Positions 1 to 64,000 of a DNA stretch of 64,000 bases are shown in pieces; the stretch's first letter is position 1; every line of letters begins with the position of its first letter. The DNA is from an uncultured Verrucomicrobiae bacterium (GTDB taxonomy: Bacteria; Verrucomicrobiota; Verrucomicrobiia; Opitutales; JABDGR01). The stretch covers positions 57,364-121,363 of the forward strand of contig CAVXVB010000002.1 of NCBI GenBank assembly GCA_963765205.1, in the 5' to 3' direction. A program made the position numbers and the translations under genes. Under the pieces are notes generated by a model that saw nothing but the letters and a program-made list of their open reading frames with translations, had not been told where the DNA came from and searched no databases.

Positions 1-80
1 TTAACGGCTCAAGCAGCAAATAGCAAACCTTTGCCGGAACCTTCTGTGGGTGTCTTTTCACCACTCTGCGGCAATCAGTG

Positions 81-731
81 TCACCGGTATTCCGGCACGC
101 CGGTTTGCGCCTCCAGAATCTCGACATAGATGCCCAGGCGCGCGTCCGTCGCCGCCTTCTCGTCGAGGGTGATTTGCAGCAATTCGGCGACCGGGCCGAG
201 GCCGAGCAACTGCGCGAAGTCGCGCGCGCTGCCATAACCGGCGATCTCGAATTGTTTGACTTTGCGGACCGCCGCCACCAGCGCCCAATCGCGCGCGGGG
301 CCGTCGGGGTTTTCGGTGATGGTTTCCTCGACGCCCTGCAGGAGGCTCTCCATTTGCGCGCAGACGCGGCCATCGAATTGCCGGCCGAGCATTTCCTGCA
401 CGCGTTCGAGGCGTTGCCGATGCCCGGCGGAATGCGCAAACTCCGCCTGGCAAATTGCCCACATAACCGGGTCGGCGGCCGCCCGCCCAATGCGGGGCCA
501 CATGGCGGCCGCTTGTTGTTCCGCGCTAAAGAGTTCCTGGATTTCCTCGGTCAGCACATGGGCCAGCGTGTGCAGCCAATGCTTTTCAAGCTCACCCTCG
601 GCGGCTGGCTCTGCGGCATCCGACACAAAGCACGACAGGGTGGTGATGGGCGCGCGCAAATCCACCGCGAACGGGCTGGCGGCGTCGTCACCAAAAAAGT
701 CTTGTGAGGGGTTGGGATGAAAGTTGGGCAT
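81..731 (-). CDS. DUF892 / YciE-YciF-like ferritin-like stress protein
   Basis: The C-terminal half (ARDWALVAAVRKVKQFEIAGYGSARDFAQLLG...LDEKAATDARL) matches my recollection of E. coli YciE ([31 protein letters not shown]...EEEKATDIKL). Start placed at the internal ATG at 731 (MPNFHPNP). Confidence 0.7.
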   Translation of the reverse strand: MPNFHPNPSQDFFGDDAASPFAVDLRAPITTLSCFVSDAAEPAAEGELEKHWLHTLAHVLTEEIQELFSAEQQAAAMWPRIGRAAADPVMWAICQAEFAHSAGHRQRLERVQEMLGRQFDGRVCAQMESLLQGVEETITENPDGPARDWALVAAVRKVKQFEIAGYGSARDFAQLLGLGPVAELLQITLDEKAATDARLGIYVEILEAQTGVPEYR

Positions 732-765
732 GGACAAGAGCGGGTTGTGGCCGCGAGGGGCGGCC

Positions 766-1062
766 TCAAGAGAAGTGACCGCTTTGGGTAAGGATAAGTT
801 CCTCGAACTCTTGGCGGGGCCGGCAGGTTCGCCGTTCCAAGTGTTCGAGTAATTCGTCCTCCCGGCCTTCGCAATAAGCCAAGTCATCGTCAGTGAGGAC
901 GAGGTAGCGCTCCTTCAACTCGGTTTTGAGAAACGGCCAATGTTGCTGGAGGACCGCAACCAACATTTGGCGGTCTTGGGTCGACGCATCCGGCTCTGAT
1001 ACGAAGACCGGTGATGAGGAATGACGGATGGGTGGGGTTGGCAGGGGCAGTTCTGTTTTCAT
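766..1062 (-). CDS. Small CsbD-like stress protein (hypothetical)
   Basis: ORF 766-1122 trimmed to ATG 1062 (MKTELPL). The motif LKERYLVLTDDDLAYCEGREDELLEHLERR resembles the CsbD-type 'W..LTDDDL..I.GKRDQL.GKIQERYG'. Confidence 0.4.
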   Translation of the reverse strand: MKTELPLPTPPIRHSSSPVFVSEPDASTQDRQMLVAVLQQHWPFLKTELKERYLVLTDDDLAYCEGREDELLEHLERRTCRPRQEFEELILTQSGHFS

Positions 1063-1353
1063 AATAGACCGGTGTGGAAACCTGGTCGGCGGCGGCCTCC
1101 ATATGCGCCGCAAAACGGTCAAGTCCCCACGATCCGCTCCGTGAGGGGGGTGAAACTTAGTTTTCTAACGTTATTATACACCCATCTTCGCGGAAAATAA
1201 AGGCCTGAGCGCGTGTTTAGCACGCGGCTTATGAAACTCATTCCCTTTTTACATCATCTGGTCGGAACACCCTAACGGGAATAGGGTCTTGGCTTAGCGC
1301 GATGCGCCCAATTTCACCCGGAATCCGTCACCGACCCTTGATGGAGGTGCACG

Positions 1354-1839
1354 TTATTGCCCGCTGCGAAGATATTCTGGCAGGACTTTGGCGGGATCCC
1401 CATCACAATCAATGGACGTAACCAGCCATTTCTCCTGAGACTTGTAACAAGCAAAGCACATATACAAGCCGCCTCGTTGATACTTTCCGAAAATATAAAC
1501 GAGCATGGAGGACGGCGACAAGTTCACGGTCTTGATGATTTCCGGGGCGATAAAAGTACCGGCGACGCTTTCCTCGGCGGAAAGGCTTTTGGTGACGGCC
1601 AGTTGGGCGTTGGCGTCAATTTCCAGGCTGGAGCCACGCGACCAGGCCTCCACAGCTGTGGCATAGCCAGACTTCATGTAAATCAGAAAGCCGTTGGCGA
1701 GCGTGTCCGGCACGCCGGATATGGTGGTTGGAGTCGAGGTGGCCGCAGGCCCCGCGGGAACCGGAGTCGGGGCTTGGGCGCCGAAGGTCCAAGTGGCACC
1801 CGTCATTGCCAGGGCGAGAAGGAGGAACAGTTTTGTCAT
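1354..1839 (-). CDS. Secreted hypothetical protein
   Basis: ATG at 1839 gives MTKLFLLLALAMTGATWTFGAQA, a signal-peptide-like N-terminus followed by a Pro/Thr linker. No family recognised. Confidence 0.5.
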   Translation of the reverse strand: MTKLFLLLALAMTGATWTFGAQAPTPVPAGPAATSTPTTISGVPDTLANGFLIYMKSGYATAVEAWSRGSSLEIDANAQLAVTKSLSAEESVAGTFIAPEIIKTVNLSPSSMLVYIFGKYQRGGLYMCFACYKSQEKWLVTSIDCDGDPAKVLPEYLRSGQ

Positions 1840-2036
1840 GGGGGTTGCGTGTTGCATAAGTTAGCCAGCATATTGAGAAACAGAAATTTGTAAATTGGAG
1901 AATCGGCGGCAATTCGTTAGGGAAAATCCTTAGGATTCCCGCGTGGCCCGCTTGGGGGGACTTGCGGCCGGGCAAGTTCGAGGTTTGGCTTCCTCCTTGA
2001 CTCGCCGGCGAAGGAGTGACGAAATAAAAGACCCCT

Positions 2037-2669
2037 ATGAATAAATTCCGATGCTTACTGCTGTTCTTTTCAGCGTCTGTGGCCGGCGCGTTGCCTTTGA
2101 CGGCCCAAACTGCTCCGGCGGCTGCGCCGGCCGACACCGTGGCGGTTCCGCCGCCACCCCCTGCCCGGACCAGCCCGCATGAGACGATTAGTTTGCACAT
2201 CGGCAGTGGTGGCAATGCTGCGCCGCTGGTGACCATCACTTACGGGCGCCCTTATTCCAAAGACCCCAAGGCCCCCACCACGATTCGCAAAATTTGGGGC
2301 ACGCTGGTGCCGTGGGACAAGGTTTGGCGCATGGGTTCCGACGAGGCCACGACCTTGGTCACCCAGCAGCCGCTGGACATTGGCGGCACGACGGTGCCCG
2401 CCGGCGCGTATACCCTTTGCATGTTTCCCACCGAGCAAGGCCCGACCAAGCTGATCGTCAACAAGCAAATCGGGCAATGGGGCATTCCCTACACGGCCGC
2501 CATCCAGGCCAACGAACTGGCGCGCATTGACATGAAGAAGGCCACCCTGGACAAACAAGTGGACGAGTTCACCATTGCGCTGGTGGCGGATCCGGCAACC
2601 GGCGGCGGCATTCTCAAGGCCTTTTGGGAAACCACGCAGTATTCGGTGCCGTTCAAGTTGATCAAGTAA
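2037..2669 (+). CDS. DUF2911 domain protein (secreted)
   Basis: Signal peptide present. TITYGRP...IWGTLVPWDKVWRMGSDEATTL...GGTTVPAGAYTL...LIVNKQ fits the DUF2911 pattern as I remember it. Confidence 0.7.
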   Translation: MNKFRCLLLFFSASVAGALPLTAQTAPAAAPADTVAVPPPPPARTSPHETISLHIGSGGNAAPLVTITYGRPYSKDPKAPTTIRKIWGTLVPWDKVWRMGSDEATTLVTQQPLDIGGTTVPAGAYTLCMFPTEQGPTKLIVNKQIGQWGIPYTAAIQANELARIDMKKATLDKQVDEFTIALVADPATGGGILKAFWETTQYSVPFKLIK

Positions 2670-2692
2670 GACGCCCCCCCGCCATCATCGCC

Positions 2693-5209
2693 ATGCGACG
2701 AGGCCCCGCCATTGTCCGCTTTGCCGCCTTGGGCTTTGCCGTGCTGGCGGCGCTGATGTCCGGTGTTCGCGCCCAGGCGACCGCGGCCGGCGCGCCCCCG
2801 CCCGCGGGGATGGCGTTGTTGCAGGACTTGCGCAGTTTTGACGAGCTGGGCAGTGTGCTCTACATCGCCGCGCATCCCGACGATGAGAACAACCAGTTGC
2901 TGGCGTATCTCGCGCGCGGGCGCTATTACCGCACGGCCTACCTGTCGCTCAACCGCGGCGAAGGCGGGCAAAATGAACTCGGCCCCGAATTGGGCGCGGA
3001 ACTCGGCGTGATCCGCACGCAGGAATTGCTCGCGGCCCGACAGGTGGACGGCGCGCGGCAGTTTTTTTCCCGCGCGTTTGATTTTGGCTACTCCAAAAGT
3101 CCCGAGGAGACCTTGCGCATCTGGGACCACCAGGCGGTTTTGTCCGACATGGTGCGCATCATCCGCGAGTTCCGGCCCGACGTGCTGATCACGCGCTTTT
3201 CGCCGCCGCCCAGCAACACGCACGGGCATCACACCGCCTCGACGATCATCGCGCAGGAGGCCTTCAAAATCGCGGGCGATCCCAAGGCGTTCCCCGAGCA
3301 ACTAGCGGAGGGGCTGACGCCGTGGCAACCCAAACGCATTCTCTATAATGGTGTCATCGCTGGCAGCAATGCCGGTGTCGTGCGCCTCAGCACTGCGGGC
3401 AACGACCCGGTGAATGGCGAGTCCTTCGCTTCGATTGCGGCGCGCGCCCGCTCGATGCACAAAACCCAGGGCTTTGGCGATACCGTGGCTGGCGGCGGCC
3501 CGGCGACTGAAGCATTCCAGCTTCTCGACGGCGAACCGGCGACGAACGACATTCTCGATGGCGTGGACCCCACCTGGGGTCGTTATCCAGGTGGCGCGGA
3601 AATCGGCCAGCTGACTGATGCCGCCATCGCCCAATTTAAACCAGACGATCTGGCGGCCAGCGTGCCCGCGTTGCTGGAGATTCGCGCGAAGCTGGCCACG
3701 CTGCCGAAGGACCCCGTGGTGGATGAAAAACGCGTGCAACTCGACCAAATCCTGCAAGGCTGCCTCGGCCTCACCGTCGAGACCACCATTCCCAACGCGG
3801 AAGTGGTGCCGGGCGAGGAATTGAAAATGCATTCAACGGCGCTGGTGCGTTCCGCCATTCCCGTCCAATGGGTCGGCACGCGTTATACGGGCGTCAATGA
3901 CCAAATCACTTCCGTGGGCGCGGTAAATTTGATCGCCGATCAGCCGGCCAGCCGGGACTCGACCCAAACTTTGTCGCCTACCACTCTCCTAACCACGCCC
4001 TATTGGCTGCGCGCACAAGGCACGGCAGGCATGCTTCGCGTGGACGATCCCGCGCTGATTGGGCGGCCGGATAACCCGCCGGTGTATCCCCTCGAGCAGG
4101 TCTTCGAAGTCGGCGGCCAAACTTTGGAAATTCCCGATGAGCCGGTGCAGATCACGAACGACCCGGCAACCGGCGAGACGCATCGCCGGCTCGATGTGAT
4201 TGCCCCGGTGGCGCTCAGTTTTGCGAACGAAGTGCAGCTTTTTGCGCCCGGCGCAACCAAGTCGGTCGAGGTTGAAATCACGGCATTTCGCGCGGTCAAC
4301 CGCGGCACGGTGCAACTGGACGCGCCCGCCGGGTGGAAAGTCACTCCGGCGTTGCAGCCCTTCCAACTCGCCGCCGTGGGCGATAAAATGAAGTTCGCTT
4401 TCAACATCACGGCCCCGGCGCAACTGACTTCCGCCAACATCTCGGCGCAGGTGGACATCAACGGCGCGCACTTTGCCAATGAACGCATTGTCCTCCACTA
4501 CCCGCATATTCCTGTGCAGATGCTCCAGCCGCCCGCGCAATTCAAGGCGGTGGCGCTCGACCTCGCCATCCGGGGCCAGAAAGTCGGCTACCTGCCGGGC
4601 GCGGGCGACAGCGTGGCGGCGGCGCTCGAGGAAATGGGTTACGCGGTCACCGAACTCACCGGCGCGGATTTGACGCCGGAAAAATTGCGCGGGCTGGATG
4701 CCGTCGTGCTTGGCGTGCGCGCATTTAACGAGCGCACGGATCTCGCTCCGAATCTGCCGGGCCTCTTTGCCTACGTCGAGCAGGGCGGCACCGTCATCGC
4801 GCAATACAACCGGCCGAGCGGATTGCAGACCACGACCCTCGGGCCGTATGCCCTTTCCATTGCGGGCCAGGCGCCGCCGTTGCGGGTGACCGATGCGAAC
4901 TCGCCGGTGCAAATCCTCGTGCCCGACCATCCCGCCTTCACGACGCCGAACAAAATCACCGCGGCGGATTTCGACGGCTGGGTGCAGGAGCGCGGCGCGT
5001 ATTTTCCGAGTTCGTGGGACAAGGCGCACTACGCGGCGTTGCTGGCCATGAGCGATCCCGGCGAGACGCAGCCCAGCAGCAGCCTGCTCGTAGCCAAATA
5101 CGGCCGGGGATATTATGTTTACACCGCGCTCGGCTGGTTCCGGCAGCTCCCGGCGGGCGTCCCCGGCGCTTACCGGCTGTTTGCCAACCTCGTTTCGCTC
5201 GGCAAATGA
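2693..5209 (+). CDS. PIG-L/LmbE-family deacetylase with a large C-terminal ThuA/GATase1-like region; signal peptide
   Basis: AAHPDDENNQLLAYLARG...LSLNRGEGGQNELG and THGHHTAS are PIG-L motifs. ATG 2693 gives MRRGPAIVRFAALGFAVLAALMSGVRAQA. The C-terminal GYLPGAGDSV...LDAVVLGVRAF...GGTVIAQY is ThuA-like. Confidence 0.8.
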   Translation: MRRGPAIVRFAALGFAVLAALMSGVRAQATAAGAPPPAGMALLQDLRSFDELGSVLYIAAHPDDENNQLLAYLARGRYYRTAYLSLNRGEGGQNELGPELGAELGVIRTQELLAARQVDGARQFFSRAFDFGYSKSPEETLRIWDHQAVLSDMVRIIREFRPDVLITRFSPPPSNTHGHHTASTIIAQEAFKIAGDPKAFPEQLAEGLTPWQPKRILYNGVIAGSNAGVVRLSTAGNDPVNGESFASIAARARSMHKTQGFGDTVAGGGPATEAFQLLDGEPATNDILDGVDPTWGRYPGGAEIGQLTDAAIAQFKPDDLAASVPALLEIRAKLATLPKDPVVDEKRVQLDQILQGCLGLTVETTIPNAEVVPGEELKMHSTALVRSAIPVQWVGTRYTGVNDQITSVGAVNLIADQPASRDSTQTLSPTTLLTTPYWLRAQGTAGMLRVDDPALIGRPDNPPVYPLEQVFEVGGQTLEIPDEPVQITNDPATGETHRRLDVIAPVALSFANEVQLFAPGATKSVEVEITAFRAVNRGTVQLDAPAGWKVTPALQPFQLAAVGDKMKFAFNITAPAQLTSANISAQVDINGAHFANERIVLHYPHIPVQMLQPPAQFKAVALDLAIRGQKVGYLPGAGDSVAAALEEMGYAVTELTGADLTPEKLRGLDAVVLGVRAFNERTDLAPNLPGLFAYVEQGGTVIAQYNRPSGLQTTTLGPYALSIAGQAPPLRVTDANSPVQILVPDHPAFTTPNKITAADFDGWVQERGAYFPSSWDKAHYAALLAMSDPGETQPSSSLLVAKYGRGYYVYTALGWFRQLPAGVPGAYRLFANLVSLGK

Positions 5210-5376
5210 AGCCGCCCGCGCCCCAGCATGAAGCCGGTGTATCGCCGGGCACTTCGGAAAATGAAGCGACCGGCTTGCCGGGCTTCCGTACCTGGCGCGC
5301 GGTTTATTGGTTCGTGGCCGGCGTGTTTGCGGCGGTCGTCGGACTGCTCACCGTGCTTTCCCGGATGTTTTCGTGA
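5206..5376 (+). CDS. Small single-TM protein, translationally coupled
   Basis: The ATG at 5206 overlaps the upstream TGA (ATGA). One hydrophobic helix (WRAVYWFVAGVFAAVVGLLTVL). Its TGA overlaps the GTG of the next gene (GTGA). Confidence 0.4.
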   Translation: MKPPAPQHEAGVSPGTSENEATGLPGFRTWRAVYWFVAGVFAAVVGLLTVLSRMFS

Positions 5377-7088
5377 ACACCCTCGACTACGTTGTGCTGT
5401 TTGGCACCCTGCTCGGCATCGCCCTTTACGGCGTGTGGCGCACGCGCGGCCGGCGCGACTTGCGCGGCTACCTGAAGGGTGACGGCCAGGCGCGCTGGTT
5501 CATCATCGGCCTTTCCGTCATTGCCACCCAGGCCAGCGCGACGACGTTTTTGTCCATTCCCGGCCAGGGCTACCAGGACGGCCTGGGCTTTGTGCAAAAT
5601 TATTTTGGCGGGCCGTTCGCGATGATCCTGATCGCCGCGGTTTTCTTGCCGATTTTCCGGCGCCTGCAGGTGTTCACCGCCTATGAATTTCTGGGCCGGC
5701 GCTTCGACAGCAAGACGCGGCTGCTCGGTGCGGCGCTGTTCCTCACCCAGCGGGGCATTGGCGCGGCGCTGACCATTTACGCGCCGGCCATCGTGCTGTC
5801 GGCCGTCTTCGGCTGGCCGCTCAATTGGACCATTATTTGCAGCGGGCTGGTCTGCGTCGTCTATACGGTCACGGGCGGCAGCGACGCCGTGCGGCTCACA
5901 CAAAAATACCAGTTGGGCATCATCTGCGCGGCGATGGTGGCGGCTTTTTTTCTTTTGCTGGCGAAGATGCCCACGGGTTTTCGCGACACGCTGGCGCTGG
6001 CCGGGGGCTTCCACAAATTGGCGGCGGTGGATTTTTCGCCCAACCTGCACACGCGCTACACGTTCTGGTCAGGCACCATCGGCGGCTTTTTCCTCGCGCT
6101 GGCGTATTTCGGCGCCGACCAGTCGCAGGTGCAGCGCTATATTGGCGGCGCTTCGCTGCGCGACGGCCGCCTCGGGTTGATGTTTCACGCGGTGTGCAAA
6201 ATCCCGATGCAGTTTTTTATTCTGCTGCTCGGCGTGCTGCTGTTTGTGTTCTACCAGTTTGCGCCGTCGCCGCTGCTGTATGCGCGCCAGTCGCGCGAAT
6301 TCCTCGCGCAAAACGCCCCCGCGGAAAAACTGCAACCCATCGAGGCGGAATTTGCGGACGCGCGCAATGCGGAGGGGCAGCAATTGCAGGCGTGGCTGGC
6401 CGCACGCCGGACCGGGGATGCCGCGTCCGCACTGGCCGCGTTGACGGCCGCGCAGACTGCAAATGCGCAGAGTGCGGACGCCCGCCAGCGCGCCGGCGAT
6501 TTACTGGAGGGCCTGCATCCGCCGACCAAGGCCAACGAGGCCGACTATGTTTTTATCACTTTCATCCTGAATTATCTGCCGCACGGGTTGATCGGCCTGC
6601 TCGTGGCCGCATTTTTTGCCGCGGCGCTTAGTTCGAAGGCCGCCGAGCTGAACGCGCTGGCTTCCTCGACCACGGTGGATTTCTACCGCCATCTCTGGCG
6701 GCGCGACGCGACGCAGGCGCACTATGTTTTCGCCTCGAAATGTTTCACGGCCTTCTGGGGGTTATTCGCCATCATCGCGGCCATCTATGCCAACCTGGTC
6801 GAGAACATCGTGCAGGCGGCGAACATCATTGGCTCGCTGTTTTACGGCCCGGTGCTGGGTTTGTTTTTAATGGCGTTTTTCATCCCGCGCGTGCGCGGCA
6901 CGGCGGCGTTTTGGGGCGCGCTCGCGGCCCAGGCGCTGGTGCTGGTGCTCTACCATTACGACGTGCTCGGTATTTCCTACCTCTGGTTTAATGTGCTCGG
7001 CCCGGCGCTGTGCGTGCTGTTCAGCCTCGTCATCCAGGCCGCCATCGGTTTTGCTCCTCCGACCCCCGCCGCGCCGGCCGCCCCATGA
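5373..7088 (+). CDS. Sodium:solute symporter (SSS) family transporter
   Basis: Multi-TM protein with SSS-like segments (GLSVIATQASATTFLSIPGQGY, YEFLGRRF). Start set to GTG 5373 (VNTLDYVVLFG), overlapping the previous stop. Confidence 0.85.
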   Translation: MNTLDYVVLFGTLLGIALYGVWRTRGRRDLRGYLKGDGQARWFIIGLSVIATQASATTFLSIPGQGYQDGLGFVQNYFGGPFAMILIAAVFLPIFRRLQVFTAYEFLGRRFDSKTRLLGAALFLTQRGIGAALTIYAPAIVLSAVFGWPLNWTIICSGLVCVVYTVTGGSDAVRLTQKYQLGIICAAMVAAFFLLLAKMPTGFRDTLALAGGFHKLAAVDFSPNLHTRYTFWSGTIGGFFLALAYFGADQSQVQRYIGGASLRDGRLGLMFHAVCKIPMQFFILLLGVLLFVFYQFAPSPLLYARQSREFLAQNAPAEKLQPIEAEFADARNAEGQQLQAWLAARRTGDAASALAALTAAQTANAQSADARQRAGDLLEGLHPPTKANEADYVFITFILNYLPHGLIGLLVAAFFAAALSSKAAELNALASSTTVDFYRHLWRRDATQAHYVFASKCFTAFWGLFAIIAAIYANLVENIVQAANIIGSLFYGPVLGLFLMAFFIPRVRGTAAFWGALAAQALVLVLYHYDVLGISYLWFNVLGPALCVLFSLVIQAAIGFAPPTPAAPAAP

Positions 7089-7852
7089 CGACGCCCCGCA
7101 TCTGTTTCGGCCAGCAACCCTGCGGATTTTTCCCGAAGCGGTTTCTGTTCGCCAAAATCGCCACGGCCCGCCGGCTCCAGGCCGAACTCGGCGGCGAAAT
7201 TGTCTTCTTCTACCACGACAGCGACCACGACCCGCGCGAAACAACGACTATTTTGCATTACCTCCGCACCGGCGAGGCGGCGCGCCTTAACTTCGCCTTC
7301 GCCAATAAAATCCAGCGCAAGTGGTCACCCCTCTACCTCAAGCGGGTTTTGCCCGACTGGCACGCGAACACGACCCGACAATTACCGGCTTTTGTCGACC
7401 AGCGCTGGGTCGCGGCGTTCAAAAACATCGCACTGACGAACGTCGCCGACTTTTGCCTTGAGATGTATCGCGCAATGGGCCTACTCGACCATATCCGCGT
7501 CGTGCGCTCGAGCGACCCGGCCGTGCGCCGCGCGGCGTGCGAGGTGGCGGATTATTTTGTGGACGTGCCTTTTCAGGGCGAAATCGCGCGGGCGCGGGTG
7601 GTCGCGGGCGCGCTGCAATTGCACCAGGGCGGGAGTTGCCATTTGACGCTGCCGCTGGTTGACTTGACGAAGGAGCAGGTCAGCCCCGCGCGCGACACGC
7701 GCCTGCGCTGGATGCAGTCCGTCGTGCGCTGCACGTACTACGTGGCCGGCCTCGGCGAACAAGCCTACCTGAACCGCGCCGACGCCCCCGACGTCACCTT
7801 TATCAACCGCGACGAAATCGAACGATCCGATGAAGCCTACACCGACACCTAA
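7085..7852 (+). CDS. Short BshC-like protein (about 255 aa; candidate minimal bacillithiol cysteine-adding enzyme homolog)
   Basis: ATGA overlap with the SSS stop. ICFGQQPCGFFPKRFLFAKI...VFFYHDSDHDPRE parallels the BshC N-terminal motifs I recall (GQQ.GL..GPLY...K ... FW.A.EDHD..E). YVAGLGEQAYL parallels BshC AGPGE..YW. Sits directly upstream of the bshB-like and bshA genes. Confidence 0.45.
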   Translation: MTTPRICFGQQPCGFFPKRFLFAKIATARRLQAELGGEIVFFYHDSDHDPRETTTILHYLRTGEAARLNFAFANKIQRKWSPLYLKRVLPDWHANTTRQLPAFVDQRWVAAFKNIALTNVADFCLEMYRAMGLLDHIRVVRSSDPAVRRAACEVADYFVDVPFQGEIARARVVAGALQLHQGGSCHLTLPLVDLTKEQVSPARDTRLRWMQSVVRCTYYVAGLGEQAYLNRADAPDVTFINRDEIERSDEAYTDT

Positions 7853-8534
7853 TAACGCGACTCTCCTGGCCTTTGGCGCGCACCCCGATGATATTGAATT
7901 CGGCTGCGGCGGCGTCATCGCGCGCGAGACCCGCGCGGGTTGCGCCGCGCACTTCGTCGTCTGCTCGCGCGGCGAGGCCGGCACCAACGGCACGCCGCGC
8001 CAGCGCGTGGCCGAGGCCAAAAGCGCGGCCGGCATCCTCGGCGCAACCCTCGAATTTCTCGAGCTGGACGGCGACGCGCACCTCGAAGTGCGCGCCGCGC
8101 ACGCGCTGAAACTGGCGCGCATCCTCCGCCGCGTGCGGCCCGCCGTGGTGCTTGCGCCGACGGTCGATCCCAACCAGCATCCCGACCACTGGCGGCTGGG
8201 CCAGCTCGTGCGCGACGCCGCGCGCCTCGCGCGTTACGGCGGCTTAAAGGAATTGCGCCCGCTCGCCCCGCACACGATTGGCCGGCTTTTCTTCTACGCC
8301 GTCACCCCCGACGCCGAGCCGCCCGGCGCGCTGCCGATGCTGGTGGACATCTCCCCGCCCGCAATCATGCAAGCCTGGACCGCCGCGATGAAAGCCCACG
8401 CCTCGCAAATGAAAACCCGCAACTACGTCGAGTTCCAACTCGCCCGCGCTAGAGTGCATGGCATGAGGGCCGGGCTGAAATTCGCGCAGGCGCTGTTTCC
8501 GAACGACCCACTCGTTTTGGATTCTATTATCTGA
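7830..8534 (+). CDS. bshB: PIG-L family deacetylase, BshB-like
   Basis: LLAFGAHPDDIEFGCGGVIA...SRGEAGTNG...HPDH motifs. The neighbouring bshA supports the assignment. Confidence 0.7.
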   Translation: MKPTPTPNNATLLAFGAHPDDIEFGCGGVIARETRAGCAAHFVVCSRGEAGTNGTPRQRVAEAKSAAGILGATLEFLELDGDAHLEVRAAHALKLARILRRVRPAVVLAPTVDPNQHPDHWRLGQLVRDAARLARYGGLKELRPLAPHTIGRLFFYAVTPDAEPPGALPMLVDISPPAIMQAWTAAMKAHASQMKTRNYVEFQLARARVHGMRAGLKFAQALFPNDPLVLDSII

Positions 8535-8559
8535 TTTTGAACTTTAATGCATTTTTCTT

Positions 8560-9240
8560 GTGTCGATCACTACCAAAATTAACGCTTTTCAAAAGCGGGG
8601 TCAAAGCGATCAGCATCATCGCTATTACTCCTGGGTATATTGCTATCGCTATTTTCAAAGTTCTTGGAACGATGGAGGTTTCACATCCAAAGACGAAGCT
8701 GCATTGCAGCTTGGTTTTTATCTGGCGAGTTGGGGTATGTATAGGGGATCAGGCTTCCTTTTAAAAAAAGCGTATACCATCCACATTGATACTGTTCAGT
8801 TGTTATTAGAAAAACGATGGCGCCCCCTTTGGTGCACTGAATTTGGGGTCCGTTTTAACGATCAGGAATTGATAGACCTTGCCTTGAAGCTTTTTAAAAG
8901 CATTCATCAGTGCTATCGTTCTAATGATTCTAGTATTCCAACAAACCAACCTAGTGACACGCTAATCACAAAAATTCTTTTAGGGACGGTTGGCTGCTTG
9001 CCGGCTTGTGATCGTTGCTTTGTCGCGGCTTTTAAGCATGAAAAAAACCCATTTTCTTCTGTGAACGAAAAATTTATTTACCGACTTATTGAATTCTGCG
9101 GGGAAAATGTAAGAGAGCTGAACGCCATCCAGCGTTCTATAGAGCAAAAGGACGGGTTTCGTTTCCCTATTATGAAGCTAGTAGATATGTATTTTTACCA
9201 AGTAGGTCGCGACTTGGATTCAAATTCGGAAAAAGACTAA
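8560..9240 (+). CDS. Hypothetical protein on a low-GC insert
   Basis: 226-aa ORF starting at GTG 8560, about 42% GC (hand count of 8561-8680) against about 60-65% in the flanks. Its TAA overlaps the bshA ATG (TAATG). Motifs HHRYYSW..CYRYF, LASWGMYRGSGFLL and ILLGTVGCLPACDRCF look family-like but I cannot name the family. Confidence 0.6.
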   Translation: MSITTKINAFQKRGQSDQHHRYYSWVYCYRYFQSSWNDGGFTSKDEAALQLGFYLASWGMYRGSGFLLKKAYTIHIDTVQLLLEKRWRPLWCTEFGVRFNDQELIDLALKLFKSIHQCYRSNDSSIPTNQPSDTLITKILLGTVGCLPACDRCFVAAFKHEKNPFSSVNEKFIYRLIEFCGENVRELNAIQRSIEQKDGFRFPIMKLVDMYFYQVGRDLDSNSEKD

Positions 9241-10379
9241 TGACTACCTCTCGTCCCCTCAAAATCGGCATCACCTGCTACCCGTCGGTGGGGGGGAGCG
9301 GGGTGTTGGCGTCGGCGCTGGGTGAGGAGCTGGCGGGGCGGGGGCATGAGGTGCATTTCATCAGCTACGAGCGCCCGTTCCGCATCCCGCACGATTTGCC
9401 GCGGCTACAATTCCATCCGGTGGTCATCAACGACTACGGGCTGTTCAAATACCCGGACTACACGCTGCCGCTGTCGGTGAAAATGGCCGAGGTCAGCCGC
9501 GACTACGGGCTGGACGTCCTGCACGTCCATTACGCGGTGCCGCACGCGACGGCCGCCATCCTCGCGCGCGACATGCTGCCGCCGGAGCGGCGCCCGCGCG
9601 TCGTCACCACCCTGCACGGCACGGACACGACGCTGCTCGGGCGCGACGCGGGTTACGGCCCGGCCATCCGTCACGCGCTCGAGCGCTCGGACGCGGTCAC
9701 GACCGTCTCTGCGTTTTTGGAAAGGGAGACGCGGCGCCTGCTCGCCGTCGAGCGGCCCATCGAGGTCATCCACAATTTCTTTGCCCCGCGCGCGCCGAAA
9801 CATTCGCGCGAGGAAGTGCGGCGCGAACTCGGGCTAAAAGACGAGGCGCTGATTTTGCACGCTTCGAACCTGCGGCCGCTCAAGCGCATTGACCTCCTGC
9901 TGGAAACGGCAGCGCGCCTGCGCCCACGCGAGTCGTTCAAGCTCTTGATTCTGGCCGGCGACGATTTTGGCCCATTCCAAAGCGAGGTGGCGCGGCTGGG
10001 CCTAACCGACCGGGTCATTGTCCGCGAGCGCGTCACCGAGATGGAAGACTACCTGCAAGCCGCCGACGTGGGGCTGTTCACCTCGGAGACGGAAAGTTTT
10101 TGCCTGGGCATTCTGGAAGCGATGTTTTTCGGCTGCCCCAGCGTGGCCACGGCCGTCGGCGGCATTCCCGAGGTAACGATTTCGGGCGAGACGGGCCTGC
10201 TCATCCCCTTTGGCGACGCCGACGCGTTGGCTCGCGCGGTCGAATCGCTCCTGCACAATCCCGCCCGGCGCGCCGCGTTCGGCCAAGCGGCCCAAGCCCG
10301 CGCGCGCGAAAAGTTTACCGCCGCGACGATTGTCCCACTCTACGAGGATTTATACCGGCGGGTTTGTGCGGTGAAATAG
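9240..10379 (+). CDS. bshA: N-acetyl-alpha-D-glucosaminyl L-malate synthase (bacillithiol glycosyltransferase)
   Basis: LKIGITCYPSVGGSGVLASALGEELAGRGHEVHFIS...TTLHGTDTTLLG closely matches B. subtilis BshA (KIGITCYPSVGGSG...GHEIHFIT...TTLHGTDITVLG) as recalled. Confidence 0.85.
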   Translation: MTTSRPLKIGITCYPSVGGSGVLASALGEELAGRGHEVHFISYERPFRIPHDLPRLQFHPVVINDYGLFKYPDYTLPLSVKMAEVSRDYGLDVLHVHYAVPHATAAILARDMLPPERRPRVVTTLHGTDTTLLGRDAGYGPAIRHALERSDAVTTVSAFLERETRRLLAVERPIEVIHNFFAPRAPKHSREEVRRELGLKDEALILHASNLRPLKRIDLLLETAARLRPRESFKLLILAGDDFGPFQSEVARLGLTDRVIVRERVTEMEDYLQAADVGLFTSETESFCLGILEAMFFGCPSVATAVGGIPEVTISGETGLLIPFGDADALARAVESLLHNPARRAAFGQAAQARAREKFTAATIVPLYEDLYRRVCAVK

Positions 10380-10530
10380 GGCGCGCTTGGTTATCATTTA
10401 CCGCACGCCGTTCAACCCTGAACGGCATGCACAACCACCCTTTCAGCAACCGCCCCGCTACGCAGGGTTGCTGCTGTGTCGCGTCATCCGGTCAACTGAA
10501 CCCGGCGTTGAAGCCAGGGGGTGCGTCCCG

Positions 10531-10719
10531 TTATCGGGATTCGGAGAGCGCCGCCATGGTCTTGGCGATGAAGTTCGAGCGATTCCGGTTCTCGGCATCG
10601 GCCATTTTATCAATGCGGGCGACGAGATCGGAAGGCATCGAAAGGGAAATCTGGGTCATCCCTTTGGCGCGTGCTGCTCTACGTGTTTTTTTTGTTTTAT
10701 TTGCCATAGTGTGTGTCAT
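10531..10719 (-). CDS. Ribbon-helix-helix (CopG/Arc-type) DNA-binding protein, solitary
   Basis: ISLSMPSDLVARIDKMADAENRNRSNFIAKTM is a typical RHH beta-strand plus helix pattern. An alternative ATG lies at 10707. No adjacent toxin ORF. Confidence 0.55.
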   Translation of the reverse strand: MTHTMANKTKKTRRAARAKGMTQISLSMPSDLVARIDKMADAENRNRSNFIAKTMAALSESR

Positions 10720-10835
10720 GGTAAGGTTTGCCCCGGCGAACACAAACATTAATTACTCGCTGGATTAAATGCAAAAGCCCGGTTTGGTTTCGCGACCCTG
10801 GCCCGCAAGGTTGTGGCACCAATAGGAGCGCGGAC

Positions 10836-13262
10836 TTACCGCAAAGCACGGTGTGGACGGAAAAACGAGCTGACGAGGGCCAGCGAGAGCAGGGAACTCG
10901 ACGGCATTAAAATCGCCGCGAGGAGGGGATTCATTTTGCCCGCCAGGCAAAAGCCGCCCACCACGAGGTTGTAAGTGATGGCAAAGGCAATGGCGGCGCG
11001 CGCGGCGCGGCGGCGCACCCGGCCCACCGCCAGCAGTTGCCGCACGCCATCGAGGCTTTGACCGGTGAGAAAAAAGTCCGCAACTTGGCTGAGCACCACA
11101 CGGTCGGCCACCGGGGTGCCGCGCACCGCGGCGCAGCGGAACGCGAGCGCATCGTTTGCGCCGTCGCCAAGCATGAGCACGCGCTCCGGCTGGTGCGCGG
11201 TGACCCACGCGGCCTTGTCGTCGGGCATCAGGGCACCATGGGCGTGGTCGGGCGGCAGCCCCAGTTTCGCTGCGAGTGCGAGGACGTTTTCGGTGCGGTC
11301 GCCGCTGAGGATATGGATGTCGTAACCCTCGCCCATGAGCGCGGCGACTTCGGCGGCGACACCAGGGCGGACGGATTCGGCAAAGCCAAAACCCGCGAGC
11401 AAACGACCCTGGTGGCGAAACTCGACGCGGGGCGTGGCGCGGTCAGGTTCCGTGGATTGTGGGGTAGCCGGCCCATCGCAGCCTGGAATCCAGTCCGGTC
11501 GTCCCAGCGACCAATTTTCCGAGCCAATTTCCGCCACCAGGCCGAGGCCCGGCGTTTCACGCACGATCAGATTGGTCAAACCGGGCTCCAGGGCATCCGG
11601 GTAGCGCAGCAGCGCTTCGCGCAAGCCGCGGCTGAAGGGATGCAGGCTATTTTCGACGAGTTGGAAAAGAATGCGCCGCTCACCGGACGTGAGTGCTGTG
11701 AGGGCCTCCGTGTTTTGCAATACAGGATGTTCGAGCGTCAGCGTGCCGGTTTTGTCAAAGACGATGGTGCGCACGCGCGCGAGGCGCAACCACAGATGTG
11801 TCTCGCGCACAAACACACCCACGCCACGGAGGCGGGCCACGGCAAATTCGTGCGCCATCGGCAACGCCAGACCGAGCACGCACGGGCAGGACACCACCAG
11901 CAAGGAAAGCGTCACCCGTGCGGCCGTAATGGGTTGGTCCGCCGCCAGCCAGACGAGGCCGCCCGCCAACGCGAGCACCAGCACGGTGGCGAGGTAAACT
12001 TTGAGCGCGCGTTCGAGGCCGGTGGCACGCGGACGGCCATCGGCGCAGGCCTTCAGCAGACGCGCGAGCAACGAATCATCCCAGCGCTCCTGGGCTTGGA
12101 AGGTCAAATCCGCCTGCCCGGCGTTGAGGGCGCCGGCGGGCGCGAGGCGGCCGGCGGGCAGGCGGCGCGGTTCGGGTTCGCCCGTTATCCACGCCAGGCC
12201 GAGGGTTGCTTCGTGGTTAAGCACGCGCGCCGCCACGGGCAAAAGCTGGCCGGGGCCGATCAAAAAACAGTCCCCGGCAACCAGCGACTCCAGCGCGATA
12301 GAGCCGCCCGCCACCCCGGCCCGGCGCACTGAGGAAGGCACGGGATTGAGGCGGAGCAATTGATGGCGATTGCGCTCGATGGCGGTTTCCTGGGTCCAGC
12401 GGCCCACGAGCATAAAAAACATAAACAGGGAAACGAAATCGAAATAGGCCAGTTCGGGATGCCCAAACATCCAGCCGGCGAGCGAGCCAAGATACGCGCC
12501 CGTCACGCCGAGTGCAATGGGTAGGTCGAGGTCGAGCACGCCGATGCGCAAGCCGCGCCACGCCCGCGCCATGAAATAACCACCACCGACGATGAGGCTC
12601 AACGTCGCACACACCGCGGTGATGGCGGCAAACAGGCCGGTCCATTCACTTTCGCGCGCGAGGCCGATATAGCCCGGCAGCGTGAAGAGCATGTTGTTGA
12701 GGGCGAGGGCCGCACAAATGCCGAGCCGGCCGGCCAGCGCGCGGCTGCCAGGTGGCATGGGGCCGTCGAGGGGGCCGAGTTGGTAGCCGAAGCGGTGGAG
12801 TTCGCCCGCGATGGCCGACAAGTCCGCCACCTGCGACTCCCAGGTCAGGCGCGCGCGACCGCGCGGGGCGTCCACCTCGATGCGCACGGCGCCGGGCTGG
12901 CGGGAAAAAACTTGATCCACCAGCCAGACACAAGCTACGCAGGCGAGGCCCTGAATTTGGACGGACAATTCGGCCACCCCCCTGACCGCGCGCGTTTCCG
13001 CGTCGGCCTGGCGCGAACGCAACCAGGAGAAATCCACCGGTTGCAAAATCGAAGGCGCCACCGGCGGAATTATCGTGGACTTTAAATCATAATAGCGACC
13101 CCAGCCGGCCTGGTAGATAAGGCCATGGACATATTCACAGCCGGCGCAGCAAAACTCGGTCTGGCCAGCGGCCAGCGGCGTGCCGCAATGCTGGCAACCG
13201 CGGGTTGCTTCCGCGTGAGCTGCCGTCAGTATGGGGCGCGGGGGATCAAGGGCTAATGACAT
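10836..13262 (-). CDS. ccoI: Heavy-metal (Cu) translocating P-type ATPase, cbb3 maturation type
   Basis: DKTGTLT, the CPC motif (VSCPCVLGLALP) and GDGANDA are present. The N-terminal CxxC...CxxC Zn-ribbon-like region begins at ATG 13262 (MSLALDPP). The upstream 203 codons of the ORF track overlap the TauE-like gene and are rejected. Confidence 0.85.
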   Translation of the reverse strand: MSLALDPPRPILTAAHAEATRGCQHCGTPLAAGQTEFCCAGCEYVHGLIYQAGWGRYYDLKSTIIPPVAPSILQPVDFSWLRSRQADAETRAVRGVAELSVQIQGLACVACVWLVDQVFSRQPGAVRIEVDAPRGRARLTWESQVADLSAIAGELHRFGYQLGPLDGPMPPGSRALAGRLGICAALALNNMLFTLPGYIGLARESEWTGLFAAITAVCATLSLIVGGGYFMARAWRGLRIGVLDLDLPIALGVTGAYLGSLAGWMFGHPELAYFDFVSLFMFFMLVGRWTQETAIERNRHQLLRLNPVPSSVRRAGVAGGSIALESLVAGDCFLIGPGQLLPVAARVLNHEATLGLAWITGEPEPRRLPAGRLAPAGALNAGQADLTFQAQERWDDSLLARLLKACADGRPRATGLERALKVYLATVLVLALAGGLVWLAADQPITAARVTLSLLVVSCPCVLGLALPMAHEFAVARLRGVGVFVRETHLWLRLARVRTIVFDKTGTLTLEHPVLQNTEALTALTSGERRILFQLVENSLHPFSRGLREALLRYPDALEPGLTNLIVRETPGLGLVAEIGSENWSLGRPDWIPGCDGPATPQSTEPDRATPRVEFRHQGRLLAGFGFAESVRPGVAAEVAALMGEGYDIHILSGDRTENVLALAAKLGLPPDHAHGALMPDDKAAWVTAHQPERVLMLGDGANDALAFRCAAVRGTPVADRVVLSQVADFFLTGQSLDGVRQLLAVGRVRRRAARAAIAFAITYNLVVGGFCLAGKMNPLLAAILMPSSSLLSLALVSSFFRPHRALR

Positions 13263-13939
13263 ATTGCCTCCAGCCAATGGGTGCCACCGGATGAGGCGCG
13301 CCAGGCGACGATGCCTGCGGCGCCGAGCGCAACCGCGCTTTGCGTCCAGCGCACGCGTGCGGGGGAAAAGTGGATTTGCCAGCGGGCGAGGCCGGCTTGC
13401 ACGAGCCAGAGCAGCGGCAAAGTGCCCAGGCCAAAGGCCAAAGCGAGCGTCGCGCCGTGCACTGCGGAGCCGGCAAACAAGCACACGGTAAATAAAACAT
13501 ACAACGGCCCGCACGGCAGCAGGGGCGTGGCCGCGCCCAGCAGTGCGCCCAGCAACGGTGCGGGTGTATTCCGCGCCAAGCACATGATCCGACCATGCCA
13601 GCGGGAAAGCCACAGCGGCTTCGGCAGCCACCGATCCAACCGCAGGGCGAAGATGACCAGAAACAAGACGAGCACCCACGGCAACGCCCTGGCCAGCGGC
13701 CAGGTAAACGCTTTTTCGGTGACGGTACCGATACCGCCCGCCAGCGCGCCAATCACCGCATAGGCCGTTAACCGCACACTCTGGTAAACCGACATGGCTG
13801 GCAGGGTCGCAGCCGCCGGGCGGCCGGCGGTGAGCACTGCGCATCCGAGCGGCCCGCACATTAGCGCGCAATGCGGACTGGTCGCCAGCCCGATTAAAAA
13901 GGCCGCCGCAACGCCATCAATGGATGCTGGGGAAAACAT
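13253..13939 (-). CDS. TauE/SafE (DsbD_2-like) family membrane protein of the cbb3 cluster
   Basis: Polytopic membrane protein with SPHCALMCGPL and LLPCGPLY cysteine motifs. Its position between ccoG and ccoI is typical of such clusters. Confidence 0.6.
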   Translation of the reverse strand: MFSPASIDGVAAAFLIGLATSPHCALMCGPLGCAVLTAGRPAAATLPAMSVYQSVRLTAYAVIGALAGGIGTVTEKAFTWPLARALPWVLVLFLVIFALRLDRWLPKPLWLSRWHGRIMCLARNTPAPLLGALLGAATPLLPCGPLYVLFTVCLFAGSAVHGATLALAFGLGTLPLLWLVQAGLARWQIHFSPARVRWTQSAVALGAAGIVAWRASSGGTHWLEAICH

Positions 13940-13957
13940 GGAGCAAGCGCGAGTGGC

Positions 13958-14098
13958 TTAGGGCGTGGATCGTGCCACGGAAATATTTTCAGCTTTGACA
14001 TCCCGCGCTGGATTATTGGCCGCGATGATTAAAAAAATCGTCCAGGCTACAAGTAACGCGGCAAAGGCGGCGGCGCACCACAGCCAAGGCCAGCGCAC
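13958..14098 (-). CDS. Possible small TM protein (FixH N-terminal-like?)
   Basis: GTG 14098 gives VRWPWLWCAAAFAALLVAWTIFLIIAANNP. It overlaps the ccoG 3' end by about 50 nt in another frame, so either call could be wrong. Confidence 0.2.
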   Translation of the reverse strand: MRWPWLWCAAAFAALLVAWTIFLIIAANNPARDVKAENISVARSTP

Positions 14099-15546
14099 CA
14101 ACGGATTGCGGGATGGGGCGGCGGGGTTAATGGCGTGGGTGGGGCAGTGTCCTCGCGCAGGAGCCGTGCATCCGGCCCCAACCATTCAACCCGCAAGGGA
14201 AGCGTAAAAGAGGGGTCCGTACCCATGACGCGTACGGTGACGTTGGCCGGCCCGGCATAGTCGCCGCGGTTTTGTTGCAGGACGATGGGCAGCACCGTTT
14301 CATCGCTGGGCGGTAATATGACCGTGTCGTTGGTGCCGACCAGGTGTAGTCCCGCCGGTGCGTTTTCCAGAGCGAAGTGCAAGGACTGCGGAGCATCGTG
14401 CTTGTTGATGAGGCGGAGGTTGAACTGGTTGCGCACGGTGTCAGGCGTGATGAAATAGGGCCGGCCGGTCATGCGCACAATCGAGGCGTCCACCGGCCGC
14501 AGGGTCGAAAAGCTGAACAAGGCCACGGTGGCGCCGATCAACAGTAGCATGGTGTAGAGAATCATGCGTGGGCGCAGCACGCGGCGGCGCTTGCCGACCA
14601 GCCCGTTGAGCGAATCATAACGCACCAGGCCGCGCGGGCGGCCCAGCTTTTCCATCACTTGATTGCAGGCGTCAATGCAGCCGGCGCAGCCGATGCACTC
14701 GATTTGAAAACCCTGGCGGATGTCAATGCCCGTGGGGCATACTTGCACGCAGCGCAGGCAATTCGCGCAGGCGCCCGCTGCGGGGTCGGTGGCTTTGCCG
14801 CGCGGCTCGCCGCGTTTCGCGTCATAGCCGATGACCAGCGTGTCGTCATCCGTGAGCGCCGACTGGAAGCGCCCGTAGGGGCACAAAATGAGGCAGAATT
14901 GCTCCCGAAACCAGGCGAAGTTGAAATAGAGCAGCCCGGTGAGCGCCGCCACGAACAGGAACGCGCTCCAATGCTGGGCCGGGTCGTCGCGCATCCACTC
15001 GTAGAGTTGCGGGATCGAAACAAAATAGGCCAGAAAGAGGTGCGCGATGATGGCGGAGAGCAACAGGAAGATCACCACTTTGGCGCCCCGGCGGAAAAAT
15101 TTGTCCGGGGTGGCCCACGATTGGCTGTCCAACAGGCGCTGATGGTGCGCAGGGCCTTCGAGCCAGCGTTCGACGCGGCGGTAGAGATGTTCGAGAAAAA
15201 TCGTTTGCGGACAGGCCCACCCGCACCAGATGCGCCCGAGCAGCGCCGTGACGTAAAACAACGTGAAGCCCAAGCCGGTGATGAGGAAAAACATCAGCCA
15301 CAGATCCTGCGGAGCAAACGTCAGCCCGAACAAATGGAAACGCCGTTGCGCGACATCCAGAAATACCGCCGGGTAGCCGTTGATTTTAATCCAGGGCAAC
15401 AAGACATACACGCCCATGATCACGACGGCGGCCAGCCGCCGACTTTGCGTGAACTTGCCATCCACGTCCGCCGGGTGCAGAAAATTGCGCGAGCCATCGC
15501 GGTTGATGGTCGTGACGACATCACGGTTGGGCAGGGAAATGGCCAT
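14047..15546 (-). CDS. ccoG: Cytochrome c oxidase accessory protein CcoG (4Fe-4S)
   Basis: N-terminal RDGSRNFLHPADVDGKF. Ferredoxin motifs CANCLRCVQVCPTGIDIR and CIGCAGCIDACN. Confidence 0.85.
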   Translation of the reverse strand: MAISLPNRDVVTTINRDGSRNFLHPADVDGKFTQSRRLAAVVIMGVYVLLPWIKINGYPAVFLDVAQRRFHLFGLTFAPQDLWLMFFLITGLGFTLFYVTALLGRIWCGWACPQTIFLEHLYRRVERWLEGPAHHQRLLDSQSWATPDKFFRRGAKVVIFLLLSAIIAHLFLAYFVSIPQLYEWMRDDPAQHWSAFLFVAALTGLLYFNFAWFREQFCLILCPYGRFQSALTDDDTLVIGYDAKRGEPRGKATDPAAGACANCLRCVQVCPTGIDIRQGFQIECIGCAGCIDACNQVMEKLGRPRGLVRYDSLNGLVGKRRRVLRPRMILYTMLLLIGATVALFSFSTLRPVDASIVRMTGRPYFITPDTVRNQFNLRLINKHDAPQSLHFALENAPAGLHLVGTNDTVILPPSDETVLPIVLQQNRGDYAGPANVTVRVMGTDPSFTLPLRVEWLGPDARLLREDTAPPTPLTPPPHPAIRWCAGLGCGAPPPLPRYL

Positions 15547-15556
15547 GGTAGCGAGA

Positions 15557-16150
15557 TTACGGTTGCGCGGGCTTGTGCTGGAGCGTGGGCTCCTGGTCGC
15601 GCGGGATGAGAATCATGTTGTTCGGGTCCTGCTTGCTGAGCAGAAACGCGACGACTTGGGTGATTTTTTGCGGGCCGAGTTGGGCACCCCAGGTGGGCAT
15701 CCCCGTGCCCGGCACGCCTTTGGTCACCACCATGAAAATTTCCATCGGCTTGGTGCCATGCACCCACAGGTTGTCGCTGAGCCGGAACCCGATGCCGCCT
15801 TGCAAGTTAACGCCGTGGCAGGTGTAGCAGATGCTTTGGTAAACCTTTTCGCCTTGGGCGACGATGGTTTGGTTGCGGGACATACCCCACAGGGTTTTGT
15901 CATCGAGGTTCTTAATAGCAGCGAAACGCCTGGCGTCCAATGCGTCCATTTGGCTGTCGAGCCGGCGCGTGTCGGCGTCGGCACCCTTGTCCGTGGTGAA
16001 AAACAGCCACGCGAACGCCCCAAAGGCGATGGCGCCAAACAGGGTATAGAGCCACCAATTCGGCAGCCGCTGGTCGAACTCCTGAATGCCGTCGAAAGAA
16101 TGCTCGCGGAGCACCACTTCGTTATCGGTCGGTTTTTTGGGAGGGTTCAT
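15557..16150 (-). CDS. ccoP: cbb3-type oxidase subunit CcoP-like, monoheme
   Basis: ATG 16150 (MNPPKKP). FixP_N-like HSFDGIQEFDQRLPNWWLY and a single CYTCH heme site. Confidence 0.75.
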   Translation of the reverse strand: MNPPKKPTDNEVVLREHSFDGIQEFDQRLPNWWLYTLFGAIAFGAFAWLFFTTDKGADADTRRLDSQMDALDARRFAAIKNLDDKTLWGMSRNQTIVAQGEKVYQSICYTCHGVNLQGGIGFRLSDNLWVHGTKPMEIFMVVTKGVPGTGMPTWGAQLGPQKITQVVAFLLSKQDPNNMILIPRDQEPTLQHKPAQP

Positions 16151-16163
16151 GATCGGGAAAAAG

Positions 16164-16355
16164 TTAGTGGGGGTCGTTCTTCGGCGACCGGGGCACTTCG
16201 TGGTCATCAAGTGGCAGGCGTGCGGCGCGCTCCGCGTGGCGCGAATCCATCCGCCAGAGGCGCAACGCGGAAAACGCATACACGCCGAACACAATCGCGA
16301 AGGCGATGGCCGGAACCCAGGCAAGCCAATCCTCGTAATTCAAATGATAGAGCAT
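16164..16355 (-). CDS. ccoQ: CcoQ/FixQ-like small membrane subunit
   Basis: 63 aa with one TM helix and an acidic tail (RLPLDDHE). Lies between ccoNO and ccoP. Confidence 0.5.
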   Translation of the reverse strand: MLYHLNYEDWLAWVPAIAFAIVFGVYAFSALRLWRMDSRHAERAARLPLDDHEVPRSPKNDPH

Positions 16356-16368
16356 GGGTGGTGATGGG

Positions 16369-18765
16369 TTAAGGTTTCAGGGCGGCGGAAGGGGGTGCAA
16401 CCGGGGCGGCTGCGATGGGGGCGGCTGCGACAGCCGCCGTCCCCGCCTCCGGTTGATCTTGCACGTTTTTGCCCAGGCGCTCCAAGTAGGCGATGACGGC
16501 GACGATTTCCCGGTCCGGATCGGTGTAGAGGTCTTTACCAGGCTTCTTGAGTTCGTCGGCGATGCCTTGGGCCTGCTCCTTGGCCTGGCGGTCAATTTCC
16601 GCCGGCGTGAGCGTCAACGGGTAGGGTACACCCAACGTGCGCAAGGCGTTGATTTTTGACGGGAGCGAGGCGTAGTCGGTGTCGTCATTATACAGCCAGG
16701 TGTAGCGCGGCATGATCGAGCCGGGTGAGGTGGAGCGCGGGTCGGCCAGATGGAGGAAGTGCCAGTCCACGGAGCGTGCCCCGCCTTCGCGGGCCAAGTC
16801 GGGGCCATTACGTTTTGAGCCCCACTGGAACGGGTGGTCATAAATGCTTTCGCCGAGGCGGGAATAATCGCCGTAACGCATCACGTCCGGCAGGAGCGTG
16901 CGAATCATCTGCGAATGGCAGAGGTAGCAACCTTCGCGGATGTAGATGTCACGGCCGGCGAGTTCAAGCGGGGTAAAAGGCGTTTCAATGCGGCCTTCCA
17001 GATTTTTGTCGGTGTCGAGCGTGACGGTGGGCAAAATTTCAATTGTGCCGCCAATGGCCACCGCGATAAAAGTCAGCACGCCGAACGAGAGTGAGCTGCG
17101 GATCAGCCGGTCATACCACTGGCTCCAGGTGGCACCGGACAATTCGAAGTGAACAATGGCCAGGGCCGTCCATACCGTGAGGCTGACCAAACCGGCGATG
17201 CTCCAGAAGCCGCCGCCCAGCAGCCACAGCGCGAAGCTGACGATGATGGCAAAGCAATAAACCACCGGCGCGTTGAGGAACGTCCCCCCAAAGCTGAGGC
17301 GCGCGACCGCCGCGACTGTGGGAATTTGAATGGTGCCGTTGACCGGCTGGCCGGAGCGCGCGGTGTGCCAGATATTATAGACCAACATGAAAAACCCGCC
17401 TAGGTAGAGCGTGCCTCCGACCAAGCGCGTGGCGAGCATCGGATGGATGGCCTGGACTGTTTCGAGAAACTGATTTTTCAGCGCCAGGCCGTCCGGGGTG
17501 AGCTGGTTGAGCATCAGCCCCTGCGTGATGCCGCTCACCCACATTGAGCCGACGTAGAGCAGGATGCCGACCATCCCGATCCAAAAGTGCAGGTTGGCCA
17601 GGCTGGTCGAATAGAGCTTGGTGTTCCACAGGCGCGGAGCTAGCCAGTAGAACATGCCTGCGGCCATAAAGCCGTTCCAACCGAGCGTGCCGCCATGCAC
17701 ATGTGCGATCACCCAATCCGTATAGTGAGCAAGCGCGTTGACCGACGGAATGGCCAGCAGCGGGCCTTCGAAGGTGGACATTCCATAGAATGTCACACCG
17801 GCGGCGAAAAATTTTAAGACGGGATCTATGCGGACCTTGTCCCACGCGCCGCGCAAGGTGAGCAAGCCGTTCAACATGCCGCCCCAGCTCGGTGCCCAGA
17901 GCATCAGGCTAAAGATCATGCCAAGCGTTTGGAGCCAGGCGGGCAGCGCGGAGTTGAGCAGGTGGTGCGGCCCGGCCCAGATGTAAACAAACACCAGCGA
18001 CCAGAAGTGGACCACGCTAAGGCGGTAGGAATACACCGGCCGCTCCGCCGCCTTGGGCAGGTAATAATACATGATGCCCAACACCGGCGTGGTCAAGAAG
18101 AAGGCCACCGCGTTGTGCCCATACCACCATTCGACAAGGGCGTCCTGCACCCCGCCAAACACCGGGTAGCTCTGCAGCATGCTGGTGGGAAGCGAGAGGT
18201 GGTTGATGACGTAAAGCATCGCCACCGTGATGATGGTCGCGATGTAGAACCAGAGGGCCACATAGAGCGTCGGCTCATTCCGCCGCGCCAGCGTCCAGAA
18301 AAAATTCACCGCAAAGATTATCCAGATGAGCGCGACGGCGATGTTGATGGGCCAGATCAACTCGGCGTATTCCTTGCCGCGGGTCAGCCCCAGCGGCAGG
18401 GTGATGGCCGCGGCCACAATGATGAGCTGCCAGCCCCAGAAGTGAATCCACGACAGCGTCTTCGAGGCCAGGCGGCATTTGCACAACCGCTGGGTTGAGT
18501 AATAGATGCCCGCGAAAATCATGTTGCCCACGAATGCGAAGATCGCGCCATTGGTGTGCAGGGGGCGGATGCGACCGAAGGTGATCTCCGCGATGTTGAG
18601 ATTCACCTGCCAAAAATTGAGCTCGGCGGCGATAAGCACGCCGATGGCCATCGCGACGATGGACCAGAAGATGGACGCGCACATGAACCACCGCACGATG
18701 CGATCGTCGAATTCAATCGTCGTGAGGCGGGCGCCGGATGATGAGGGTTGGGTGGAATCAGTCAT
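16369..18765 (-). CDS. ccoNO: cbb3-type cytochrome c oxidase, fused subunits I+II (CcoNO)
   Basis: ATG 18765 (MTDSTQP). The heme-copper subunit I body (HFWGWQ, WYGHNAV, HYTDWVIAHVHGG) is followed by a CcoO-like CYLCHSQMIR heme-c domain in one ORF. Confidence 0.9.
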   Translation of the reverse strand: MTDSTQPSSSGARLTTIEFDDRIVRWFMCASIFWSIVAMAIGVLIAAELNFWQVNLNIAEITFGRIRPLHTNGAIFAFVGNMIFAGIYYSTQRLCKCRLASKTLSWIHFWGWQLIIVAAAITLPLGLTRGKEYAELIWPINIAVALIWIIFAVNFFWTLARRNEPTLYVALWFYIATIITVAMLYVINHLSLPTSMLQSYPVFGGVQDALVEWWYGHNAVAFFLTTPVLGIMYYYLPKAAERPVYSYRLSVVHFWSLVFVYIWAGPHHLLNSALPAWLQTLGMIFSLMLWAPSWGGMLNGLLTLRGAWDKVRIDPVLKFFAAGVTFYGMSTFEGPLLAIPSVNALAHYTDWVIAHVHGGTLGWNGFMAAGMFYWLAPRLWNTKLYSTSLANLHFWIGMVGILLYVGSMWVSGITQGLMLNQLTPDGLALKNQFLETVQAIHPMLATRLVGGTLYLGGFFMLVYNIWHTARSGQPVNGTIQIPTVAAVARLSFGGTFLNAPVVYCFAIIVSFALWLLGGGFWSIAGLVSLTVWTALAIVHFELSGATWSQWYDRLIRSSLSFGVLTFIAVAIGGTIEILPTVTLDTDKNLEGRIETPFTPLELAGRDIYIREGCYLCHSQMIRTLLPDVMRYGDYSRLGESIYDHPFQWGSKRNGPDLAREGGARSVDWHFLHLADPRSTSPGSIMPRYTWLYNDDTDYASLPSKINALRTLGVPYPLTLTPAEIDRQAKEQAQGIADELKKPGKDLYTDPDREIVAVIAYLERLGKNVQDQPEAGTAAVAAAPIAAAPVAPPSAALKP

Positions 18766-18790
18766 GGTGGAATAAGGAAAAATGCTGGAT

Positions 18791-18976
18791 TTAACGGGTG
18801 GTAGGCGGGCTGGGCGGCCGCTGGCGCGCGGGCACGGGCGTTTCGTCCTCGAGTGGCAGGAGGGACGCTCGCTCGGCGCTGGCAAACGGATGGGAGCGCC
18901 AGTCGCGCAGGAACAGCCACGCGAACATCCCGGCGAGCAGCATGCTCAGGAACATGGTTAGGAAAAGGACTTGCAT
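18791..18976 (-). CDS. ccoS: CcoS-like cbb3 assembly protein
   Basis: 61 aa with an N-terminal TM helix and an acidic tail (LLPLEDE), immediately upstream of ccoNO. Weak sequence match to canonical CcoS. Confidence 0.5.
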   Translation of the reverse strand: MQVLFLTMFLSMLLAGMFAWLFLRDWRSHPFASAERASLLPLEDETPVPARQRPPSPPTTR

Positions 18977-19002
18977 GATGGTGATGGGTGAATTTTTTTA
19001 TC

Positions 19003-19026
19003 GTTTAAAATAACCACGTATTAAAC
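19003..19026. promoter_or_regulatory. Inverted repeat GTTTAA-N12-TTAAAC upstream of ccoS
   Basis: gtttaaaataaccacgtattaaac lies 27-50 bp upstream of the ccoS start, in an AT-rich patch. Confidence 0.3.
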
Positions 19027-19494
19027 AGGCAGTCCGAAGCTTAATTGGCTCGTTTAGCCAGGGACTAACCCTGGTGGTTTTTGGCTCCAAAGCCGATCGG
19101 GTCTGGCTCCGAGCACAGGCCGGGCGGAGGACAGCGCCAAGCGCCGGCCAGACGCCGCCTCCGCCGGCCTCTCCTCATTCCGGGCCGGAGTCCAGGGTCA
19201 GACGCAGCCCGGAGACTCGGAATTTTTCCGGCCCGCGTATAGCACGCGCGGCCAAGGGCACTGGTAACCTGGCTGCCGAAGCAGCCAATGGAAATGGATG
19301 GAGTGGGAGCATCTTGAGGACTTCATGGCTCCGGCGGACACGTGGTGGATGGTTTCCCGCGATCGCCGGCTCGCCGCGGGTTGCCATGGGGTAATTCGGC
19401 CAAACACCTGAAACCGCGGCCCGCGCAAAACACCACTCCGCCCTTATTGGATGGCGGCTGCATTTGTCAGGCTTCAAGTTCCGGCGCTTCATAT

Positions 19495-19517
19495 ATCCGC
19501 AGCATAGCGGATTTTTT
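19495..19517 (+). terminator. Possible intrinsic terminator (plus strand)
   Basis: atccgc-agcata-gcggat followed by a T run (19512-19517). The stem is only 6 bp. Confidence 0.3.
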
Positions 19518-19551
19518 ATAATCAGGAAATTGGGGGTGCTGCCGTAATTCG

Positions 19552-19609
19552 CTAAGAAAAATTCTTAGACGGCCCGGCCAAAAAAAACCCGCCTAAGAAA
19601 ATTCCTTAG
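19552..19609. promoter_or_regulatory. Two 17-bp palindromes, CTAAGAAAAATTCTTAG and CTAAGAAAATTCCTTAG (operator-like)
   Basis: Located at 19552-19568 (perfect) and 19593-19609 (one mismatch), with centres 41 bp apart. They lie upstream of a -35 TTTACG (19632-37) / -10 TAAAAT (19654-59) pair and the ATG at 19669. Confidence 0.45.
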
Positions 19610-19668
19610 TGAATGCAAGGCGCGCCCCCCATTTACGTTTGGCCGGAATCAGGTAAAATACGACCAGT

Positions 19669-20175
19669 ATGAATACTTCCCTTGAATTTCCAACAGCATG
19701 GACGTCCTACCGCGCGGCGAACGAACCATTCACCCTTTCCATTTTCATCGTGTACAGTGACCAGTCTGCCGCGGCCCGGGCCTTGCAAATGGTGGAATAT
19801 CTGCGCCGTATATTTAACGGCCAATTGCGACCGCGCCTGCAGCCATTGCGGTTGAAACAACTGGATGACCCCGCCAAATTTGACCATTCACTCGCCACGG
19901 CAGTCACTGCGGATTTGATCATAGTTTCCGTCAACGGGCCAGGTTTGCCGCCGGAGACTGCGCGACAGTGGATGGCCGATTGCGCTTTCCACCAACGGGC
20001 CGGGGCCTCGACCGTGGTGGCGCTGTTAAATGCCAGCGAAGAAGCCGGCCCAGTGGATTCACCCCGGCTGCGGTTTATCCTGCCTTCTCCACTGGGCGGC
20101 CGGCGGGATTCCTGCTCTGCGGGTGCGTTGCAAGAGTCTTCCGAGATGATTTTTTCCTGTACTGCGGTGGGCTAG
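19669..20175 (+). CDS. Hypothetical protein
   Basis: 168-aa ORF. The SIFIVYSDQ...ADLIIVSVNG pattern is vaguely TIR/flavodoxin-like-fold, but there is no confident family. Confidence 0.45.
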   Translation: MNTSLEFPTAWTSYRAANEPFTLSIFIVYSDQSAAARALQMVEYLRRIFNGQLRPRLQPLRLKQLDDPAKFDHSLATAVTADLIIVSVNGPGLPPETARQWMADCAFHQRAGASTVVALLNASEEAGPVDSPRLRFILPSPLGGRRDSCSAGALQESSEMIFSCTAVG

Positions 20176-20199
20176 TGAAACGGCCGCGGCTCGTTGTAT

Positions 20200-20235
20200 A
20201 AAAGAGCGCCCCCACGGGGAATCGAACCCCGATTT
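20200..20235 (-). repeat. att repeat: displaced 3' fragment of tRNA-Glu
   Basis: aaaagagcgcccccacggggaatcgaaccccgattt is identical to 27000-27035. Sequence beyond 20235 does not fold as a tRNA. Confidence 0.85.
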
Positions 20236-20306
20236 CTATACCGCAGGGGTAGGGATTGGTAACTCCCTCTGGATTGGACACTAACAAACGCTGTTGACAG
20301 CATTTG

Positions 20307-20327
20307 CTTGTTATAGTTTGCTATAGT
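20307..20327 (+). repeat. 21-bp repeat R21 (cttgttatagtttgctatagt), copy 1
   Basis: Identical copy at 26943-26963. Contains TATAGT twice and ends 1 nt before the int ATG. Confidence 0.85.
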
Positions 20328-20328
20328 C

Positions 20329-21504
20329 ATGGCAAGCATCTACAAACAACCGGGTTCGCGTTTCTGGTTTGCGCGCTATCGGCTGCCCGATGGCAAGTGG
20401 ACTGCGAAGACAACCAAACAAAAAGACCGGGGCGCGGCGCTACGCACGGCCTATGAGTTAGAGGGGCTGGGAGCATCGGCAGTGGAGTTATCGCCTGTTG
20501 GCGCGGCCTTGGCGCGCAACGTGCGCGAGATTTACGAGCGCGCCACCCGGCAAAAGGTGGAAGCCGTCACTGTGGGCGATTTCCTGCGCCAGTGGGTTGC
20601 TCGCATCGAAGCCACAAAATCTGCCAACACCGGGAGCCGATACAAGCAAATTGTGGACTTGCTGCTTGCCTACCTGGGGCCGCAAGGCGAGCGCCGCAAC
20701 CTTGCCAGCCTCACCCCGACTATTTTGCAAGGCTTCATTGACAGCCAATCCGCCACCGGCAAGGGCGCGCACACTGTCGCGCTGGCCGGAAAAATCCTAT
20801 CCATCGCCCTAAAGTCCGCCGTGCGCGCGGGCTTGTTAGAGCGCAACCCCGCCGGACAGCTTGACCTGCCCGCCTTTGCGATGAAAGAGCGCGAAGAATT
20901 CAGCGCCGCTGAATTGGAATCCCTACTGGCAGAAGCACGCGGCACGGAATGGGAAACCGCCGTCCTGTTGGGCGCGTATTGCGGCGCGCGGCTGGGCGAT
21001 GCCACTTCTATGCGTTGGGAAAACGTTGACCTGGCCGGGGCCAAAGTAACCTTCACCCCGCAAAAAACCTCCCGGCGGGGCAACAAGGTGGAATTGCCGA
21101 TACCCCCGCGCGTGCTCGCGCACTTGGAAGGCTTGGCGGGCCGCGAGGATGCCCAGCACAACGAATTTATCACGCCGGGCTTGGCCGCGCGGGGGATTGG
21201 TGGCCGCACCGGGTTAAGCCTTAGCTTCCGCGCCCTCATGCGCCGCAGCGGCGTTTCGGGCAAAACCACCGCCAGAGCCAAGGACAGCGCCGCCCGTTCG
21301 TTCAGCACAAAATCGTTTCACTCGCTTAGGCATTTTTTCATTGCCAATATGCACCGTGGGGGAGCCGACGCGGAAACCGCCCAAGCGGGCGCGGGCCACA
21401 GTGACGCAAAAGTGCATGAGCGTTACGATCACGACAAGCGCGACCGCGTGGCGCGCAATCTAAAAGCCGCCGTGGAGAATATCCCCGGCGCGAAAGGGAA
21501 ATGA
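20329..21504 (+). CDS. int: Tyrosine recombinase / phage-type integrase
   Basis: N-terminal arm-binding-like GSRFWFARYRLPDGKW. C-terminal HSLRHFF...GHSDAKVHERYDH (H-x-x-R ... H ... Y). Confidence 0.9.
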   Translation: MASIYKQPGSRFWFARYRLPDGKWTAKTTKQKDRGAALRTAYELEGLGASAVELSPVGAALARNVREIYERATRQKVEAVTVGDFLRQWVARIEATKSANTGSRYKQIVDLLLAYLGPQGERRNLASLTPTILQGFIDSQSATGKGAHTVALAGKILSIALKSAVRAGLLERNPAGQLDLPAFAMKEREEFSAAELESLLAEARGTEWETAVLLGAYCGARLGDATSMRWENVDLAGAKVTFTPQKTSRRGNKVELPIPPRVLAHLEGLAGREDAQHNEFITPGLAARGIGGRTGLSLSFRALMRRSGVSGKTTARAKDSAARSFSTKSFHSLRHFFIANMHRGGADAETAQAGAGHSDAKVHERYDHDKRDRVARNLKAAVENIPGAKGK

Positions 21505-22400
21505 TTTCACCCATGAAAGACACTCCCGAAAAAATCACTTTGCCGCCAATTCCGCCGGGGGCTGGGTTGGTTTACCAACGGTTCTCCTTTGTCAAACCAG
21601 CGCCGCCAACGCCAGAACCAGCGCCGCCAGAGCCAGACTATCCGGCAGGATGGCCCTGGGAACTTATGGCGGACAGAGAAAAGCGGATGCCGGATTGGAA
21701 GATGCGGGCGGACGCCGAAAAGGCCGATTTCACTGATGGGGTTGCTAAGGGATGCGTGACCGCACTTCACCAAGGAGCCCGCAAAGGCAACATAATTGCC
21801 ACTATTCATCTGCTCGAATTAAGCCGGGATATTTGTGAGCGGCTCGCGTCTCTGGCAGCCGATTCTGGCTTACACGCTCAATTGCGTTCTTTGGCTTGTC
21901 TTTACCCAACCTTTCCAGTTTTGGTGGGGCGCAATAGTCTTAACAAGGGCCGTGAGAAAAATCTTTTAGAAAGTCTGCACGTCGGCGAATCTGTCCCTTT
22001 CAGCAACCCTTACCGAAAGCGCCCAGGGAGGCGAGTCAGTTTTTCAAAAAATATCGTAAACCAATGGGCGAGGCTGATTCTCAATCATATTTTATTTTAT
22101 CATCAATTTCTCGCGCTGGGTGGAAAGCTGGATAAACCGTGGCCCGCTTGGCTAACAGCGGCAATGCCGATTCCTCCGCTGAATGAGAGCACGGCCAAGG
22201 ATTGGCTAGAGATTGCGTGGGCTTTAATCATGGAAGAAACCGGCCAGCACCCCGAGGACATTGACTGGTTAAGAGAAATTGGCGAAAAGCGCGGACGCAA
22301 AGCAAAGGGAACACCGGCCAGCAAAAACAAAGCGATTCGCCGGGGCCTAAAGGAGACATTGGGCGAAGCCATTGAACGCCTTGCGCGGATTGCTGGATAA
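21501..22400 (+). CDS. Hypothetical protein (island)
   Basis: 299-aa ORF with an ATGA overlap on the int stop and a Pro-rich N-terminus. No family recognised. Confidence 0.55.
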   Translation: MISPMKDTPEKITLPPIPPGAGLVYQRFSFVKPAPPTPEPAPPEPDYPAGWPWELMADREKRMPDWKMRADAEKADFTDGVAKGCVTALHQGARKGNIIATIHLLELSRDICERLASLAADSGLHAQLRSLACLYPTFPVLVGRNSLNKGREKNLLESLHVGESVPFSNPYRKRPGRRVSFSKNIVNQWARLILNHILFYHQFLALGGKLDKPWPAWLTAAMPIPPLNESTAKDWLEIAWALIMEETGQHPEDIDWLREIGEKRGRKAKGTPASKNKAIRRGLKETLGEAIERLARIAG

Positions 22401-22479
22401 AAAACTCCCGAGTTTATTTTAATAAAGTAGGTAAAAAGTTTCGTCAATTCAGTGGCGGAGATAGGTGTATAAAGTGGGC

Positions 22480-22785
22480 ATGAGCAAATCATCTCTGCCC
22501 GCACGCGACGGCGGTTTTACAACAGTCGCGCCAATCGTGGCCGCGCCCGTGGCCACTATCGCCCCGGAATTTTTACGACTCCCGACGGGGCGCAATGTCG
22601 AGCCGTTAAGCGGCCTCCGCAGAAGCCAGCTTTATAACCTGATTGCCGAGCGGAAAATCCAAGCGATTTCCCTACGCCCCAGAGGCAAGGCGCGCGGAAC
22701 CCGGCTGCTTGTCGCGCAATCAGTCAGAAATTATTTGCACGGCCTCGCCATTGAACAGAACCCGCCGCAGACTATCACACAATAA
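22480..22785 (+). CDS. AlpA/excisionase-like HTH protein
   Basis: LSGLRRSQLYNLIAERKIQAISLRPRGKARGTRLLVAQSVRNYL resembles AlpA/Xis-type winged HTH. ATG at 22480. Confidence 0.55.
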   Translation: MSKSSLPARDGGFTTVAPIVAAPVATIAPEFLRLPTGRNVEPLSGLRRSQLYNLIAERKIQAISLRPRGKARGTRLLVAQSVRNYLHGLAIEQNPPQTITQ

Positions 22786-22875
22786 CCACTAACCTATTTG
22801 CCCACCACCGGGCGAGCGTTGCCAAAACAATGCCCGCCCCCAGCGTCAACTGGAAGGCGGGCGAAACCAATCACT

Positions 22876-24042
22876 ATGGAAACGATACAAAATACAACGT
22901 CACCACGTCAAGACACAACGCCACAATCCAGCGGCGATGCTACCAAACCACCACCGCCACCTGACGCAATTTGTGCCGCTGCCGCAGCGCCGGAGAACGC
23001 CCCACACACTCCGCCACCGGGAGCGGGTCGCATTATCCACTTCCCGCCACCGTCAAACTTGCTTGGCTCACTCGATAAGCGCCCCAAAACTGTTTCCTTG
23101 GACACGATTAAACGGGCGGTGTTAAACGAGTCCACCTTTGATGCGTTGGATATTCCCCATCGGCCCGCCTTGCTGGGCGATTGGTTTTTGGCGGGCGATC
23201 TGGGGTTTATCTATGCCCCGCGCGGCGGGGGTAAAACGTGGATTGCTCTGGCGTTGGCGCGCGCGCTGGCAGAAGGCGGCAAGTGCGGGCCGTGGCAAGC
23301 TCACGTTCCCGTCAAATGCCTCTACGTTGACGGCGAAATGCCCTTGGATGAAATGCGAAAACGCAACCAGTCCTTGCGCGGCGCTGCCGGGGATAATCTG
23401 ATTTTTCTTTCCCACCAACGAAACTTTGACGTTGGCGTGGATAACCTTTGTTTGACTGACCCGGAGTCGCAAAACGCCCTCACAGAGTTTTGCGTCGAGA
23501 CGGGAATTAAAGTATTATATCTTGACAACCTAAGCACGCTGTTTACCCGCGTGGAAGAAAACAAAGCCGATGCCTGGCGGGATTCTGTCGAGGGTTGGCT
23601 TTTGAAATTGCGGCGGCACGGTGTTGCCGTGGTCATCATCGCCCATGCCGGGCGCAATGGAGAGATGAGGGGAACGAGCAAGCGCGAGGATTGCGCCTTC
23701 TGGCAAATCTGTCTTGAACCAATGGAAAAAAGCGGTGAAGGAGTGCGCTTCACCTCCCGCTTTACTAAAAACCGCAACGCGACGGAAGACCCGCCGCCCC
23801 TCAAATGGCACTTCCGCCCCGATAACGGGCGCGTGGTGATTTCATGGGAAGAAGCCGACGCCTTGCAAATTCTGCGCGCGCATATTGAGGGTGGCTTGGA
23901 AACGTGCTCTGAAATCGCCGAGGATATGGGTATTGCCAAATCCACGGTTTCCAAACTCGCCAAGCAGGCGGAGCGGGCGGGTTGGTTGAAAATCACCGGC
24001 ACCGGCAACCAGCGCCATTATAAGCTCAAAACCGATGCCTGA
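22876..24042 (+). CDS. RepA/AAA_25-like RecA-fold ATPase with C-terminal wHTH
   Basis: Walker A APRGGGKTWIALALARALAEGG, Walker B-like VLYLDNLSTLF, and IIAHAGRNGEMRGTSKRED. The C-terminal MGIAKSTVSKLAKQAERAGWL is HTH-like. Confidence 0.7.
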   Translation: METIQNTTSPRQDTTPQSSGDATKPPPPPDAICAAAAAPENAPHTPPPGAGRIIHFPPPSNLLGSLDKRPKTVSLDTIKRAVLNESTFDALDIPHRPALLGDWFLAGDLGFIYAPRGGGKTWIALALARALAEGGKCGPWQAHVPVKCLYVDGEMPLDEMRKRNQSLRGAAGDNLIFLSHQRNFDVGVDNLCLTDPESQNALTEFCVETGIKVLYLDNLSTLFTRVEENKADAWRDSVEGWLLKLRRHGVAVVIIAHAGRNGEMRGTSKREDCAFWQICLEPMEKSGEGVRFTSRFTKNRNATEDPPPLKWHFRPDNGRVVISWEEADALQILRAHIEGGLETCSEIAEDMGIAKSTVSKLAKQAERAGWLKITGTGNQRHYKLKTDA

Positions 24043-24054
24043 CCCGGCTTCCCA

Positions 24055-24216
24055 TCGGAAACGGAGCCATGCCATTCGTTTCCTGTTTTCCAAAAGTCAT
24101 GTTTGCGACTCGTTTCCGCGTTTCCCCTATGAGGAAACAAAAAGCGCCCTCTCGTTTCCACTTTCGTTTCCACTCCGTTTCTCGTTCTCCACCTATAGGC
24201 AGTAAACAGGAAACGA
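24055..24216. repeat. Iteron-like field (TCGTTTCC / GGAAACGA)
   Basis: Direct copies at 24076, 24110, 24118 (GCGTTTCC), 24152 and 24164, plus degenerate copies at 24175/24182. Inverted copies at 24057, 24133 and 24209. Confidence 0.6.
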
Positions 24217-24227
24217 GCATCCCCGCC

Positions 24228-25235
24228 ATGCCCCTAGACCTTGCCCGCTTGGAAAACGCCCGCCAGCGCGGCAACCGCCTGACGGCCCGCTGCCCGGCCT
24301 GTGCCGAAACCGGGTCCGACCGCAAAGGCGAGCACTTGGCGATCTTCGCGGATGGCCGGTTTGCCTGCGTTATGAATCCCGGCCCGGCGGGCGAAGTCCA
24401 CCGCCAGCGCATTTTCGATCTGGCCGGAATCAAAGAGCACCCCGGCCAGCCCGCCCGCGCCCCCGTCATTGCCCTACAGCGGCCCCAACCCGCCCGGCCA
24501 GCCCTTCACCTTCCGCCGTTGCGCCGATTGACCGTGGGGGAAATGCTCGCCATTATCAAGTTGCGCGGCTGGCCGATGGATGCCGGGTTGGAATTGCTCA
24601 CGCGACGCGGCTTGCTCTGGCAGGGCAACGTCTTTGACGGCGGGGAGCACCACCCCGCTTGGATCGTGACAGATAGTGCCCGCCGCAACGCGCAAGCCCG
24701 CCGTCTTGACGGCCAGCCCTGGCAGGGCATCAAAGGCGCAAAGGCCAAAAGCCTGCCCGGCTCGCAAGCATCCTGGCCGATAGGCGCGCCGGAAATCGGC
24801 GCGCGCCCGTTCGTCATGCTTTGCGAAGGCGGCCCTGATTTTCTCGCGGCGCTGCTTGTGGCATGGTTTGAAAGCGAGCGCATGGCCGGATTCAGTGTCG
24901 AGCACGCGGCCCCGGTTTGCCTGTGCGGCGCGGGTCAAACGATTCCCCCCGATGCGCTGGATTTCTTCACGGGCAAGCACGTTAGAATTTTCATCCATGC
25001 CGACGATGAAGGAAACGCGGCGGCAAAACGCTGGGCCGCGCAACTTTACCAAGCGCGCGCAAAGAGCGTTGACGGCTTCGACTTCGCCGGACTCACCCGC
25101 CCCGACGGCCAGCCCGTCAAAGACCTGGCCGACTTTGCCAAGTTACTTGACCCGGAAGACCCGCCAGTTGCGCGGGCGCTGGCCGGATTGGCGACGAAGG
25201 CAGAGGCGGAGCGGTTCGCGGCGTTATCGTCGTGA
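24228..25235 (+). CDS. Zn-ribbon + Toprim-like primase-related protein
   Basis: ATG 24228 (MPLDLARLE). CPACAETGSDRKGEHLAIFADGRFACV Zn-ribbon. Toprim-like FVMLCEGGPDF and IFIHADDEGNAAAKRWA. Confidence 0.6.
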   Translation: MPLDLARLENARQRGNRLTARCPACAETGSDRKGEHLAIFADGRFACVMNPGPAGEVHRQRIFDLAGIKEHPGQPARAPVIALQRPQPARPALHLPPLRRLTVGEMLAIIKLRGWPMDAGLELLTRRGLLWQGNVFDGGEHHPAWIVTDSARRNAQARRLDGQPWQGIKGAKAKSLPGSQASWPIGAPEIGARPFVMLCEGGPDFLAALLVAWFESERMAGFSVEHAAPVCLCGAGQTIPPDALDFFTGKHVRIFIHADDEGNAAAKRWAAQLYQARAKSVDGFDFAGLTRPDGQPVKDLADFAKLLDPEDPPVARALAGLATKAEAERFAALSS

Positions 25236-25898
25236 TTATTTCCAAATCATGGTGTATTTTACAATGACGGTTTGCTTCAAAACCTTATTGGACATTACAT
25301 CGTAACTGAGAAGTTTGCTCGTTTGTTCCTCGATGGCATAGGCCGTCAATTTTTTCCCTTGTTTGAGCCAATTGAGAAATTGAGTTTGCGTCGGGCCGGG
25401 TTCGGCACCGACTTCCTGATAGCATTTGATCGTTCGTTTCGCACCCAAAACGGTGATGTAGGAATACGGGTCAGTCGCCACAACCCAAAGAATGCCGCAA
25501 TCTTGATTATCCACCCAGTCTTTGTGCGAAGCGATGGTTTTTAACGCGAAATCGTCGCAAATAAAGAGCGTTGGGCTGACCACCTGCGTCACCTGAATGT
25601 CCATGAAATCCGCGTTTTCCAACGAGGGCTTGACAATGATCGCGCCGGTTTTATCCGTCGTGTAGTAACTTTGGACATCGGCAAAGAGTTCGAGCAATTT
25701 ATCCCGAGTTTCGACGGCACCGCGCTGGCCCACTTCGCTTACATAAAATGTTCTTTCCTGAATTTTTGGCTCCGGCGCAGGGGATGGAGCGCCGCTATAA
25801 TTGACGCCCGCTTGGCTCCCCCCAATGCTGCGCAAGCCAACCTGTCCGAGCGCCGGTAAAGTGATAAGACTTAATGCTAGGCAAGTCAGGATTTTCAT
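25236..25898 (-). CDS. Secreted hypothetical protein (island cargo)
   Basis: ATG 25898 gives MKILTCLALSLITLPALGQ (signal peptide). Visibly AT-richer. Abuts the stop of the primase-like gene. Confidence 0.5.
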   Translation of the reverse strand: MKILTCLALSLITLPALGQVGLRSIGGSQAGVNYSGAPSPAPEPKIQERTFYVSEVGQRGAVETRDKLLELFADVQSYYTTDKTGAIIVKPSLENADFMDIQVTQVVSPTLFICDDFALKTIASHKDWVDNQDCGILWVVATDPYSYITVLGAKRTIKCYQEVGAEPGPTQTQFLNWLKQGKKLTAYAIEEQTSKLLSYDVMSNKVLKQTVIVKYTMIWK

Positions 25899-25927
25899 GG
25901 AGGAAAAAAGATGGGTAAGTGTCGCCC

Positions 25928-26698
25928 TCATGCCGCCTCTTTGGTCGTGCTTTCCGTCAGCCCCGCCGCAAACCTGTTCTTTTGGAAGCGCGCAAACATC
26001 TTGTTCACCTCGTCGCGGTAAATCGCCCGCTGCTCCGCCCGCGTCTTGTCTTCCGCCCGCACGATGAAGCGGTCAAAGAGACTGAAAATCTCGGTGGCGA
26101 TGCCGCCATGAATCTTAGCCAGTTCGCCCGTCATTTGCTCAATTTTGGCATACTGGCCGGCCTTCTCCGAAACCGCCAACGCCGCCAATTCCAGTTTGCG
26201 CATGGATTCAGAGACGGCGGTGAACTGTTTTTCAAGCGTGTTCAAAATCCGGGCGTTGGGCGCGGCCCGCGCTTCCTCCGCTTCCAACCGCGCCGCAATT
26301 TTGCCCGCCCGCCGCCGCGTGGCCGTGAGTAGCATCCCAAAGTCCATTTCCTCGACTGGCAGCCCCAGCAGCGGCGGGGAATCCGCCGGGTTATCTCTCC
26401 GGGGAGACAACGGCATGGACATCGGCAGCATCCGGGCATCCGCCGGGGGCAACTCCGGTTGCAAACCGGGGCTGGGGCCATCGGCGGCAGCCTCAATCCG
26501 ATCCCGCACTCCCGCGTTCAAATCGCGCTGGATATGCTGCTCTAGCCATCCCAGCAATTTGCCCGGCTCAGTCACCGGGCATTCATCCCCGGCAGCCCGG
26601 CCTTTAGCTACCCAAAGCCTAAGTGTCCGGGTTGTCACCCCATAGAGGTCAGCCCAATCTTGCCGGGATTGCGGCTCTAATGAAATTTCCGCTTCCAC
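25928..26698 (-). CDS. HTH + coiled-coil protein, Nu1-like N-terminus (possible small terminase/packaging or regulator)
   Basis: SRQDWADLYGVTTRTLRLWVAKG parallels lambda Nu1 NKKQLADIFGASIRTIQNWQEQG as recalled. The rest is helical and charged. Confidence 0.5.
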   Translation of the reverse strand: MEAEISLEPQSRQDWADLYGVTTRTLRLWVAKGRAAGDECPVTEPGKLLGWLEQHIQRDLNAGVRDRIEAAADGPSPGLQPELPPADARMLPMSMPLSPRRDNPADSPPLLGLPVEEMDFGMLLTATRRRAGKIAARLEAEEARAAPNARILNTLEKQFTAVSESMRKLELAALAVSEKAGQYAKIEQMTGELAKIHGGIATEIFSLFDRFIVRAEDKTRAEQRAIYRDEVNKMFARFQKNRFAAGLTESTTKEAA

Positions 26699-26942
26699 TG
26701 GGGAAAATTAACCCTCCCTCATAGCGGAAGCAAGGAAATTTGTTTTTCCAAGCCCCCGCGCGAAAACCTCCAAGGAGTGCCCAACACCCTGGGGGGCCAT
26801 AAACCTTTTCAAAGAGAATCCCTAGCACCCCTAGTGGGGGCGGGGGGTCAGGGCGGGGGCAACCTACCTGCCGGAGATTGTGGGCGAAGGGGTAGCCCAC
26901 TGGCCCGGCAGTAATGGAAAACACTACTGCACACTAGCTGGC

Positions 26943-26963
26943 CTTGTTATAGTTTGCTATAGT
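26943..26963 (+). repeat. 21-bp repeat R21, copy 2
   Basis: Identical to 20307-20327. Lies 36 nt from the att core. Confidence 0.85.
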
Positions 26964-27006
26964 TTTGGCGCTGAAATCTTCGTAAGTCTTTGATTATCAA
27001 AAAGAG

Positions 27007-27078
27007 CGCCCCCACGGGGAATCGAACCCCGATTTGAAGAATGAGAATCTTCCGTCCTAACCGTTAGACGATGGGGAC
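27007..27078 (-). tRNA. tRNA-Glu (anticodon CUC)
   Basis: Hand-folded cloverleaf: acceptor GTCCCCA/TGGGGGC, anticodon stem GAAGA/TCTTC, loop TTCTCAT, T-arm CGGGG-TTCGATT-CCCCG. No encoded CCA. Confidence 0.9.
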
Positions 27079-27170
27079 AAGCTGCCAGAAGCGAGAAGCT
27101 AGAAGATAGAAGGCAGAATGCCAAGCGCGAAGAAGCGGATTCATCCAAATGGCATCTTTCTTTGTTTCCA

Positions 27171-27198
27171 TTCTAGCTTCTAGCTTCTAGCTTCTAGC
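27171..27198. repeat. Tandem heptamer (TTCTAGC)x4
   Basis: ttctagc repeated four times, ending 7 nt before the ATG at 27206. An inverted partner, agaagctagaag, lies at about 27094-27105. Confidence 0.9.
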
Positions 27199-27205
27199 TC
27201 CCACC

Positions 27206-27667
27206 ATGTCCGCCTCCCCCGCTACTCCCCGGCCCGACACCGGCGCGATTCTTTACGATTTGCCGTCGCCCTACCTGCCGCATCCGGCGTTCGGCTTGCT
27301 CCACTTGCCGCGCTTCCTCGCCAAGGCCCGCAAGTACTTGGCCGGCGCGCTGCCGCCGTCCTATCAGCGCAACTTCACCAAGGGCTTCGACGGCTTCCTC
27401 TGCCTGCATCTGGGCGTGGACCCGCAGGCCGTGATCGCCGCCGTGCGTGAGGCCAAGGATGAGGACGACCTGACCGCCCGGTTGCGCGCGCTTTTTCCCG
27501 CGGACGTGAAGGCTGCCAAGTGGAACCGCCAGGTCGTGCAAATGGGCATGAGCGAAATGGGCCGCGAAGCCCTCGCCGCCACCAAGAAGAAAATGGCCAT
27601 CGAGCACCGCGACGACCTTCGCTCCTTCGCCGACCTCATCGAATACGATGAGGAACGACTGAATTAA
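27206..27667 (+). CDS. DUF5069 domain protein
   Basis: LPRFLAKARKYLAGALPPSYQRNFTKGFDGF fits my recollection of DUF5069. Confidence 0.65.
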   Translation: MSASPATPRPDTGAILYDLPSPYLPHPAFGLLHLPRFLAKARKYLAGALPPSYQRNFTKGFDGFLCLHLGVDPQAVIAAVREAKDEDDLTARLRALFPADVKAAKWNRQVVQMGMSEMGREALAATKKKMAIEHRDDLRSFADLIEYDEERLN

Positions 27668-27693
27668 TTACGTGGCGGACAACTCCATGACGA

Positions 27694-28332
27694 TTAGTTC
27701 CCTTTCTCCGGTTTTATATACCACTTGCCATCAATTTTGACAAAAACCATGGGTTGCGGGGCGTTGCTCCCCGCACCCTGGATTGGGTCTGGATGCACGG
27801 TGATCATGTAGGTGGCTTCGTCGCCGTCGGCATTAAAGGTCGGAGTCAGGCCAGCGAGTGTGTCAAAATCCTGCGCCTCTCCTTCAAGCCTCTTTTGCCA
27901 TATCGGCCGTTGTAACGACCCGCTGGCTTGAGCCGCTTGTATTGCTTGCATACCATCAAAATTTGCCAAATAGGCAGGCGGGGTCGAAGCTTGTGTGAAC
28001 CCCACCATATCACCGGCCCGCAACAAGCTTGCGTATTTCGCGAAGGCGGTTTTCAAGTCAGCTTGGGCATCGGCGGATGCCAAATCGGACGAGGAATTGG
28101 CAGTCTCGCTCGCAACGCCCGAGCGCGGTGCGGGTGGAGCAATGGGCGGAGCGATGGCTTGCGGCACGACATATTCTGATGCCCCCGGTTGGGACGCCAA
28201 TTCGACTGCACTTCTTCGGGTCGGAGCCGGCCATATGAGCCAGTAAACACCCGCCTCACGCATGAACAACCAAAGGCCGAGAAACAAGATCGCAAAAGCA
28301 AGAACAACCAAAATGGAGTTTTTCGGTTTCAT
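27694..28332 (-). CDS. Membrane-anchored hypothetical protein (paralog A)
   Basis: N-terminal TM helix, Pro/Ala linker and a C-terminal TPTFNADGDEATY...VFVKIDGKWYIK. Paralog of 33368-34036. Confidence 0.55.
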   Translation of the reverse strand: MKPKNSILVVLAFAILFLGLWLFMREAGVYWLIWPAPTRRSAVELASQPGASEYVVPQAIAPPIAPPAPRSGVASETANSSSDLASADAQADLKTAFAKYASLLRAGDMVGFTQASTPPAYLANFDGMQAIQAAQASGSLQRPIWQKRLEGEAQDFDTLAGLTPTFNADGDEATYMITVHPDPIQGAGSNAPQPMVFVKIDGKWYIKPEKGN

Positions 28333-28503
28333 GCCATAAAGAAAACCAAAGCATACACTCAATGCGTAAGAGCCGCAAGGTCTATCGTTTCAGCGGCATT
28401 TAACACCTCCGCCTCATCATACCCAATTTCATCCCTCGTCGTTCATCCTTTCTCCCTCTCCCTTTCGCTCTTTTTTCCATTTTCCATCTTCCATTAATTC
28501 CCT

Positions 28504-29946
28504 TCACTCTTCCCCGCTCAAGACCCAGGTGTCCTTCGAGCCGCCGCCTTGGGAGGAGTTGACCACGAGGGAGCCTTTTTTCAGCGCGACGCGCGTCAGC
28601 CCGCCGGGCATGATTTTAATGTCTTCGCCGTAGAGGATGTAGGGGCGCAGGTCAATGTGGCGGCCTTCAAATTTGCCGTCGCACCAGGTCGGGTGGCGCG
28701 AGAGGGAAATGGGCGGCTGGGCGATGAAGTTGCGCGGGTTCTCCTTGATTTGCTCGCGGAATTTCTCGATCTCGGCCTTCGGCGCCCAGGGGCCCATCAG
28801 CATCCCGTAGCCGCCCGCTTCATTCGCGCTTTTGACGACGAGCTTCGCCAGGTTGTCCAAAATATAGTCGTAATCCTTTTTTTCCGAGGCGAGGTAGGTT
28901 TCGACGTTGGGGAGAATCGGCTCCTGGCCGAGGTAGTATTTAATCATCCGTGGCACAAAATAATAGATAACCTTGTCATCGGCCACGCCGGTGCCGATGG
29001 AGTTCGCCAGCGCGACGTTCCCGGCGCGGTAGGCTGAGACGAGGCCCGGCACGCCGAGCATCGAATCGCGCCGGAACACGGTCGGGTCGAGGAAATCGTC
29101 GTCAATGCGCCGGTAGATGACATCCACCGGCTCGAGGCCCTTGGTGGTGCGCATGAACACGCGCTGCTCGCGCACAACGAGGTCGCGCCCCTCGACGATC
29201 TCGACGCCCATCGAGCGCGCGAGGAAGCAGTGCTCGAAGTAGGCGCTGTTGTAAACGCCGGGCGTGAGCAGCACGACGGTCGGGTCCTCGCGGCCGGCGG
29301 GCGCGATGTAGCGCAACATGCGCAGCAGCTCGTCCGCGTATTGGTCAATCGGGCGCACGTTACCGCGGGCAAAGAGGCTGGGGAAGGCGCGCTTCATCGC
29401 TGCGCGGTTTTCCTGCATGTAGGAGACGCCCGACGGGCAGCGGCCGTTGTCCTCGAGCACCAGGTATTGGCCGTCGCGCCCGCGGATGAGGTCGGTGCCG
29501 CAGATATGGATGTAAATGTCGCGCGGGACTTTCGTGCCCCGGAATTCCGGGCGGTAATGCTTGGCGGAGAGGATGTAGTGCTCGGGGATGATTTTGTCCG
29601 CGAGGATTTTCTGGTCCGTGTAAATGTCCTTGAGGAACAGGTTGAGGGCGGTGATGCGCTGCTTGAGGCCGTTTTCGAGGTGCGTCCATTCGGACGCGGG
29701 GATGATGCGCGGGACGAGGTCAAAGGGGAAGATGCGCTCGGTGCCCTCGTTGTCGTTGTAAACGGTGAAGGTGATGCCCTGGCGCAGAAAGGACAGGTCG
29801 GTGCTCTGTCGTTTTTGCTCGAATTCCTCGGCGTCGAGGGCGGCGAAGCGCTCGAGGAACTTGCGGTAATGCGGCCGCACGCCGGCGGGCGCGGGGCCGG
29901 CGAACATCTCGTCAAAAAAGTCTTCGGGTTGGTATTTCTCGAACAT
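28504..29946 (-). CDS. Circularly permuted type-2 ATP-grasp protein (COG2308-like)
   Basis: [15 protein letters not shown]...[11 protein letters not shown]...ILPNVETY... is typical of this family as recalled. ATG at 29946. Confidence 0.75.
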
Positions 29947-30037
29947 GGGGGCGCAGCAGGGGGATGGCGGCATAAAATCTGGCAGGGTGCCTCTTCCTGA
30001 GCAAGCCTCATGCCGGGTGGATGGCTAGTTCACCGCG

Positions 30038-30319
30038 CTACCGGTAAATTTCCCGTCGGTGGCCGATCTCGGCCACCCGGATCAGCCGGCGGGCATCGTC
30101 AATCTGATAGAGAATGCGGTATTGGCCCACCCGAATGCGCCAAATTTGTTCGCCCCCGGAAAGTATTTTGGCGCCGGGCGGACGCGGCTGGAAGCTGAGT
30201 TGGCTGATGGACTCCTCCATCCGCCGGCCCAAACTCGCATCGCGCAGTTTCCGCAAAAACTATTCTGCGGCTGGCCGCAGGGTTATGCGGTAACCGGGCG
30301 GCGGGGTTTGCAGTTCCAT
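30038..30319 (-). pseudogene. RelE/ParE-family toxin interrupted by an in-frame TAG
   Basis: ATG 30319 gives MELQTPPPGYRITLRPAAE-TAG(30260-30262)-FLRKLRDA...WRIRVGQYRILYQIDDARRLIRVAEIGHRREIYR. The full-length alignment pattern of RelE/ParE spans the stop. Confidence 0.7.
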
Positions 30320-30504
30320 GGCAATTCACTGCGCAGGTTTTCCCAGTTGGTGTCCGGCCCGCTGTCCGCCAAAGCGTGCCTGGCCGCCGCCAAGTCGCGG
30401 GCGTCTTCCTCTTTGGCGACTATGCGCGCGAAAAACGTTTTCACCTTGCGGCGCTCCGGCGCGGGCAAGGTTTCATAGCGGGCCAAAAAGGTTTTGGCGG
30501 TCAT
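30283..30504 (-). CDS. Putative antitoxin
   Basis: ATG 30504 (MTAKTFLARYETLPAPERRKV...DARDLAAARHALADSG...WENLRSEL). Upstream of and overlapping the toxin start. Confidence 0.5.
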   Translation of the reverse strand: MTAKTFLARYETLPAPERRKVKTFFARIVAKEEDARDLAAARHALADSGPDTNWENLRSELPWNCKPRRPVTA

Positions 30505-30525
30505 GGCGCTTAGTTTACTTTTCCC

Positions 30526-31386
30526 TTGGTTTTGGTCAATGCCGAAACCCGGCGCAAAATCGTAAATAAGGTTCGCCGCGCGACGCAGGCTTGCGTGGGC
30601 GGCGCGGTTGCGGCAGGGTGGGGGGCCTTGAAAAACTCCCCGCCCACCGACGAACTGCTGACCCTTGCCGCCGCCACTGCGCGCGCGGCGGGCGCCGCCC
30701 TGGCCAAACGCGCCGACCGCACCGTCAATTCCGAGACCGGCCACGACGTGAAAATGCAGGCCGATATTGACAGCGAGACGCTCATCCGCGAGCGCCTGGC
30801 GCGCGCCAAGCTGCCCGTCATCGGCGAGGAAATTGGCGGCGACGCCGCCTTGCTGGGCCGTGACGAGCTGTTCTGGGCGGTGGACCCGGTGGACGGCACT
30901 TACAATTACCTGCGCAATTTTCCAGGCGTGTGCGTGAGCATCGGCTTGTGGCGCGGGCGGCGGCCCGTGCTGGGCGTGATTTACGACTTTTGGCGCGACG
31001 AGCTGTTTGCCGGCGGCGCGGGCCTCGGCCTGACCTTGAATGGCCGCGCCCTCCAACCGCGCTGGGCGGCGGACGTGCCCCACGCCGTGCTCTGCACGGG
31101 CTTCCCTTCGACGGCGGATCGCGGCGCGCAAGCGGTGACCGGCTTCGTCGAGCGCGTTGGCAAATTCAAAAAGATCCGCATGATCGGCACGGCGGCGCTC
31201 GCGCTGGCCTATGTGGCCGCCGGGCGCGCGGACGCCTATTTCGAAGAGACGATCAAGCTCTGGGACATCGCCGCCGGGCTGGCGCTCGTCGAAGCTGCGG
31301 GCGGCTACACGAGCGTCGAGCCGGTGCCCGGCCAGCCGCTGGCGTTCAATGTCTGGGCGACGGGCCGCGCGGACCTGGCCGGGTGA
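30526..31386 (+). CDS. Inositol monophosphatase family protein
   Basis: WAVDPVDGTYNYLRNFP and IGTAALALAYVAAGRADAY motifs. The start is uncertain (a TTG at 30628 is possible). Confidence 0.8.
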   Translation: MVLVNAETRRKIVNKVRRATQACVGGAVAAGWGALKNSPPTDELLTLAAATARAAGAALAKRADRTVNSETGHDVKMQADIDSETLIRERLARAKLPVIGEEIGGDAALLGRDELFWAVDPVDGTYNYLRNFPGVCVSIGLWRGRRPVLGVIYDFWRDELFAGGAGLGLTLNGRALQPRWAADVPHAVLCTGFPSTADRGAQAVTGFVERVGKFKKIRMIGTAALALAYVAAGRADAYFEETIKLWDIAAGLALVEAAGGYTSVEPVPGQPLAFNVWATGRADLAG

Positions 31387-31393
31387 TCTCGGG

Positions 31394-31422
31394 ACGGTAG
31401 GGACGCCTCTCCGAGGCGTCCG
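31394..31422. repeat. REP-like 29-nt hairpin element, copy 1
   Basis: acggtagggacgcctctccgaggcgtccg has a 9-bp perfect stem (ggacgcctc/gaggcgtcc). The reverse complement is present at 33222-33250. Sits between convergent genes. Confidence 0.8.
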
Positions 31423-31431
31423 TTGCTCCCC

Positions 31432-31905
31432 TCATAACCGCCGTGCGTAGCGCACGATGCGGAATTCCGGCGTGGTCTTCAGCGTTTCCGTTGGCGTGAA
31501 CAGATTCTCATACGGCGGAAAAAAAGCGTCGCCCGGTGGCGAACCCGCCACCTGGGTCAGATAAAGCTCCGCGCAGCGCGGCAGCGCCAGCGCATAAATT
31601 TCCGCGCCGCCGATGACCCAGATGTCGCCCGCCGCCGGCAGTTGATCCACCGCGACCAGGTCGTCTACGACAACCGCTCCCGGCAATGTGTTGGCGCCCG
31701 GCGCCAGTGTGCGCGAGACGACCACGTTGCGCCGCCGGGGCAACGTGCGGCCCAGCGATTCCCACGTCTTGCGCCCCATCACCACCGTGTGCCCCATGGT
31801 CTGTTCCTTGAAAAACTTCAAGTCCTCCGGCAACCGCCACGGGATTTTCCCGCCCGCGCCGATGACGCGGTTCTCCCCCAGCGCGGCGATGGCTTTCCAA
31901 GTCAT
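31432..31905 (-). CDS. folA: Dihydrofolate reductase
   Basis: IAALGENRVIGAGGKIPWRLPEDLKFFKEQTMGHTVVMGRKTWESL. ATG at 31905. Confidence 0.9.
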   Translation of the reverse strand: MTWKAIAALGENRVIGAGGKIPWRLPEDLKFFKEQTMGHTVVMGRKTWESLGRTLPRRRNVVVSRTLAPGANTLPGAVVVDDLVAVDQLPAAGDIWVIGGAEIYALALPRCAELYLTQVAGSPPGDAFFPPYENLFTPTETLKTTPEFRIVRYARRL

Positions 31906-31984
31906 TGTAATTTTTTTACCGCTAAGGCGCGAAAACCGCAAAGGAAATGGTTGGCCTTTCTCTGCGTCTTTGCGGTGAATCTCC

Positions 31985-32797
31985 TTAAACCGCAATCGGC
32001 GCCTTAATCCCCGGATGCGGATCATATTCCAGCAGTTCAATGTCCTCGAATTTGAAATCTTCCAGATTTTTAATTTCCGGGTTAAGCCGCACGCGGGGCA
32101 GCGGGCGCGGCGCGCGGGCCAGTTGCGTCTCCACTTGTTCGAGGTGGTTGAGGTAGAGATGCATGTCGCCAAAGGTGTGGACGAATTCGCCGGGCCGCAG
32201 CCCGCACGCCTGGGCCATCATCAGCGTCAGTAGTGCATACGAGGCGATGTTGAACGGCACGCCGAGGAATAAATCCGCGCTGCGTTGGTAAAGCTGGCAG
32301 CTTAATTCGCCGCGCGTTGAAACGTAAAACTGAAACAGCGCATGGCAGGGCGGCAGCGCCATTTTTTCGACATCCGCCGGGTTCCACGCCGTCACGATGT
32401 GCCGGCGCGATTGCGGCGATTTTTTAATCGCGGCGACCACCCGCGCAATCTGGTCAATCGTTTGCTCGCGGCCCGCGGCGTCCCGCCCCGCCGGCCAGTG
32501 GCGCCACTGATGGCCATAAACCGGCCCGAGGTCGCCGTGCGCATCGGCCCATTCGTCCCAAATCGTCACGCCGCGTTCCTGAAGCCATTTGATGTTCGTG
32601 TCGCCGCGCAAAAACCAGAGCAACTCATAGACGACCGACTTCCAATGCACCTTCTTGGTGGTCAGCAGTGGAAAGCGCTCGCGCAAATCAAAGCGCGCCT
32701 GCGCGCCGAACACGCTGCGCGTGCCCACGCCGGTGCGGTCGCGGCGCTCCTCGCCGTGGTCGCGCACCAGCCGCAGCAGGTCCAGGTAAGTTTGCAT
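31985..32797 (-). CDS. thyA: Thymidylate synthase
   Basis: [11 protein letters not shown]...[11 protein letters not shown]...[12 protein letters not shown]...[18 protein letters not shown]. Confidence 0.95.
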
Positions 32798-32912
32798 GGC
32801 CTGATGTAAGCGGGTTCTTCACGCCGGGCAAAGAAAAATCCCATGGGCGGGGCGCCCCACGATCCCTTTCTTTTATCTTGTGAATCTATCCGGCCAACCC
32901 TAGTTTCCATGC

Positions 32913-33197
32913 ATGACTGCGGATGTGCCTCCTCTCTTGTCTCCGGCCCCGCCGCTGCGGAAACCGCCCCATTTGGCGTATTTGTTGCTGGCTACCGCCC
33001 CGGCTGCCATGGCCTCAGGAATATGCGGCTTTATGAGCATTTTTATTGGAGTATTAGGAGTCCATTCCAGCCAGGCGTTCATCCAAACTTGTGGCGTGCT
33101 CGAAGTGGTTGGCGGAGCGATGGTGGTCATTGGCTCGCTCGCTGCCTTGGTGGCAATGTGCTGCGCGGCTCGGGCTGCCCTGAAAACAGAAGCATAA
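32913..33197 (+). CDS. Possible small two-TM membrane protein
   Basis: 94-aa ORF with two hydrophobic stretches. Competes with overlapping ORFs. Confidence 0.3.
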   Translation: MTADVPPLLSPAPPLRKPPHLAYLLLATAPAAMASGICGFMSIFIGVLGVHSSQAFIQTCGVLEVVGGAMVVIGSLAALVAMCCAARAALKTEA

Positions 33198-33221
33198 GTC
33201 ATTGGCCCACTCGCTACCCTG

Positions 33222-33250
33222 CGGACGCCTCGGAGAGGCGTCCCTACCGT
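33222..33250. repeat. REP-like hairpin element, copy 2 (inverted)
   Basis: cggacgcctcggagaggcgtccctaccgt is the reverse complement of 31394-31422. Confidence 0.8.
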
Positions 33251-33367
33251 GTCGCGGAATTTCAAAAAGCTTCATTATGCTTGCTTTGCAGTCCCGTCCA
33301 ATTTGAAACATATCGCTGAAAAAGGGGTTACTTATTAGGAATGGATTACCCATTAGTGGCAAAGGCT

Positions 33368-34036
33368 ATGAAGCGCAAAAACCTCATCTTGATTGCCCTG
33401 GCCGTCGCCATTGTGAGCCTCAGCCTCTGGTGGTTCATGCGGCCCACGGCGGCAGCCCCGAAACCAATCGCTGAGATTGGAGCGCCTGCGCTGAGCAAAA
33501 TCGCAACGCCCAAGCCGATCGCGTCGCCGGCCATCGCCCCGCCCGTCGTTTCCCTTGCGCCAAAACCAGACTCCGCGTCAGTCGCCACCGCGCAATCTGT
33601 CGCCGCGCCGCTTTCAGACCCCAACGCCGATTCCAAAGCTGAGTTGAATACTGCATTGGAGGATATGGCGCGCTTGCAGCGGGCTGGCCATTTTATGGAA
33701 TTCGCGCAAACCTACGACACGCCTGACGAATGGGCAAAAGAAGAACCTCGTTTGATTCAAGGAAATCAATTAGTTCAAGCCGCCTTAGCTCAGGATCCGG
33801 AACTTTCAACGGATGAGCTACCAATAGGAGAAACGTATGCGCAGTCATATGAAGCCCTCGAAAAGCAAACTCCGACCTTCAACGCCTCTGGCGATGAAGC
33901 CACCTACACCTATATGAGTCCAACGGACTCTGATATAATGAATGGCGTCGCTTCTGGCACCGGCACCCCCACTCCCTTGGTCTTTGTCAAAATCAACGGT
34001 AAGTGGTATCTAAAAAAGGAAGAGGCGGGCAATTAA
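33368..34036 (+). CDS. Membrane-anchored hypothetical protein (paralog B)
   Basis: Same architecture as 27694-28332, with TPTFNASGDEATY...VFVKINGKWYLK. Confidence 0.55.
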   Translation: MKRKNLILIALAVAIVSLSLWWFMRPTAAAPKPIAEIGAPALSKIATPKPIASPAIAPPVVSLAPKPDSASVATAQSVAAPLSDPNADSKAELNTALEDMARLQRAGHFMEFAQTYDTPDEWAKEEPRLIQGNQLVQAALAQDPELSTDELPIGETYAQSYEALEKQTPTFNASGDEATYTYMSPTDSDIMNGVASGTGTPTPLVFVKINGKWYLKKEEAGN

Positions 34037-34210
34037 TCGAGTTGCGTTTGTCATCCTTAATTATCCCGAATCCCATTCCGCCCAATTCCAACCAAGAACT
34101 AAAAACTAGAAACTAAAGCACCAAGCGCCAGATCACTACCCCCCGAACACTTATAAGATTGACCACCCCCCGCGCCCCCGGCATCCTCACCGTTTCCCTT
34201 TAACGAATTT

Positions 34211-34283
34211 GGGGCTGTAGCTCAGTTGGAAGAGCGCGACAATCGCACTGTCGAGGTCGTCGGTTCGAGCCCGATCAGCTCCA
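34211..34283 (+). tRNA. tRNA-Ala (anticodon CGC)
   Basis: Acceptor GGGGCTG/CAGCTCC with G3:U70. Anticodon stem CGACA/TGTCG, loop ATCGCAC. Confidence 0.9.
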
Positions 34284-34296
34284 CTATTTTAAACCC

Positions 34297-36150
34297 ATGA
34301 GCACCCCCGAACGGCACGCCTTCCAGGCCGAGGTGCGCCAGCTCCTCGACATCGTCGTCCACGCCCTCTACACCGACCGCGAGATTTTCCTGCGCGAGCT
34401 GGTTTCAAACGCCTCCGACGCGCTGGAAAAACTGCGCCACCTTCAGCTCGCCGGCGAAAAGCCCTTTGACGAGCATCTGCCGCTCGAAATCAACCTCACG
34501 ACCGACGACACTGCGGGCGTCATCACCCTCCAGGACTTCGGCGTCGGCATGACGCGCGAGGAGCTGATCGAAAACCTGGGCACCATCGCGCACTCTGGCT
34601 CGAAGAAGTTTTTGGAGGCGCTCAAGGAAAAAGGCGGCGGCGCGGAGAACCTCATCGGCCAGTTCGGCGTCGGTTTTTACAGCGCCTTCATGGTCGCGCA
34701 GGAGGTCAAGGTCTTCGCGCGCTCGTGGCAGCCCGACGCCGCCGGCGTGGTCTGGACCAGCGACGGCTCCGGCGAATACGCCCTCGAACCCGCCGAGGGC
34801 CAGCGCCGCGGCTGCAAAATCGTCCTGCACCTCAAGCCCGACGCGCGCGAGTTCGCCAAAGCCGACCGTGTGCGCGCGATTTTGGAGCGCTATTCGAATT
34901 TCGTCGCCTTCCCGGTCAACCTCAACGGCGAGCGCGTGAACAAAGTTGAGGCGCTGTGGCTGAAGCAAAAAAAAGACATCACGCCCGAACAATACAAGGA
35001 GTTTTACCGTTTTCAGGCTCACCTGCCCGACGAGCCGCTCGCCTGGCTGCATTTTTCCGCCGACGCCCCGCTCGCGCTCAACGCGCTCCTGTTCGTGCCC
35101 GGCCTGAACCCGGAAAAATTCGGCTTTGGCCGCACCCCGCCCGGCGTCGCGCTCTATTGCCGCAAAGTTTTGATTGACCCCGCGCCGAAGGAACTGCTGC
35201 CGGAATGGTTGCGCTTCATCCGCGGTGTGGTGGACAGCGCCGACCTGCCGCTCAACATCTCGCGCGAAACGATGCAGAACAGCGCGCTGATGCAAAAACT
35301 CAACCGCGTGCTCACGAAGCGATTTTTGAAATTCCTCGATGAACTCGCCGGCAAGGACGCCGCCGCCTACGAAAAAATTTACCACGCGTTCAACCACTAT
35401 TTCAAGGAAGGCATCGCCGCCGACTTCGAGCACCGCGCCGCGCTCGCGGGGTTGCTGCGCTTCGAGTCCAGCGCGCAGGCTGCCGGCCAGCTCACGGGTT
35501 TCGCCGATTACGTGGCGCGCCAGTCCTCCGGGCAGAAGGAAATTTATTTTCTCCAGGCCCATGACCGCGCCGCCGCCGAAAGCGGCCCCTACCTCGAAGC
35601 CTTCAAGGCCCGCGGCCTCGAAGTCCTGCTCTGCTTCGAGCCGATTGATGATTTTGTCATGTCGCAACTGGGCGCGTTTCAGGACAAACCCCTTGTCGCC
35701 GCCGACCAGGCCGACTTGAAACTGGCCGATTTGCCGGCGCCCGCCGGCGCGGAACCGCTCTCTCCCGAGGCGCTCGCCGGCTTGTGCGCCTGGCTCAAGG
35801 AAATCCTCCGCGAACAAAACGTCGTTTCGGTCGAGGGCGGCTCGCGCCTGGTGGACAGCCCGGCCATCGCGCTTAATGCCGACGCAGCGGTCAGCTCGAA
35901 CATGCGTCGCATCCTGCGTGCAATGAAAAACGACGAACTGGCCGCGCCGCCGTCGGTCATCCTCCAGGTCAACCCCCGCCATCCGCTCGTGAAAAACCTC
36001 GACACGCTGCGCGGGAAAGACGTGGACCTCGCCCGCCTCGTCGGCGAACAACTTTATGACAATGCGCTGCTGGCCGGCGGCCTGCTGGAAGATTCGCGCC
36101 GGCTCGTGCAACGCTCCTACACGCTCCTCGAACGCGTCTCCCAAAACTGA
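34297..36150 (+). CDS. htpG: Molecular chaperone HtpG (Hsp90)
   Basis: FQAEVRQLLDIVVHALYTDREIFLRELVSNASDALEKLR...GQFGVGFYSAFMVA. Confidence 0.95.
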   Translation: MSTPERHAFQAEVRQLLDIVVHALYTDREIFLRELVSNASDALEKLRHLQLAGEKPFDEHLPLEINLTTDDTAGVITLQDFGVGMTREELIENLGTIAHSGSKKFLEALKEKGGGAENLIGQFGVGFYSAFMVAQEVKVFARSWQPDAAGVVWTSDGSGEYALEPAEGQRRGCKIVLHLKPDAREFAKADRVRAILERYSNFVAFPVNLNGERVNKVEALWLKQKKDITPEQYKEFYRFQAHLPDEPLAWLHFSADAPLALNALLFVPGLNPEKFGFGRTPPGVALYCRKVLIDPAPKELLPEWLRFIRGVVDSADLPLNISRETMQNSALMQKLNRVLTKRFLKFLDELAGKDAAAYEKIYHAFNHYFKEGIAADFEHRAALAGLLRFESSAQAAGQLTGFADYVARQSSGQKEIYFLQAHDRAAAESGPYLEAFKARGLEVLLCFEPIDDFVMSQLGAFQDKPLVAADQADLKLADLPAPAGAEPLSPEALAGLCAWLKEILREQNVVSVEGGSRLVDSPAIALNADAAVSSNMRRILRAMKNDELAAPPSVILQVNPRHPLVKNLDTLRGKDVDLARLVGEQLYDNALLAGGLLEDSRRLVQRSYTLLERVSQN

Positions 36151-36260
36151 ACCCGCCCACTTCCAGCCGCCTGCTCCTCGCGCGTCCGGGCTATACGCGG
36201 TTCCTCGCCCGCGAAGCGGCCGAAGGCGGCCCGCCGCCCCTCGCGCAAGGGCCGACCTGG

Positions 36261-37160
36261 GTGCTGGCCGCGCCCGGCCCCGGCGACTTGTGTTTCGCCT
36301 ATGCCTCGTTCACCGACCCGCACGAAATTTCCGCGACCTCGGTGAACGGCGCGGCCAAGGCCATCTTGAATTATTTTTTGGAATCCTGCCGCGGCGAACA
36401 ATTCACCCAACCCTGGCCGCTCCAGTTTCGCGCGGATGAAACCGTGGTCGGACTCAGCCGCCGTGCCATCGCCGTCGAGAAAACCTTCAAGCTCGAGCTG
36501 ACGAAACGCCTGGCGCGTGTCGCGAAGCTCGCACAGCCGCGGGCGGAAGATACTTTGGGTGCGCAGCGCGGCCTCTTTGCCTATTGGCGGGATTTCACCC
36601 ATTGCTGGGTCGCGCGCGACGCCGTGCCCGGCGGCCAGCGCCGCATGGCCGACGACCCCGCCGCGCCGTCGCGCTCATATTTGAAATTGGAGGAAGCCTA
36701 CGGCCTGCTTGGCCGCGAACCGCAACCTGGCGAAACCGTGGTGGACCTCGGCGCGGCGCCCGGCGGCTGGAGTTTCAGCGCCGCCAAGCACGGCGCGAGC
36801 GTGCTCGCCCTCGACAACGGCCCGCTCAAAGGCGGCGCGCTCGGCCATCCGCTCATTCGCCACGAACAAGTGGACGCCTTTCGCTTCGCTCCGCCGCCGG
36901 GCCAGACTTTTGACTGGCTGCTTTGCGATGTCGTGGACGATCCGGACAAAGTACTCGCCTTGCTCGAACGCTGGGTGGCGCAACGCGCCTGCCGCCGCTT
37001 CGTTGTCAATTTGAAATTTGGCCGCACCGACCCGCTGCCGTTGCTGCACAAGACGGTGGGGCCGGCATCGTCGTTAGCGCGGGCTTGCGTCTCGCTGCGC
37101 GCGCGGCATCTTTTCCATGACCGCGAGGAATTCACCCTCGTCGGAGAATTGCGCGCCTAA
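36261..37160 (+). CDS. rlmM: 23S rRNA (cytidine2498-2'-O)-methyltransferase RlmM; true start probably upstream
   Basis: SRSYLKLEEAYGLL...VDLGAAPGGWS motifs. The homologous N-terminus (LLLARPGYTRFLAREAAE) continues in frame upstream of the first canonical start. Confidence 0.8.
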   Translation: MLAAPGPGDLCFAYASFTDPHEISATSVNGAAKAILNYFLESCRGEQFTQPWPLQFRADETVVGLSRRAIAVEKTFKLELTKRLARVAKLAQPRAEDTLGAQRGLFAYWRDFTHCWVARDAVPGGQRRMADDPAAPSRSYLKLEEAYGLLGREPQPGETVVDLGAAPGGWSFSAAKHGASVLALDNGPLKGGALGHPLIRHEQVDAFRFAPPPGQTFDWLLCDVVDDPDKVLALLERWVAQRACRRFVVNLKFGRTDPLPLLHKTVGPASSLARACVSLRARHLFHDREEFTLVGELRA

Positions 37161-37163
37161 ATC

Positions 37164-37976
37164 ATGCCCGCCCCCGCCGCCAAGCCCGCGATGCGCCCCG
37201 TGACCGTGTGCGGCTTCAAAGCCGTGGCCGCGGCTTTTGCGCGCCGGCCCAAATGCATCCAGCGCCTTTTTTTTGACGCCGCCACCGCGCCGAAGACCGG
37301 CGAATTCTGCTCCTGGCTCGCCTCGGAACGCCGCATCTACCGCCAGGTGCCTGCGGAGGAATTGGAGCGCATCGCCGGCACCATCCACCACGGCGGCATC
37401 GTCGCCGCGACCGAGCGGCCGCTGCTGCGCGCGCCGCGTTTCGGCGAATTTGCGGAATGGCAGCGCGCGGGCGAGCCGGTGCTCATCCTCGACCGCATTG
37501 GCAACCCGCACAACCTCGGCGCCATCGCGCGCTCCGCCGCGTTTTTTGGCGTACCGCGCATGATGATCGCGCGCCACCCGCAGCAAGCCCAGCCCAACGA
37601 CGCCGCGTATCGTGTCGCCGAGGGCGGCCTGGAACATGTGCAAATTTTCGAAGTCGCTTCGCTGCCGTTGATTGTCAAACAACTGCGCGAGCGCTTTCTG
37701 ATCGTCGGCGCGGCCGTGCGCGGCGGCAAAAGCCTCGACACCGCGCGCCCTCCGCGCGCCCCCGGCCGGCCCGTCGTGCTCATGCTCGGTAATGAAGAAA
37801 CCGGCCTCGACCCCAAACTGCAAAGCCTGTGCGAACTGTTTGTGCGCATCCCCGGCGGCGGTGCGGTCGAGTCTCTCAATGTCAGCGCCGCTGCGGCGAT
37901 TTTGCTGCACTGGATGATGATTGGCACCCACGACAAAAAAACCGTGCCGCCGGGCCAACCGCCGCTGACGCGTTAA
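37164..37976 (+). CDS. TrmH/SpoU-family RNA 2'-O-methyltransferase
   Basis: LILDRIGNPHNLGAIARSAAFFG, LMLGNEETGL and ESLNVSAAAAILLH. Confidence 0.8.
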   Translation: MPAPAAKPAMRPVTVCGFKAVAAAFARRPKCIQRLFFDAATAPKTGEFCSWLASERRIYRQVPAEELERIAGTIHHGGIVAATERPLLRAPRFGEFAEWQRAGEPVLILDRIGNPHNLGAIARSAAFFGVPRMMIARHPQQAQPNDAAYRVAEGGLEHVQIFEVASLPLIVKQLRERFLIVGAAVRGGKSLDTARPPRAPGRPVVLMLGNEETGLDPKLQSLCELFVRIPGGGAVESLNVSAAAAILLHWMMIGTHDKKTVPPGQPPLTR

Positions 37977-37993
37977 CTTTCCTAAATTTTTCC

Positions 37994-39955
37994 ATGTCAC
38001 TGCCGCTTTCCTATAACGCCGCCGAACTGGGCCAGGCCGACCGCCTGCACGGTTGTGAATGGCTGGAGACAAACGGCCTCGGCGGGTGGGCCGGCAGCAC
38101 TATTTCCGGCGCGCACACCCGCCGCTACCACGGCCTGCTCGTCGCCGCGCTCCATCCGCCGGGCGGGCGCATGGCGCTGCTATCGAAGCTGGAGGAGAAC
38201 CTGCTCTGCGCCGGCGCAAGTTACGACCTCGGCTGCAATCAATATCCCGGCGCGATCGCGCCCTGCGGGTTTCAATACATTGAAAATTTTTCCCTCCTGC
38301 CTTTCCCCACCTGGCGTTACCACGCTGGACCGCTGGTGCTCGAAAAGCAAATCGGCGCGATCCACGGCGAGAACACGACGGTCATTCAATACAAGCTGCT
38401 CGAAGCGCCCGGCCCGGTTCAGTTGCTGCTGCGCCCGCTCGTCTCGGTGCGGGATTACCATAGCCTCCAGCACGCCAATAACAACATCTTGCGCGATGCG
38501 CCTTTCGCCGGCGGCATTTTGACTTTACACGCCTATGACGGCACGCCGCCGTTTTATATCCACGCGCCCGGCGCTTCCTTCGATTACGCGCCCTATTGGT
38601 ATTACCACTTTCAATACCGCGAAGAGCAGGCCCGTGGCCTCGATTTCGACGAAGACCTGTTTAGCCACGGCGTGCTGCGCGTGACGCTCGCGCCCGGCCA
38701 GAGCCTCGGCGTCATCGTCTCGCTCGACTTGCCAACCGGGCGCGAGGGGGCAGCGCTGCTCGCCGCCGAGGCTGCCCGGCGCGAGGCCGTGGTCGCCGCC
38801 GCGGGTTTCACTGGCGAAGTCGAACGCCAACTCGTGCTCGCCGCCGACCAATTCATTGTTCGCCGCGGCGCCAATTTGCATACGATTATCGCGGGCTACC
38901 ATTGGTTTGGCGATTGGGGGCGCGACACGATGATCGCGCTGCCCGGCCTGTGCCTCGCCACCAAGCGCTTCGCCGAGGCGCGCGAAATTCTCCGTGCCTT
39001 CGCCCAGGCGGAGAGCGAAGGGATGCTGCCCAACAATTTCCCCGACGATGGCGGGCCGCCCGCCTACAACACCGCCGACGCCGCGCTCTGGTTTTTCGTC
39101 GCCGTGCGCGCCTACCTGCTCGCCACCGGCGACGAAAAATTTGTGCGCGCGGAGATTCTGCCCGTGCTCGAAGACATCCTCGCCTGGCACGACAAGGGCA
39201 CGCGCCACCACATCCATTGCGGCGACGACGGCCTGCTCTTTGCCGGCGAGCCGGGCGTGCAGCTCACCTGGATGGATGCCAAAGTCGGCGACTGGGTCGT
39301 GACGCCGCGCATCGGCCAGCCCGTCGAAATCAACGCCCTCTGGTATAACGCGCTGGTGATTCTTGCCGAGTTGCGCGAGCGCTTTGCCCAGTCCGGCGCG
39401 GACGACCTCGCCGCGCGCGCCCTGGCCGTGAAGGACCGTTTCGTCGAAACTTTTTGGAACAGCAAGGCCGGGTATCTTTACGATGTGGTCAACGGCGTGG
39501 ACCGGGATCCGTCGTTGCGCCCGAATCAATTGTTCGCGTTGAGCCTCCCGCACGAACTGCTGCCGCCCAGCCAGGCCCTGCGCGTGCTCAAGGCCGTCGA
39601 GCAAAAGCTCCTCACGCCCGTCGGCCTGCGCTCGCTCGCGCCCGGTTCGCCCGGCTACCGTCCGCGCTACGAAGGGAATGTTCATCAACGTGATGGCGCG
39701 TATCACCAAGGCACCGTCTGGGGCTGGCTGCTCGGCCCGTATATCACCGCGCTCGTGCGCCTGCGCGGCGCTTCCGGTGTCGAACGCGCCCGCGCGCTGG
39801 TGGACAACCTCCGCGCGCGCCTCGGCGAAGCCGGCCTCGGCACGCTCTCTGAAATCTACGATGGCGACCTGCCCAACACCCCGCGCGGCTGCATCGCCCA
39901 GGCCTGGAGCGTCGGCGAAATTTTGCGCGTCTGCCGCGAGGACTTGAGCGAGTAA
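37994..39955 (+). CDS. Glycogen debranching enzyme (amylo-alpha-1,6-glucosidase family)
   Basis: ATG 37994. TRRYHGLLVAA, YHWFGDWGRDTMIALPGL, QLTWMDAKVGD, EINALWYNAL and YHQGTVWGWLLGPY. Confidence 0.8.
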   Translation: MSLPLSYNAAELGQADRLHGCEWLETNGLGGWAGSTISGAHTRRYHGLLVAALHPPGGRMALLSKLEENLLCAGASYDLGCNQYPGAIAPCGFQYIENFSLLPFPTWRYHAGPLVLEKQIGAIHGENTTVIQYKLLEAPGPVQLLLRPLVSVRDYHSLQHANNNILRDAPFAGGILTLHAYDGTPPFYIHAPGASFDYAPYWYYHFQYREEQARGLDFDEDLFSHGVLRVTLAPGQSLGVIVSLDLPTGREGAALLAAEAARREAVVAAAGFTGEVERQLVLAADQFIVRRGANLHTIIAGYHWFGDWGRDTMIALPGLCLATKRFAEAREILRAFAQAESEGMLPNNFPDDGGPPAYNTADAALWFFVAVRAYLLATGDEKFVRAEILPVLEDILAWHDKGTRHHIHCGDDGLLFAGEPGVQLTWMDAKVGDWVVTPRIGQPVEINALWYNALVILAELRERFAQSGADDLAARALAVKDRFVETFWNSKAGYLYDVVNGVDRDPSLRPNQLFALSLPHELLPPSQALRVLKAVEQKLLTPVGLRSLAPGSPGYRPRYEGNVHQRDGAYHQGTVWGWLLGPYITALVRLRGASGVERARALVDNLRARLGEAGLGTLSEIYDGDLPNTPRGCIAQAWSVGEILRVCREDLSE

Positions 39956-39958
39956 CCG

Positions 39959-40960
39959 CTATTTGGCCGCCGTGCGCACCTGCTCGCGCATGGCTGCCTT
40001 TAGTTCGTCCAGGCCCTCGCCGCTCAGGCAGGAGATTTTGAAAACCGCCACTTTTTTGAATTTCTTTTTGAAGCGTTTCAAGTTGTCCGCCGCGGCAGGC
40101 TCGTCCATTTTATTGGCGGCGACCATGACGGGCTTTTTTAACAGTTCGGGGCTGTAGTTTTCCAATTCGTCGAGCAGGTGCTTGTAATCTTCGAGCGGGT
40201 CGCGCGCGTCGGTGCCGGCCATGTCGAGCATGATGAGCAGCAGGCGGCAGCGTTCGACGTGGCGCAAGAATTCGTGGCCCAGACCGCGGTTTTCGCTCGC
40301 GCCTTCCACCAGCCCGGGGATGTCCGCCATCGAAATGCGCTCATACAGCTCGGGATATTCGATGATGCCGACGTTCGCGTGCAGCGTGGTGAAGGGGTAG
40401 GGCGCCATTTTTGGGTGCGCCTTGGTGAGGCAATTCGTCAGCGACGATTTGCCCGCGTTTGGGTAGCCGACCAGGCCCACGTCCGCGATGGTCTTGAGCA
40501 CGAGGCGGAAATAGCCCTCCTCGCCGGGGATGCCGGGGGTGGTTTGCCGCGGCGTGCGGTTGGTCGAGCTTTTGAAATGCAAGTTGCCCAGCCCGCCCTT
40601 GCCGCCGTGCAAGAGCACGACGCGCTGCTGGTTCTGCGTCAATTCCGTCACCACGCGGTCCGTCGCCGTGTCGAAGACGATGGTGCCCAACGGCACGCGC
40701 ACTTCCAAATCCGCACCGGCATGGCCAAAGCAATCGCGGCCCGTGCCGTCATCGCCGTTGCGCGCACGCAGGTTCGGGCTGTAGCGGAATTGGGCCAGGT
40801 CGCCAACGTTTTCGTCGCCGATGAGCACCACGTCGCCACCCTTGCCGCCGTCGCCGCCGTCCGGCCCGCCGAAGGGGACAAATTTTTCGCGGCGAAAGCC
40901 CGCGCAGCCATTCCCGCCGCGCCCCGCGCTGAAGTTTACTTCTGCTTCGTCAACAAACAT
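39959..40960 (-). CDS. obg: GTPase Obg/CgtA
   Basis: MFVDEAEVNFSAGRGGNGCAGFRREKFVPFGGPDGGDGGKGGDV. G motifs GYPNAGKSS and DIPG. Confidence 0.95.
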   Translation of the reverse strand: MFVDEAEVNFSAGRGGNGCAGFRREKFVPFGGPDGGDGGKGGDVVLIGDENVGDLAQFRYSPNLRARNGDDGTGRDCFGHAGADLEVRVPLGTIVFDTATDRVVTELTQNQQRVVLLHGGKGGLGNLHFKSSTNRTPRQTTPGIPGEEGYFRLVLKTIADVGLVGYPNAGKSSLTNCLTKAHPKMAPYPFTTLHANVGIIEYPELYERISMADIPGLVEGASENRGLGHEFLRHVERCRLLLIMLDMAGTDARDPLEDYKHLLDELENYSPELLKKPVMVAANKMDEPAAADNLKRFKKKFKKVAVFKISCLSGEGLDELKAAMREQVRTAAK

Positions 40961-41030
40961 AAGGCAGCATGGACGGGGTTTGCGCGGCACGCAAGGCCGG
41001 ACGCGTGCGACCTGAAATATTCGGCGCAGC

Positions 41031-41555
41031 TTATTTCGTCGCGGGGGTTGGCGCTGGCGCAGCCAGTTGCATCATGGTGGCGTCTAGCCAAGCTGAAACA
41101 ATCTTGAACTGCTCAGGCGTCATGCGGGCGTCGGGATGCAGGCGCACATAACTTGGCAGCGGCATCCGGCCATCAAGGATGTCGGTTTCCATGTCACCCA
41201 GGATTTTGCGTTTGTATTGCACGACGGTTAGCGTCGTACCGCCGCTGAATTCCTTCTGTGTGTGTGGTGGCGGTGCGAGGTCGGCCCATTGCGACAAATT
41301 CAATTTCCTTCGCCCGTCCTGCACATGATTCGCAATCCACCACGACACCGGTGCGACGTAGACATACCATGGCCAGCGCGTCTCATCGGAATGGCAGTCG
41401 TAGCAGGAGGCGCGCAGAATCGCCTCGACGTCCGGCGGAGGCTGCAATTTTTTCGCGGGGTCCACCGGCGGATTGGCGCGGTTCACCGGCATGAATTGCA
41501 GGCCGCAAAAAACCGCCAGCAGCGAAAGGACCACGCGCTTGAGCCATTTTTTCAT
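41031..41555 (-). CDS. Heme-binding (Haem_bd) domain protein
   Basis: CYDCHSDETRWPWYVYVAPVSWWIANHVQDGRRKLNLSQW. Confidence 0.7.
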   Translation of the reverse strand: MKKWLKRVVLSLLAVFCGLQFMPVNRANPPVDPAKKLQPPPDVEAILRASCYDCHSDETRWPWYVYVAPVSWWIANHVQDGRRKLNLSQWADLAPPPHTQKEFSGGTTLTVVQYKRKILGDMETDILDGRMPLPSYVRLHPDARMTPEQFKIVSAWLDATMMQLAAPAPTPATK

Positions 41556-41583
41556 CGAGCCGAAAATCGGGATCGCGGTTCCA

Positions 41584-41973
41584 TTAAGTCAACATCGGCG
41601 CGGCGCGCTTGATGAGTTGCAGGGCGACGTGCCACGGGTCGCGCAGCATGACGAGTTGGTCGCCGACGGGCGTCATCACCAGGTCATCCGCCACGCGCGC
41701 CCCGGCGGCGACGAGGCGGTCGCGGTCGGCGGTGGGGTTGTCGGACAAAAACGCCAGATGCAACAGCAACGGGTCCAACGCGGCGTAATCGGGCACGGCG
41801 ACGCGCGGGTTGCGATAAAGCTCAATCATCACCGCGCCTGCACTGTCCTTGAGAAACCGCATGTGCGCCGGTTCGCCACCCGCCCGTGCCAGCGAGCAGC
41901 CAAGGTGCTTGATATACCAATCCGCCATCGCTACCGGGTCGGCGACTTGAATTGCGAAATGCTCAATTTTCAT
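41584..41973 (-). CDS. VOC/glyoxalase-family protein
   Basis: MKIEHFAIQVADPVAMADWY...HLAF pattern. ATG at 41973. Confidence 0.65.
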   Translation of the reverse strand: MKIEHFAIQVADPVAMADWYIKHLGCSLARAGGEPAHMRFLKDSAGAVMIELYRNPRVAVPDYAALDPLLLHLAFLSDNPTADRDRLVAAGARVADDLVMTPVGDQLVMLRDPWHVALQLIKRAAPMLT

Positions 41974-41984
41974 GGGGGGAATTT

Positions 41985-42731
41985 TCAACCCCGGCCCACC
42001 AAAGGCATCTTGGTGGCCATGATGGTGGTGAAGGGAATGTTGGCCTCAAGCGGCAAACTGGCCAGGTGGAGGACGGTGCTCACGACGTGCCGCGCATCCA
42101 TCATCGGCTCGGCGAGAATCGAGCCGTCGGCCTGCTTGACGCCCCGGCCTTGTTTGGCGGAAAGGTCGGTCAAGGCGTTGCCAATGTCAATCTGCGCGCA
42201 GGCGATGTCGTATTGGCGCCCGTCGAGGGATAGGCATTTGGTCAGCCCGGTGAGGCCGCACTTGCTTGCCGTGTAAGGGGCGTAATCGGGCCGCGGCGCC
42301 TGGGCGGAAACGGAGCCGTTGTTGATGATCCGCCCGCCGCGCGGATCCTGGTCTTTCATCAGCCGGAAGGCCTCCTGCGCGCTCAGAAAGGCACCCGTGA
42401 GGTTGGTGTTGATCGTGTCCGTCCATTGCGCGTAGGTCAGGTTTTCAAACGGAATGTAGGCGGCGGGGTTGATGCCGGCGTTGTTGAACAGCAGATCGAG
42501 GCGGCTGAAAACCGCTTTTGTCCGCGCGAAGAGGGCGCGCACGGAGTCCGGCTGCGTCACGTCAGTGGGCACGGCCAGCGCGCGGGCGCCGGCACCCGAT
42601 TCAGCGGCGGCCTGCTCGAGCAACGAGGCGCGCCGCCCGGCCAGCGCCACGCCGTAGCCCTCCCGCAACAAGGCGAGCGCGACGGCCCGCCCGATGCCGC
42701 TGCCCGCTCCTGTAACGATGGCGATTTTCAT
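41985..42731 (-). CDS. SDR-family oxidoreductase
   Basis: [25 protein letters not shown] and [11 protein letters not shown]. Confidence 0.85.
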
Positions 42732-42803
42732 GGGTAAAGTAAAACTCCTCCGCAGTTCGCCACAAAGGCGCAAAGAACGCAAAGGGAATTAGAATATGTG
42801 TTC

Positions 42804-43604
42804 TTACTGAGGTTTTGTATTAATATCAGCACCCGGCCAATCGCCGCGGAGCCAGTCGGCGAGGAGGCCGAGGTCGTGCGCGCTGAGGCGGCCGGAGGCG
42901 CCGAAGGCGGGCATGCGGTCGTTGTCCTTGCCGTAAAAGCGCGGGTCGGCGGGGTTGGTGAGGAAGGCGACGAGCCAGTCGTGCGAGCCGTAGCCGGTCA
43001 AATCGGGCGCAGTCGCATTGGGGTCGGGTTGGTGGAATTGGTGGCAGTCCATACAGGAAATTTCGGCGTTGAGCAAAGGGCGGCCGATGGCGATAGTCGC
43101 CGCGTCCGCCTGGTCGGCAGCCTTCTGTGCGGGTAGATGCGCTTCGGCGGAAACCGCCATGATGACTTTGTCGAGCTGCGCCTTTTGGCCAGCCGGCAAA
43201 TCCGTGAGATGGTCATGCACGAATCCCACCATGTCGGCGTCCTTGAATTTCGTGCCGCCGAAATAATGCAGACTGGCGACCGTCGCCGGGTTCAGCAGCC
43301 CGCGGAGCCACGCGCGGCTGGCGAAGCCTTTCAAGTCGCTGGCGGTTTCCTTGGTATCATCGAGCTTATTGCCCAGACCATCTGTGCCACCGTAGCGGTG
43401 GCAACTCGCGCAATTCTGGGCGAACAACTTCGGCCCCTGGGTGAAGGGATCGTCCGCCAGCAGCGCGAGCGCGCCCTCAGGTGGAATGCCGCCGTTGTTT
43501 TGCGTGAGAAATTGCACCCGCGCAGCCGCCTGGTCGGCCTGCTCGACGGCGACCTGGTAACGCTCGCTGTGCGCGTCTTCGTTCACGGCCAGCCAGGTCA
43601 ACAT
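42804..43604 (-). CDS. Diheme c-type cytochrome domain of the bc-type complex (probably continuous with cytochrome b via a frameshift)
   Basis: CASCH and CMDCH heme sites. The in-frame upstream codons (to 43682) encode a TM helix (RFNVGLICSLLAGAGMLTWLAV) but contain no start codon. Confidence 0.7.
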   Translation of the reverse strand: MLTWLAVNEDAHSERYQVAVEQADQAAARVQFLTQNNGGIPPEGALALLADDPFTQGPKLFAQNCASCHRYGGTDGLGNKLDDTKETASDLKGFASRAWLRGLLNPATVASLHYFGGTKFKDADMVGFVHDHLTDLPAGQKAQLDKVIMAVSAEAHLPAQKAADQADAATIAIGRPLLNAEISCMDCHQFHQPDPNATAPDLTGYGSHDWLVAFLTNPADPRFYGKDNDRMPAFGASGRLSAHDLGLLADWLRGDWPGADINTKPQ

Positions 43605-44604
43605 TCCCGCGCCGGCGAGCAGCGAGCAGATCAGGCCGACGTTGAAACGATGTCCGAGCTTCCAGCGGGCCGAGAAACGGCATCAAGAACAAAAAGCCGA
43701 CGATCAGCACGGGAATGATGATCGCGCCCCAGATTTCCGTCTGGCCGGGGAAGTATTTCAGAAATTGGTATAAAAATAGAAAATACCATTCCGGGCGCGC
43801 GGCGTCGTAAGGCTCGGCGGAGTTGGCCGGCGCGCCCAGTTCCGCGCCGTGGTAGCGCAGCACGAAAAACAGCACCGTCGCCAGCACCGCCAGGCAGGCC
43901 ACCGCGTCCTTGAGTACTTGGTCCGGCCAGAACGCCGCATCCACTTTTTTCAACGGCGTTTTCGGGGTGATGCCATGGCGGCGGAAAAGGTAAATATGCC
44001 CGACAATCAGCACCATGATCAACCCCGGCAGGACGCCGGCGTGGAAGGCCAGGAAGCGCGTCAAGGTCGGCGTGCCAAAATCGCCCCCGCCGACGGCGAG
44101 CCGCTGCACCGCCGGCCCGACGACCGGAATGATGCCTGCGATGTTCGTCACCACCCGCGTCGCCCAATAGCCCTTTTGATCCCACGGCAGCAGGTAGCCT
44201 GTCAGCGAAAGCCCGAGCACCAGCAGCAGCAAAACCAGCCCCGTCCACCAATTCAATTCGCGCGGCGCCTTGTAGGCTCCGTCAATCAATACTTGCATCA
44301 AATGCAGCACCAGCAGCACGATCATGGCCTGCGCAGTGAAATGATGCAGCCCGCGCACAAACCAACCTAGGAACATGTCATTCTGGATGTAATCAACGCT
44401 CTCCCACGAGGTCTGCGAACTTGCGCTGTAGGTGAACCACAGAAACACGCCGGTGACGAGCTGGATGAAAAGCGCGAAGGTCAGCGTGCTGCCCCAGGCG
44501 TAGCGCCAGCGCGCCCCGCCGGGCACGTTTTCGTAAAGCGCCTCGTGCGTGATTTTGCGGTAGCCCGTGCGCTGGTCGAGCCAGTTCAGAAAGGGTTGGA
44601 TCAT
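43477..44604 (-). CDS. petB: Cytochrome b (last ~60 codons look out-of-frame)
   Basis: GGARWRYAWGSTL, FVRGLHHFTAQAMI, LLPWDQKGYWAT and FLAFHAGVLPG. The tail after LMPFLGP is Arg-rich nonsense that overlaps the cyt c frame. Confidence 0.85.
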   Translation of the reverse strand: MIQPFLNWLDQRTGYRKITHEALYENVPGGARWRYAWGSTLTFALFIQLVTGVFLWFTYSASSQTSWESVDYIQNDMFLGWFVRGLHHFTAQAMIVLLVLHLMQVLIDGAYKAPRELNWWTGLVLLLLVLGLSLTGYLLPWDQKGYWATRVVTNIAGIIPVVGPAVQRLAVGGGDFGTPTLTRFLAFHAGVLPGLIMVLIVGHIYLFRRHGITPKTPLKKVDAAFWPDQVLKDAVACLAVLATVLFFVLRYHGAELGAPANSAEPYDAARPEWYFLFLYQFLKYFPGQTEIWGAIIIPVLIVGFLFLMPFLGPLEARTSFQRRPDLLAARRRGNVDLAGRERRRAQRALPGRRRAGRPGGCAGAISHAKQRRHST

Positions 44605-45188
44605 GCGCCGAGGGGCACTTTGGCAGCGGCGCCCGCTTGAAAGTTTTGGTAATGCACCCAGACTTCATTGCCGTTTTGGATGAAGCACTCCAGTTCGTCA
44701 AGTCCGCGCGAGGCGGGGCTGCCGGCCCGGGCGATTTGCCCATCGAGCTGGAACGAACTGTTATGGCAGGGGCAAAAATAACCGGGGCTGGGCGGCGTGT
44801 AATCGGGGATTTGCGACACGTATTCCACAAAGCACCCGGCGTGCGGGCAAGCGACATTGAAGGCCTTGACCGGCGGCTGCGCGCCTCTGGTGCGGATGAG
44901 GAACACCGCGCCGATGGCCGTTTCCGGCGTTTTGGTCCAGCCATTGACCTGGCTGGCGAGAACTTTGAATTGGCGCGGCACACCGTCGTCCGGCAAGGCA
45001 TCGAGCGTTGTCACCTTCACCTTGATCCCCGCGGTGCCGCCAGGCTGGGCGCGCAGCAACGGATCCAGATAAAAACCCACGCCCGCCGCCACTGGCACCG
45101 CGGTCAAAGCCCCGCCGAGGGCCACGCAACAGGCCTTTTTGAGGAAATCCCGCCGGTCGGACGGGTTAGGTTTTGGAGAGGCATGCAT
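44601..45188 (-). CDS. petA: Rieske 2Fe-2S subunit
   Basis: Tat-like SDRRDFLKKA. CPHAGC...CPCHNSSF. ATGA overlap with cytochrome b. Confidence 0.9.
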   Translation of the reverse strand: MHASPKPNPSDRRDFLKKACCVALGGALTAVPVAAGVGFYLDPLLRAQPGGTAGIKVKVTTLDALPDDGVPRQFKVLASQVNGWTKTPETAIGAVFLIRTRGAQPPVKAFNVACPHAGCFVEYVSQIPDYTPPSPGYFCPCHNSSFQLDGQIARAGSPASRGLDELECFIQNGNEVWVHYQNFQAGAAAKVPLGA

Positions 45189-45391
45189 TACTCAGATGGA
45201 GGATGAATCACCCATCTAAAAAAAATGTCCGCGTCAAGGCAATGACGAATGCCTGTCTGCCCCCTATTAATTGTAGGCCCGGGCTTAAGCGTAAGCGCGG
45301 CCCACGCGGCGCTCTGCCGCCGGAAGTTAATATATTGTTGCCGACACTCGTATCTTACTCCTTGCACGGAGTCGGCTGTTGGGCGCCGTTT

Positions 45392-45888
45392 CTATCCGCC
45401 CGTAATCGTGCCCGTGCCGGCACTTGTGCCCGACCCGTTGCTCGGCGCCGCGCCTGAACTGGTGCTTCCACCTGTGACCGTGCCGTTGCTGGCCCCGGTG
45501 CCGGATCCCTTGCTCGGCGCCGGTTGGGCTCCGGGGGTGATCATGGGAGTCGGAGAGGGTTGGTTTGCCGGAGGTGGTTGATTAGCCGGCGGGGGTGGGC
45601 GTTCTGGGTGTAAGGAGTCGGTACAACTCCATCAGCCGTAGCGGGTTGACCGTTTGGAGTGTAAGGGGTCGGTGCGGTCGTGTTTCCCGGCAGCGCAATG
45701 CCAGGATTATAATAAGGGTCGGGGCGGGCATGTTCCCGATGGGCGCGCCGCCGGGATTATAGGGCGTCGGCATTGGCGGCGTCGGTGGGGGGTGAGGTGG
45801 CCGGTGTCGCGGCTTGGGCCGCCGCAAACAGGTTGGTGAAACTGACCAAGGTGACGATTACCGCGGCATAGAGGGGGTTGATTTTCAC
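45392..45888 (-). pseudogene. Degenerate low-complexity secreted protein gene (signal peptide, then P/T/Y/N/G/S-rich, spread over several frames)
   Basis: GTG 45888 gives VKINPLYAAVIVTLVSFTNLFAAAQA..., then TAA at 45757. Protein-like PYNPGG / PTPYTPNGQP / PPPANQPPPANQ...GSGTGASNG segments continue in shifted frames to TAG 45392. Confidence 0.3.
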
Positions 45889-46101
45889 AGGTAAAAATTC
45901 GTAGCGGGGAGGTTGGATGATGCCCCGCTCTCAAATATTTAACCTAGCCTAACCGTTCGCGCTCGTTTTTGCCATGGGATGCTTGCCCACCATCGGTGCC
46001 ATTGGGGGGGAGGGCCGAACGGAAGCCAAAATCCCAAAGGGATTTGAATCCATCAGCCCTGGGGTTGCGAGTAACGAGCCACCCAGCAACTATGTTGAAA
46101 G

Positions 46102-46492
<391 letters not shown>

Positions 46493-46806
46493 TCAACCGG
46501 CAGCGCGGTTCGCACGTCCGCGTCACCACGCAACAGGGCGGCGAACACCACGAGGCCATTCCGAACCACCACCCCATCCGCACCGGCACGCTCTCCGGTA
46601 TTCTCAAAAGTGTCGCCGCGCATGACGGCCTCACGGTCGAGGAACTGGTGCAAAAGCTCGGCCTGTAGCCAGCCTATCGCGTTATATTCGTCTGCCGCCA
46701 AAGGGTGAAAATAGCCCTTCCCCTGAGGCCCAAAAACCGTAAACTAATGGCGTGTCCGCAACCGCGTAACTCGCTTTGCCCTTATTGGCCTCGGTGCCGA
46801 AAAAAC

Positions 46807-47953
46807 ATGCGCCGCCTGTTGTCCATATTTTTGGTTCTTTGGATGGTATCAGCGCTATCAACCACCCTCCAAGGTATGCCTACGATGCAAGTCGGCAGGC
46901 AATTCGCATCATACGTGATGCATAATGGTGGTCTCCGAGGGACAGACTTGAGCATCTATGACACTAAGCTGGGCTTGTTTGTCCGGTCTACCACCGGATT
47001 TGTAGGCGCTTGGAACCACTATGGCTGCTCTTTGAAAGAAGTTTTCCTCACTCCCGACCCCTTGGGCGTCTTTGGCCCCGACGGCCCCAACGTTTACGCT
47101 TATTGCCGACAGAACCCGTGGAACCAACTTTGACCCGGAGGGGTTGTCCACGGGTCAAGAATATGACGATGACATCTCGAATCTGACTTCGACGGTGAAT
47201 AATCAAGAGAACCAGATTGCCCAATTGAATGCCCAGGCCGCAGACGGCACCATCAATCCGCGCGACGCTGGCCTAGCCACTCTGCTGCAAGACAATCTTT
47301 CGGGATTGGAAGCCAAGATCGATAAAGACAAGGCGGCGAAGCAGAACCTAGTGGAGGTGTCCGCGCGATTTAATTCTTTGGCTGCCTTGAGCAATGACCC
47401 GGAGCGGCTAAACGCACAAACCCTGAATGACGATGGGTCGGATGCGGTTTACAACAACGCCAAGACCCTCTACGATAGCACCAATGCTATAGGACAGCAA
47501 ATCGGGATGATGGTTGGCACTGAGGGTATCGGCACGGTGGTCAAGGGGATTGACAGCCTCCTTGAGGCCCGGCAGGCCGCGAAGGCGGCAGATGAGGCAG
47601 CAGCATTGGAACCATACGGTGGTTCTGGTGGCGGACACCATATTCCAGCGAAAAGTGCCTTTACTGGGGCGGCTGGGTATAATGTTAATGAGGCATTAGC
47701 GGTTCCAAACGCAGAATTAGCTAGATTGGGTGTTGATCATGGCTTAGTATCAGGTGCTCAGCAGACTTTGTATCGGGCGTTTGCTCAAACAGGTCAACCA
47801 CTCACATGGGATGCAATGCAATCAATCGAGACGCAAGCGCTTGTTCGTGGCGGTATGAGTCAAGGAACTGCCCAGGCCACTGTTACCAAGGCTATTACTG
47901 CACTGAAAGCTGCTGGCGTAACTGGACCCACTCGGATACCATGGGGAGGATAA
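46807..47953 (+). pseudogene. Orphan Rhs/YD core-tip + C-terminal toxin (GHH-motif, HNH/EndoVII-like?), frameshifted at the core/toxin junction
   Basis: IYDTKLGLF...DPLGVFGPDGPNVYAYCRQNPW, then a shift at about 47120-47124, then NFDPEGL. This is the Rhs 'DPxGL-(N)-NxYxYxxNPxxxxDPxGL' end motif. The toxin region contains GGSGGGHHIPAKS. Confidence 0.6.
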
Positions 47954-47957
47954 TCAA

Positions 47958-48341
47958 ATGCCAAGTCCTGAAATTAAAGAATTTGCCAAGATACTTGTCC
48001 AACAAGTCAGGGATGCTGCTATCCAGAGCGGCGATCGTCGAACACGCGTAGATGCCATGCATATTGTTGCCAAGCGGTGGAAGGATGCTGCTCGTAATGA
48101 AAACCTAGAGCCCATCGCGGATGTCTTAATACCTGATATTGTTGACGACACGGTATTTCATTTGCTTAGGGCGATTGATCAAGGGCTTCTCCGGTTTTCA
48201 TTTACTGCTTCGAATGGGAAAGTGGTCAATTTGCCAGAGGATGGACTTGGTGAATTGTCTGGTTGGTATATGGGAAGTGGGGGCTGGCGCGCGATGTATT
48301 CTAATGAGCGATTCGTTGATGACTTTTCGGATCTTAAATAA
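47958..48341 (+). CDS. Putative cognate immunity protein
   Basis: 127-aa ORF beginning 4 nt after the toxin stop. AT-rich like the toxin 3' half. No signal peptide. Confidence 0.5.
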   Translation: MPSPEIKEFAKILVQQVRDAAIQSGDRRTRVDAMHIVAKRWKDAARNENLEPIADVLIPDIVDDTVFHLLRAIDQGLLRFSFTASNGKVVNLPEDGLGELSGWYMGSGGWRAMYSNERFVDDFSDLK

Positions 48342-48769
48342 ATACCCCCGCGCCAACCCCTCGCCCAGCGCATAACGGCGGCTAATAGTTGCGGATAAAC
48401 CTGGCCCGACTGGTCGCGTCCTGTCTCCGCCTGGCTCGACTTGGCTAACATTGTCCCGCCGTGGAAAGCATAACCGATTGTAATAAGTGGTCACAGCCGG
48501 TTGCGTCGGCGCGTTCCTGGTGGTAAAGGAAGGCGGCATGAGGCGATTCCACCACAGCAACGAAGGCACCCGCCCGCGCGCGCCGGAGATGCCGTGCCGC
48601 GCTAGCGGCACGGCGTCCCGGCGGGCGGGCGGTTTTAGTATATGTGCCATATCCCATCATTCCTCCTCCCGAGTAAGCCAGAGTGTACCAGAGCAGGACA
48701 AAAACAGATAACCCATTCCACTCCTCCAAAAGAAAAAAAGGGGCCCGGACAGGGTCAGGTAGCACCTTA

Positions 48770-49651
48770 GAGCTTATCCGTAAATAAGGATTGCGTTGAG
48801 AAGGCGGCGGGATAAACTGCGGGGATGCCGCGACTATCCTCCTGGGAAATCTCTGATGAATTCTGGGCCAAAGTCGAGCCTTTGGTTCCCGCGCGCGCCG
48901 GCCGGAAGGCGGGCGGGCGCTACCGTCGCGCCGCAGGCGCGGGCCGCAAGGCCCTCGCGCCTCGACGCATCTTCGAGGCGGTGGTTTACGTGCTGCGCAC
49001 GGGTTGCCAGTGGAAAGCGCTGTCCAAGGCCCGGTATGGCAGCGCCAGTTCCGTGCACAAATACTTTCAGCAGTGGCACGCCGCCGGATTCTTCGAGGCG
49101 TTGTGGCGGGCCGGTCTGGCCGACTACGATGAATTGGAGGGCATCGCGTGGCGGTGGCAAAGCATCGATGGCTCCCTGGTCAAGGCCCCTCTGGCGCGCG
49201 AAGCGGTGGGAGCCAACCCCACCGACCGGGGAAAAAAATGGGAGCAAGCGCAGCGTGCTGGTGGACGCCCGTGGCGTCCCGCTGTCGCTCATCGTCGCCG
49301 GGGCCAATGAACACGACGTGACGCTGGTGCGCCGCACGTTGCGCCAGCGCCACGACCGGCGCACGGCCCATTTGTGTGCCGACAAGGGTTACTGGGGGAA
49401 ACCGGGCCTGCGCACCATGCGCCAATACGGCTACCGTCCGCATGTGCCTGCCCGCGGAGCCAAACCAGCCCCGCGCCGATCCACCGGCCAAGCCCGTCGC
49501 TGGGTGGTGGAACGCACCGCTTCCTGGCTCAACCGCTACCGCAAACTCCTCGTGCGGTTTGAGAAAACCGCCGCCTCCCACGAAGCCTTGCTCTGTCTCG
49601 CCAGCGCGCTTATTGTTTGCAGACGAACAACTTTTATTTACGGATAAGCTC
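48770..49651 (+). mobile_element. IS5-family IS (IS427/IS1031-like), copy 1
   Basis: Terminal inverted repeats GAGCTTATCCGTAAATAA / TTATTTACGGATAAGCTC, flanked by TA on both sides. 882 bp. Confidence 0.9.
48825..49647 (+). CDS. IS5-family transposase (orfA-orfB via -1 frameshift on A7 at 49232-49238)
   Basis: orfA ISDEFWAKVEPLVP...LRTGCQWKAL...NPTDRGKK. orfB frame NGSKRSVLVDARGVPLSLIVAGANEHDV...ADKGY...RWVVERTASWLNRYRKL. Confidence 0.85.
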
Positions 49652-49750
49652 TAGGTCACCTCAGTGCCTTAGTCCCTTTGTTCCTTCTTTTGGCATCGCC
49701 TCGTGGGTCCCAATTCCCACAATGGGCCGCTTCCGGGCTGCCCCGCTGTC

Positions 49751-52207
49751 ATGGGAAAAAATCCATATCGCCGCGATCCCAATCAACCCGCGTCCGCCGC
49801 GGCGCGGGCGGCGCCATCGCCAAACCCGGCGGGCGCCGACCGGGCGGGTAGGGTGCCGACGCCGGCCAGTGCACCAGCTGGCCCGGTGCTTGGAGATAAG
49901 TCGGTTGTGGCTGGTGGTGCGCTGGCTGGGTCGGCTCCCGTTCACCGCGGGGCCGTCGCAAGCTACGCCCCTACCCTCGGGCAAATAGCAGCAGCAGACC
50001 CGTCCACCCCGCCGCCGCGGGTGGGTGGCAAACTTTGTTTGATCGGATTGGCGCTGGGGTTCGTGATTTTGGCGGCCTATGGCAATTCGTTTCACACGGG
50101 GCTGGTGCTGGACAATTCGGTGGTGATCGCCGCCGACCCGCGCATCACCCAGGTGACGCCCGACAACCTCCATCTGATTTTCACGCGCAACTACTGGTGG
50201 CCGGCGTTCGAGAGCGACCTTTACCGCCCGCTGACCACGCTGAGTTACCTGTTCAATTACGCCATTCTGGGCCGGGGCCAGACACCGACCGACCCGTTCG
50301 GCTACCACGTCCTGAATTTTCTGTTGCACTGGGCGAATGTCGTTCTCGTGCTGGTGATTGCGCGGCGGCTGTCCGGCCGGCTGGACGTGGCGGCGCTGGC
50401 AGCGGCGCTGTTCGCCGTGCATCCAGTGAATGTGGAATCGGTCACGAACATCATCGGGCGCGCGGACTTGCTGGCGACGTTGTCCATCCTGCTGGGCGGC
50501 TGGTGTTACCTGCGCGCGGCGGACACCACGGGCTGGCGCAAGGCCCTGTGGCTGACGGGCATGGGCTTTAACGCGCTGTGGGGGGTGTTTGCCAAGGAAA
50601 GCGCGGTGCTGATTGCCGCGTTTGTGTTTCTTTATGATTTATTCTGGCGCTGGCCGAAGCTGCCCGGCGCGGACTTTCTCCGCCGGCTGTTGCGCGCCTT
50701 CGTCGAATTCGGCCTGAAAGGCTACGTCGTGCTACTGCCGGCCGTCGGAGCGCTGTGGGCGGTGCGCAGTTATCTGACGTTCCACTCGCCGGTTTTTGGG
50801 CAGGTTTACGTGGACAATCCGATTTCCGGCGCGGACACCAAATTTCAAGGTGTCATGTCGGCGATCTATGTGCTGGGGCGTTACCTGGCACTAATGGTAT
50901 GGCCGCGGACGCTGGCCTGCGATTATTCCTACCACGAAATCCCGCTGTATGGCGAGCCGGGCGCGGGGTCGGTGGATTTGCTGGCCTGGGTGTCGCTGGT
51001 GGTGATTGCGCTGCTCATTGGGCTGGCCGTCTGGCGCTGGCGCACGCAGCCGCTGTATGCGTGGGGCGTGGCCATTTTCTTCCTCATGCAATTGCCCACC
51101 GCCAACTTGCTCTTCCCCATTGGCAGCATCATGGCCGAACGTTTTCTCTATCTGCCCTCGATTGGTTTTTGTGTGATGGCGGCGCAGGGCTTCCGGTTGC
51201 TGGCGGACAAACTGACGCAGCCGGCCGCCGCCCGCGAAATTTCGTCCTGGGCGTGGTGGTGGCTGTTTCCCGCCGTCGCCGTCACCGCGTTGGGCGCGCG
51301 CACTATCGTGCGCAATCAGGACTGGCAGAACGAACTTTCCCTCTGGCAAAGCGCCGCCGCCGCCGAGCCGGACAGCTTCAAAGTCCACAAGGGTCTCGCC
51401 AATGCGCTTCTGGCTGATGTGCTGGACAAACATAAAGGCGATCTGACTGCGGCAGAGCAGGGCGTGGATACCGCCATCGCCGAAGGGGAAAAAGGCCTCT
51501 ACATCCTCGACCATCCGCCACTGCCCCTGCCCAAGCAGGACAATACGCTCTATCAAGACATGGGCCGCTTTTACTGCGCCAAAGGCGAACTGCTCGAGCG
51601 CCGCGGCCAGGCGGACCAGGCGATGGCCTTTTATCAAAAGTCCGTGGCCGTGCTGCTGCGCGCCCGCGACGTGGACCACTACGCCAACGCAACTTCGCAC
51701 GCCGCATCCCTCAAACGCGGCCGCCCGGAATCCGAAATTTCCGACGTGGGCAATTACAACGTCTATGTCCTGCTGGACATGACCTACGAACACATGCGGG
51801 ATTGGACCGATGCGGAGGCCGCCAGCCGCTACATCCAGCGCCTCGCGCCTTATGAGACGGTCGGCTACCGCCAGGTCGCCAATGACTGCGCCAACCAGGG
51901 CCGCTTTGCCGAAGCCGCAAAACAAATCATCGAAGCCCTGCTGCTCAACACTGACGACACCAGCATGTGGCCCCGGCTGGCGGCCTATTTTCAGGCTATG
52001 GGCTTGAATCCCAATCCGGTGGCGCCCATCGGGCAAACCTACTCCCTCAACCAGTCCAACCCCATCGTGCGCGACATCATCAACCAGGCCGGGGTGGAAC
52101 TCGTCCACAATATCCAAGCCTACAAGCAATATGACCAGGCCAACGCCTTGCGCGACAAGTTCATCAAGTCTTACAATATTCCCGCCCAATTGTTTGACCA
52201 GCAGTAA
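49751..52207 (+). CDS. TMTC/DUF1736-like polytopic membrane protein with C-terminal TPR region (glycosyltransferase-39-like)
   Basis: NSFHTGLVLDNSVVI, YRPLTTLSY, HVLNFLLHWANV, HPVNVESVTNIIGRADLL and RFLYLPSIGF, followed by TPR-like helices. The start is uncertain (49703 or 49751). Confidence 0.7.
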   Translation: MGKNPYRRDPNQPASAAARAAPSPNPAGADRAGRVPTPASAPAGPVLGDKSVVAGGALAGSAPVHRGAVASYAPTLGQIAAADPSTPPPRVGGKLCLIGLALGFVILAAYGNSFHTGLVLDNSVVIAADPRITQVTPDNLHLIFTRNYWWPAFESDLYRPLTTLSYLFNYAILGRGQTPTDPFGYHVLNFLLHWANVVLVLVIARRLSGRLDVAALAAALFAVHPVNVESVTNIIGRADLLATLSILLGGWCYLRAADTTGWRKALWLTGMGFNALWGVFAKESAVLIAAFVFLYDLFWRWPKLPGADFLRRLLRAFVEFGLKGYVVLLPAVGALWAVRSYLTFHSPVFGQVYVDNPISGADTKFQGVMSAIYVLGRYLALMVWPRTLACDYSYHEIPLYGEPGAGSVDLLAWVSLVVIALLIGLAVWRWRTQPLYAWGVAIFFLMQLPTANLLFPIGSIMAERFLYLPSIGFCVMAAQGFRLLADKLTQPAAAREISSWAWWWLFPAVAVTALGARTIVRNQDWQNELSLWQSAAAAEPDSFKVHKGLANALLADVLDKHKGDLTAAEQGVDTAIAEGEKGLYILDHPPLPLPKQDNTLYQDMGRFYCAKGELLERRGQADQAMAFYQKSVAVLLRARDVDHYANATSHAASLKRGRPESEISDVGNYNVYVLLDMTYEHMRDWTDAEAASRYIQRLAPYETVGYRQVANDCANQGRFAEAAKQIIEALLLNTDDTSMWPRLAAYFQAMGLNPNPVAPIGQTYSLNQSNPIVRDIINQAGVELVHNIQAYKQYDQANALRDKFIKSYNIPAQLFDQQ

Positions 52208-52250
52208 TCCCCGCGCTTGCCCAAACGCGTTCGATGTTTACGCTCGCGGC

Positions 52251-53270
52251 ATGATTCCCCGCCTGGCCACTGCGCGCCTCGTGCTCGACGCCTACACGCT
52301 CGACGACGTGCCGGCGCTCGTCGAGCTGGCCGGGCATCCGGAAATTTTTGCGACGACTCTGCTCATCCCACATCCTTATACCGCCGACGACGCCCGGCGC
52401 TGGATCGCCGCCCACTTGCCTGATTTTGCCAATGACCAAGCCCTCAGCTTTGCCGTTCGCCACGAAGGGAAACTGGTTGGCGCGATGGCCTTGACCATCA
52501 ATCGCAAGCATGACCGCGCCATCCTCGGTTATTGGATTGGCCGCCCATTTTGGGGCCGGGGCTATGCGACGGAAGCGGCGCGCGCGGTTGTGGCCTATGG
52601 TTTCCAAAACCTGCGCCTGGAAAAAATTGAGGCCGAATATTTTGCCGGCAATCCCGCTTCCGGCCGGGTGATGGAAAAAGCCGGGTTGACGCGCGAAGGC
52701 TATCAGCCGCGTCATCGCAAGAAAGGTGAGACTTACGTTGACACCATTATCTATGGCATCACCCGTGCTGCCGCGCTCGCCGCGAGACTTTTCAATGAGG
52801 ATTCCTCCACAATCGTGGATCACACGGCAGGAACACCGACGAAGGCCCGTCATCCCGACGATCCGCCGCCGGCGGAGGAATTGGTTGCACCCGAGGCGAG
52901 TTCGATGGAGCGCGGGTTGGTGCTGCGCCATTTTCTCGGCAAGAACGTGGCCGAGATGGAGCAGGAATTGCGCGTTTACGGCCAGTCGCTGGCCGGCGAC
53001 TTCGCCCACCTTGCGCCGGGCGCGCTGGGGTATTATCTGAAATCCGCGGAAGCCTACCTTGCCAGCGAATTTGCCGAGGGCGACTGGGACTTTGCCCACG
53101 GACTGGCGGCGGCGCTGGACGCGCAACTCCGCCAGCCTGCGCTGCCGGCGGACACCCGTGCGCGCGCCGAAAAACTCCTCCGGCACCTGTGCGACCACGC
53201 CGCAAGATATTTTATCGAGGTGGACAAGCAGCCCTTCGCTGGCTGGGTCGCGGAGTCGCTGAAGGAGTAA
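52251..53270 (+). CDS. GNAT (RimJ/RimL-like) acetyltransferase with an unknown ~150-aa C-terminal domain
   Basis: LATARLVLDAYTLDD...WIGRPFWGRGYATEAARAVVAYGF...NPASGRVMEKAGL. Confidence 0.75.
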   Translation: MIPRLATARLVLDAYTLDDVPALVELAGHPEIFATTLLIPHPYTADDARRWIAAHLPDFANDQALSFAVRHEGKLVGAMALTINRKHDRAILGYWIGRPFWGRGYATEAARAVVAYGFQNLRLEKIEAEYFAGNPASGRVMEKAGLTREGYQPRHRKKGETYVDTIIYGITRAAALAARLFNEDSSTIVDHTAGTPTKARHPDDPPPAEELVAPEASSMERGLVLRHFLGKNVAEMEQELRVYGQSLAGDFAHLAPGALGYYLKSAEAYLASEFAEGDWDFAHGLAAALDAQLRQPALPADTRARAEKLLRHLCDHAARYFIEVDKQPFAGWVAESLKE

Positions 53271-53454
53271 ATTTTTCTCGCCCGTGGCGGATTCTGACAG
53301 CACCGCAATCCTGTTTTGGGCAATCGGTTTTGGGGCCGTTTGCGTCAATTCCTCAACGAACCGGTTACGCCCCGGTTAAATTTTAACATTCCCGCCGCAT
53401 TGCGCTTGGACTCGGGCCGCCTTTCGCCATAAACAGCGGAAACGGTTATCATCC

Positions 53455-54777
53455 ATGCGGGTATTGCTCACTTCCCACGGTTCCACCGGCGACATCTACC
53501 CACTCATTGGCCTCGGCCGTGCGTTGCGCGAGGCCGGCCATCAAGTCCGCTACGCCACCGCGCCGCTCTACCAGCGGGAGATTGAAAAGGCCGGGCTGGA
53601 ATTCGTCTGCCTGCCGCCGGAATGGGGGCCGGAAATGTTTGCGGACTTCATGCGCGAATTGAACCGCTGCCGGCACCCGCTGCTGCAACTCGTGCATATT
53701 TATTGCGGCGCGTTGCCCGTCATGGGCGAGATCATCCGGCGCATGAACGACGCACTGCGCGATTGCGACCTGCTCGTCAGCTCCTATTTTTTTCCGCACT
53801 ACCGCGTGCTGGCCGACCGCGTGGGCGTGCCTTATGTTTGCTTCGCGTTCTGCCACAACCTGGTGCCGACGGCGGAGCACCCGCCGGAAAAGTTTCCGCA
53901 ACTGCGCTGGCTGCCGGGTTTTGCCCGGCGGCGGTATTGCCGGGCCTCGTGGCGGCTGTCGAATTACATTGTGGACTGTTCCATCAACACGATCTGCCGC
54001 TCGCTCTTCCGCGAGATGGGCTTGCCGCCGATGCGCGGCTTCATCCTCGAACCGGCGGAGTTGGAACTCATTGGCGTCGGCCGCGCCGTAGGTGAGCACT
54101 GGCAGCCGGACGGCCGCTTCCAGTTCACCGGCTACTTGCGTTGGCAATCCCCGGAAAACGAAAAGCTGGAGGAGGAGTTGCGCGAGTTTTGCGCGGGCGC
54201 GGAAGTGCCCATCCTCACCTTTGGCAGCGTGACCTTTGACGACGTGCACACGGTGATGAGTCGTTTTGTGCAACACTGGCCCGCGGGCAAAAAAATCATT
54301 GTGCAAAGCGGCTGGGTCGGGCTGGCCATCGGGGTGGCGCGGCCGGAAATCAAAGTCATCGGCCCAGTGTCGCACGACCAATTGTTCCGCCACGCCTCCT
54401 GCGTCATCCACCACGGCGGCGCGGGCACGTCGGCCTCGGTGCTCTATGCCGGCAAGCCGCAGATCATCATCCCGCACATTGCGGACCAATGGTTCTGGGG
54501 CGCGGAATTCAAGCGCCTGCGCGTCGGCCAGATGCTGAATAAAAAGACCTGGCCCGAGAAGCTGCCCGCCAAGGTGGCCAAAATCGAGGCCAAGAAAAAA
54601 ATGCGCCGCCGGTGCGCCGACCTCGCCGCGCGCCTGCGCGCCGAGGACGGCCCCGGCACTGCGGTCAAATTGCTGGAGGACTATGTGGCAAAACGGCAGG
54701 CCGCCCACGCGCCGACCTCGGCTGCATCCGCTGGTTGCGCAACCACAGCTCCCACCCCGCTTTCCACGCTGGCCTGA
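53455..54777 (+). CDS. GT1-family (MGT/UGT-like) glycosyltransferase
   Basis: MRVLLTSHGSTGDIYPLIGLGRALREAGHQV...HHGGAGTSASVLYAGKPQIIIPHIADQWFWG. Confidence 0.8.
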   Translation: MRVLLTSHGSTGDIYPLIGLGRALREAGHQVRYATAPLYQREIEKAGLEFVCLPPEWGPEMFADFMRELNRCRHPLLQLVHIYCGALPVMGEIIRRMNDALRDCDLLVSSYFFPHYRVLADRVGVPYVCFAFCHNLVPTAEHPPEKFPQLRWLPGFARRRYCRASWRLSNYIVDCSINTICRSLFREMGLPPMRGFILEPAELELIGVGRAVGEHWQPDGRFQFTGYLRWQSPENEKLEEELREFCAGAEVPILTFGSVTFDDVHTVMSRFVQHWPAGKKIIVQSGWVGLAIGVARPEIKVIGPVSHDQLFRHASCVIHHGGAGTSASVLYAGKPQIIIPHIADQWFWGAEFKRLRVGQMLNKKTWPEKLPAKVAKIEAKKKMRRRCADLAARLRAEDGPGTAVKLLEDYVAKRQAAHAPTSAASAGCATTAPTPLSTLA

Positions 54778-54788
54778 TACTCCAAAAA

Positions 54789-54864
54789 TGGAGCGAGCGA
54801 AGGGATTCGAACCCTCGACAACGACCTTGGCAAGGTCGTGCTCTACCATCTGAGCTACGCTCGC
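54789..54864 (-). tRNA. tRNA-Gly (anticodon GCC), CCA encoded
   Basis: GCGAGCG...acceptor, anticodon stem CGACC/GGTCG, loop TTGCCAA, T-arm GAGGG-TTCGAAT-CCCTT. Confidence 0.9.
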
Positions 54865-54932
54865 GTATTCCTGTCCGGCCGGGGGGCCGGACGGGCCGCC
54901 GGTAAGGGCGGCAAGGGGTTCATGGTGCGCGT

Positions 54933-55916
54933 TTATCCGGGGTTGTCAAGCTCAAGCCGGGCGCGGTTGCGCTCCGTGTCGGGTACCGGCACAAAATGCT
55001 CGGCCTGCAAGCGGGCGGCGTATTCATCGCTCAACAGCAACTGCAGCAATTGGAGCACGCGCGCCTGGTCGGCCGGTTTGTAAACAAGGTAGAACGGCAG
55101 GCGCAGGGGATAAGCGCCGCTGGCGACATTTTCCGAAGTCGGGCTGGCCGCGCCTTTGGCCCCGCTGGCGGTGAGGGCGCCGGCAGTCGTGACTGGCGCC
55201 TTCGCAGAGGATATGAGCAGCACTTTGACCTTGCTGAGCGGGCCAGGATCATAGCCGCCCAAGCCGATGGCGTTGGGGTTTTCCGCCACGGTTTTGACCA
55301 TTTCCTGCGCGGTCTTCATGACCTGCACGGTGCCTTTAAGCGCGTTGCCGCCGAGAATCTCGTTCTTAAACATCTCGAGCACCAACCCATCGTCCGTGCT
55401 CGTCGCACAGGGAGCCACGGGCTTTGCCGCCCAATCGGCACTGGCCTGCAACTCCCCCCAGGTCGTGCCGCCCTGCGCGTTCTCGCCGAAGACGCCGGCC
55501 ACCTGGCGCAAATCCAGCGCGTTGAGCGGATTGGCCGGGTTGACAATGATGTAATCCACCGCAAAACAAAAAGGGATGATTTTGCACCCCTTGGGTGCAG
55601 CCGCCTGGCCGACGGGTGCGGTTAAAATTGCCAGTTGAATTTTCCCGTCCTTGAGGTCGCTCAGTGCCGGCACCGACCCGTGCAAATCCACGTTGATGTT
55701 CAGATGGGCTTGCTTCACGTAACGGGCGAGCGGTTCACCCACCGCGGTTTGCAGCAGGTCAGACCCACCGACACGCACAAAGTCGGGCGTGGTTGCCGCC
55801 GGCTGGGCCGCGGCAGCAGGCGCAGCTTCCGCCGGGGCGGCGGGCGCCGGCTCCGCGGCCCGGGTTACGGCCCACCCGCCCAGCAGCGAGAAATAAAAAT
55901 ATTTGCGCAGATTCAC
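54933..55916 (-). CDS. PstS-like (PBP_like_2) periplasmic substrate-binding protein
   Basis: Signal peptide and Ala/Pro linker. VRVGGSDLL...HGSVPALSDLKDGKIQLAIL pattern. GTG start. Confidence 0.6.
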   Translation of the reverse strand: MNLRKYFYFSLLGGWAVTRAAEPAPAAPAEAAPAAAAQPAATTPDFVRVGGSDLLQTAVGEPLARYVKQAHLNINVDLHGSVPALSDLKDGKIQLAILTAPVGQAAAPKGCKIIPFCFAVDYIIVNPANPLNALDLRQVAGVFGENAQGGTTWGELQASADWAAKPVAPCATSTDDGLVLEMFKNEILGGNALKGTVQVMKTAQEMVKTVAENPNAIGLGGYDPGPLSKVKVLLISSAKAPVTTAGALTASGAKGAASPTSENVASGAYPLRLPFYLVYKPADQARVLQLLQLLLSDEYAARLQAEHFVPVPDTERNRARLELDNPG

Positions 55917-56113
55917 GAAAATCGGAAAATCTAAAAGAGGCCGTTCGCCGGGGCAATTCTATTCGATGACTGCGGGGCTCCGATTTAGGCAAAGACGGCA
56001 CGCAGGGTGGGGGCAATGGTTTGACAGCCCTGGTCGCATCCTTTACCCCTATAACTTTCCGTCATTTCCCAATCTTTGGCGGTTAATTCGCCATTCTTAA
56101 TTCCCCAGTCTCC

Positions 56114-57019
56114 ATGCCCGGCCAGCCCATCACCGCCAAATTCCGCGCCGGCCGCCCGCTTGTCTCGGTCGAGTTTTATCCGCCCAAAACCGCCGAAGGC
56201 GCGCGCCAGATTCTCGACACCGCCGCGGCGCTCGCCCCCTACCGTCCGGATTTTGTCTCCATCACCTATGGCGCCGGTGGCTCGACCCGCGAACGCACGC
56301 TCGAATATGGTCTCATCCTGCGCGACCGCTTCGGCTTTGAGGTCATGCCGCACCTGACCTGCGTCGGCCACTCGCGCGCCGAACTGCATGCCGTCCTCAC
56401 CCGCCTGCGCGACGCGGGCTTTCGCAACCTCATGGTGCTGCGCGGCGACCCGCCCAAAGGCGCGACGGAATTCCAGCCCCACCCCGACGGCCTGCGCTAC
56501 GCCAGCGAATTGGTGGCCTTTATCCGCGAGCATTATCCCGATTTCTGCCTCGGCGTCGGTGGCTACCCCGAGACGCACCCCGAAGCGCCCTCGCCCGAAG
56601 CTGACTTGCACAACCTGAAAACCAAAGTGGACGCGGGGGCGGACTTTATCACTACGCAGCTCTTTTTCGACAACGCGGCGTTTTTCAAGTTTAACGAGCG
56701 CTGCCGCGCGGCCGGCATCACCGTGCCGATCATCCCCGGCCTGCTGCCCGCGCTCTCGCACGCGCAAGTGCAGAAGTTTACCACCTTTTGTAAAGCCAGC
56801 TATCCCCCTGCCCTCGCCGCCGGGCTCCAGCCCCTCGTCGGCCAGGATGCCGCAGCCGAAGCCGCCGGCGTCGCATGGGCGGACGCGCAAATCCGCGGCC
56901 TGCTGGACGCGCGGGTTCCTGGGTTACACCTATACATTCTCAACCGCGCATCCTCGGCGCTGGCGTTGTTCGCACGGTTGCAGAGCGAAGGCTTGCTGCC
57001 CAATCAAACAGCGCCCTGA
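56114..57019 (+). CDS. metF: Methylenetetrahydrofolate reductase
   Basis: VSVEFYPPKTAEG...FVSITYGAGGSTRERT...GADFITTQLFFD. Confidence 0.9.
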   Translation: MPGQPITAKFRAGRPLVSVEFYPPKTAEGARQILDTAAALAPYRPDFVSITYGAGGSTRERTLEYGLILRDRFGFEVMPHLTCVGHSRAELHAVLTRLRDAGFRNLMVLRGDPPKGATEFQPHPDGLRYASELVAFIREHYPDFCLGVGGYPETHPEAPSPEADLHNLKTKVDAGADFITTQLFFDNAAFFKFNERCRAAGITVPIIPGLLPALSHAQVQKFTTFCKASYPPALAAGLQPLVGQDAAAEAAGVAWADAQIRGLLDARVPGLHLYILNRASSALALFARLQSEGLLPNQTAP

Positions 57020-57069
57020 GGGAAATCCGGTTTGGTCTGGTTGAATACCTGATCACCGAAGTTCGCCGG

Positions 57070-57312
57070 CTACCGGCGATCCCGCCCGCCGCCACCGATT
57101 TCAATGGGCACCACCACTTCCGGCCCGACCACCACCGGTTCGGGCGCCACATACACCGCCGGAGGCCCCACCACTACCGCCGCCGGCTCCACATACGCCT
57201 CTCCCCCGACGGGCTGCATGACACAACCGGCCAGCGCGAACGCCACCAGTAGAGACGCGATGCCAAACACGGCCTGGATATTGATAACCTGAAAAATATT
57301 TTTGATTTTCAT
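57070..57312 (-). CDS. Small lipoprotein
   Basis: Signal plus lipobox (LVAFALAGC). Val/Pro-rich mature part. Confidence 0.5.
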   Translation of the reverse strand: MKIKNIFQVINIQAVFGIASLLVAFALAGCVMQPVGGEAYVEPAAVVVGPPAVYVAPEPVVVGPEVVVPIEIGGGGRDRR

Positions 57313-57452
57313 AAACCGAGGATACGCGCAAAGGGTGCCGGGTGCTATGGGGCCTAACCCTACTTGATACGCCCACCCAACGCATCAAATGCAGCCAGTG
57401 CTGTCCGGCTGAAGGAGGTCAGTTTGCCCTGAAACAGAGGCAAAAATTATCA

Positions 57453-57481
57453 TTGACGCCATAATTTTTTAATGTTATATA
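57453..57481 (+). promoter_or_regulatory. Sigma70-like promoter (TTGACG-17-TATATA)
   Basis: ttgacg (57453-58), a 17-nt AT-rich spacer, then tatata (57476-81). About 100 nt upstream of the ATG at 57581. Confidence 0.4.
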
Positions 57482-57580
57482 GTTTCATTAATAGTTTAAT
57501 AAACAGACTATGCCCTATTAACTTGCCTCTCTGGCCACCACCCGGCAGCCCCCTCCACCCCCCCCTCCCCCCTTCGCGCC

Positions 57581-57955
57581 ATGCCCCCCACCTCTGAAGA
57601 ATTCCAGCAACATTTCACTTTTATGCTGCCACCCGGCCAGCAATGGTTTACGCTCAAGGAAGTCGCGTCTATCGTCGGCCGGACCGACCAGTTTGTGCGC
57701 GATGCCTTTGTAAACCAGAAAATCCTCGGCCATCAGAACAACGCCCACGCCCGCAAAGGGTGCGAGCGCCGGCAAACCTATCAGATTCACCGGGAAGGCG
57801 TCCTGCTCTTCCTGCTGGAAACCGCAAACTACCGGCCCAAAGATTTTTTCGATCACATCCGGGAAATATTGCACAACCGGTCGCCGCAGGAGCTCGGCCA
57901 CCTGCAACGCTGGCTGGCCTCCCGCCCCGAACCCCAGAAGACGCGCTCAGGCTGA
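57581..57955 (+). CDS. HTH (excisionase-family-like) DNA-binding protein
   Basis: WFTLKEVASIVGRTDQFVRDAFVNQKILG resembles the MerR/Xis-type HTH. Confidence 0.5.
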   Translation: MPPTSEEFQQHFTFMLPPGQQWFTLKEVASIVGRTDQFVRDAFVNQKILGHQNNAHARKGCERRQTYQIHREGVLLFLLETANYRPKDFFDHIREILHNRSPQELGHLQRWLASRPEPQKTRSG

Positions 57956-58013
57956 ATTTTTTTGTCGGCAAACGCCCCGGCTTGGGCGATTTTAGGGCTA
58001 GGCGAACAACCCC

Positions 58014-59729
58014 ATGGCGAAACCGTCCCCCAAGCCTAGCCCGAAAGCACCTGCGGTAATGACCGCGGGACCAGTCCCCTACCTGTGGCTGCTCTGGTCG
58101 GTCGTGCTGGTAGTGGCCTTGGACCAGGTGGGCGCTGACGCCACCGTGCCGGCGCACCAGCAATTTTCTCTGCTTAACCTTGGCTTGGCGGCCGCCCTGG
58201 CCGTGATGTGGCAACTGGGCTGGAAGGCGGCCCCGGCGGTGCTGGTGGCCGGGCTGGCCAGCGGCGCGCTCCGGCATTTGGGCTGGGTGGGGACACCCCT
58301 TTACGCCCTAGGACTGGTGGGCGGGGCTGGCGCCGGCCGGACACTGTTGGCGCTGACGGGGTTTGATGCCCGCCTGCGCAGCGCGGCGGATGTCTTGACC
58401 TTGGCGGTGCTGGCCGGGCCGATCGCCTCGGTCCTCATGGCCGTGGCCGCGGCGTTCTTGCCGGAAGCCGGCTCGACGGGACACGGCAGCTTTACGCTGG
58501 CCTTTCTGGCCCAATGGCTGGCGGGCTGGACAGGTGTGCTGATGATGACGCCGTTTATCCTTTCTCTGAGAGAAGAATATTTCCGCCGCTGGCCGCCGGC
58601 GCGCGTGCGTGAATGGCTGCTGGTGAATTTACTGCTCACCGGCAGCGTGCTGGTCTTGATGCAGAATCTAACCGCCGGCGACGTAGCCTTGTATCCCTTG
58701 GCCTATCTCGCCCTGCCCTGCGTCTTTTGGACGGCGTGGCGGTTTGGGACGGCGGGCGCGGCGCTGGCAAATTTGCTCGTGGGCATTGTCACGTCATTGT
58801 GTGCGAAGGAGGGGTTGGGCCCCTTTGCCGGCACAGAGGGCATCCTTGTGCTATTGCCCGCCTGGGTCTTCTTGCTCTTTCACGGGCTGATCGCGCTGTT
58901 GCTGGCCGCCTTCACCGACGAACGACGGATGGAACTGCTGCTCCAGCGCCAGCGCGCGCGCTTCCTGCGGCAATTGCTCGATGAGCTGCCGCTGGGCGTC
59001 TTACTCAAGGACATCACGGACAAACCGCTACTCGTCAACCGGCGCTGGTTCCAATTGTTTGGCAAAGAAGGCGGCAACGAGGAAGACCAGTTACAACACC
59101 AACGCTCGATGGACCCCTTCTGGCGCGGGCGCGAACTGACCTTGCTACAAAATCTCGGTGAAGTCTTGCGCGAAGAAACCGAGAGCAAAGACCACCAAGG
59201 CCGCGCGCTCGAACTGCTGCTGACCAAGCAGGCGGCCTATTTTGAGGAGCGCGGTGAACGGCTGCTCATGGTCGTGGCCGACGACATTTCGAGCGGCCGC
59301 GCCAGCCTGCGCGAGACGCGCACCACCCTCGAAAAGATCCGCGCGACGCTGGCCGTGGCCGAAGTTGGTTTGTGGGATTGGCACATCCCCTCAGGCATCA
59401 TCCGCTTCGACGCTGAGTTCAGCAAACTCACCGGCATCCCGGAACACCCCGAAGGCCTGCCCGTGCCCGTTTGGCAGAGCGATATCCACCCGGACGACCG
59501 CCACGCGTTCCAGCATGACATGCTCCAGCACCTCCACCACCAGGCACAGCTCTTTGCGACGCGCTTTCGCTTCAAACACGCCGGCGGATGGCTCTGGCTG
59601 GTGGTGCGCGGGCGCGTCGTCGAGCAAGACTCGCGCAACCTCGGCGTCCGCATGATCGGCACCATCCAGCACCTGCGCGCCACCGTCCAGGCCCTCCCCG
59701 ACCCCAATGCGCCGACGGAGAAGAGTTGA
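58014..59729 (+). CDS. Membrane sensor: MASE1-like polytopic N-terminus + PAS domains, no recognisable output domain
   Basis: About 300 aa of TM helices, then PAS-like segments (GLWDWHIPSGIIRFDAEFSKLTG...IHPDDRHAF...FRFKHAGGWLWLVVRGRVV). Confidence 0.6.
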   Translation: MAKPSPKPSPKAPAVMTAGPVPYLWLLWSVVLVVALDQVGADATVPAHQQFSLLNLGLAAALAVMWQLGWKAAPAVLVAGLASGALRHLGWVGTPLYALGLVGGAGAGRTLLALTGFDARLRSAADVLTLAVLAGPIASVLMAVAAAFLPEAGSTGHGSFTLAFLAQWLAGWTGVLMMTPFILSLREEYFRRWPPARVREWLLVNLLLTGSVLVLMQNLTAGDVALYPLAYLALPCVFWTAWRFGTAGAALANLLVGIVTSLCAKEGLGPFAGTEGILVLLPAWVFLLFHGLIALLLAAFTDERRMELLLQRQRARFLRQLLDELPLGVLLKDITDKPLLVNRRWFQLFGKEGGNEEDQLQHQRSMDPFWRGRELTLLQNLGEVLREETESKDHQGRALELLLTKQAAYFEERGERLLMVVADDISSGRASLRETRTTLEKIRATLAVAEVGLWDWHIPSGIIRFDAEFSKLTGIPEHPEGLPVPVWQSDIHPDDRHAFQHDMLQHLHHQAQLFATRFRFKHAGGWLWLVVRGRVVEQDSRNLGVRMIGTIQHLRATVQALPDPNAPTEKS

Positions 59730-60043
59730 TTCCAACTACCTTCTGCCTTCTACCTCCTATGGATTCAAGTAATCAACCGACGAATTTGATGCAACCCTTT
59801 GTAAGATACCCCGACGAGCGACGAAGTTTGTTGGCTGGGCCGCGAGCAGAGCGGTAAGCTCGCGCGGCCCAGCCAACAGGAACGCAGCGGGACTGCATCC
59901 CGCCGCGTTCCCCGGCGTGCCGCACACCGTTCAGCCTTGGAGGCTTGACCTCGTCCTGAAGCGTGGTGGCGGCCTGCCGTTGGCTTTGGGCAGTTCGAAC
60001 AGTTGCCTGAGCGTCCCGCAGTCGCGGGAACAGCTCGCTTAAC

Positions 60044-60300
60044 TTGGAGGAATCTAGCTTGAACTCCGCGATTGTCTATTATGGAATGGATGTGAAGGCC
60101 ACGTTGGAACTAGCAGGCCCGGCCGGTGGCCAGACCTTTCCGAACACGCCGCGCGGCCACGGGCGGTTGTTCGGATGATTAAAACCCGCCAAACCCTCTT
60201 AAACGCCCCTGCAGCGCGGGTTAAGACCGCGTTTTTCGCCCACCTTGAACCTTGCGAATTTTACGATTTTTCCCAAACCTTCGGTTTTTGTTCCCAAGCC
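60044..60300 (+). pseudogene. IS110-family transposase N-terminal remnant
   Basis: IVYYGMDVKATLELAG...TFPNTPRGHGRLFG-TGA, then (shifted) KTAFFAHLEPC. Compare IS110 GIDLAK..., AFFANLPPC as recalled. Confidence 0.45.
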
Positions 60301-60424
60301 CAACGGCGTTTTACAGCACTTCCGATGCTATGGTTGGCGCGTGGGTTCATTTCCGGTCCAGCCCGTCGTAGGTGTAGGCTTCGCTCTGCCCACCCAATCT
60401 CTACTATACTAATTATGGTATTTA

Positions 60425-61306
60425 GAGCTTATCCGTAAATAAAAGTTGTTCGTCTGCAAACAATAAGCGCGCTGGCGAGACAGAGCAAGGCTTCGTGGGA
60501 GGCGGCGGTTTTCTCAAACCGCACGAGGAGTTTGCGGTAGCGGTTGAGCCAGGAAGCGGTGCGTTCCACCACCCAGCGACGGGCTTGGCCGGTGGATCGG
60601 CGCGGGGCTGGTTTGGCTCCGCGGGCAGGCACATGCGGACGGTAGCCGTATTGGCGCATGGTGCGCAGGCCCGGTTTCCCCCAGTAACCCTTGTCGGCAC
60701 ACAAATGGGCCGTGCGCCGGTCGTGGCGCTGGCGCAACGTGCGGCGCACCAGCGTCACGTCGTGTTCATTGGCCCCGGCGACGATGAGCGACAGCGGGAC
60801 GCCACGGGCGTCCACCAGCACGCTGCGCTTGCTCCCATTTTTTTCCCCGGTCGGTGGGGTTGGCTCCCACCGCTTCGCGCGCCAGAGGGGCCTTGACCAG
60901 GGAGCCATCGATGCTTTGCCACCGCCACGCGATGCCCTCCAATTCATCGTAGTCGGCCAGACCGGCCCGCCACAACGCCTCGAAGAATCCGGCGGCGTGC
61001 CACTGCTGAAAGTATTTGTGCACGGAACTGGCGCTGCCATACCGGGCCTTGGACAGCGCTTTCCACTGGCAACCCGTGCGCAGCACGTAAACCACCGCCT
61101 CGAAGATGCGTCGAGGCGCGAGGGCCTTGCGGCCCGCGCCTGCGGCGCGACGGTAGCGCCCGCCCGCCTTCCGGCCGGCGCGCGCGGGAACCAAAGGCTC
61201 GACTTTGGCCCAGAATTCATCAGAGATTTCCCAGGAGGATAGTCGCGGCATCCCCGCAGTTTATCCCGCCGCCTTCTCAACGCAATCCTTATTTACGGAT
61301 AAGCTC
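60425..61306 (-). mobile_element. IS5-family IS, copy 2 (inverted relative to copy 1)
   Basis: Same 882-bp length and termini, flanked by TA. All ORF translations are identical to copy 1. Confidence 0.9.
60429..61251 (-). CDS. IS5-family transposase (frameshift site T7 at 60838-60844 on the plus strand)
   Basis: The protein strings in the ORF track are identical to copy 1. Confidence 0.85.
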
Positions 61307-61530
61307 TAAGACAAATGCAGCATGCGGAGTTCTGGATTCTGAATCCTGCATTCTGAAATCTAAATTCCGAAATTTGAAATCTGAAATACATGCCCATCTC
61401 CTCGGCCAATCCTCAATTACTTCAGTGCCGCCTTTCCAGTGCCTTAGTCGCTTCAGTCGCCTTTGCCCCCTCTGCTCCTTCATTCCTTGCTCCTCACTCC
61501 ACCACTCCTTGACTCCCACCCACTTCGCCC

Positions 61531-62907
61531 CTAGAAACCCCAGCGGAAGGGTGGCAGAGTGGACGATTGCGGCGGCCTTGAAATCCGCTGAGGCGCAAGC
61601 CTCCGGGGGTTCGAATCCCTCCCCTTCCGCTTTTCTGGATTTTGACTGACTTGGACAACCGTGGACAACGCTGGACTAACCGACTCAGTTTCAACGGTTT
61701 CCAGCGTCGAAATTACTTCTTGGGATTTATTCTCACGATGGCCGTTGGACAGACTTTGACCGTTTTGCCCACTTTTAGGTGGGTAAAACGCTGGGTCATT
61801 GCTTACCTGGGGGTTTTTTACCCACACATTTTTTGGCCCCTTTAGATCAAGGTTCACCACTTGTTCCAGCGCGCCCCTCAAATCGAGCTTGGTTACGTCG
61901 GTATAAACCTCGTTCGTGAGGTGAAGGCTTTTGTGCCGGGCGAGTTGTTGCAGGATGCGAGGCGGGATTCCGGCGCGCTGGCCGCGTGTGATAAACGTGC
62001 GCCTAAAAGTGTGAAAACCAATGGGGCGGCCAAGCTCATCTTCCAACGGGATGCCCGCTTTCGCCAAATCTTCCTTGAGGCTGGTATGCATGGCGACGCC
62101 GCGACGGAAGACGCGCATCTCCGGTTTCCAGTAGGGCGGGCGGAAGGCTTCCAGTTCGCGCGCCAAATCCACACACAAGGGAATGACATCCCAGCGGCGG
62201 CCCTTGGTTGCCTCGGGGCGCAGGGTTAAGGTTGGTTGCTCGCCAAACCGCACGTCACTCCATTGCAGTTTGCGGGCTTCCATATGCCGCAGACCGGTCG
62301 AAACGAGCAGTTGGTAGAGCAGACGCCATTTCTTGGAGACGGTCAGGAGCGCGCTCAACTCTTCGTCACTAAACGCGCGTGGGCCTTCCCGGTATTTTGC
62401 GCTGACGGTGAGCTTTTTGATCCGCCGCCTGATCAGGTTGGGTGCCCCGTAAATTTCCTCCACCCAATTGAGGAAGGCCGTAAGCGCGGTCAGATAGTGG
62501 TTCAGCGTGCGCGTGGCAAAGCCTTCCTGACGGTTGCGCCAGTCTTGGAAAGCTTTGGGCGTGATGTCGCGCAGGGTGTTCCACCGGCACGACCGGGCCA
62601 AGATAGGCAGGCGGTTTTTGATCTGCCGAACATAATCCGGCGCCCGGCCCCGGTGGTGGAGTTCCGCCACAAATTCTTCGATGAGTTCTTGCAGCGGGCG
62701 GCTCTGGGCCTGTCGGGCGGTCTTGGCCGGGATTTTGCCCGCCCGTTCCATCTCCGCATCCTGGGCAATCTGCTTGAGCTTGTCCCAGGCCAATTCCTTG
62801 TTGGCCGTGCCCAGGCCGACCTCGTGCCGGGCGGGATCGTCACCGATACGAAACCGGCCACGGTAGGTATTGTAACGCTTATTCGGTTTGAGTAGATACA
62901 TCATCAT
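61531..62907 (-). CDS. int: Tyrosine recombinase / integrase, ORF runs through tRNA-Ser
   Basis: GLRHMEARKLQW, HTFRRTFIT and ARHKSLHLTNEVYTDV (R...HxxR...H...Y). The last ~30 codons are antisense to the tRNA (KGRDSNPRRL). Confidence 0.85.
   Translation of the reverse strand: MMMYLLKPNKRYNTYRGRFRIGDDPARHEVGLGTANKELAWDKLKQIAQDAEMERAGKIPAKTARQAQSRPLQELIEEFVAELHHRGRAPDYVRQIKNRLPILARSCRWNTLRDITPKAFQDWRNRQEGFATRTLNHYLTALTAFLNWVEEIYGAPNLIRRRIKKLTVSAKYREGPRAFSDEELSALLTVSKKWRLLYQLLVSTGLRHMEARKLQWSDVRFGEQPTLTLRPEATKGRRWDVIPLCVDLARELEAFRPPYWKPEMRVFRRGVAMHTSLKEDLAKAGIPLEDELGRPIGFHTFRRTFITRGQRAGIPPRILQQLARHKSLHLTNEVYTDVTKLDLRGALEQVVNLDLKGPKNVWVKNPQVSNDPAFYPPKSGQNGQSLSNGHRENKSQEVISTLETVETESVSPALSTVVQVSQNPEKRKGRDSNPRRLAPQRISRPPQSSTLPPFRWGF
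61545..61629 (+). tRNA. tRNA-Ser (anticodon UGA), type II long variable arm
   Basis: Acceptor GGAAGGG/CCCTTCC, anticodon loop CTTGAAA, long variable arm, T-arm GGGGG-TTCGAAT-CCCTC. Confidence 0.85.
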
Positions 62908-63104
62908 TGTTGCCCGCCTCCATATCGGGTGGTCTGTCGTTCGTAAAATTTCTTGATTTCCCGCTCCCAGATAAACCAGCGCCCGCCGATTTTGAAAGCA
63001 GGAAGTTTGCCCTTCCAAATGAGCCGCCGCACCGTCTTTTCACAGACGGGAAACAGCTTGAACGCCTCATCCAGGCGCAGGGGAATTTCGATGGGAGCGT
63101 TCAT
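62904..63104 (-). CDS. xis: Excisionase-family HTH protein
   Basis: ATG 63104. LRLDEAFKLFPVCEKTVRRLIWKGKLPAFKIGGRWFIWEREI. The stop overlaps the int ATG run (CAATGATGATG). Confidence 0.65.
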   Translation of the reverse strand: MNAPIEIPLRLDEAFKLFPVCEKTVRRLIWKGKLPAFKIGGRWFIWEREIKKFYERQTTRYGGGQQ

Positions 63105-63811
63105 GATCTTAGGTTTTTGAGGTTTTTGAGAAGTTTTGGCACCGGGACTTCGCCCGCGTCGTGTGTTTCCATTAGCTTGGCCAGCCACCAGCCCACTTTC
63201 AGACAGCTTACCCCGCTGAATCCGCCATTAATAATGGGTTTAAGAATATCGGCGGCAAATTTTTCGCCGGAGTCGTATTTGAATACCGCTGCCATGTCAT
63301 TGATGCGTTGCGCCTCATACTGGTTCAAGGGAACGTGCAGCATGGCGGCTTGGCCTCTTTTGGCGTCTCTCTCTTTCTCAATTGCCTGCTCGTTCAGTTC
63401 GTCAAACAAGCTGGCGTTGGCTTTGGTCATTTCCCGCTCCGTCATGCCTCTTTCCCTGGCTCGCTCTTCTATGTCTTTGCGCCAAGACCGGCACTCGCTG
63501 ACCGGGACATAGGCAAACGGCTCTTTTTTGATCGTTTTGTTTATGCCAAGAAAATTTGTGCGCCGTTCCGTGACGGTGAACTCGAACACGGTCAATCTGC
63601 CGCGATCCATGCGCTCATGCAATGCCGACCGGGAGACCGGGCAGTAAAGCTGAACGGCTCCCAGGCTGATGGTTGGCCCTACCGCTGCCGTTACAGTGTC
63701 AAACCAGCGGCCCGCTTCCTCTTGGGAGCCGCTTTTCTGATAAATAAGGGTCGCAGGCTTGGGGTCACCAAGGTAGCGATGAAGATCCGGCGATATTTTG
63801 ACGTAGTCCAT
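63101..63811 (-). CDS. Hypothetical protein (element 2)
   Basis: 236-aa ORF with a 4-nt overlap on the xis start. No family recognised. Confidence 0.5.
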   Translation of the reverse strand: MDYVKISPDLHRYLGDPKPATLIYQKSGSQEEAGRWFDTVTAAVGPTISLGAVQLYCPVSRSALHERMDRGRLTVFEFTVTERRTNFLGINKTIKKEPFAYVPVSECRSWRKDIEERARERGMTEREMTKANASLFDELNEQAIEKERDAKRGQAAMLHVPLNQYEAQRINDMAAVFKYDSGEKFAADILKPIINGGFSGVSCLKVGWWLAKLMETHDAGEVPVPKLLKNLKNLRS

Positions 63812-64000
63812 AAATTTGCCTTAATTTTTGTAAGGTATCATTGCCCAACTGTTTGTCAAGAAACTATTTTTGGCCCGACGCTCGGCCCGGTTGCCGGGTG
63901 GGCGCGAGCTCGCGGGGCGGCTACGTCCCACCCGGCAACCCTGCCTCGCTAAAGGCAGATATGTCCGGCGCAGACCGTCTCGTTCTGTAAAGTAGTGGGA

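Follow-up and report, generated by a model that had tools for sequence, protein, structure and literature searches.

Does the island inserted at a tRNA-Glu(CUC) gene of an uncultured member of the Opitutales live as a satellite of a phage, as the preliminary description of this locus suggested, or is it maintained and spread in another way? The window, i.e. the whole 64-kb stretch of DNA that was analysed, contains a perfect 36-nt direct repeat (20200-20235 and 27000-27035; 100% identity, spacing 6800), and a perfect 36-mer repeat cannot have arisen by chance in 64 kb. The right copy (attR) is the 3' end of an intact tRNA-Glu, the integration target, located on the minus strand, at positions 27006-27078 according to ARAGORN (anticodon CTC) and 27007-27078 according to Rfam (tRNA, 57.1 bits), so that the repeat comprises the terminal 29-30 nt at the tRNA 3' end plus 6-7 nt downstream. 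The left copy (attL) is a partial copy of the tRNA 3' end. The island is therefore bounded by attL and attR built from the 3' end of tRNA-Glu(CUC), which bears out the earlier reading of the repeat as the trace of a tRNA-targeting integrase; it measures 6.8 kb in all, with 6,764 nt (20236-26999) between the repeats. The GC content of the interior is 0.575 versus 0.615 and 0.613 in the left and right flanks, a difference already pointed out before, and none of the 219 same-size windows outside the island in the 64-kb window has so low a value. The flanks consist of ordinary chromosomal genes, encoding a cbb3 oxidase cluster, HtpG, Obg and cytochrome b, and not of a larger conjugative element.

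The same tRNA, which adjoins a DUF5069 gene in related Opitutales, is unoccupied in four related species with readable downstream sequence (L010, L011, L013 and L014), while a fifth (L009) carries the end of a different element there; a further locus (L012) was followed only as far as the tRNA. The site varies in occupancy. The attP junction was not found in IMG/VR, and a 6,824-nt Logan contig is explained by a break of the de Bruijn graph at the repeat.

A feature missing from the preliminary description is a tandem pair of decamers, TTGYTATAGT, present near both ends of the island on the plus strand: TTGTTATAGT TTGCTATAGT at 20308-20327, separated by 72 nt from the att core and immediately preceding the start codon of int, and again TTGTTATAGT TTGCTATAGT at 26944-26963, 36 nt from the att core. 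These four exact copies are the only ones in the 64-kb window. The decamers are candidate arm-type sites of the integrase; they would flank the att core in the circular form, and those at 20308-20327 may overlap the int promoter. The layout is repeated, with other decamers, in the second element, which species L009 carries at this tRNA.

The island encodes a complete tyrosine integrase of 391 aa (20329-21504, plus strand), recognised by Pfam Phage_integrase (4.6e-12) with a SAM-like N-domain and by phrog_1 (7.8e-46), in accordance with the earlier call, and the R...HxxR...H...Y motifs are seen in its translation (ARLGD, HSLRH, HERY). Its stop codon overlaps by ATGA the start of orf299 (21501-22400, plus strand, 299 aa), which has no match in Pfam, PHROGs, NCBIfam, PADLOC, PDB or GenBank phages. 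A 4-nt overlap between int and the next gene also occurs at L003, L179, L207 and L223. In the minimalist satellites of Vibrionaceae (PICMIs), the integrase-overlapping gene (iolg) is needed for excision (PMC10803314), and orf299, as its positional analogue, is a candidate excision accessory factor. The next gene (22480-22785, plus strand) encodes a small DNA-binding protein of 101 aa from the ATG at 22480. The description of this protein as AlpA/Xis-like stands only in part: its own similarity to Phage_AlpA is weak (Pfam E = 0.055) and the 101-aa form has no match, but the genes at the same position in related islands match HTH_17 (1.4e-7, 8.9e-7 and 6.6e-6), and the protein aligns with these counterparts over a shared pattern, LRLP...GL.RS..Y.L...I..LR.RG..RG. 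It is a candidate activator or excisionase.

The replicon comprises two proteins, a RepA-like helicase/initiator and a DnaG-type primase, encoded on either side of a candidate iteron origin. The former (22877-24042, plus strand) is a RecA-fold protein of the AAA_25 family (2.8e-24), as previously proposed, with a Walker A motif (GGGKT), a C-terminal winged HTH (several such families match residues 349-412), PHROG matches to primase/helicase and DnaB-like proteins, and 346 homologs, mostly in Verrucomicrobiota MAGs. Where its translation begins is uncertain: the ORF runs from 22798, its first ATG lies at 22877 and the conserved core sets in at about residue 90-107; neither the homologs nor the deposited versions (307 aa and 327 aa) extend beyond the C-terminal three quarters, so that the N-terminal ~90-107 residues of the ORF probably remain untranslated. 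The iteron field noted earlier (24057-24215, GC 0.52), a candidate origin between repA and the primase gene, holds seven exact copies of CGTTTCC, five direct and flanked by two inverted, together with degenerate ones; thus 7 of the 21 copies in the window fall within 159 nt. The primase (24228-25235, plus strand, 335 aa) belongs to a family of 413 homologs that has no Pfam model. Its assignment as a Zn-ribbon/Toprim protein was upheld by structure, while its start had to be moved from 24069 to 24228, which corresponds to the deposited protein P0123. The AF2 model (pLDDT 94.1) shows an N-terminal Zn ribbon and a Toprim core, with T7 gp4 primase and the E. coli DnaG core as top Foldseek matches (probability 1.00, E 7e-5 to 4.5e-4); residues C22, C25, C47, E200, D204 and D259 are invariant, and the protein is 48% identical to the Zn_ribbon_DnaG protein of the L003 island.

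Such a gene set may also suit an integrative mobilizable element moved by conjugation, using an unrecognised relaxase or oriT (e.g. orf299) and a type IV secretion system supplied by a co-resident conjugative element. Integrase and RepA/primase modules are carried by mobilizable elements too, and two of the seven island proteins, orf299 and the 231-aa protein described below, have no detectable homologs or domains. Against this, Pfam, NCBIfam and PHROGs gave no relaxase, coupling-protein or T4SS signal, none of 72,556 plasmids shares DNA similarity with the island, the ATGA-overlapping position of orf299 agrees with an accessory role in excision and not with a relaxase (PMC10803314), and a homolog of a phage packaging protein would be left without explanation, so that conjugative mobilization is very unlikely.

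This homolog, TerS (25928-26698, minus strand, 256 aa), is the crux of the satellite idea. The preliminary description had called it a Nu1-like HTH/coiled-coil protein, and the call is supported by its family's location at the Nu1 (small terminase) position. The protein matches the TerS family phrog_57 (4.9e-5), as do 21 of the 51 members of its family (best 1.6e-7), and an exhaustive search yielded 100 remote homologs. In all four readable contexts (P0244, P0249, P0251 and P0253) the homolog lies directly upstream of, or overlaps, a GpA-type large terminase (TerL), followed in three of the four by portal, S49 protease and capsid genes; alignments with the phage proteins are full-length, at 25-30% identity. 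Another homolog, P0345, is 62% identical and located on a 19.8-kb ENA contig. The AF2 model comprises an N-terminal HTH, a disordered linker and a four-helix C-terminal domain; Pfam gives no TerS/Nu1 match, and structure searches of PDB and BFVD gave nothing significant. In the island no large terminase follows the gene, and no similarity to TerL, portal, capsid or protease was detected anywhere in the window, nor were tail, lysis, relaxase, T4SS or defence genes (Pfam, PHROGs, NCBIfam, PADLOC), in keeping with the earlier statement that structural, lysis and conjugation genes are absent. As judged from protein comparisons, a single function of the island is phage-derived, namely a protein homologous to the small-terminase partner of lambda-type (GpA) large terminases.

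The terS stop codon overlaps by 4 nt the gene for a 231-aa protein (25236-25931, minus strand) with an N-terminal signal-peptide-like segment (MKILTCLALSLITLPALGQ), the lowest GC in the island (0.49) and no match in any library searched, Pfam, PHROGs and NCBIfam among these; it is probably an accessory or cargo gene. Upstream of terS is a 245-nt stretch with no ORF (26699-26943). In lambda, cos is located upstream of Nu1, and by analogy this stretch may accommodate the terS promoter and a packaging (cos/pac) site; inspection of it revealed short G-rich repeats only and no packaging site.

Integrase, replication genes and TerS are all phage-compatible functions, and homologs of this TerS otherwise occur in lambda-like head modules, so the island could be imagined as a decayed lambda-like prophage that kept int, the replication genes and Nu1 and lost the rest. 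Decay, however, is at odds with perfect 36-nt att repeats, with seven of seven ORFs intact and tightly packed with 4-nt overlaps, and with the lack of TerL, portal and capsid fragments. In addition, the backbone of int, overlapping gene, HTH_17 gene, helicase and primase recurs in metagenomic tRNA-linked islands, among them islands of similar size without phage genes, which indicates that the small size is the native state and makes a prophage remnant very improbable.

The same survey lends some weight to another possibility, that of an integrative self-replicating 'hitcher' of the cargo type (cf. cargo-carrying tycheposons) that is not a parasite of phages: Int, RepA and primase would provide excision and plasmid-like maintenance, transfer would proceed via vesicles, transformation or generalized transduction, and the TerS-like protein would be a captured or domesticated HTH protein, e.g. 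a regulator, with no packaging role. The backbone is widespread without TerS; since a TerS-family gene is missing from all 86 related islands sampled, terS stands outside the family backbone, and relatives carry defence or other cargo (type I RM and DarTG in L003). The TerS similarity is also remote and lacks a structural match, and neither a helper phage nor a packaging site is visible in the 64-kb window. Yet the homolog has kept both domains of the phage proteins over their full length, its gene is intact and adjoins attP, like the packaging genes and sites of PICIs, TerS without TerL is an accepted hallmark of packaging hijack (PMC10085698; 10.1101/2020.12.28.424599), and the island contains almost no cargo that would otherwise account for its maintenance. 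A non-parasitic lifestyle is therefore rather unlikely, though still worth weighing.

We favour, with a probability of roughly 0.6, an intact, site-specifically integrated, self-replicating island that is most likely a satellite of phages, either PICI-like or of the PICI-like-tycheposon type. Its own integration and replication genes together with a phage-type small terminase and no other virus parts point to parasitism on a lambda-like phage as its most likely way of life, and its behaviour as a satellite, i.e. induction and packaging by a helper, may be inferred in silico. Infection by or induction of the helper would switch on the AlpA/HTH_17-like regulator, and Int with orf299 and/or the HTH protein would excise the element as a circle with an attP core between TTGYTATAGT arm sites. 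RepA acting on the CGTTTCC iterons, with the primase, would amplify the circle. The island TerS would then bind a site specific to the island, which probably lies in the 245 nt upstream of terS, and recruit the GpA-type TerL of the helper, so that island DNA would be packaged into helper capsids, probably as multimers given its 6.8-kb size, and re-integrate into tRNA-Glu in new cells. The cos sites at which GpA-type terminases cut lie about one genome apart, a spacing that counts against packaging of a 6.8-kb unit.

Among known systems, the P4-like and PICI-type logic put forward earlier holds for PICIs, while P4 is a poor comparison. P4 also has a tyrosine integrase that targets a tRNA, a regulator of the AlpA family and replication driven by its own primase/helicase; however, it has a single fused alpha primase-helicase, lacks terS and relies on P2-type cos and capsid size redirection, and homologs of its hijack genes sid, psu, delta and epsilon are absent here. 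The PICMIs (PMC10803314) are likewise very small, with six to seven genes, the layout of int, ATGA-overlapping gene, alpA and primase, and no capsid-remodelling genes, and concatemer packaging as in PICMIs would plausibly solve the size problem of the island. Unlike it, they integrate next to fis and have DUF3987/DUF5906 primases and no reported terminase gene, whereas the island has a tRNA target, a RepA helicase with iterons, and TerS. The claim of novelty in a PVC-like host was overstated, as capsid-less satellites, the VEIMEs (integrative mobile elements encapsidated in virions), have in some cases been mapped to marine Verrucomicrobia before (PMC9618062). They too are small and integrative, with integrase, primase/helicase, AlpA and sometimes RepA-like genes and small terminase homologs; they are defined by concatemers in virions, whereas the island is known here from its genes, and their Verrucomicrobia-associated module 3 has mostly serine recombinases instead of a tyrosine integrase.

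Against the SatelliteFinder model of PICIs (PMC10085698), the island matches four of five core components and shows no forbidden component. It keeps the canonical order of int, regulator, primase/replicase with ori, and terS at the far end, and shares a dedicated att site and the absence of tail, holin and portal genes. It differs in lacking a recognisable capsid-morphogenesis gene, in its weakly AlpA-like regulator, in a Pri/Rep function divided between two proteins of families other than PICI Pri-Rep, and in its length, roughly half that of a usual PICI; Proteobacteria and Firmicutes account for more than 99.9% of known PICIs (PMC10085698). Tycheposons are tRNA-targeting islands of the same logic, including terS-bearing PICI-like ones in which, as here, a tyrosine recombinase targets the tRNA 3' end and leaves a partial tRNA copy (10.1101/2020.12.28.424599). 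They also have an excisionase-type HTH protein, a primase/helicase replication module and no other virion genes. Tycheposons belong to Prochlorococcus, from another habitat, and are typically 10-20 kb, whereas the 6.8-kb Opitutales island has a split replicon of AAA_25 RepA and an unannotated DnaG-type primase, and a TerS family tied to GpA-type terminases. On a common tycheposon backbone there may be cargo or else one packaging gene of phage type (terS or MCP), and the verrucomicrobial family shows the same split between members with cargo or defence genes and the terS-bearing island, an element of known kind from a phylum, the Verrucomicrobiota, that has received little study.

The island is delimited by a 36-nt direct repeat, located by a repeat finder at 20200-20235 and 27000-27035 with 100% identity and a spacing of 6,800 nt. 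The integration target is an intact tRNA-Glu(CTC) gene on the minus strand (27006-27078 according to ARAGORN, 27007-27078 according to Rfam), and its position relative to the repeat shows that the latter comprises the final 29-30 nt of the tRNA and the 6-7 nt that follow it. Copies of a tRNA 3' end therefore bound the element, with the intact tRNA at one end. The GC fraction of the interior (20236-26999) is 0.575 versus 0.615 in the left flank and 0.613 in the right flank, and all 219 equally sized windows placed outside the island have higher values. The preliminary description of the island is confirmed in these respects, including its claims that the repeat represents the 3' end of tRNA-Glu with downstream nucleotides and that the island is less GC-rich than its flanks.

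A tandem decamer pair, TTGTTATAGT TTGCTATAGT, forms an arm-like repeat at the left end (20308-20327) and occurs again at the right end (26944-26963), and exact copies of the decamers in the 64-kb window are confined to the island ends. In a circularised island they would be placed 36 and 72 nt on either side of the att core. This is the layout of integrase arm-type sites, for which the decamers are candidates.

The left flank contains a cbb3 oxidase cluster (fused ccoNO, FixG and a P-type ATPase) and glycosyltransferases, while the DUF5069 gene, followed by HtpG, Obg, cytochrome b and other genes, is located on the right; no prophage was detected in the window. The flanks are chromosomal, and the island is thus not part of a bigger mobile element. 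An 838-aa ORF in the oxidase cluster (16369-18885), beside FixG and the CcoI-type P-type ATPase, appears from its translation and the neighbouring Pfam matches to encode a single fused CcoN-CcoO polypeptide.

A scan with the DUF5069 protein, using one genome per species, places the host in Opitutales. In the six closest species (82-90% identity) tRNA-Glu(CTC) adjoins the DUF5069 gene. No island-like genes are present past the tRNA in the related loci L010, L011, L013 and L014 (L012 was not followed beyond the tRNA), a second att copy is absent within about 9.7 kb in L011 and L013, and a DUF892 gene lies within about 0.5 kb past the tRNA in L013 and L014. In the window a DUF892 gene is found 19 kb off, and a larger element extending to the left was considered and rejected, since the interval is occupied by housekeeping genes, among them the cbb3 oxidase cluster. 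In locus L009, about 70 nt adjoining the tRNA resemble the attR-side end of the island, after which the similarity ceases, and the tandem decamer element differs in sequence (TTGTTAGTGT TTGTCAGTGT); L009 carries another element, whose att system is related and which uses the same tRNA. The presence/absence at this tRNA anticipated in the preliminary description is accordingly observed, together with recurrent use of the site, although across species and not inside a single one. Exact contig look-ups returned nothing for a 168-aa protein of the left flank and nothing for the deposited TerS (P0001). In the more distant locus L015 (78% DUF5069 identity; 1663-10001), tRNA-Glu(CTC) and the DUF5069 gene are 8.2 kb apart, the intervening DNA being on the 5' side of the tRNA; this could be due to another insertion or to rearrangement.

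The tRNA-Glu(CTC) gene encodes the CCA end (GCGCCA/GCACCA) in L010, L011, L012, L014 and L015. The corresponding 3' end (27000-27010 in the window) reads GCGCTC/GCACTC in the window and in the occupied L009, as well as in the unoccupied L013. It seems that the att copy of the element replaces the tRNA-encoded CCA, and the 3' end in L013 may be the scar of a past occupant. Two tandem heptamer arrays, GCCAGAA-like x5.6 (27084-27123) and TTCTAGC x4.1 (27171-27199), lie between the tRNA and the DUF5069 gene and form an imperfect inverted repeat with 31-nt arms that are 87% complementary and 48 nt apart. A 1.6-kb Logan contig of the same strain, the only one found via a right-flank protein, ends within these arrays. 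The flanking genes are present in run ERR11630400 with 99.5-100% identity.

The first gene from attL, starting 93 nt from it, encodes a tyrosine integrase of 391 aa (Phage_integrase, 4.6e-12; phrog_1, 7.8e-46). Its catalytic domain is complete, with the R/HxxR/H/Y motifs readable in the translation, so that a complete integrase lies beside the att site. The ATG of the next gene, orf299, overlaps the int stop codon as ATGA (21501-21504); no relatives or domains of its product were detected, including in searches of GenBank phages and the PDB. A 21-nt tandem duplication within orf299 (AACCAGCGCCGCCAAAGCCAG x2, 21595-21637) encodes the Pro-rich sequence PAPPTPEPAPPEPD. It is followed by a gene for a 101-aa HTH protein with a marginal, below-threshold Phage_AlpA signal (E = 0.055). 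The small genes holding this position in related islands match HTH_17, and a common motif is seen on alignment.

The replication module comprises RepA, an iteron field and a primase. RepA consists of an AAA_25 RecA-fold ATPase (2.8e-24) and a C-terminal winged HTH, the conserved portion of the ORF beginning about 90-107 residues in. The 159-nt iteron field contains 7 of the 21 CGTTTCC heptamers of the window, five direct and two inverted on the outside. The primase (335 aa, start at 24228) is identical to the deposited protein P0123 and has no Pfam or NCBIfam match. Its AlphaFold model (pLDDT 94, from a 40-sequence alignment) is closest among PDB structures to the T7 gp4 primase and the catalytic core of E. 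coli DnaG (probability 1.00, E 7e-5 to 4.5e-4), and the alignment retains invariant Zn-ribbon cysteines and acidic Toprim residues. In IMG/VR, the Zn-ribbon domain alone (residues 12-74) matches about 75 viral contigs (L091-L168) with 51-55% identity, whereas matches to the catalytic domain are limited to two of the contigs, L089 and L090. This suggests that the Zn ribbon is a module subject to shuffling and shared with phage primases. Homologs of RepA (346) and of the primase (413) were detected mostly in Verrucomicrobiota MAGs and metagenomes.

The circular junction that the preliminary description proposed to look for was not found as an exact attP pattern in IMG/VR. RepA of the island and the full 256-aa TerS (P0343, P0344) were found together in an independent assembly, on a Logan contig of 6,824 nt, which corresponds to the interior (6,764 nt) extended on either side by 30 nt of att repeat. 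This contig was considered as evidence of a circle and rejected; it is read as a de Bruijn graph break at the 36-nt repeat, with k = 31 assumed.

An integrative conjugative or mobilizable element would be expected to encode transfer functions, and a prophage to encode virion genes. Neither a relaxase nor type IV secretion or coupling proteins were identified by Pfam, PHROGs and NCBIfam profiles, and the island DNA shows no similarity to plasmids. Large terminase, portal, capsid, tail and lysis genes are likewise missing from the island, so the profile searches agree with the gene inventory read from the sequence at the outset, in which capsid, tail, lysis, relaxase and type IV secretion genes were lacking.

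The last two genes, terS and sp231, overlap by 4 nt, with terS upstream. The sp231 gene, on the minus strand, has the lowest GC content of the island and encodes a protein of 231 aa whose N-terminus resembles a signal peptide; searches, also of GenBank phages and the PDB, gave no homologs. TerS (256 aa) combines an HTH at the N-terminus with a helical domain at the C-terminus, and taken alone it gives a weak match to phrog_57, terminase small subunit (4.9e-5). A word-indexed protein search recovered only TerS itself and one 62%-identical protein. This close relative, P0002, shares a 90%-identity cluster with P0345, found on a 19,779-nt ENA contig. An exhaustive HMMER search of 1.8 billion representatives yielded 100 full-length remote homologs, and 21 of 51 aligned family members match phrog_57 (best E 1.6e-7).

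In all four homologs with readable surroundings (P0244, P0249, P0251 and P0253), a gene for a large terminase of the lambda type (GpA_ATPase and, where recorded, GpA_nuclease) directly follows and overlaps the homolog gene. Next on the three long contigs come a small gene of gpW size, a portal (Phage_portal_2), an S49 protease and additional head genes. This matches the lambda gene order, Nu1-A-W-B-C; the family thus holds the position of the small terminase, and this genomic context is the decisive evidence for regarding the 256-aa protein as a small-terminase homolog. Pairwise alignments with the island protein cover both domains. Its apparent relation to lambda Nu1 is positional (upstream of GpA), together with a weak MerR-type HTH signal: neither TerS nor the 51 family members match Pfam TerS/Nu1 models, including Phage_Nu1. 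The AF2 model of TerS (pLDDT 84) has no significant Foldseek neighbour in the PDB or BFVD, a profile search of the PDB returned coiled-coil noise only, and the single protein found nothing in IMG/VR or GenBank phages; the family alignment proved too divergent to be used in scanning loci. The gene that follows terS in the island is sp231 and not a TerL gene, and the TerL, portal, protease and capsid proteins of the homolog contigs, used as queries, match nothing anywhere in the 64-kb window.

The island is integrated at a tRNA gene and encodes an intact integrase, a helicase-iteron-primase replicon and a lone TerS homolog. A helper-triggered switch of the AlpA type would activate it. Int would then excise the island, assisted by orf299 and/or the HTH protein, which would determine directionality, by analogy with iolg, the integrase-overlapping gene of PICMIs, and alpA, both of which are needed for PICMI excision (PMC10803314). 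RepA would initiate replication at the iterons, and TerS would bring a GpA-type TerL of the helper to a site on the island, probably within 26699-26943. A repeat search upstream of terS gave nothing convincing as a packaging site and no cos-like site was found; since GpA terminases are cos enzymes, packaging is the weakest step. The multimers would be packaged in full-size helper capsids, as in PICMIs and VEIMEs (PMC10803314, PMC9618062).

Related islands share a recurring backbone consisting of a tRNA, int (about 400 aa), an int-overlapping gene, a small HTH_17 protein, a helicase, this primase and variable genes. The next gene overlaps int by 4 nt in L003, L179, L207 and L223, and the tRNA targets are many, including Leu, Ser, Asn, Ala, Arg, Met, Gly and Thr. 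The variable genes comprise type I restriction-modification and DarTG in L003, AAA_15/DUF4145/SocA in L002, nucleases and proteins without assigned function. Anti-phage cargo was observed in two RepA islands, at L003 8132-15659 (type I restriction-modification and DarT/Macro) and at L002 11381-17692 (AAA_15/AAA_21 ATPase, DUF3226, DUF4145 and SocA_Panacea). PADLOC found no defence system in the island itself, only marginal domain matches. Since the TerS-family HMM matched none of 86 related island loci, the island belongs to a common family but, unusually, has a phage packaging gene where other members have cargo.

Verrucomicrobiota abound in soil, in freshwater and in the gut, but to our knowledge little has been learned about the phages and mobile elements of the phylum. 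The island is a concrete satellite candidate for this group: it is compact, has clean boundaries and combines a complete replicon with a lone small terminase. It also predicts the type of helper, namely, a lambda-like phage with a GpA terminase, a Phage_portal_2 portal and an S49 protease. Two protein families missed by current domain libraries were also revealed: the DnaG-fold primase, which has over 400 members but is not covered by a Pfam model, and the small terminase in the Nu1 position, with about 100 representatives. The integrase/replication backbone, found at many metagenome tRNA genes, extends the tycheposon/PICI picture past Proteobacteria, Firmicutes and Cyanobacteria; the satellite concept itself is unchanged by these in silico findings.

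The satellite interpretation offered in the preliminary description is supported as an in silico hypothesis, and the island is a PICI-like or tycheposon-like satellite candidate in Opitutales that fits the established paradigm. A more extensive reading, to which we assign a probability of about 0.45, is that it represents the first recognisable PICI-type satellite lineage of Verrucomicrobiota, within a large undescribed tycheposon-like, tRNA-targeting family from uncultured bacteria of soil, peat and fresh water (int, ATGA-overlapping gene, HTH_17, helicase and unannotated DnaG-type primase). The backbone of this family would alternate defence or other cargo with a phage-hijack module, here an unannotated small-terminase family redirecting lambda-type (GpA, cos-cutting) terminases onto a 6.8-kb genome.

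PICIs are defined in SatelliteFinder by an integrase, a regulator, a primase-replicase, capsid morphogenesis and terS, with no tail, holin or portal genes (PMC10085698). Three of these components are clear in the island, one is weak and one is missing. The integrase is present. The regulator, homologous to alpA, merR or stl in PICIs, would correspond to the gene with the below-threshold Phage_AlpA signal at E = 0.055, whose positional equivalents match HTH_17. The primase-replicase and origin are represented by function (RepA helicase, iterons and DnaG-type primase), not by comparison with PICI Pri-Rep profiles, and the small terminase by remote homology (phrog_57 and four of four contexts before a GpA TerL). 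No ORF of the island has a head-related match in Pfam or PHROGs, so a recognisable capsid-morphogenesis gene is missing, and Type B PICIs and SaPIs lack this component as well. The tail, holin, portal and connector genes forbidden in PICIs are absent. The gene set thus appears to follow a Type-B-like PICI logic.

Of the P4-like and PICI-type logic initially suggested, the PICI-like part stands, while the hijack genes are not P4-like: the P4 core genes sid, psu, delta, epsilon and alpha have no PHROG or Pfam match in the island, and Psu appeared in the TerS fold search only as noise (E > 4). PICMIs share with the island a small size and an int-overlapping gene, the likeness of iolg to the ATGA overlap (21501-21504) being one of arrangement only and not a sequence comparison. 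However, PICMIs reside next to fis and encode a DUF3987/DUF5906 primase, whereas the island occupies tRNA-Glu and its primase has a DnaG/T7-gp4 fold and no Pfam match. VEIMEs are satellites without capsid genes, some of which were earlier assigned to marine Verrucomicrobia (PMC9618062), those being mostly serine-recombinase elements. Satellites are therefore not wholly new to the host phylum, contrary to the initial impression that none had been described in such a host. Tycheposons integrate into tRNA genes by means of a tyrosine recombinase, contain excisionase and primase/helicase modules, and join one and the same backbone either to cargo or to a terS/MCP gene (10.1101/2020.12.28.424599). 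The best overall match for the island is the PICI-like class of tycheposons.
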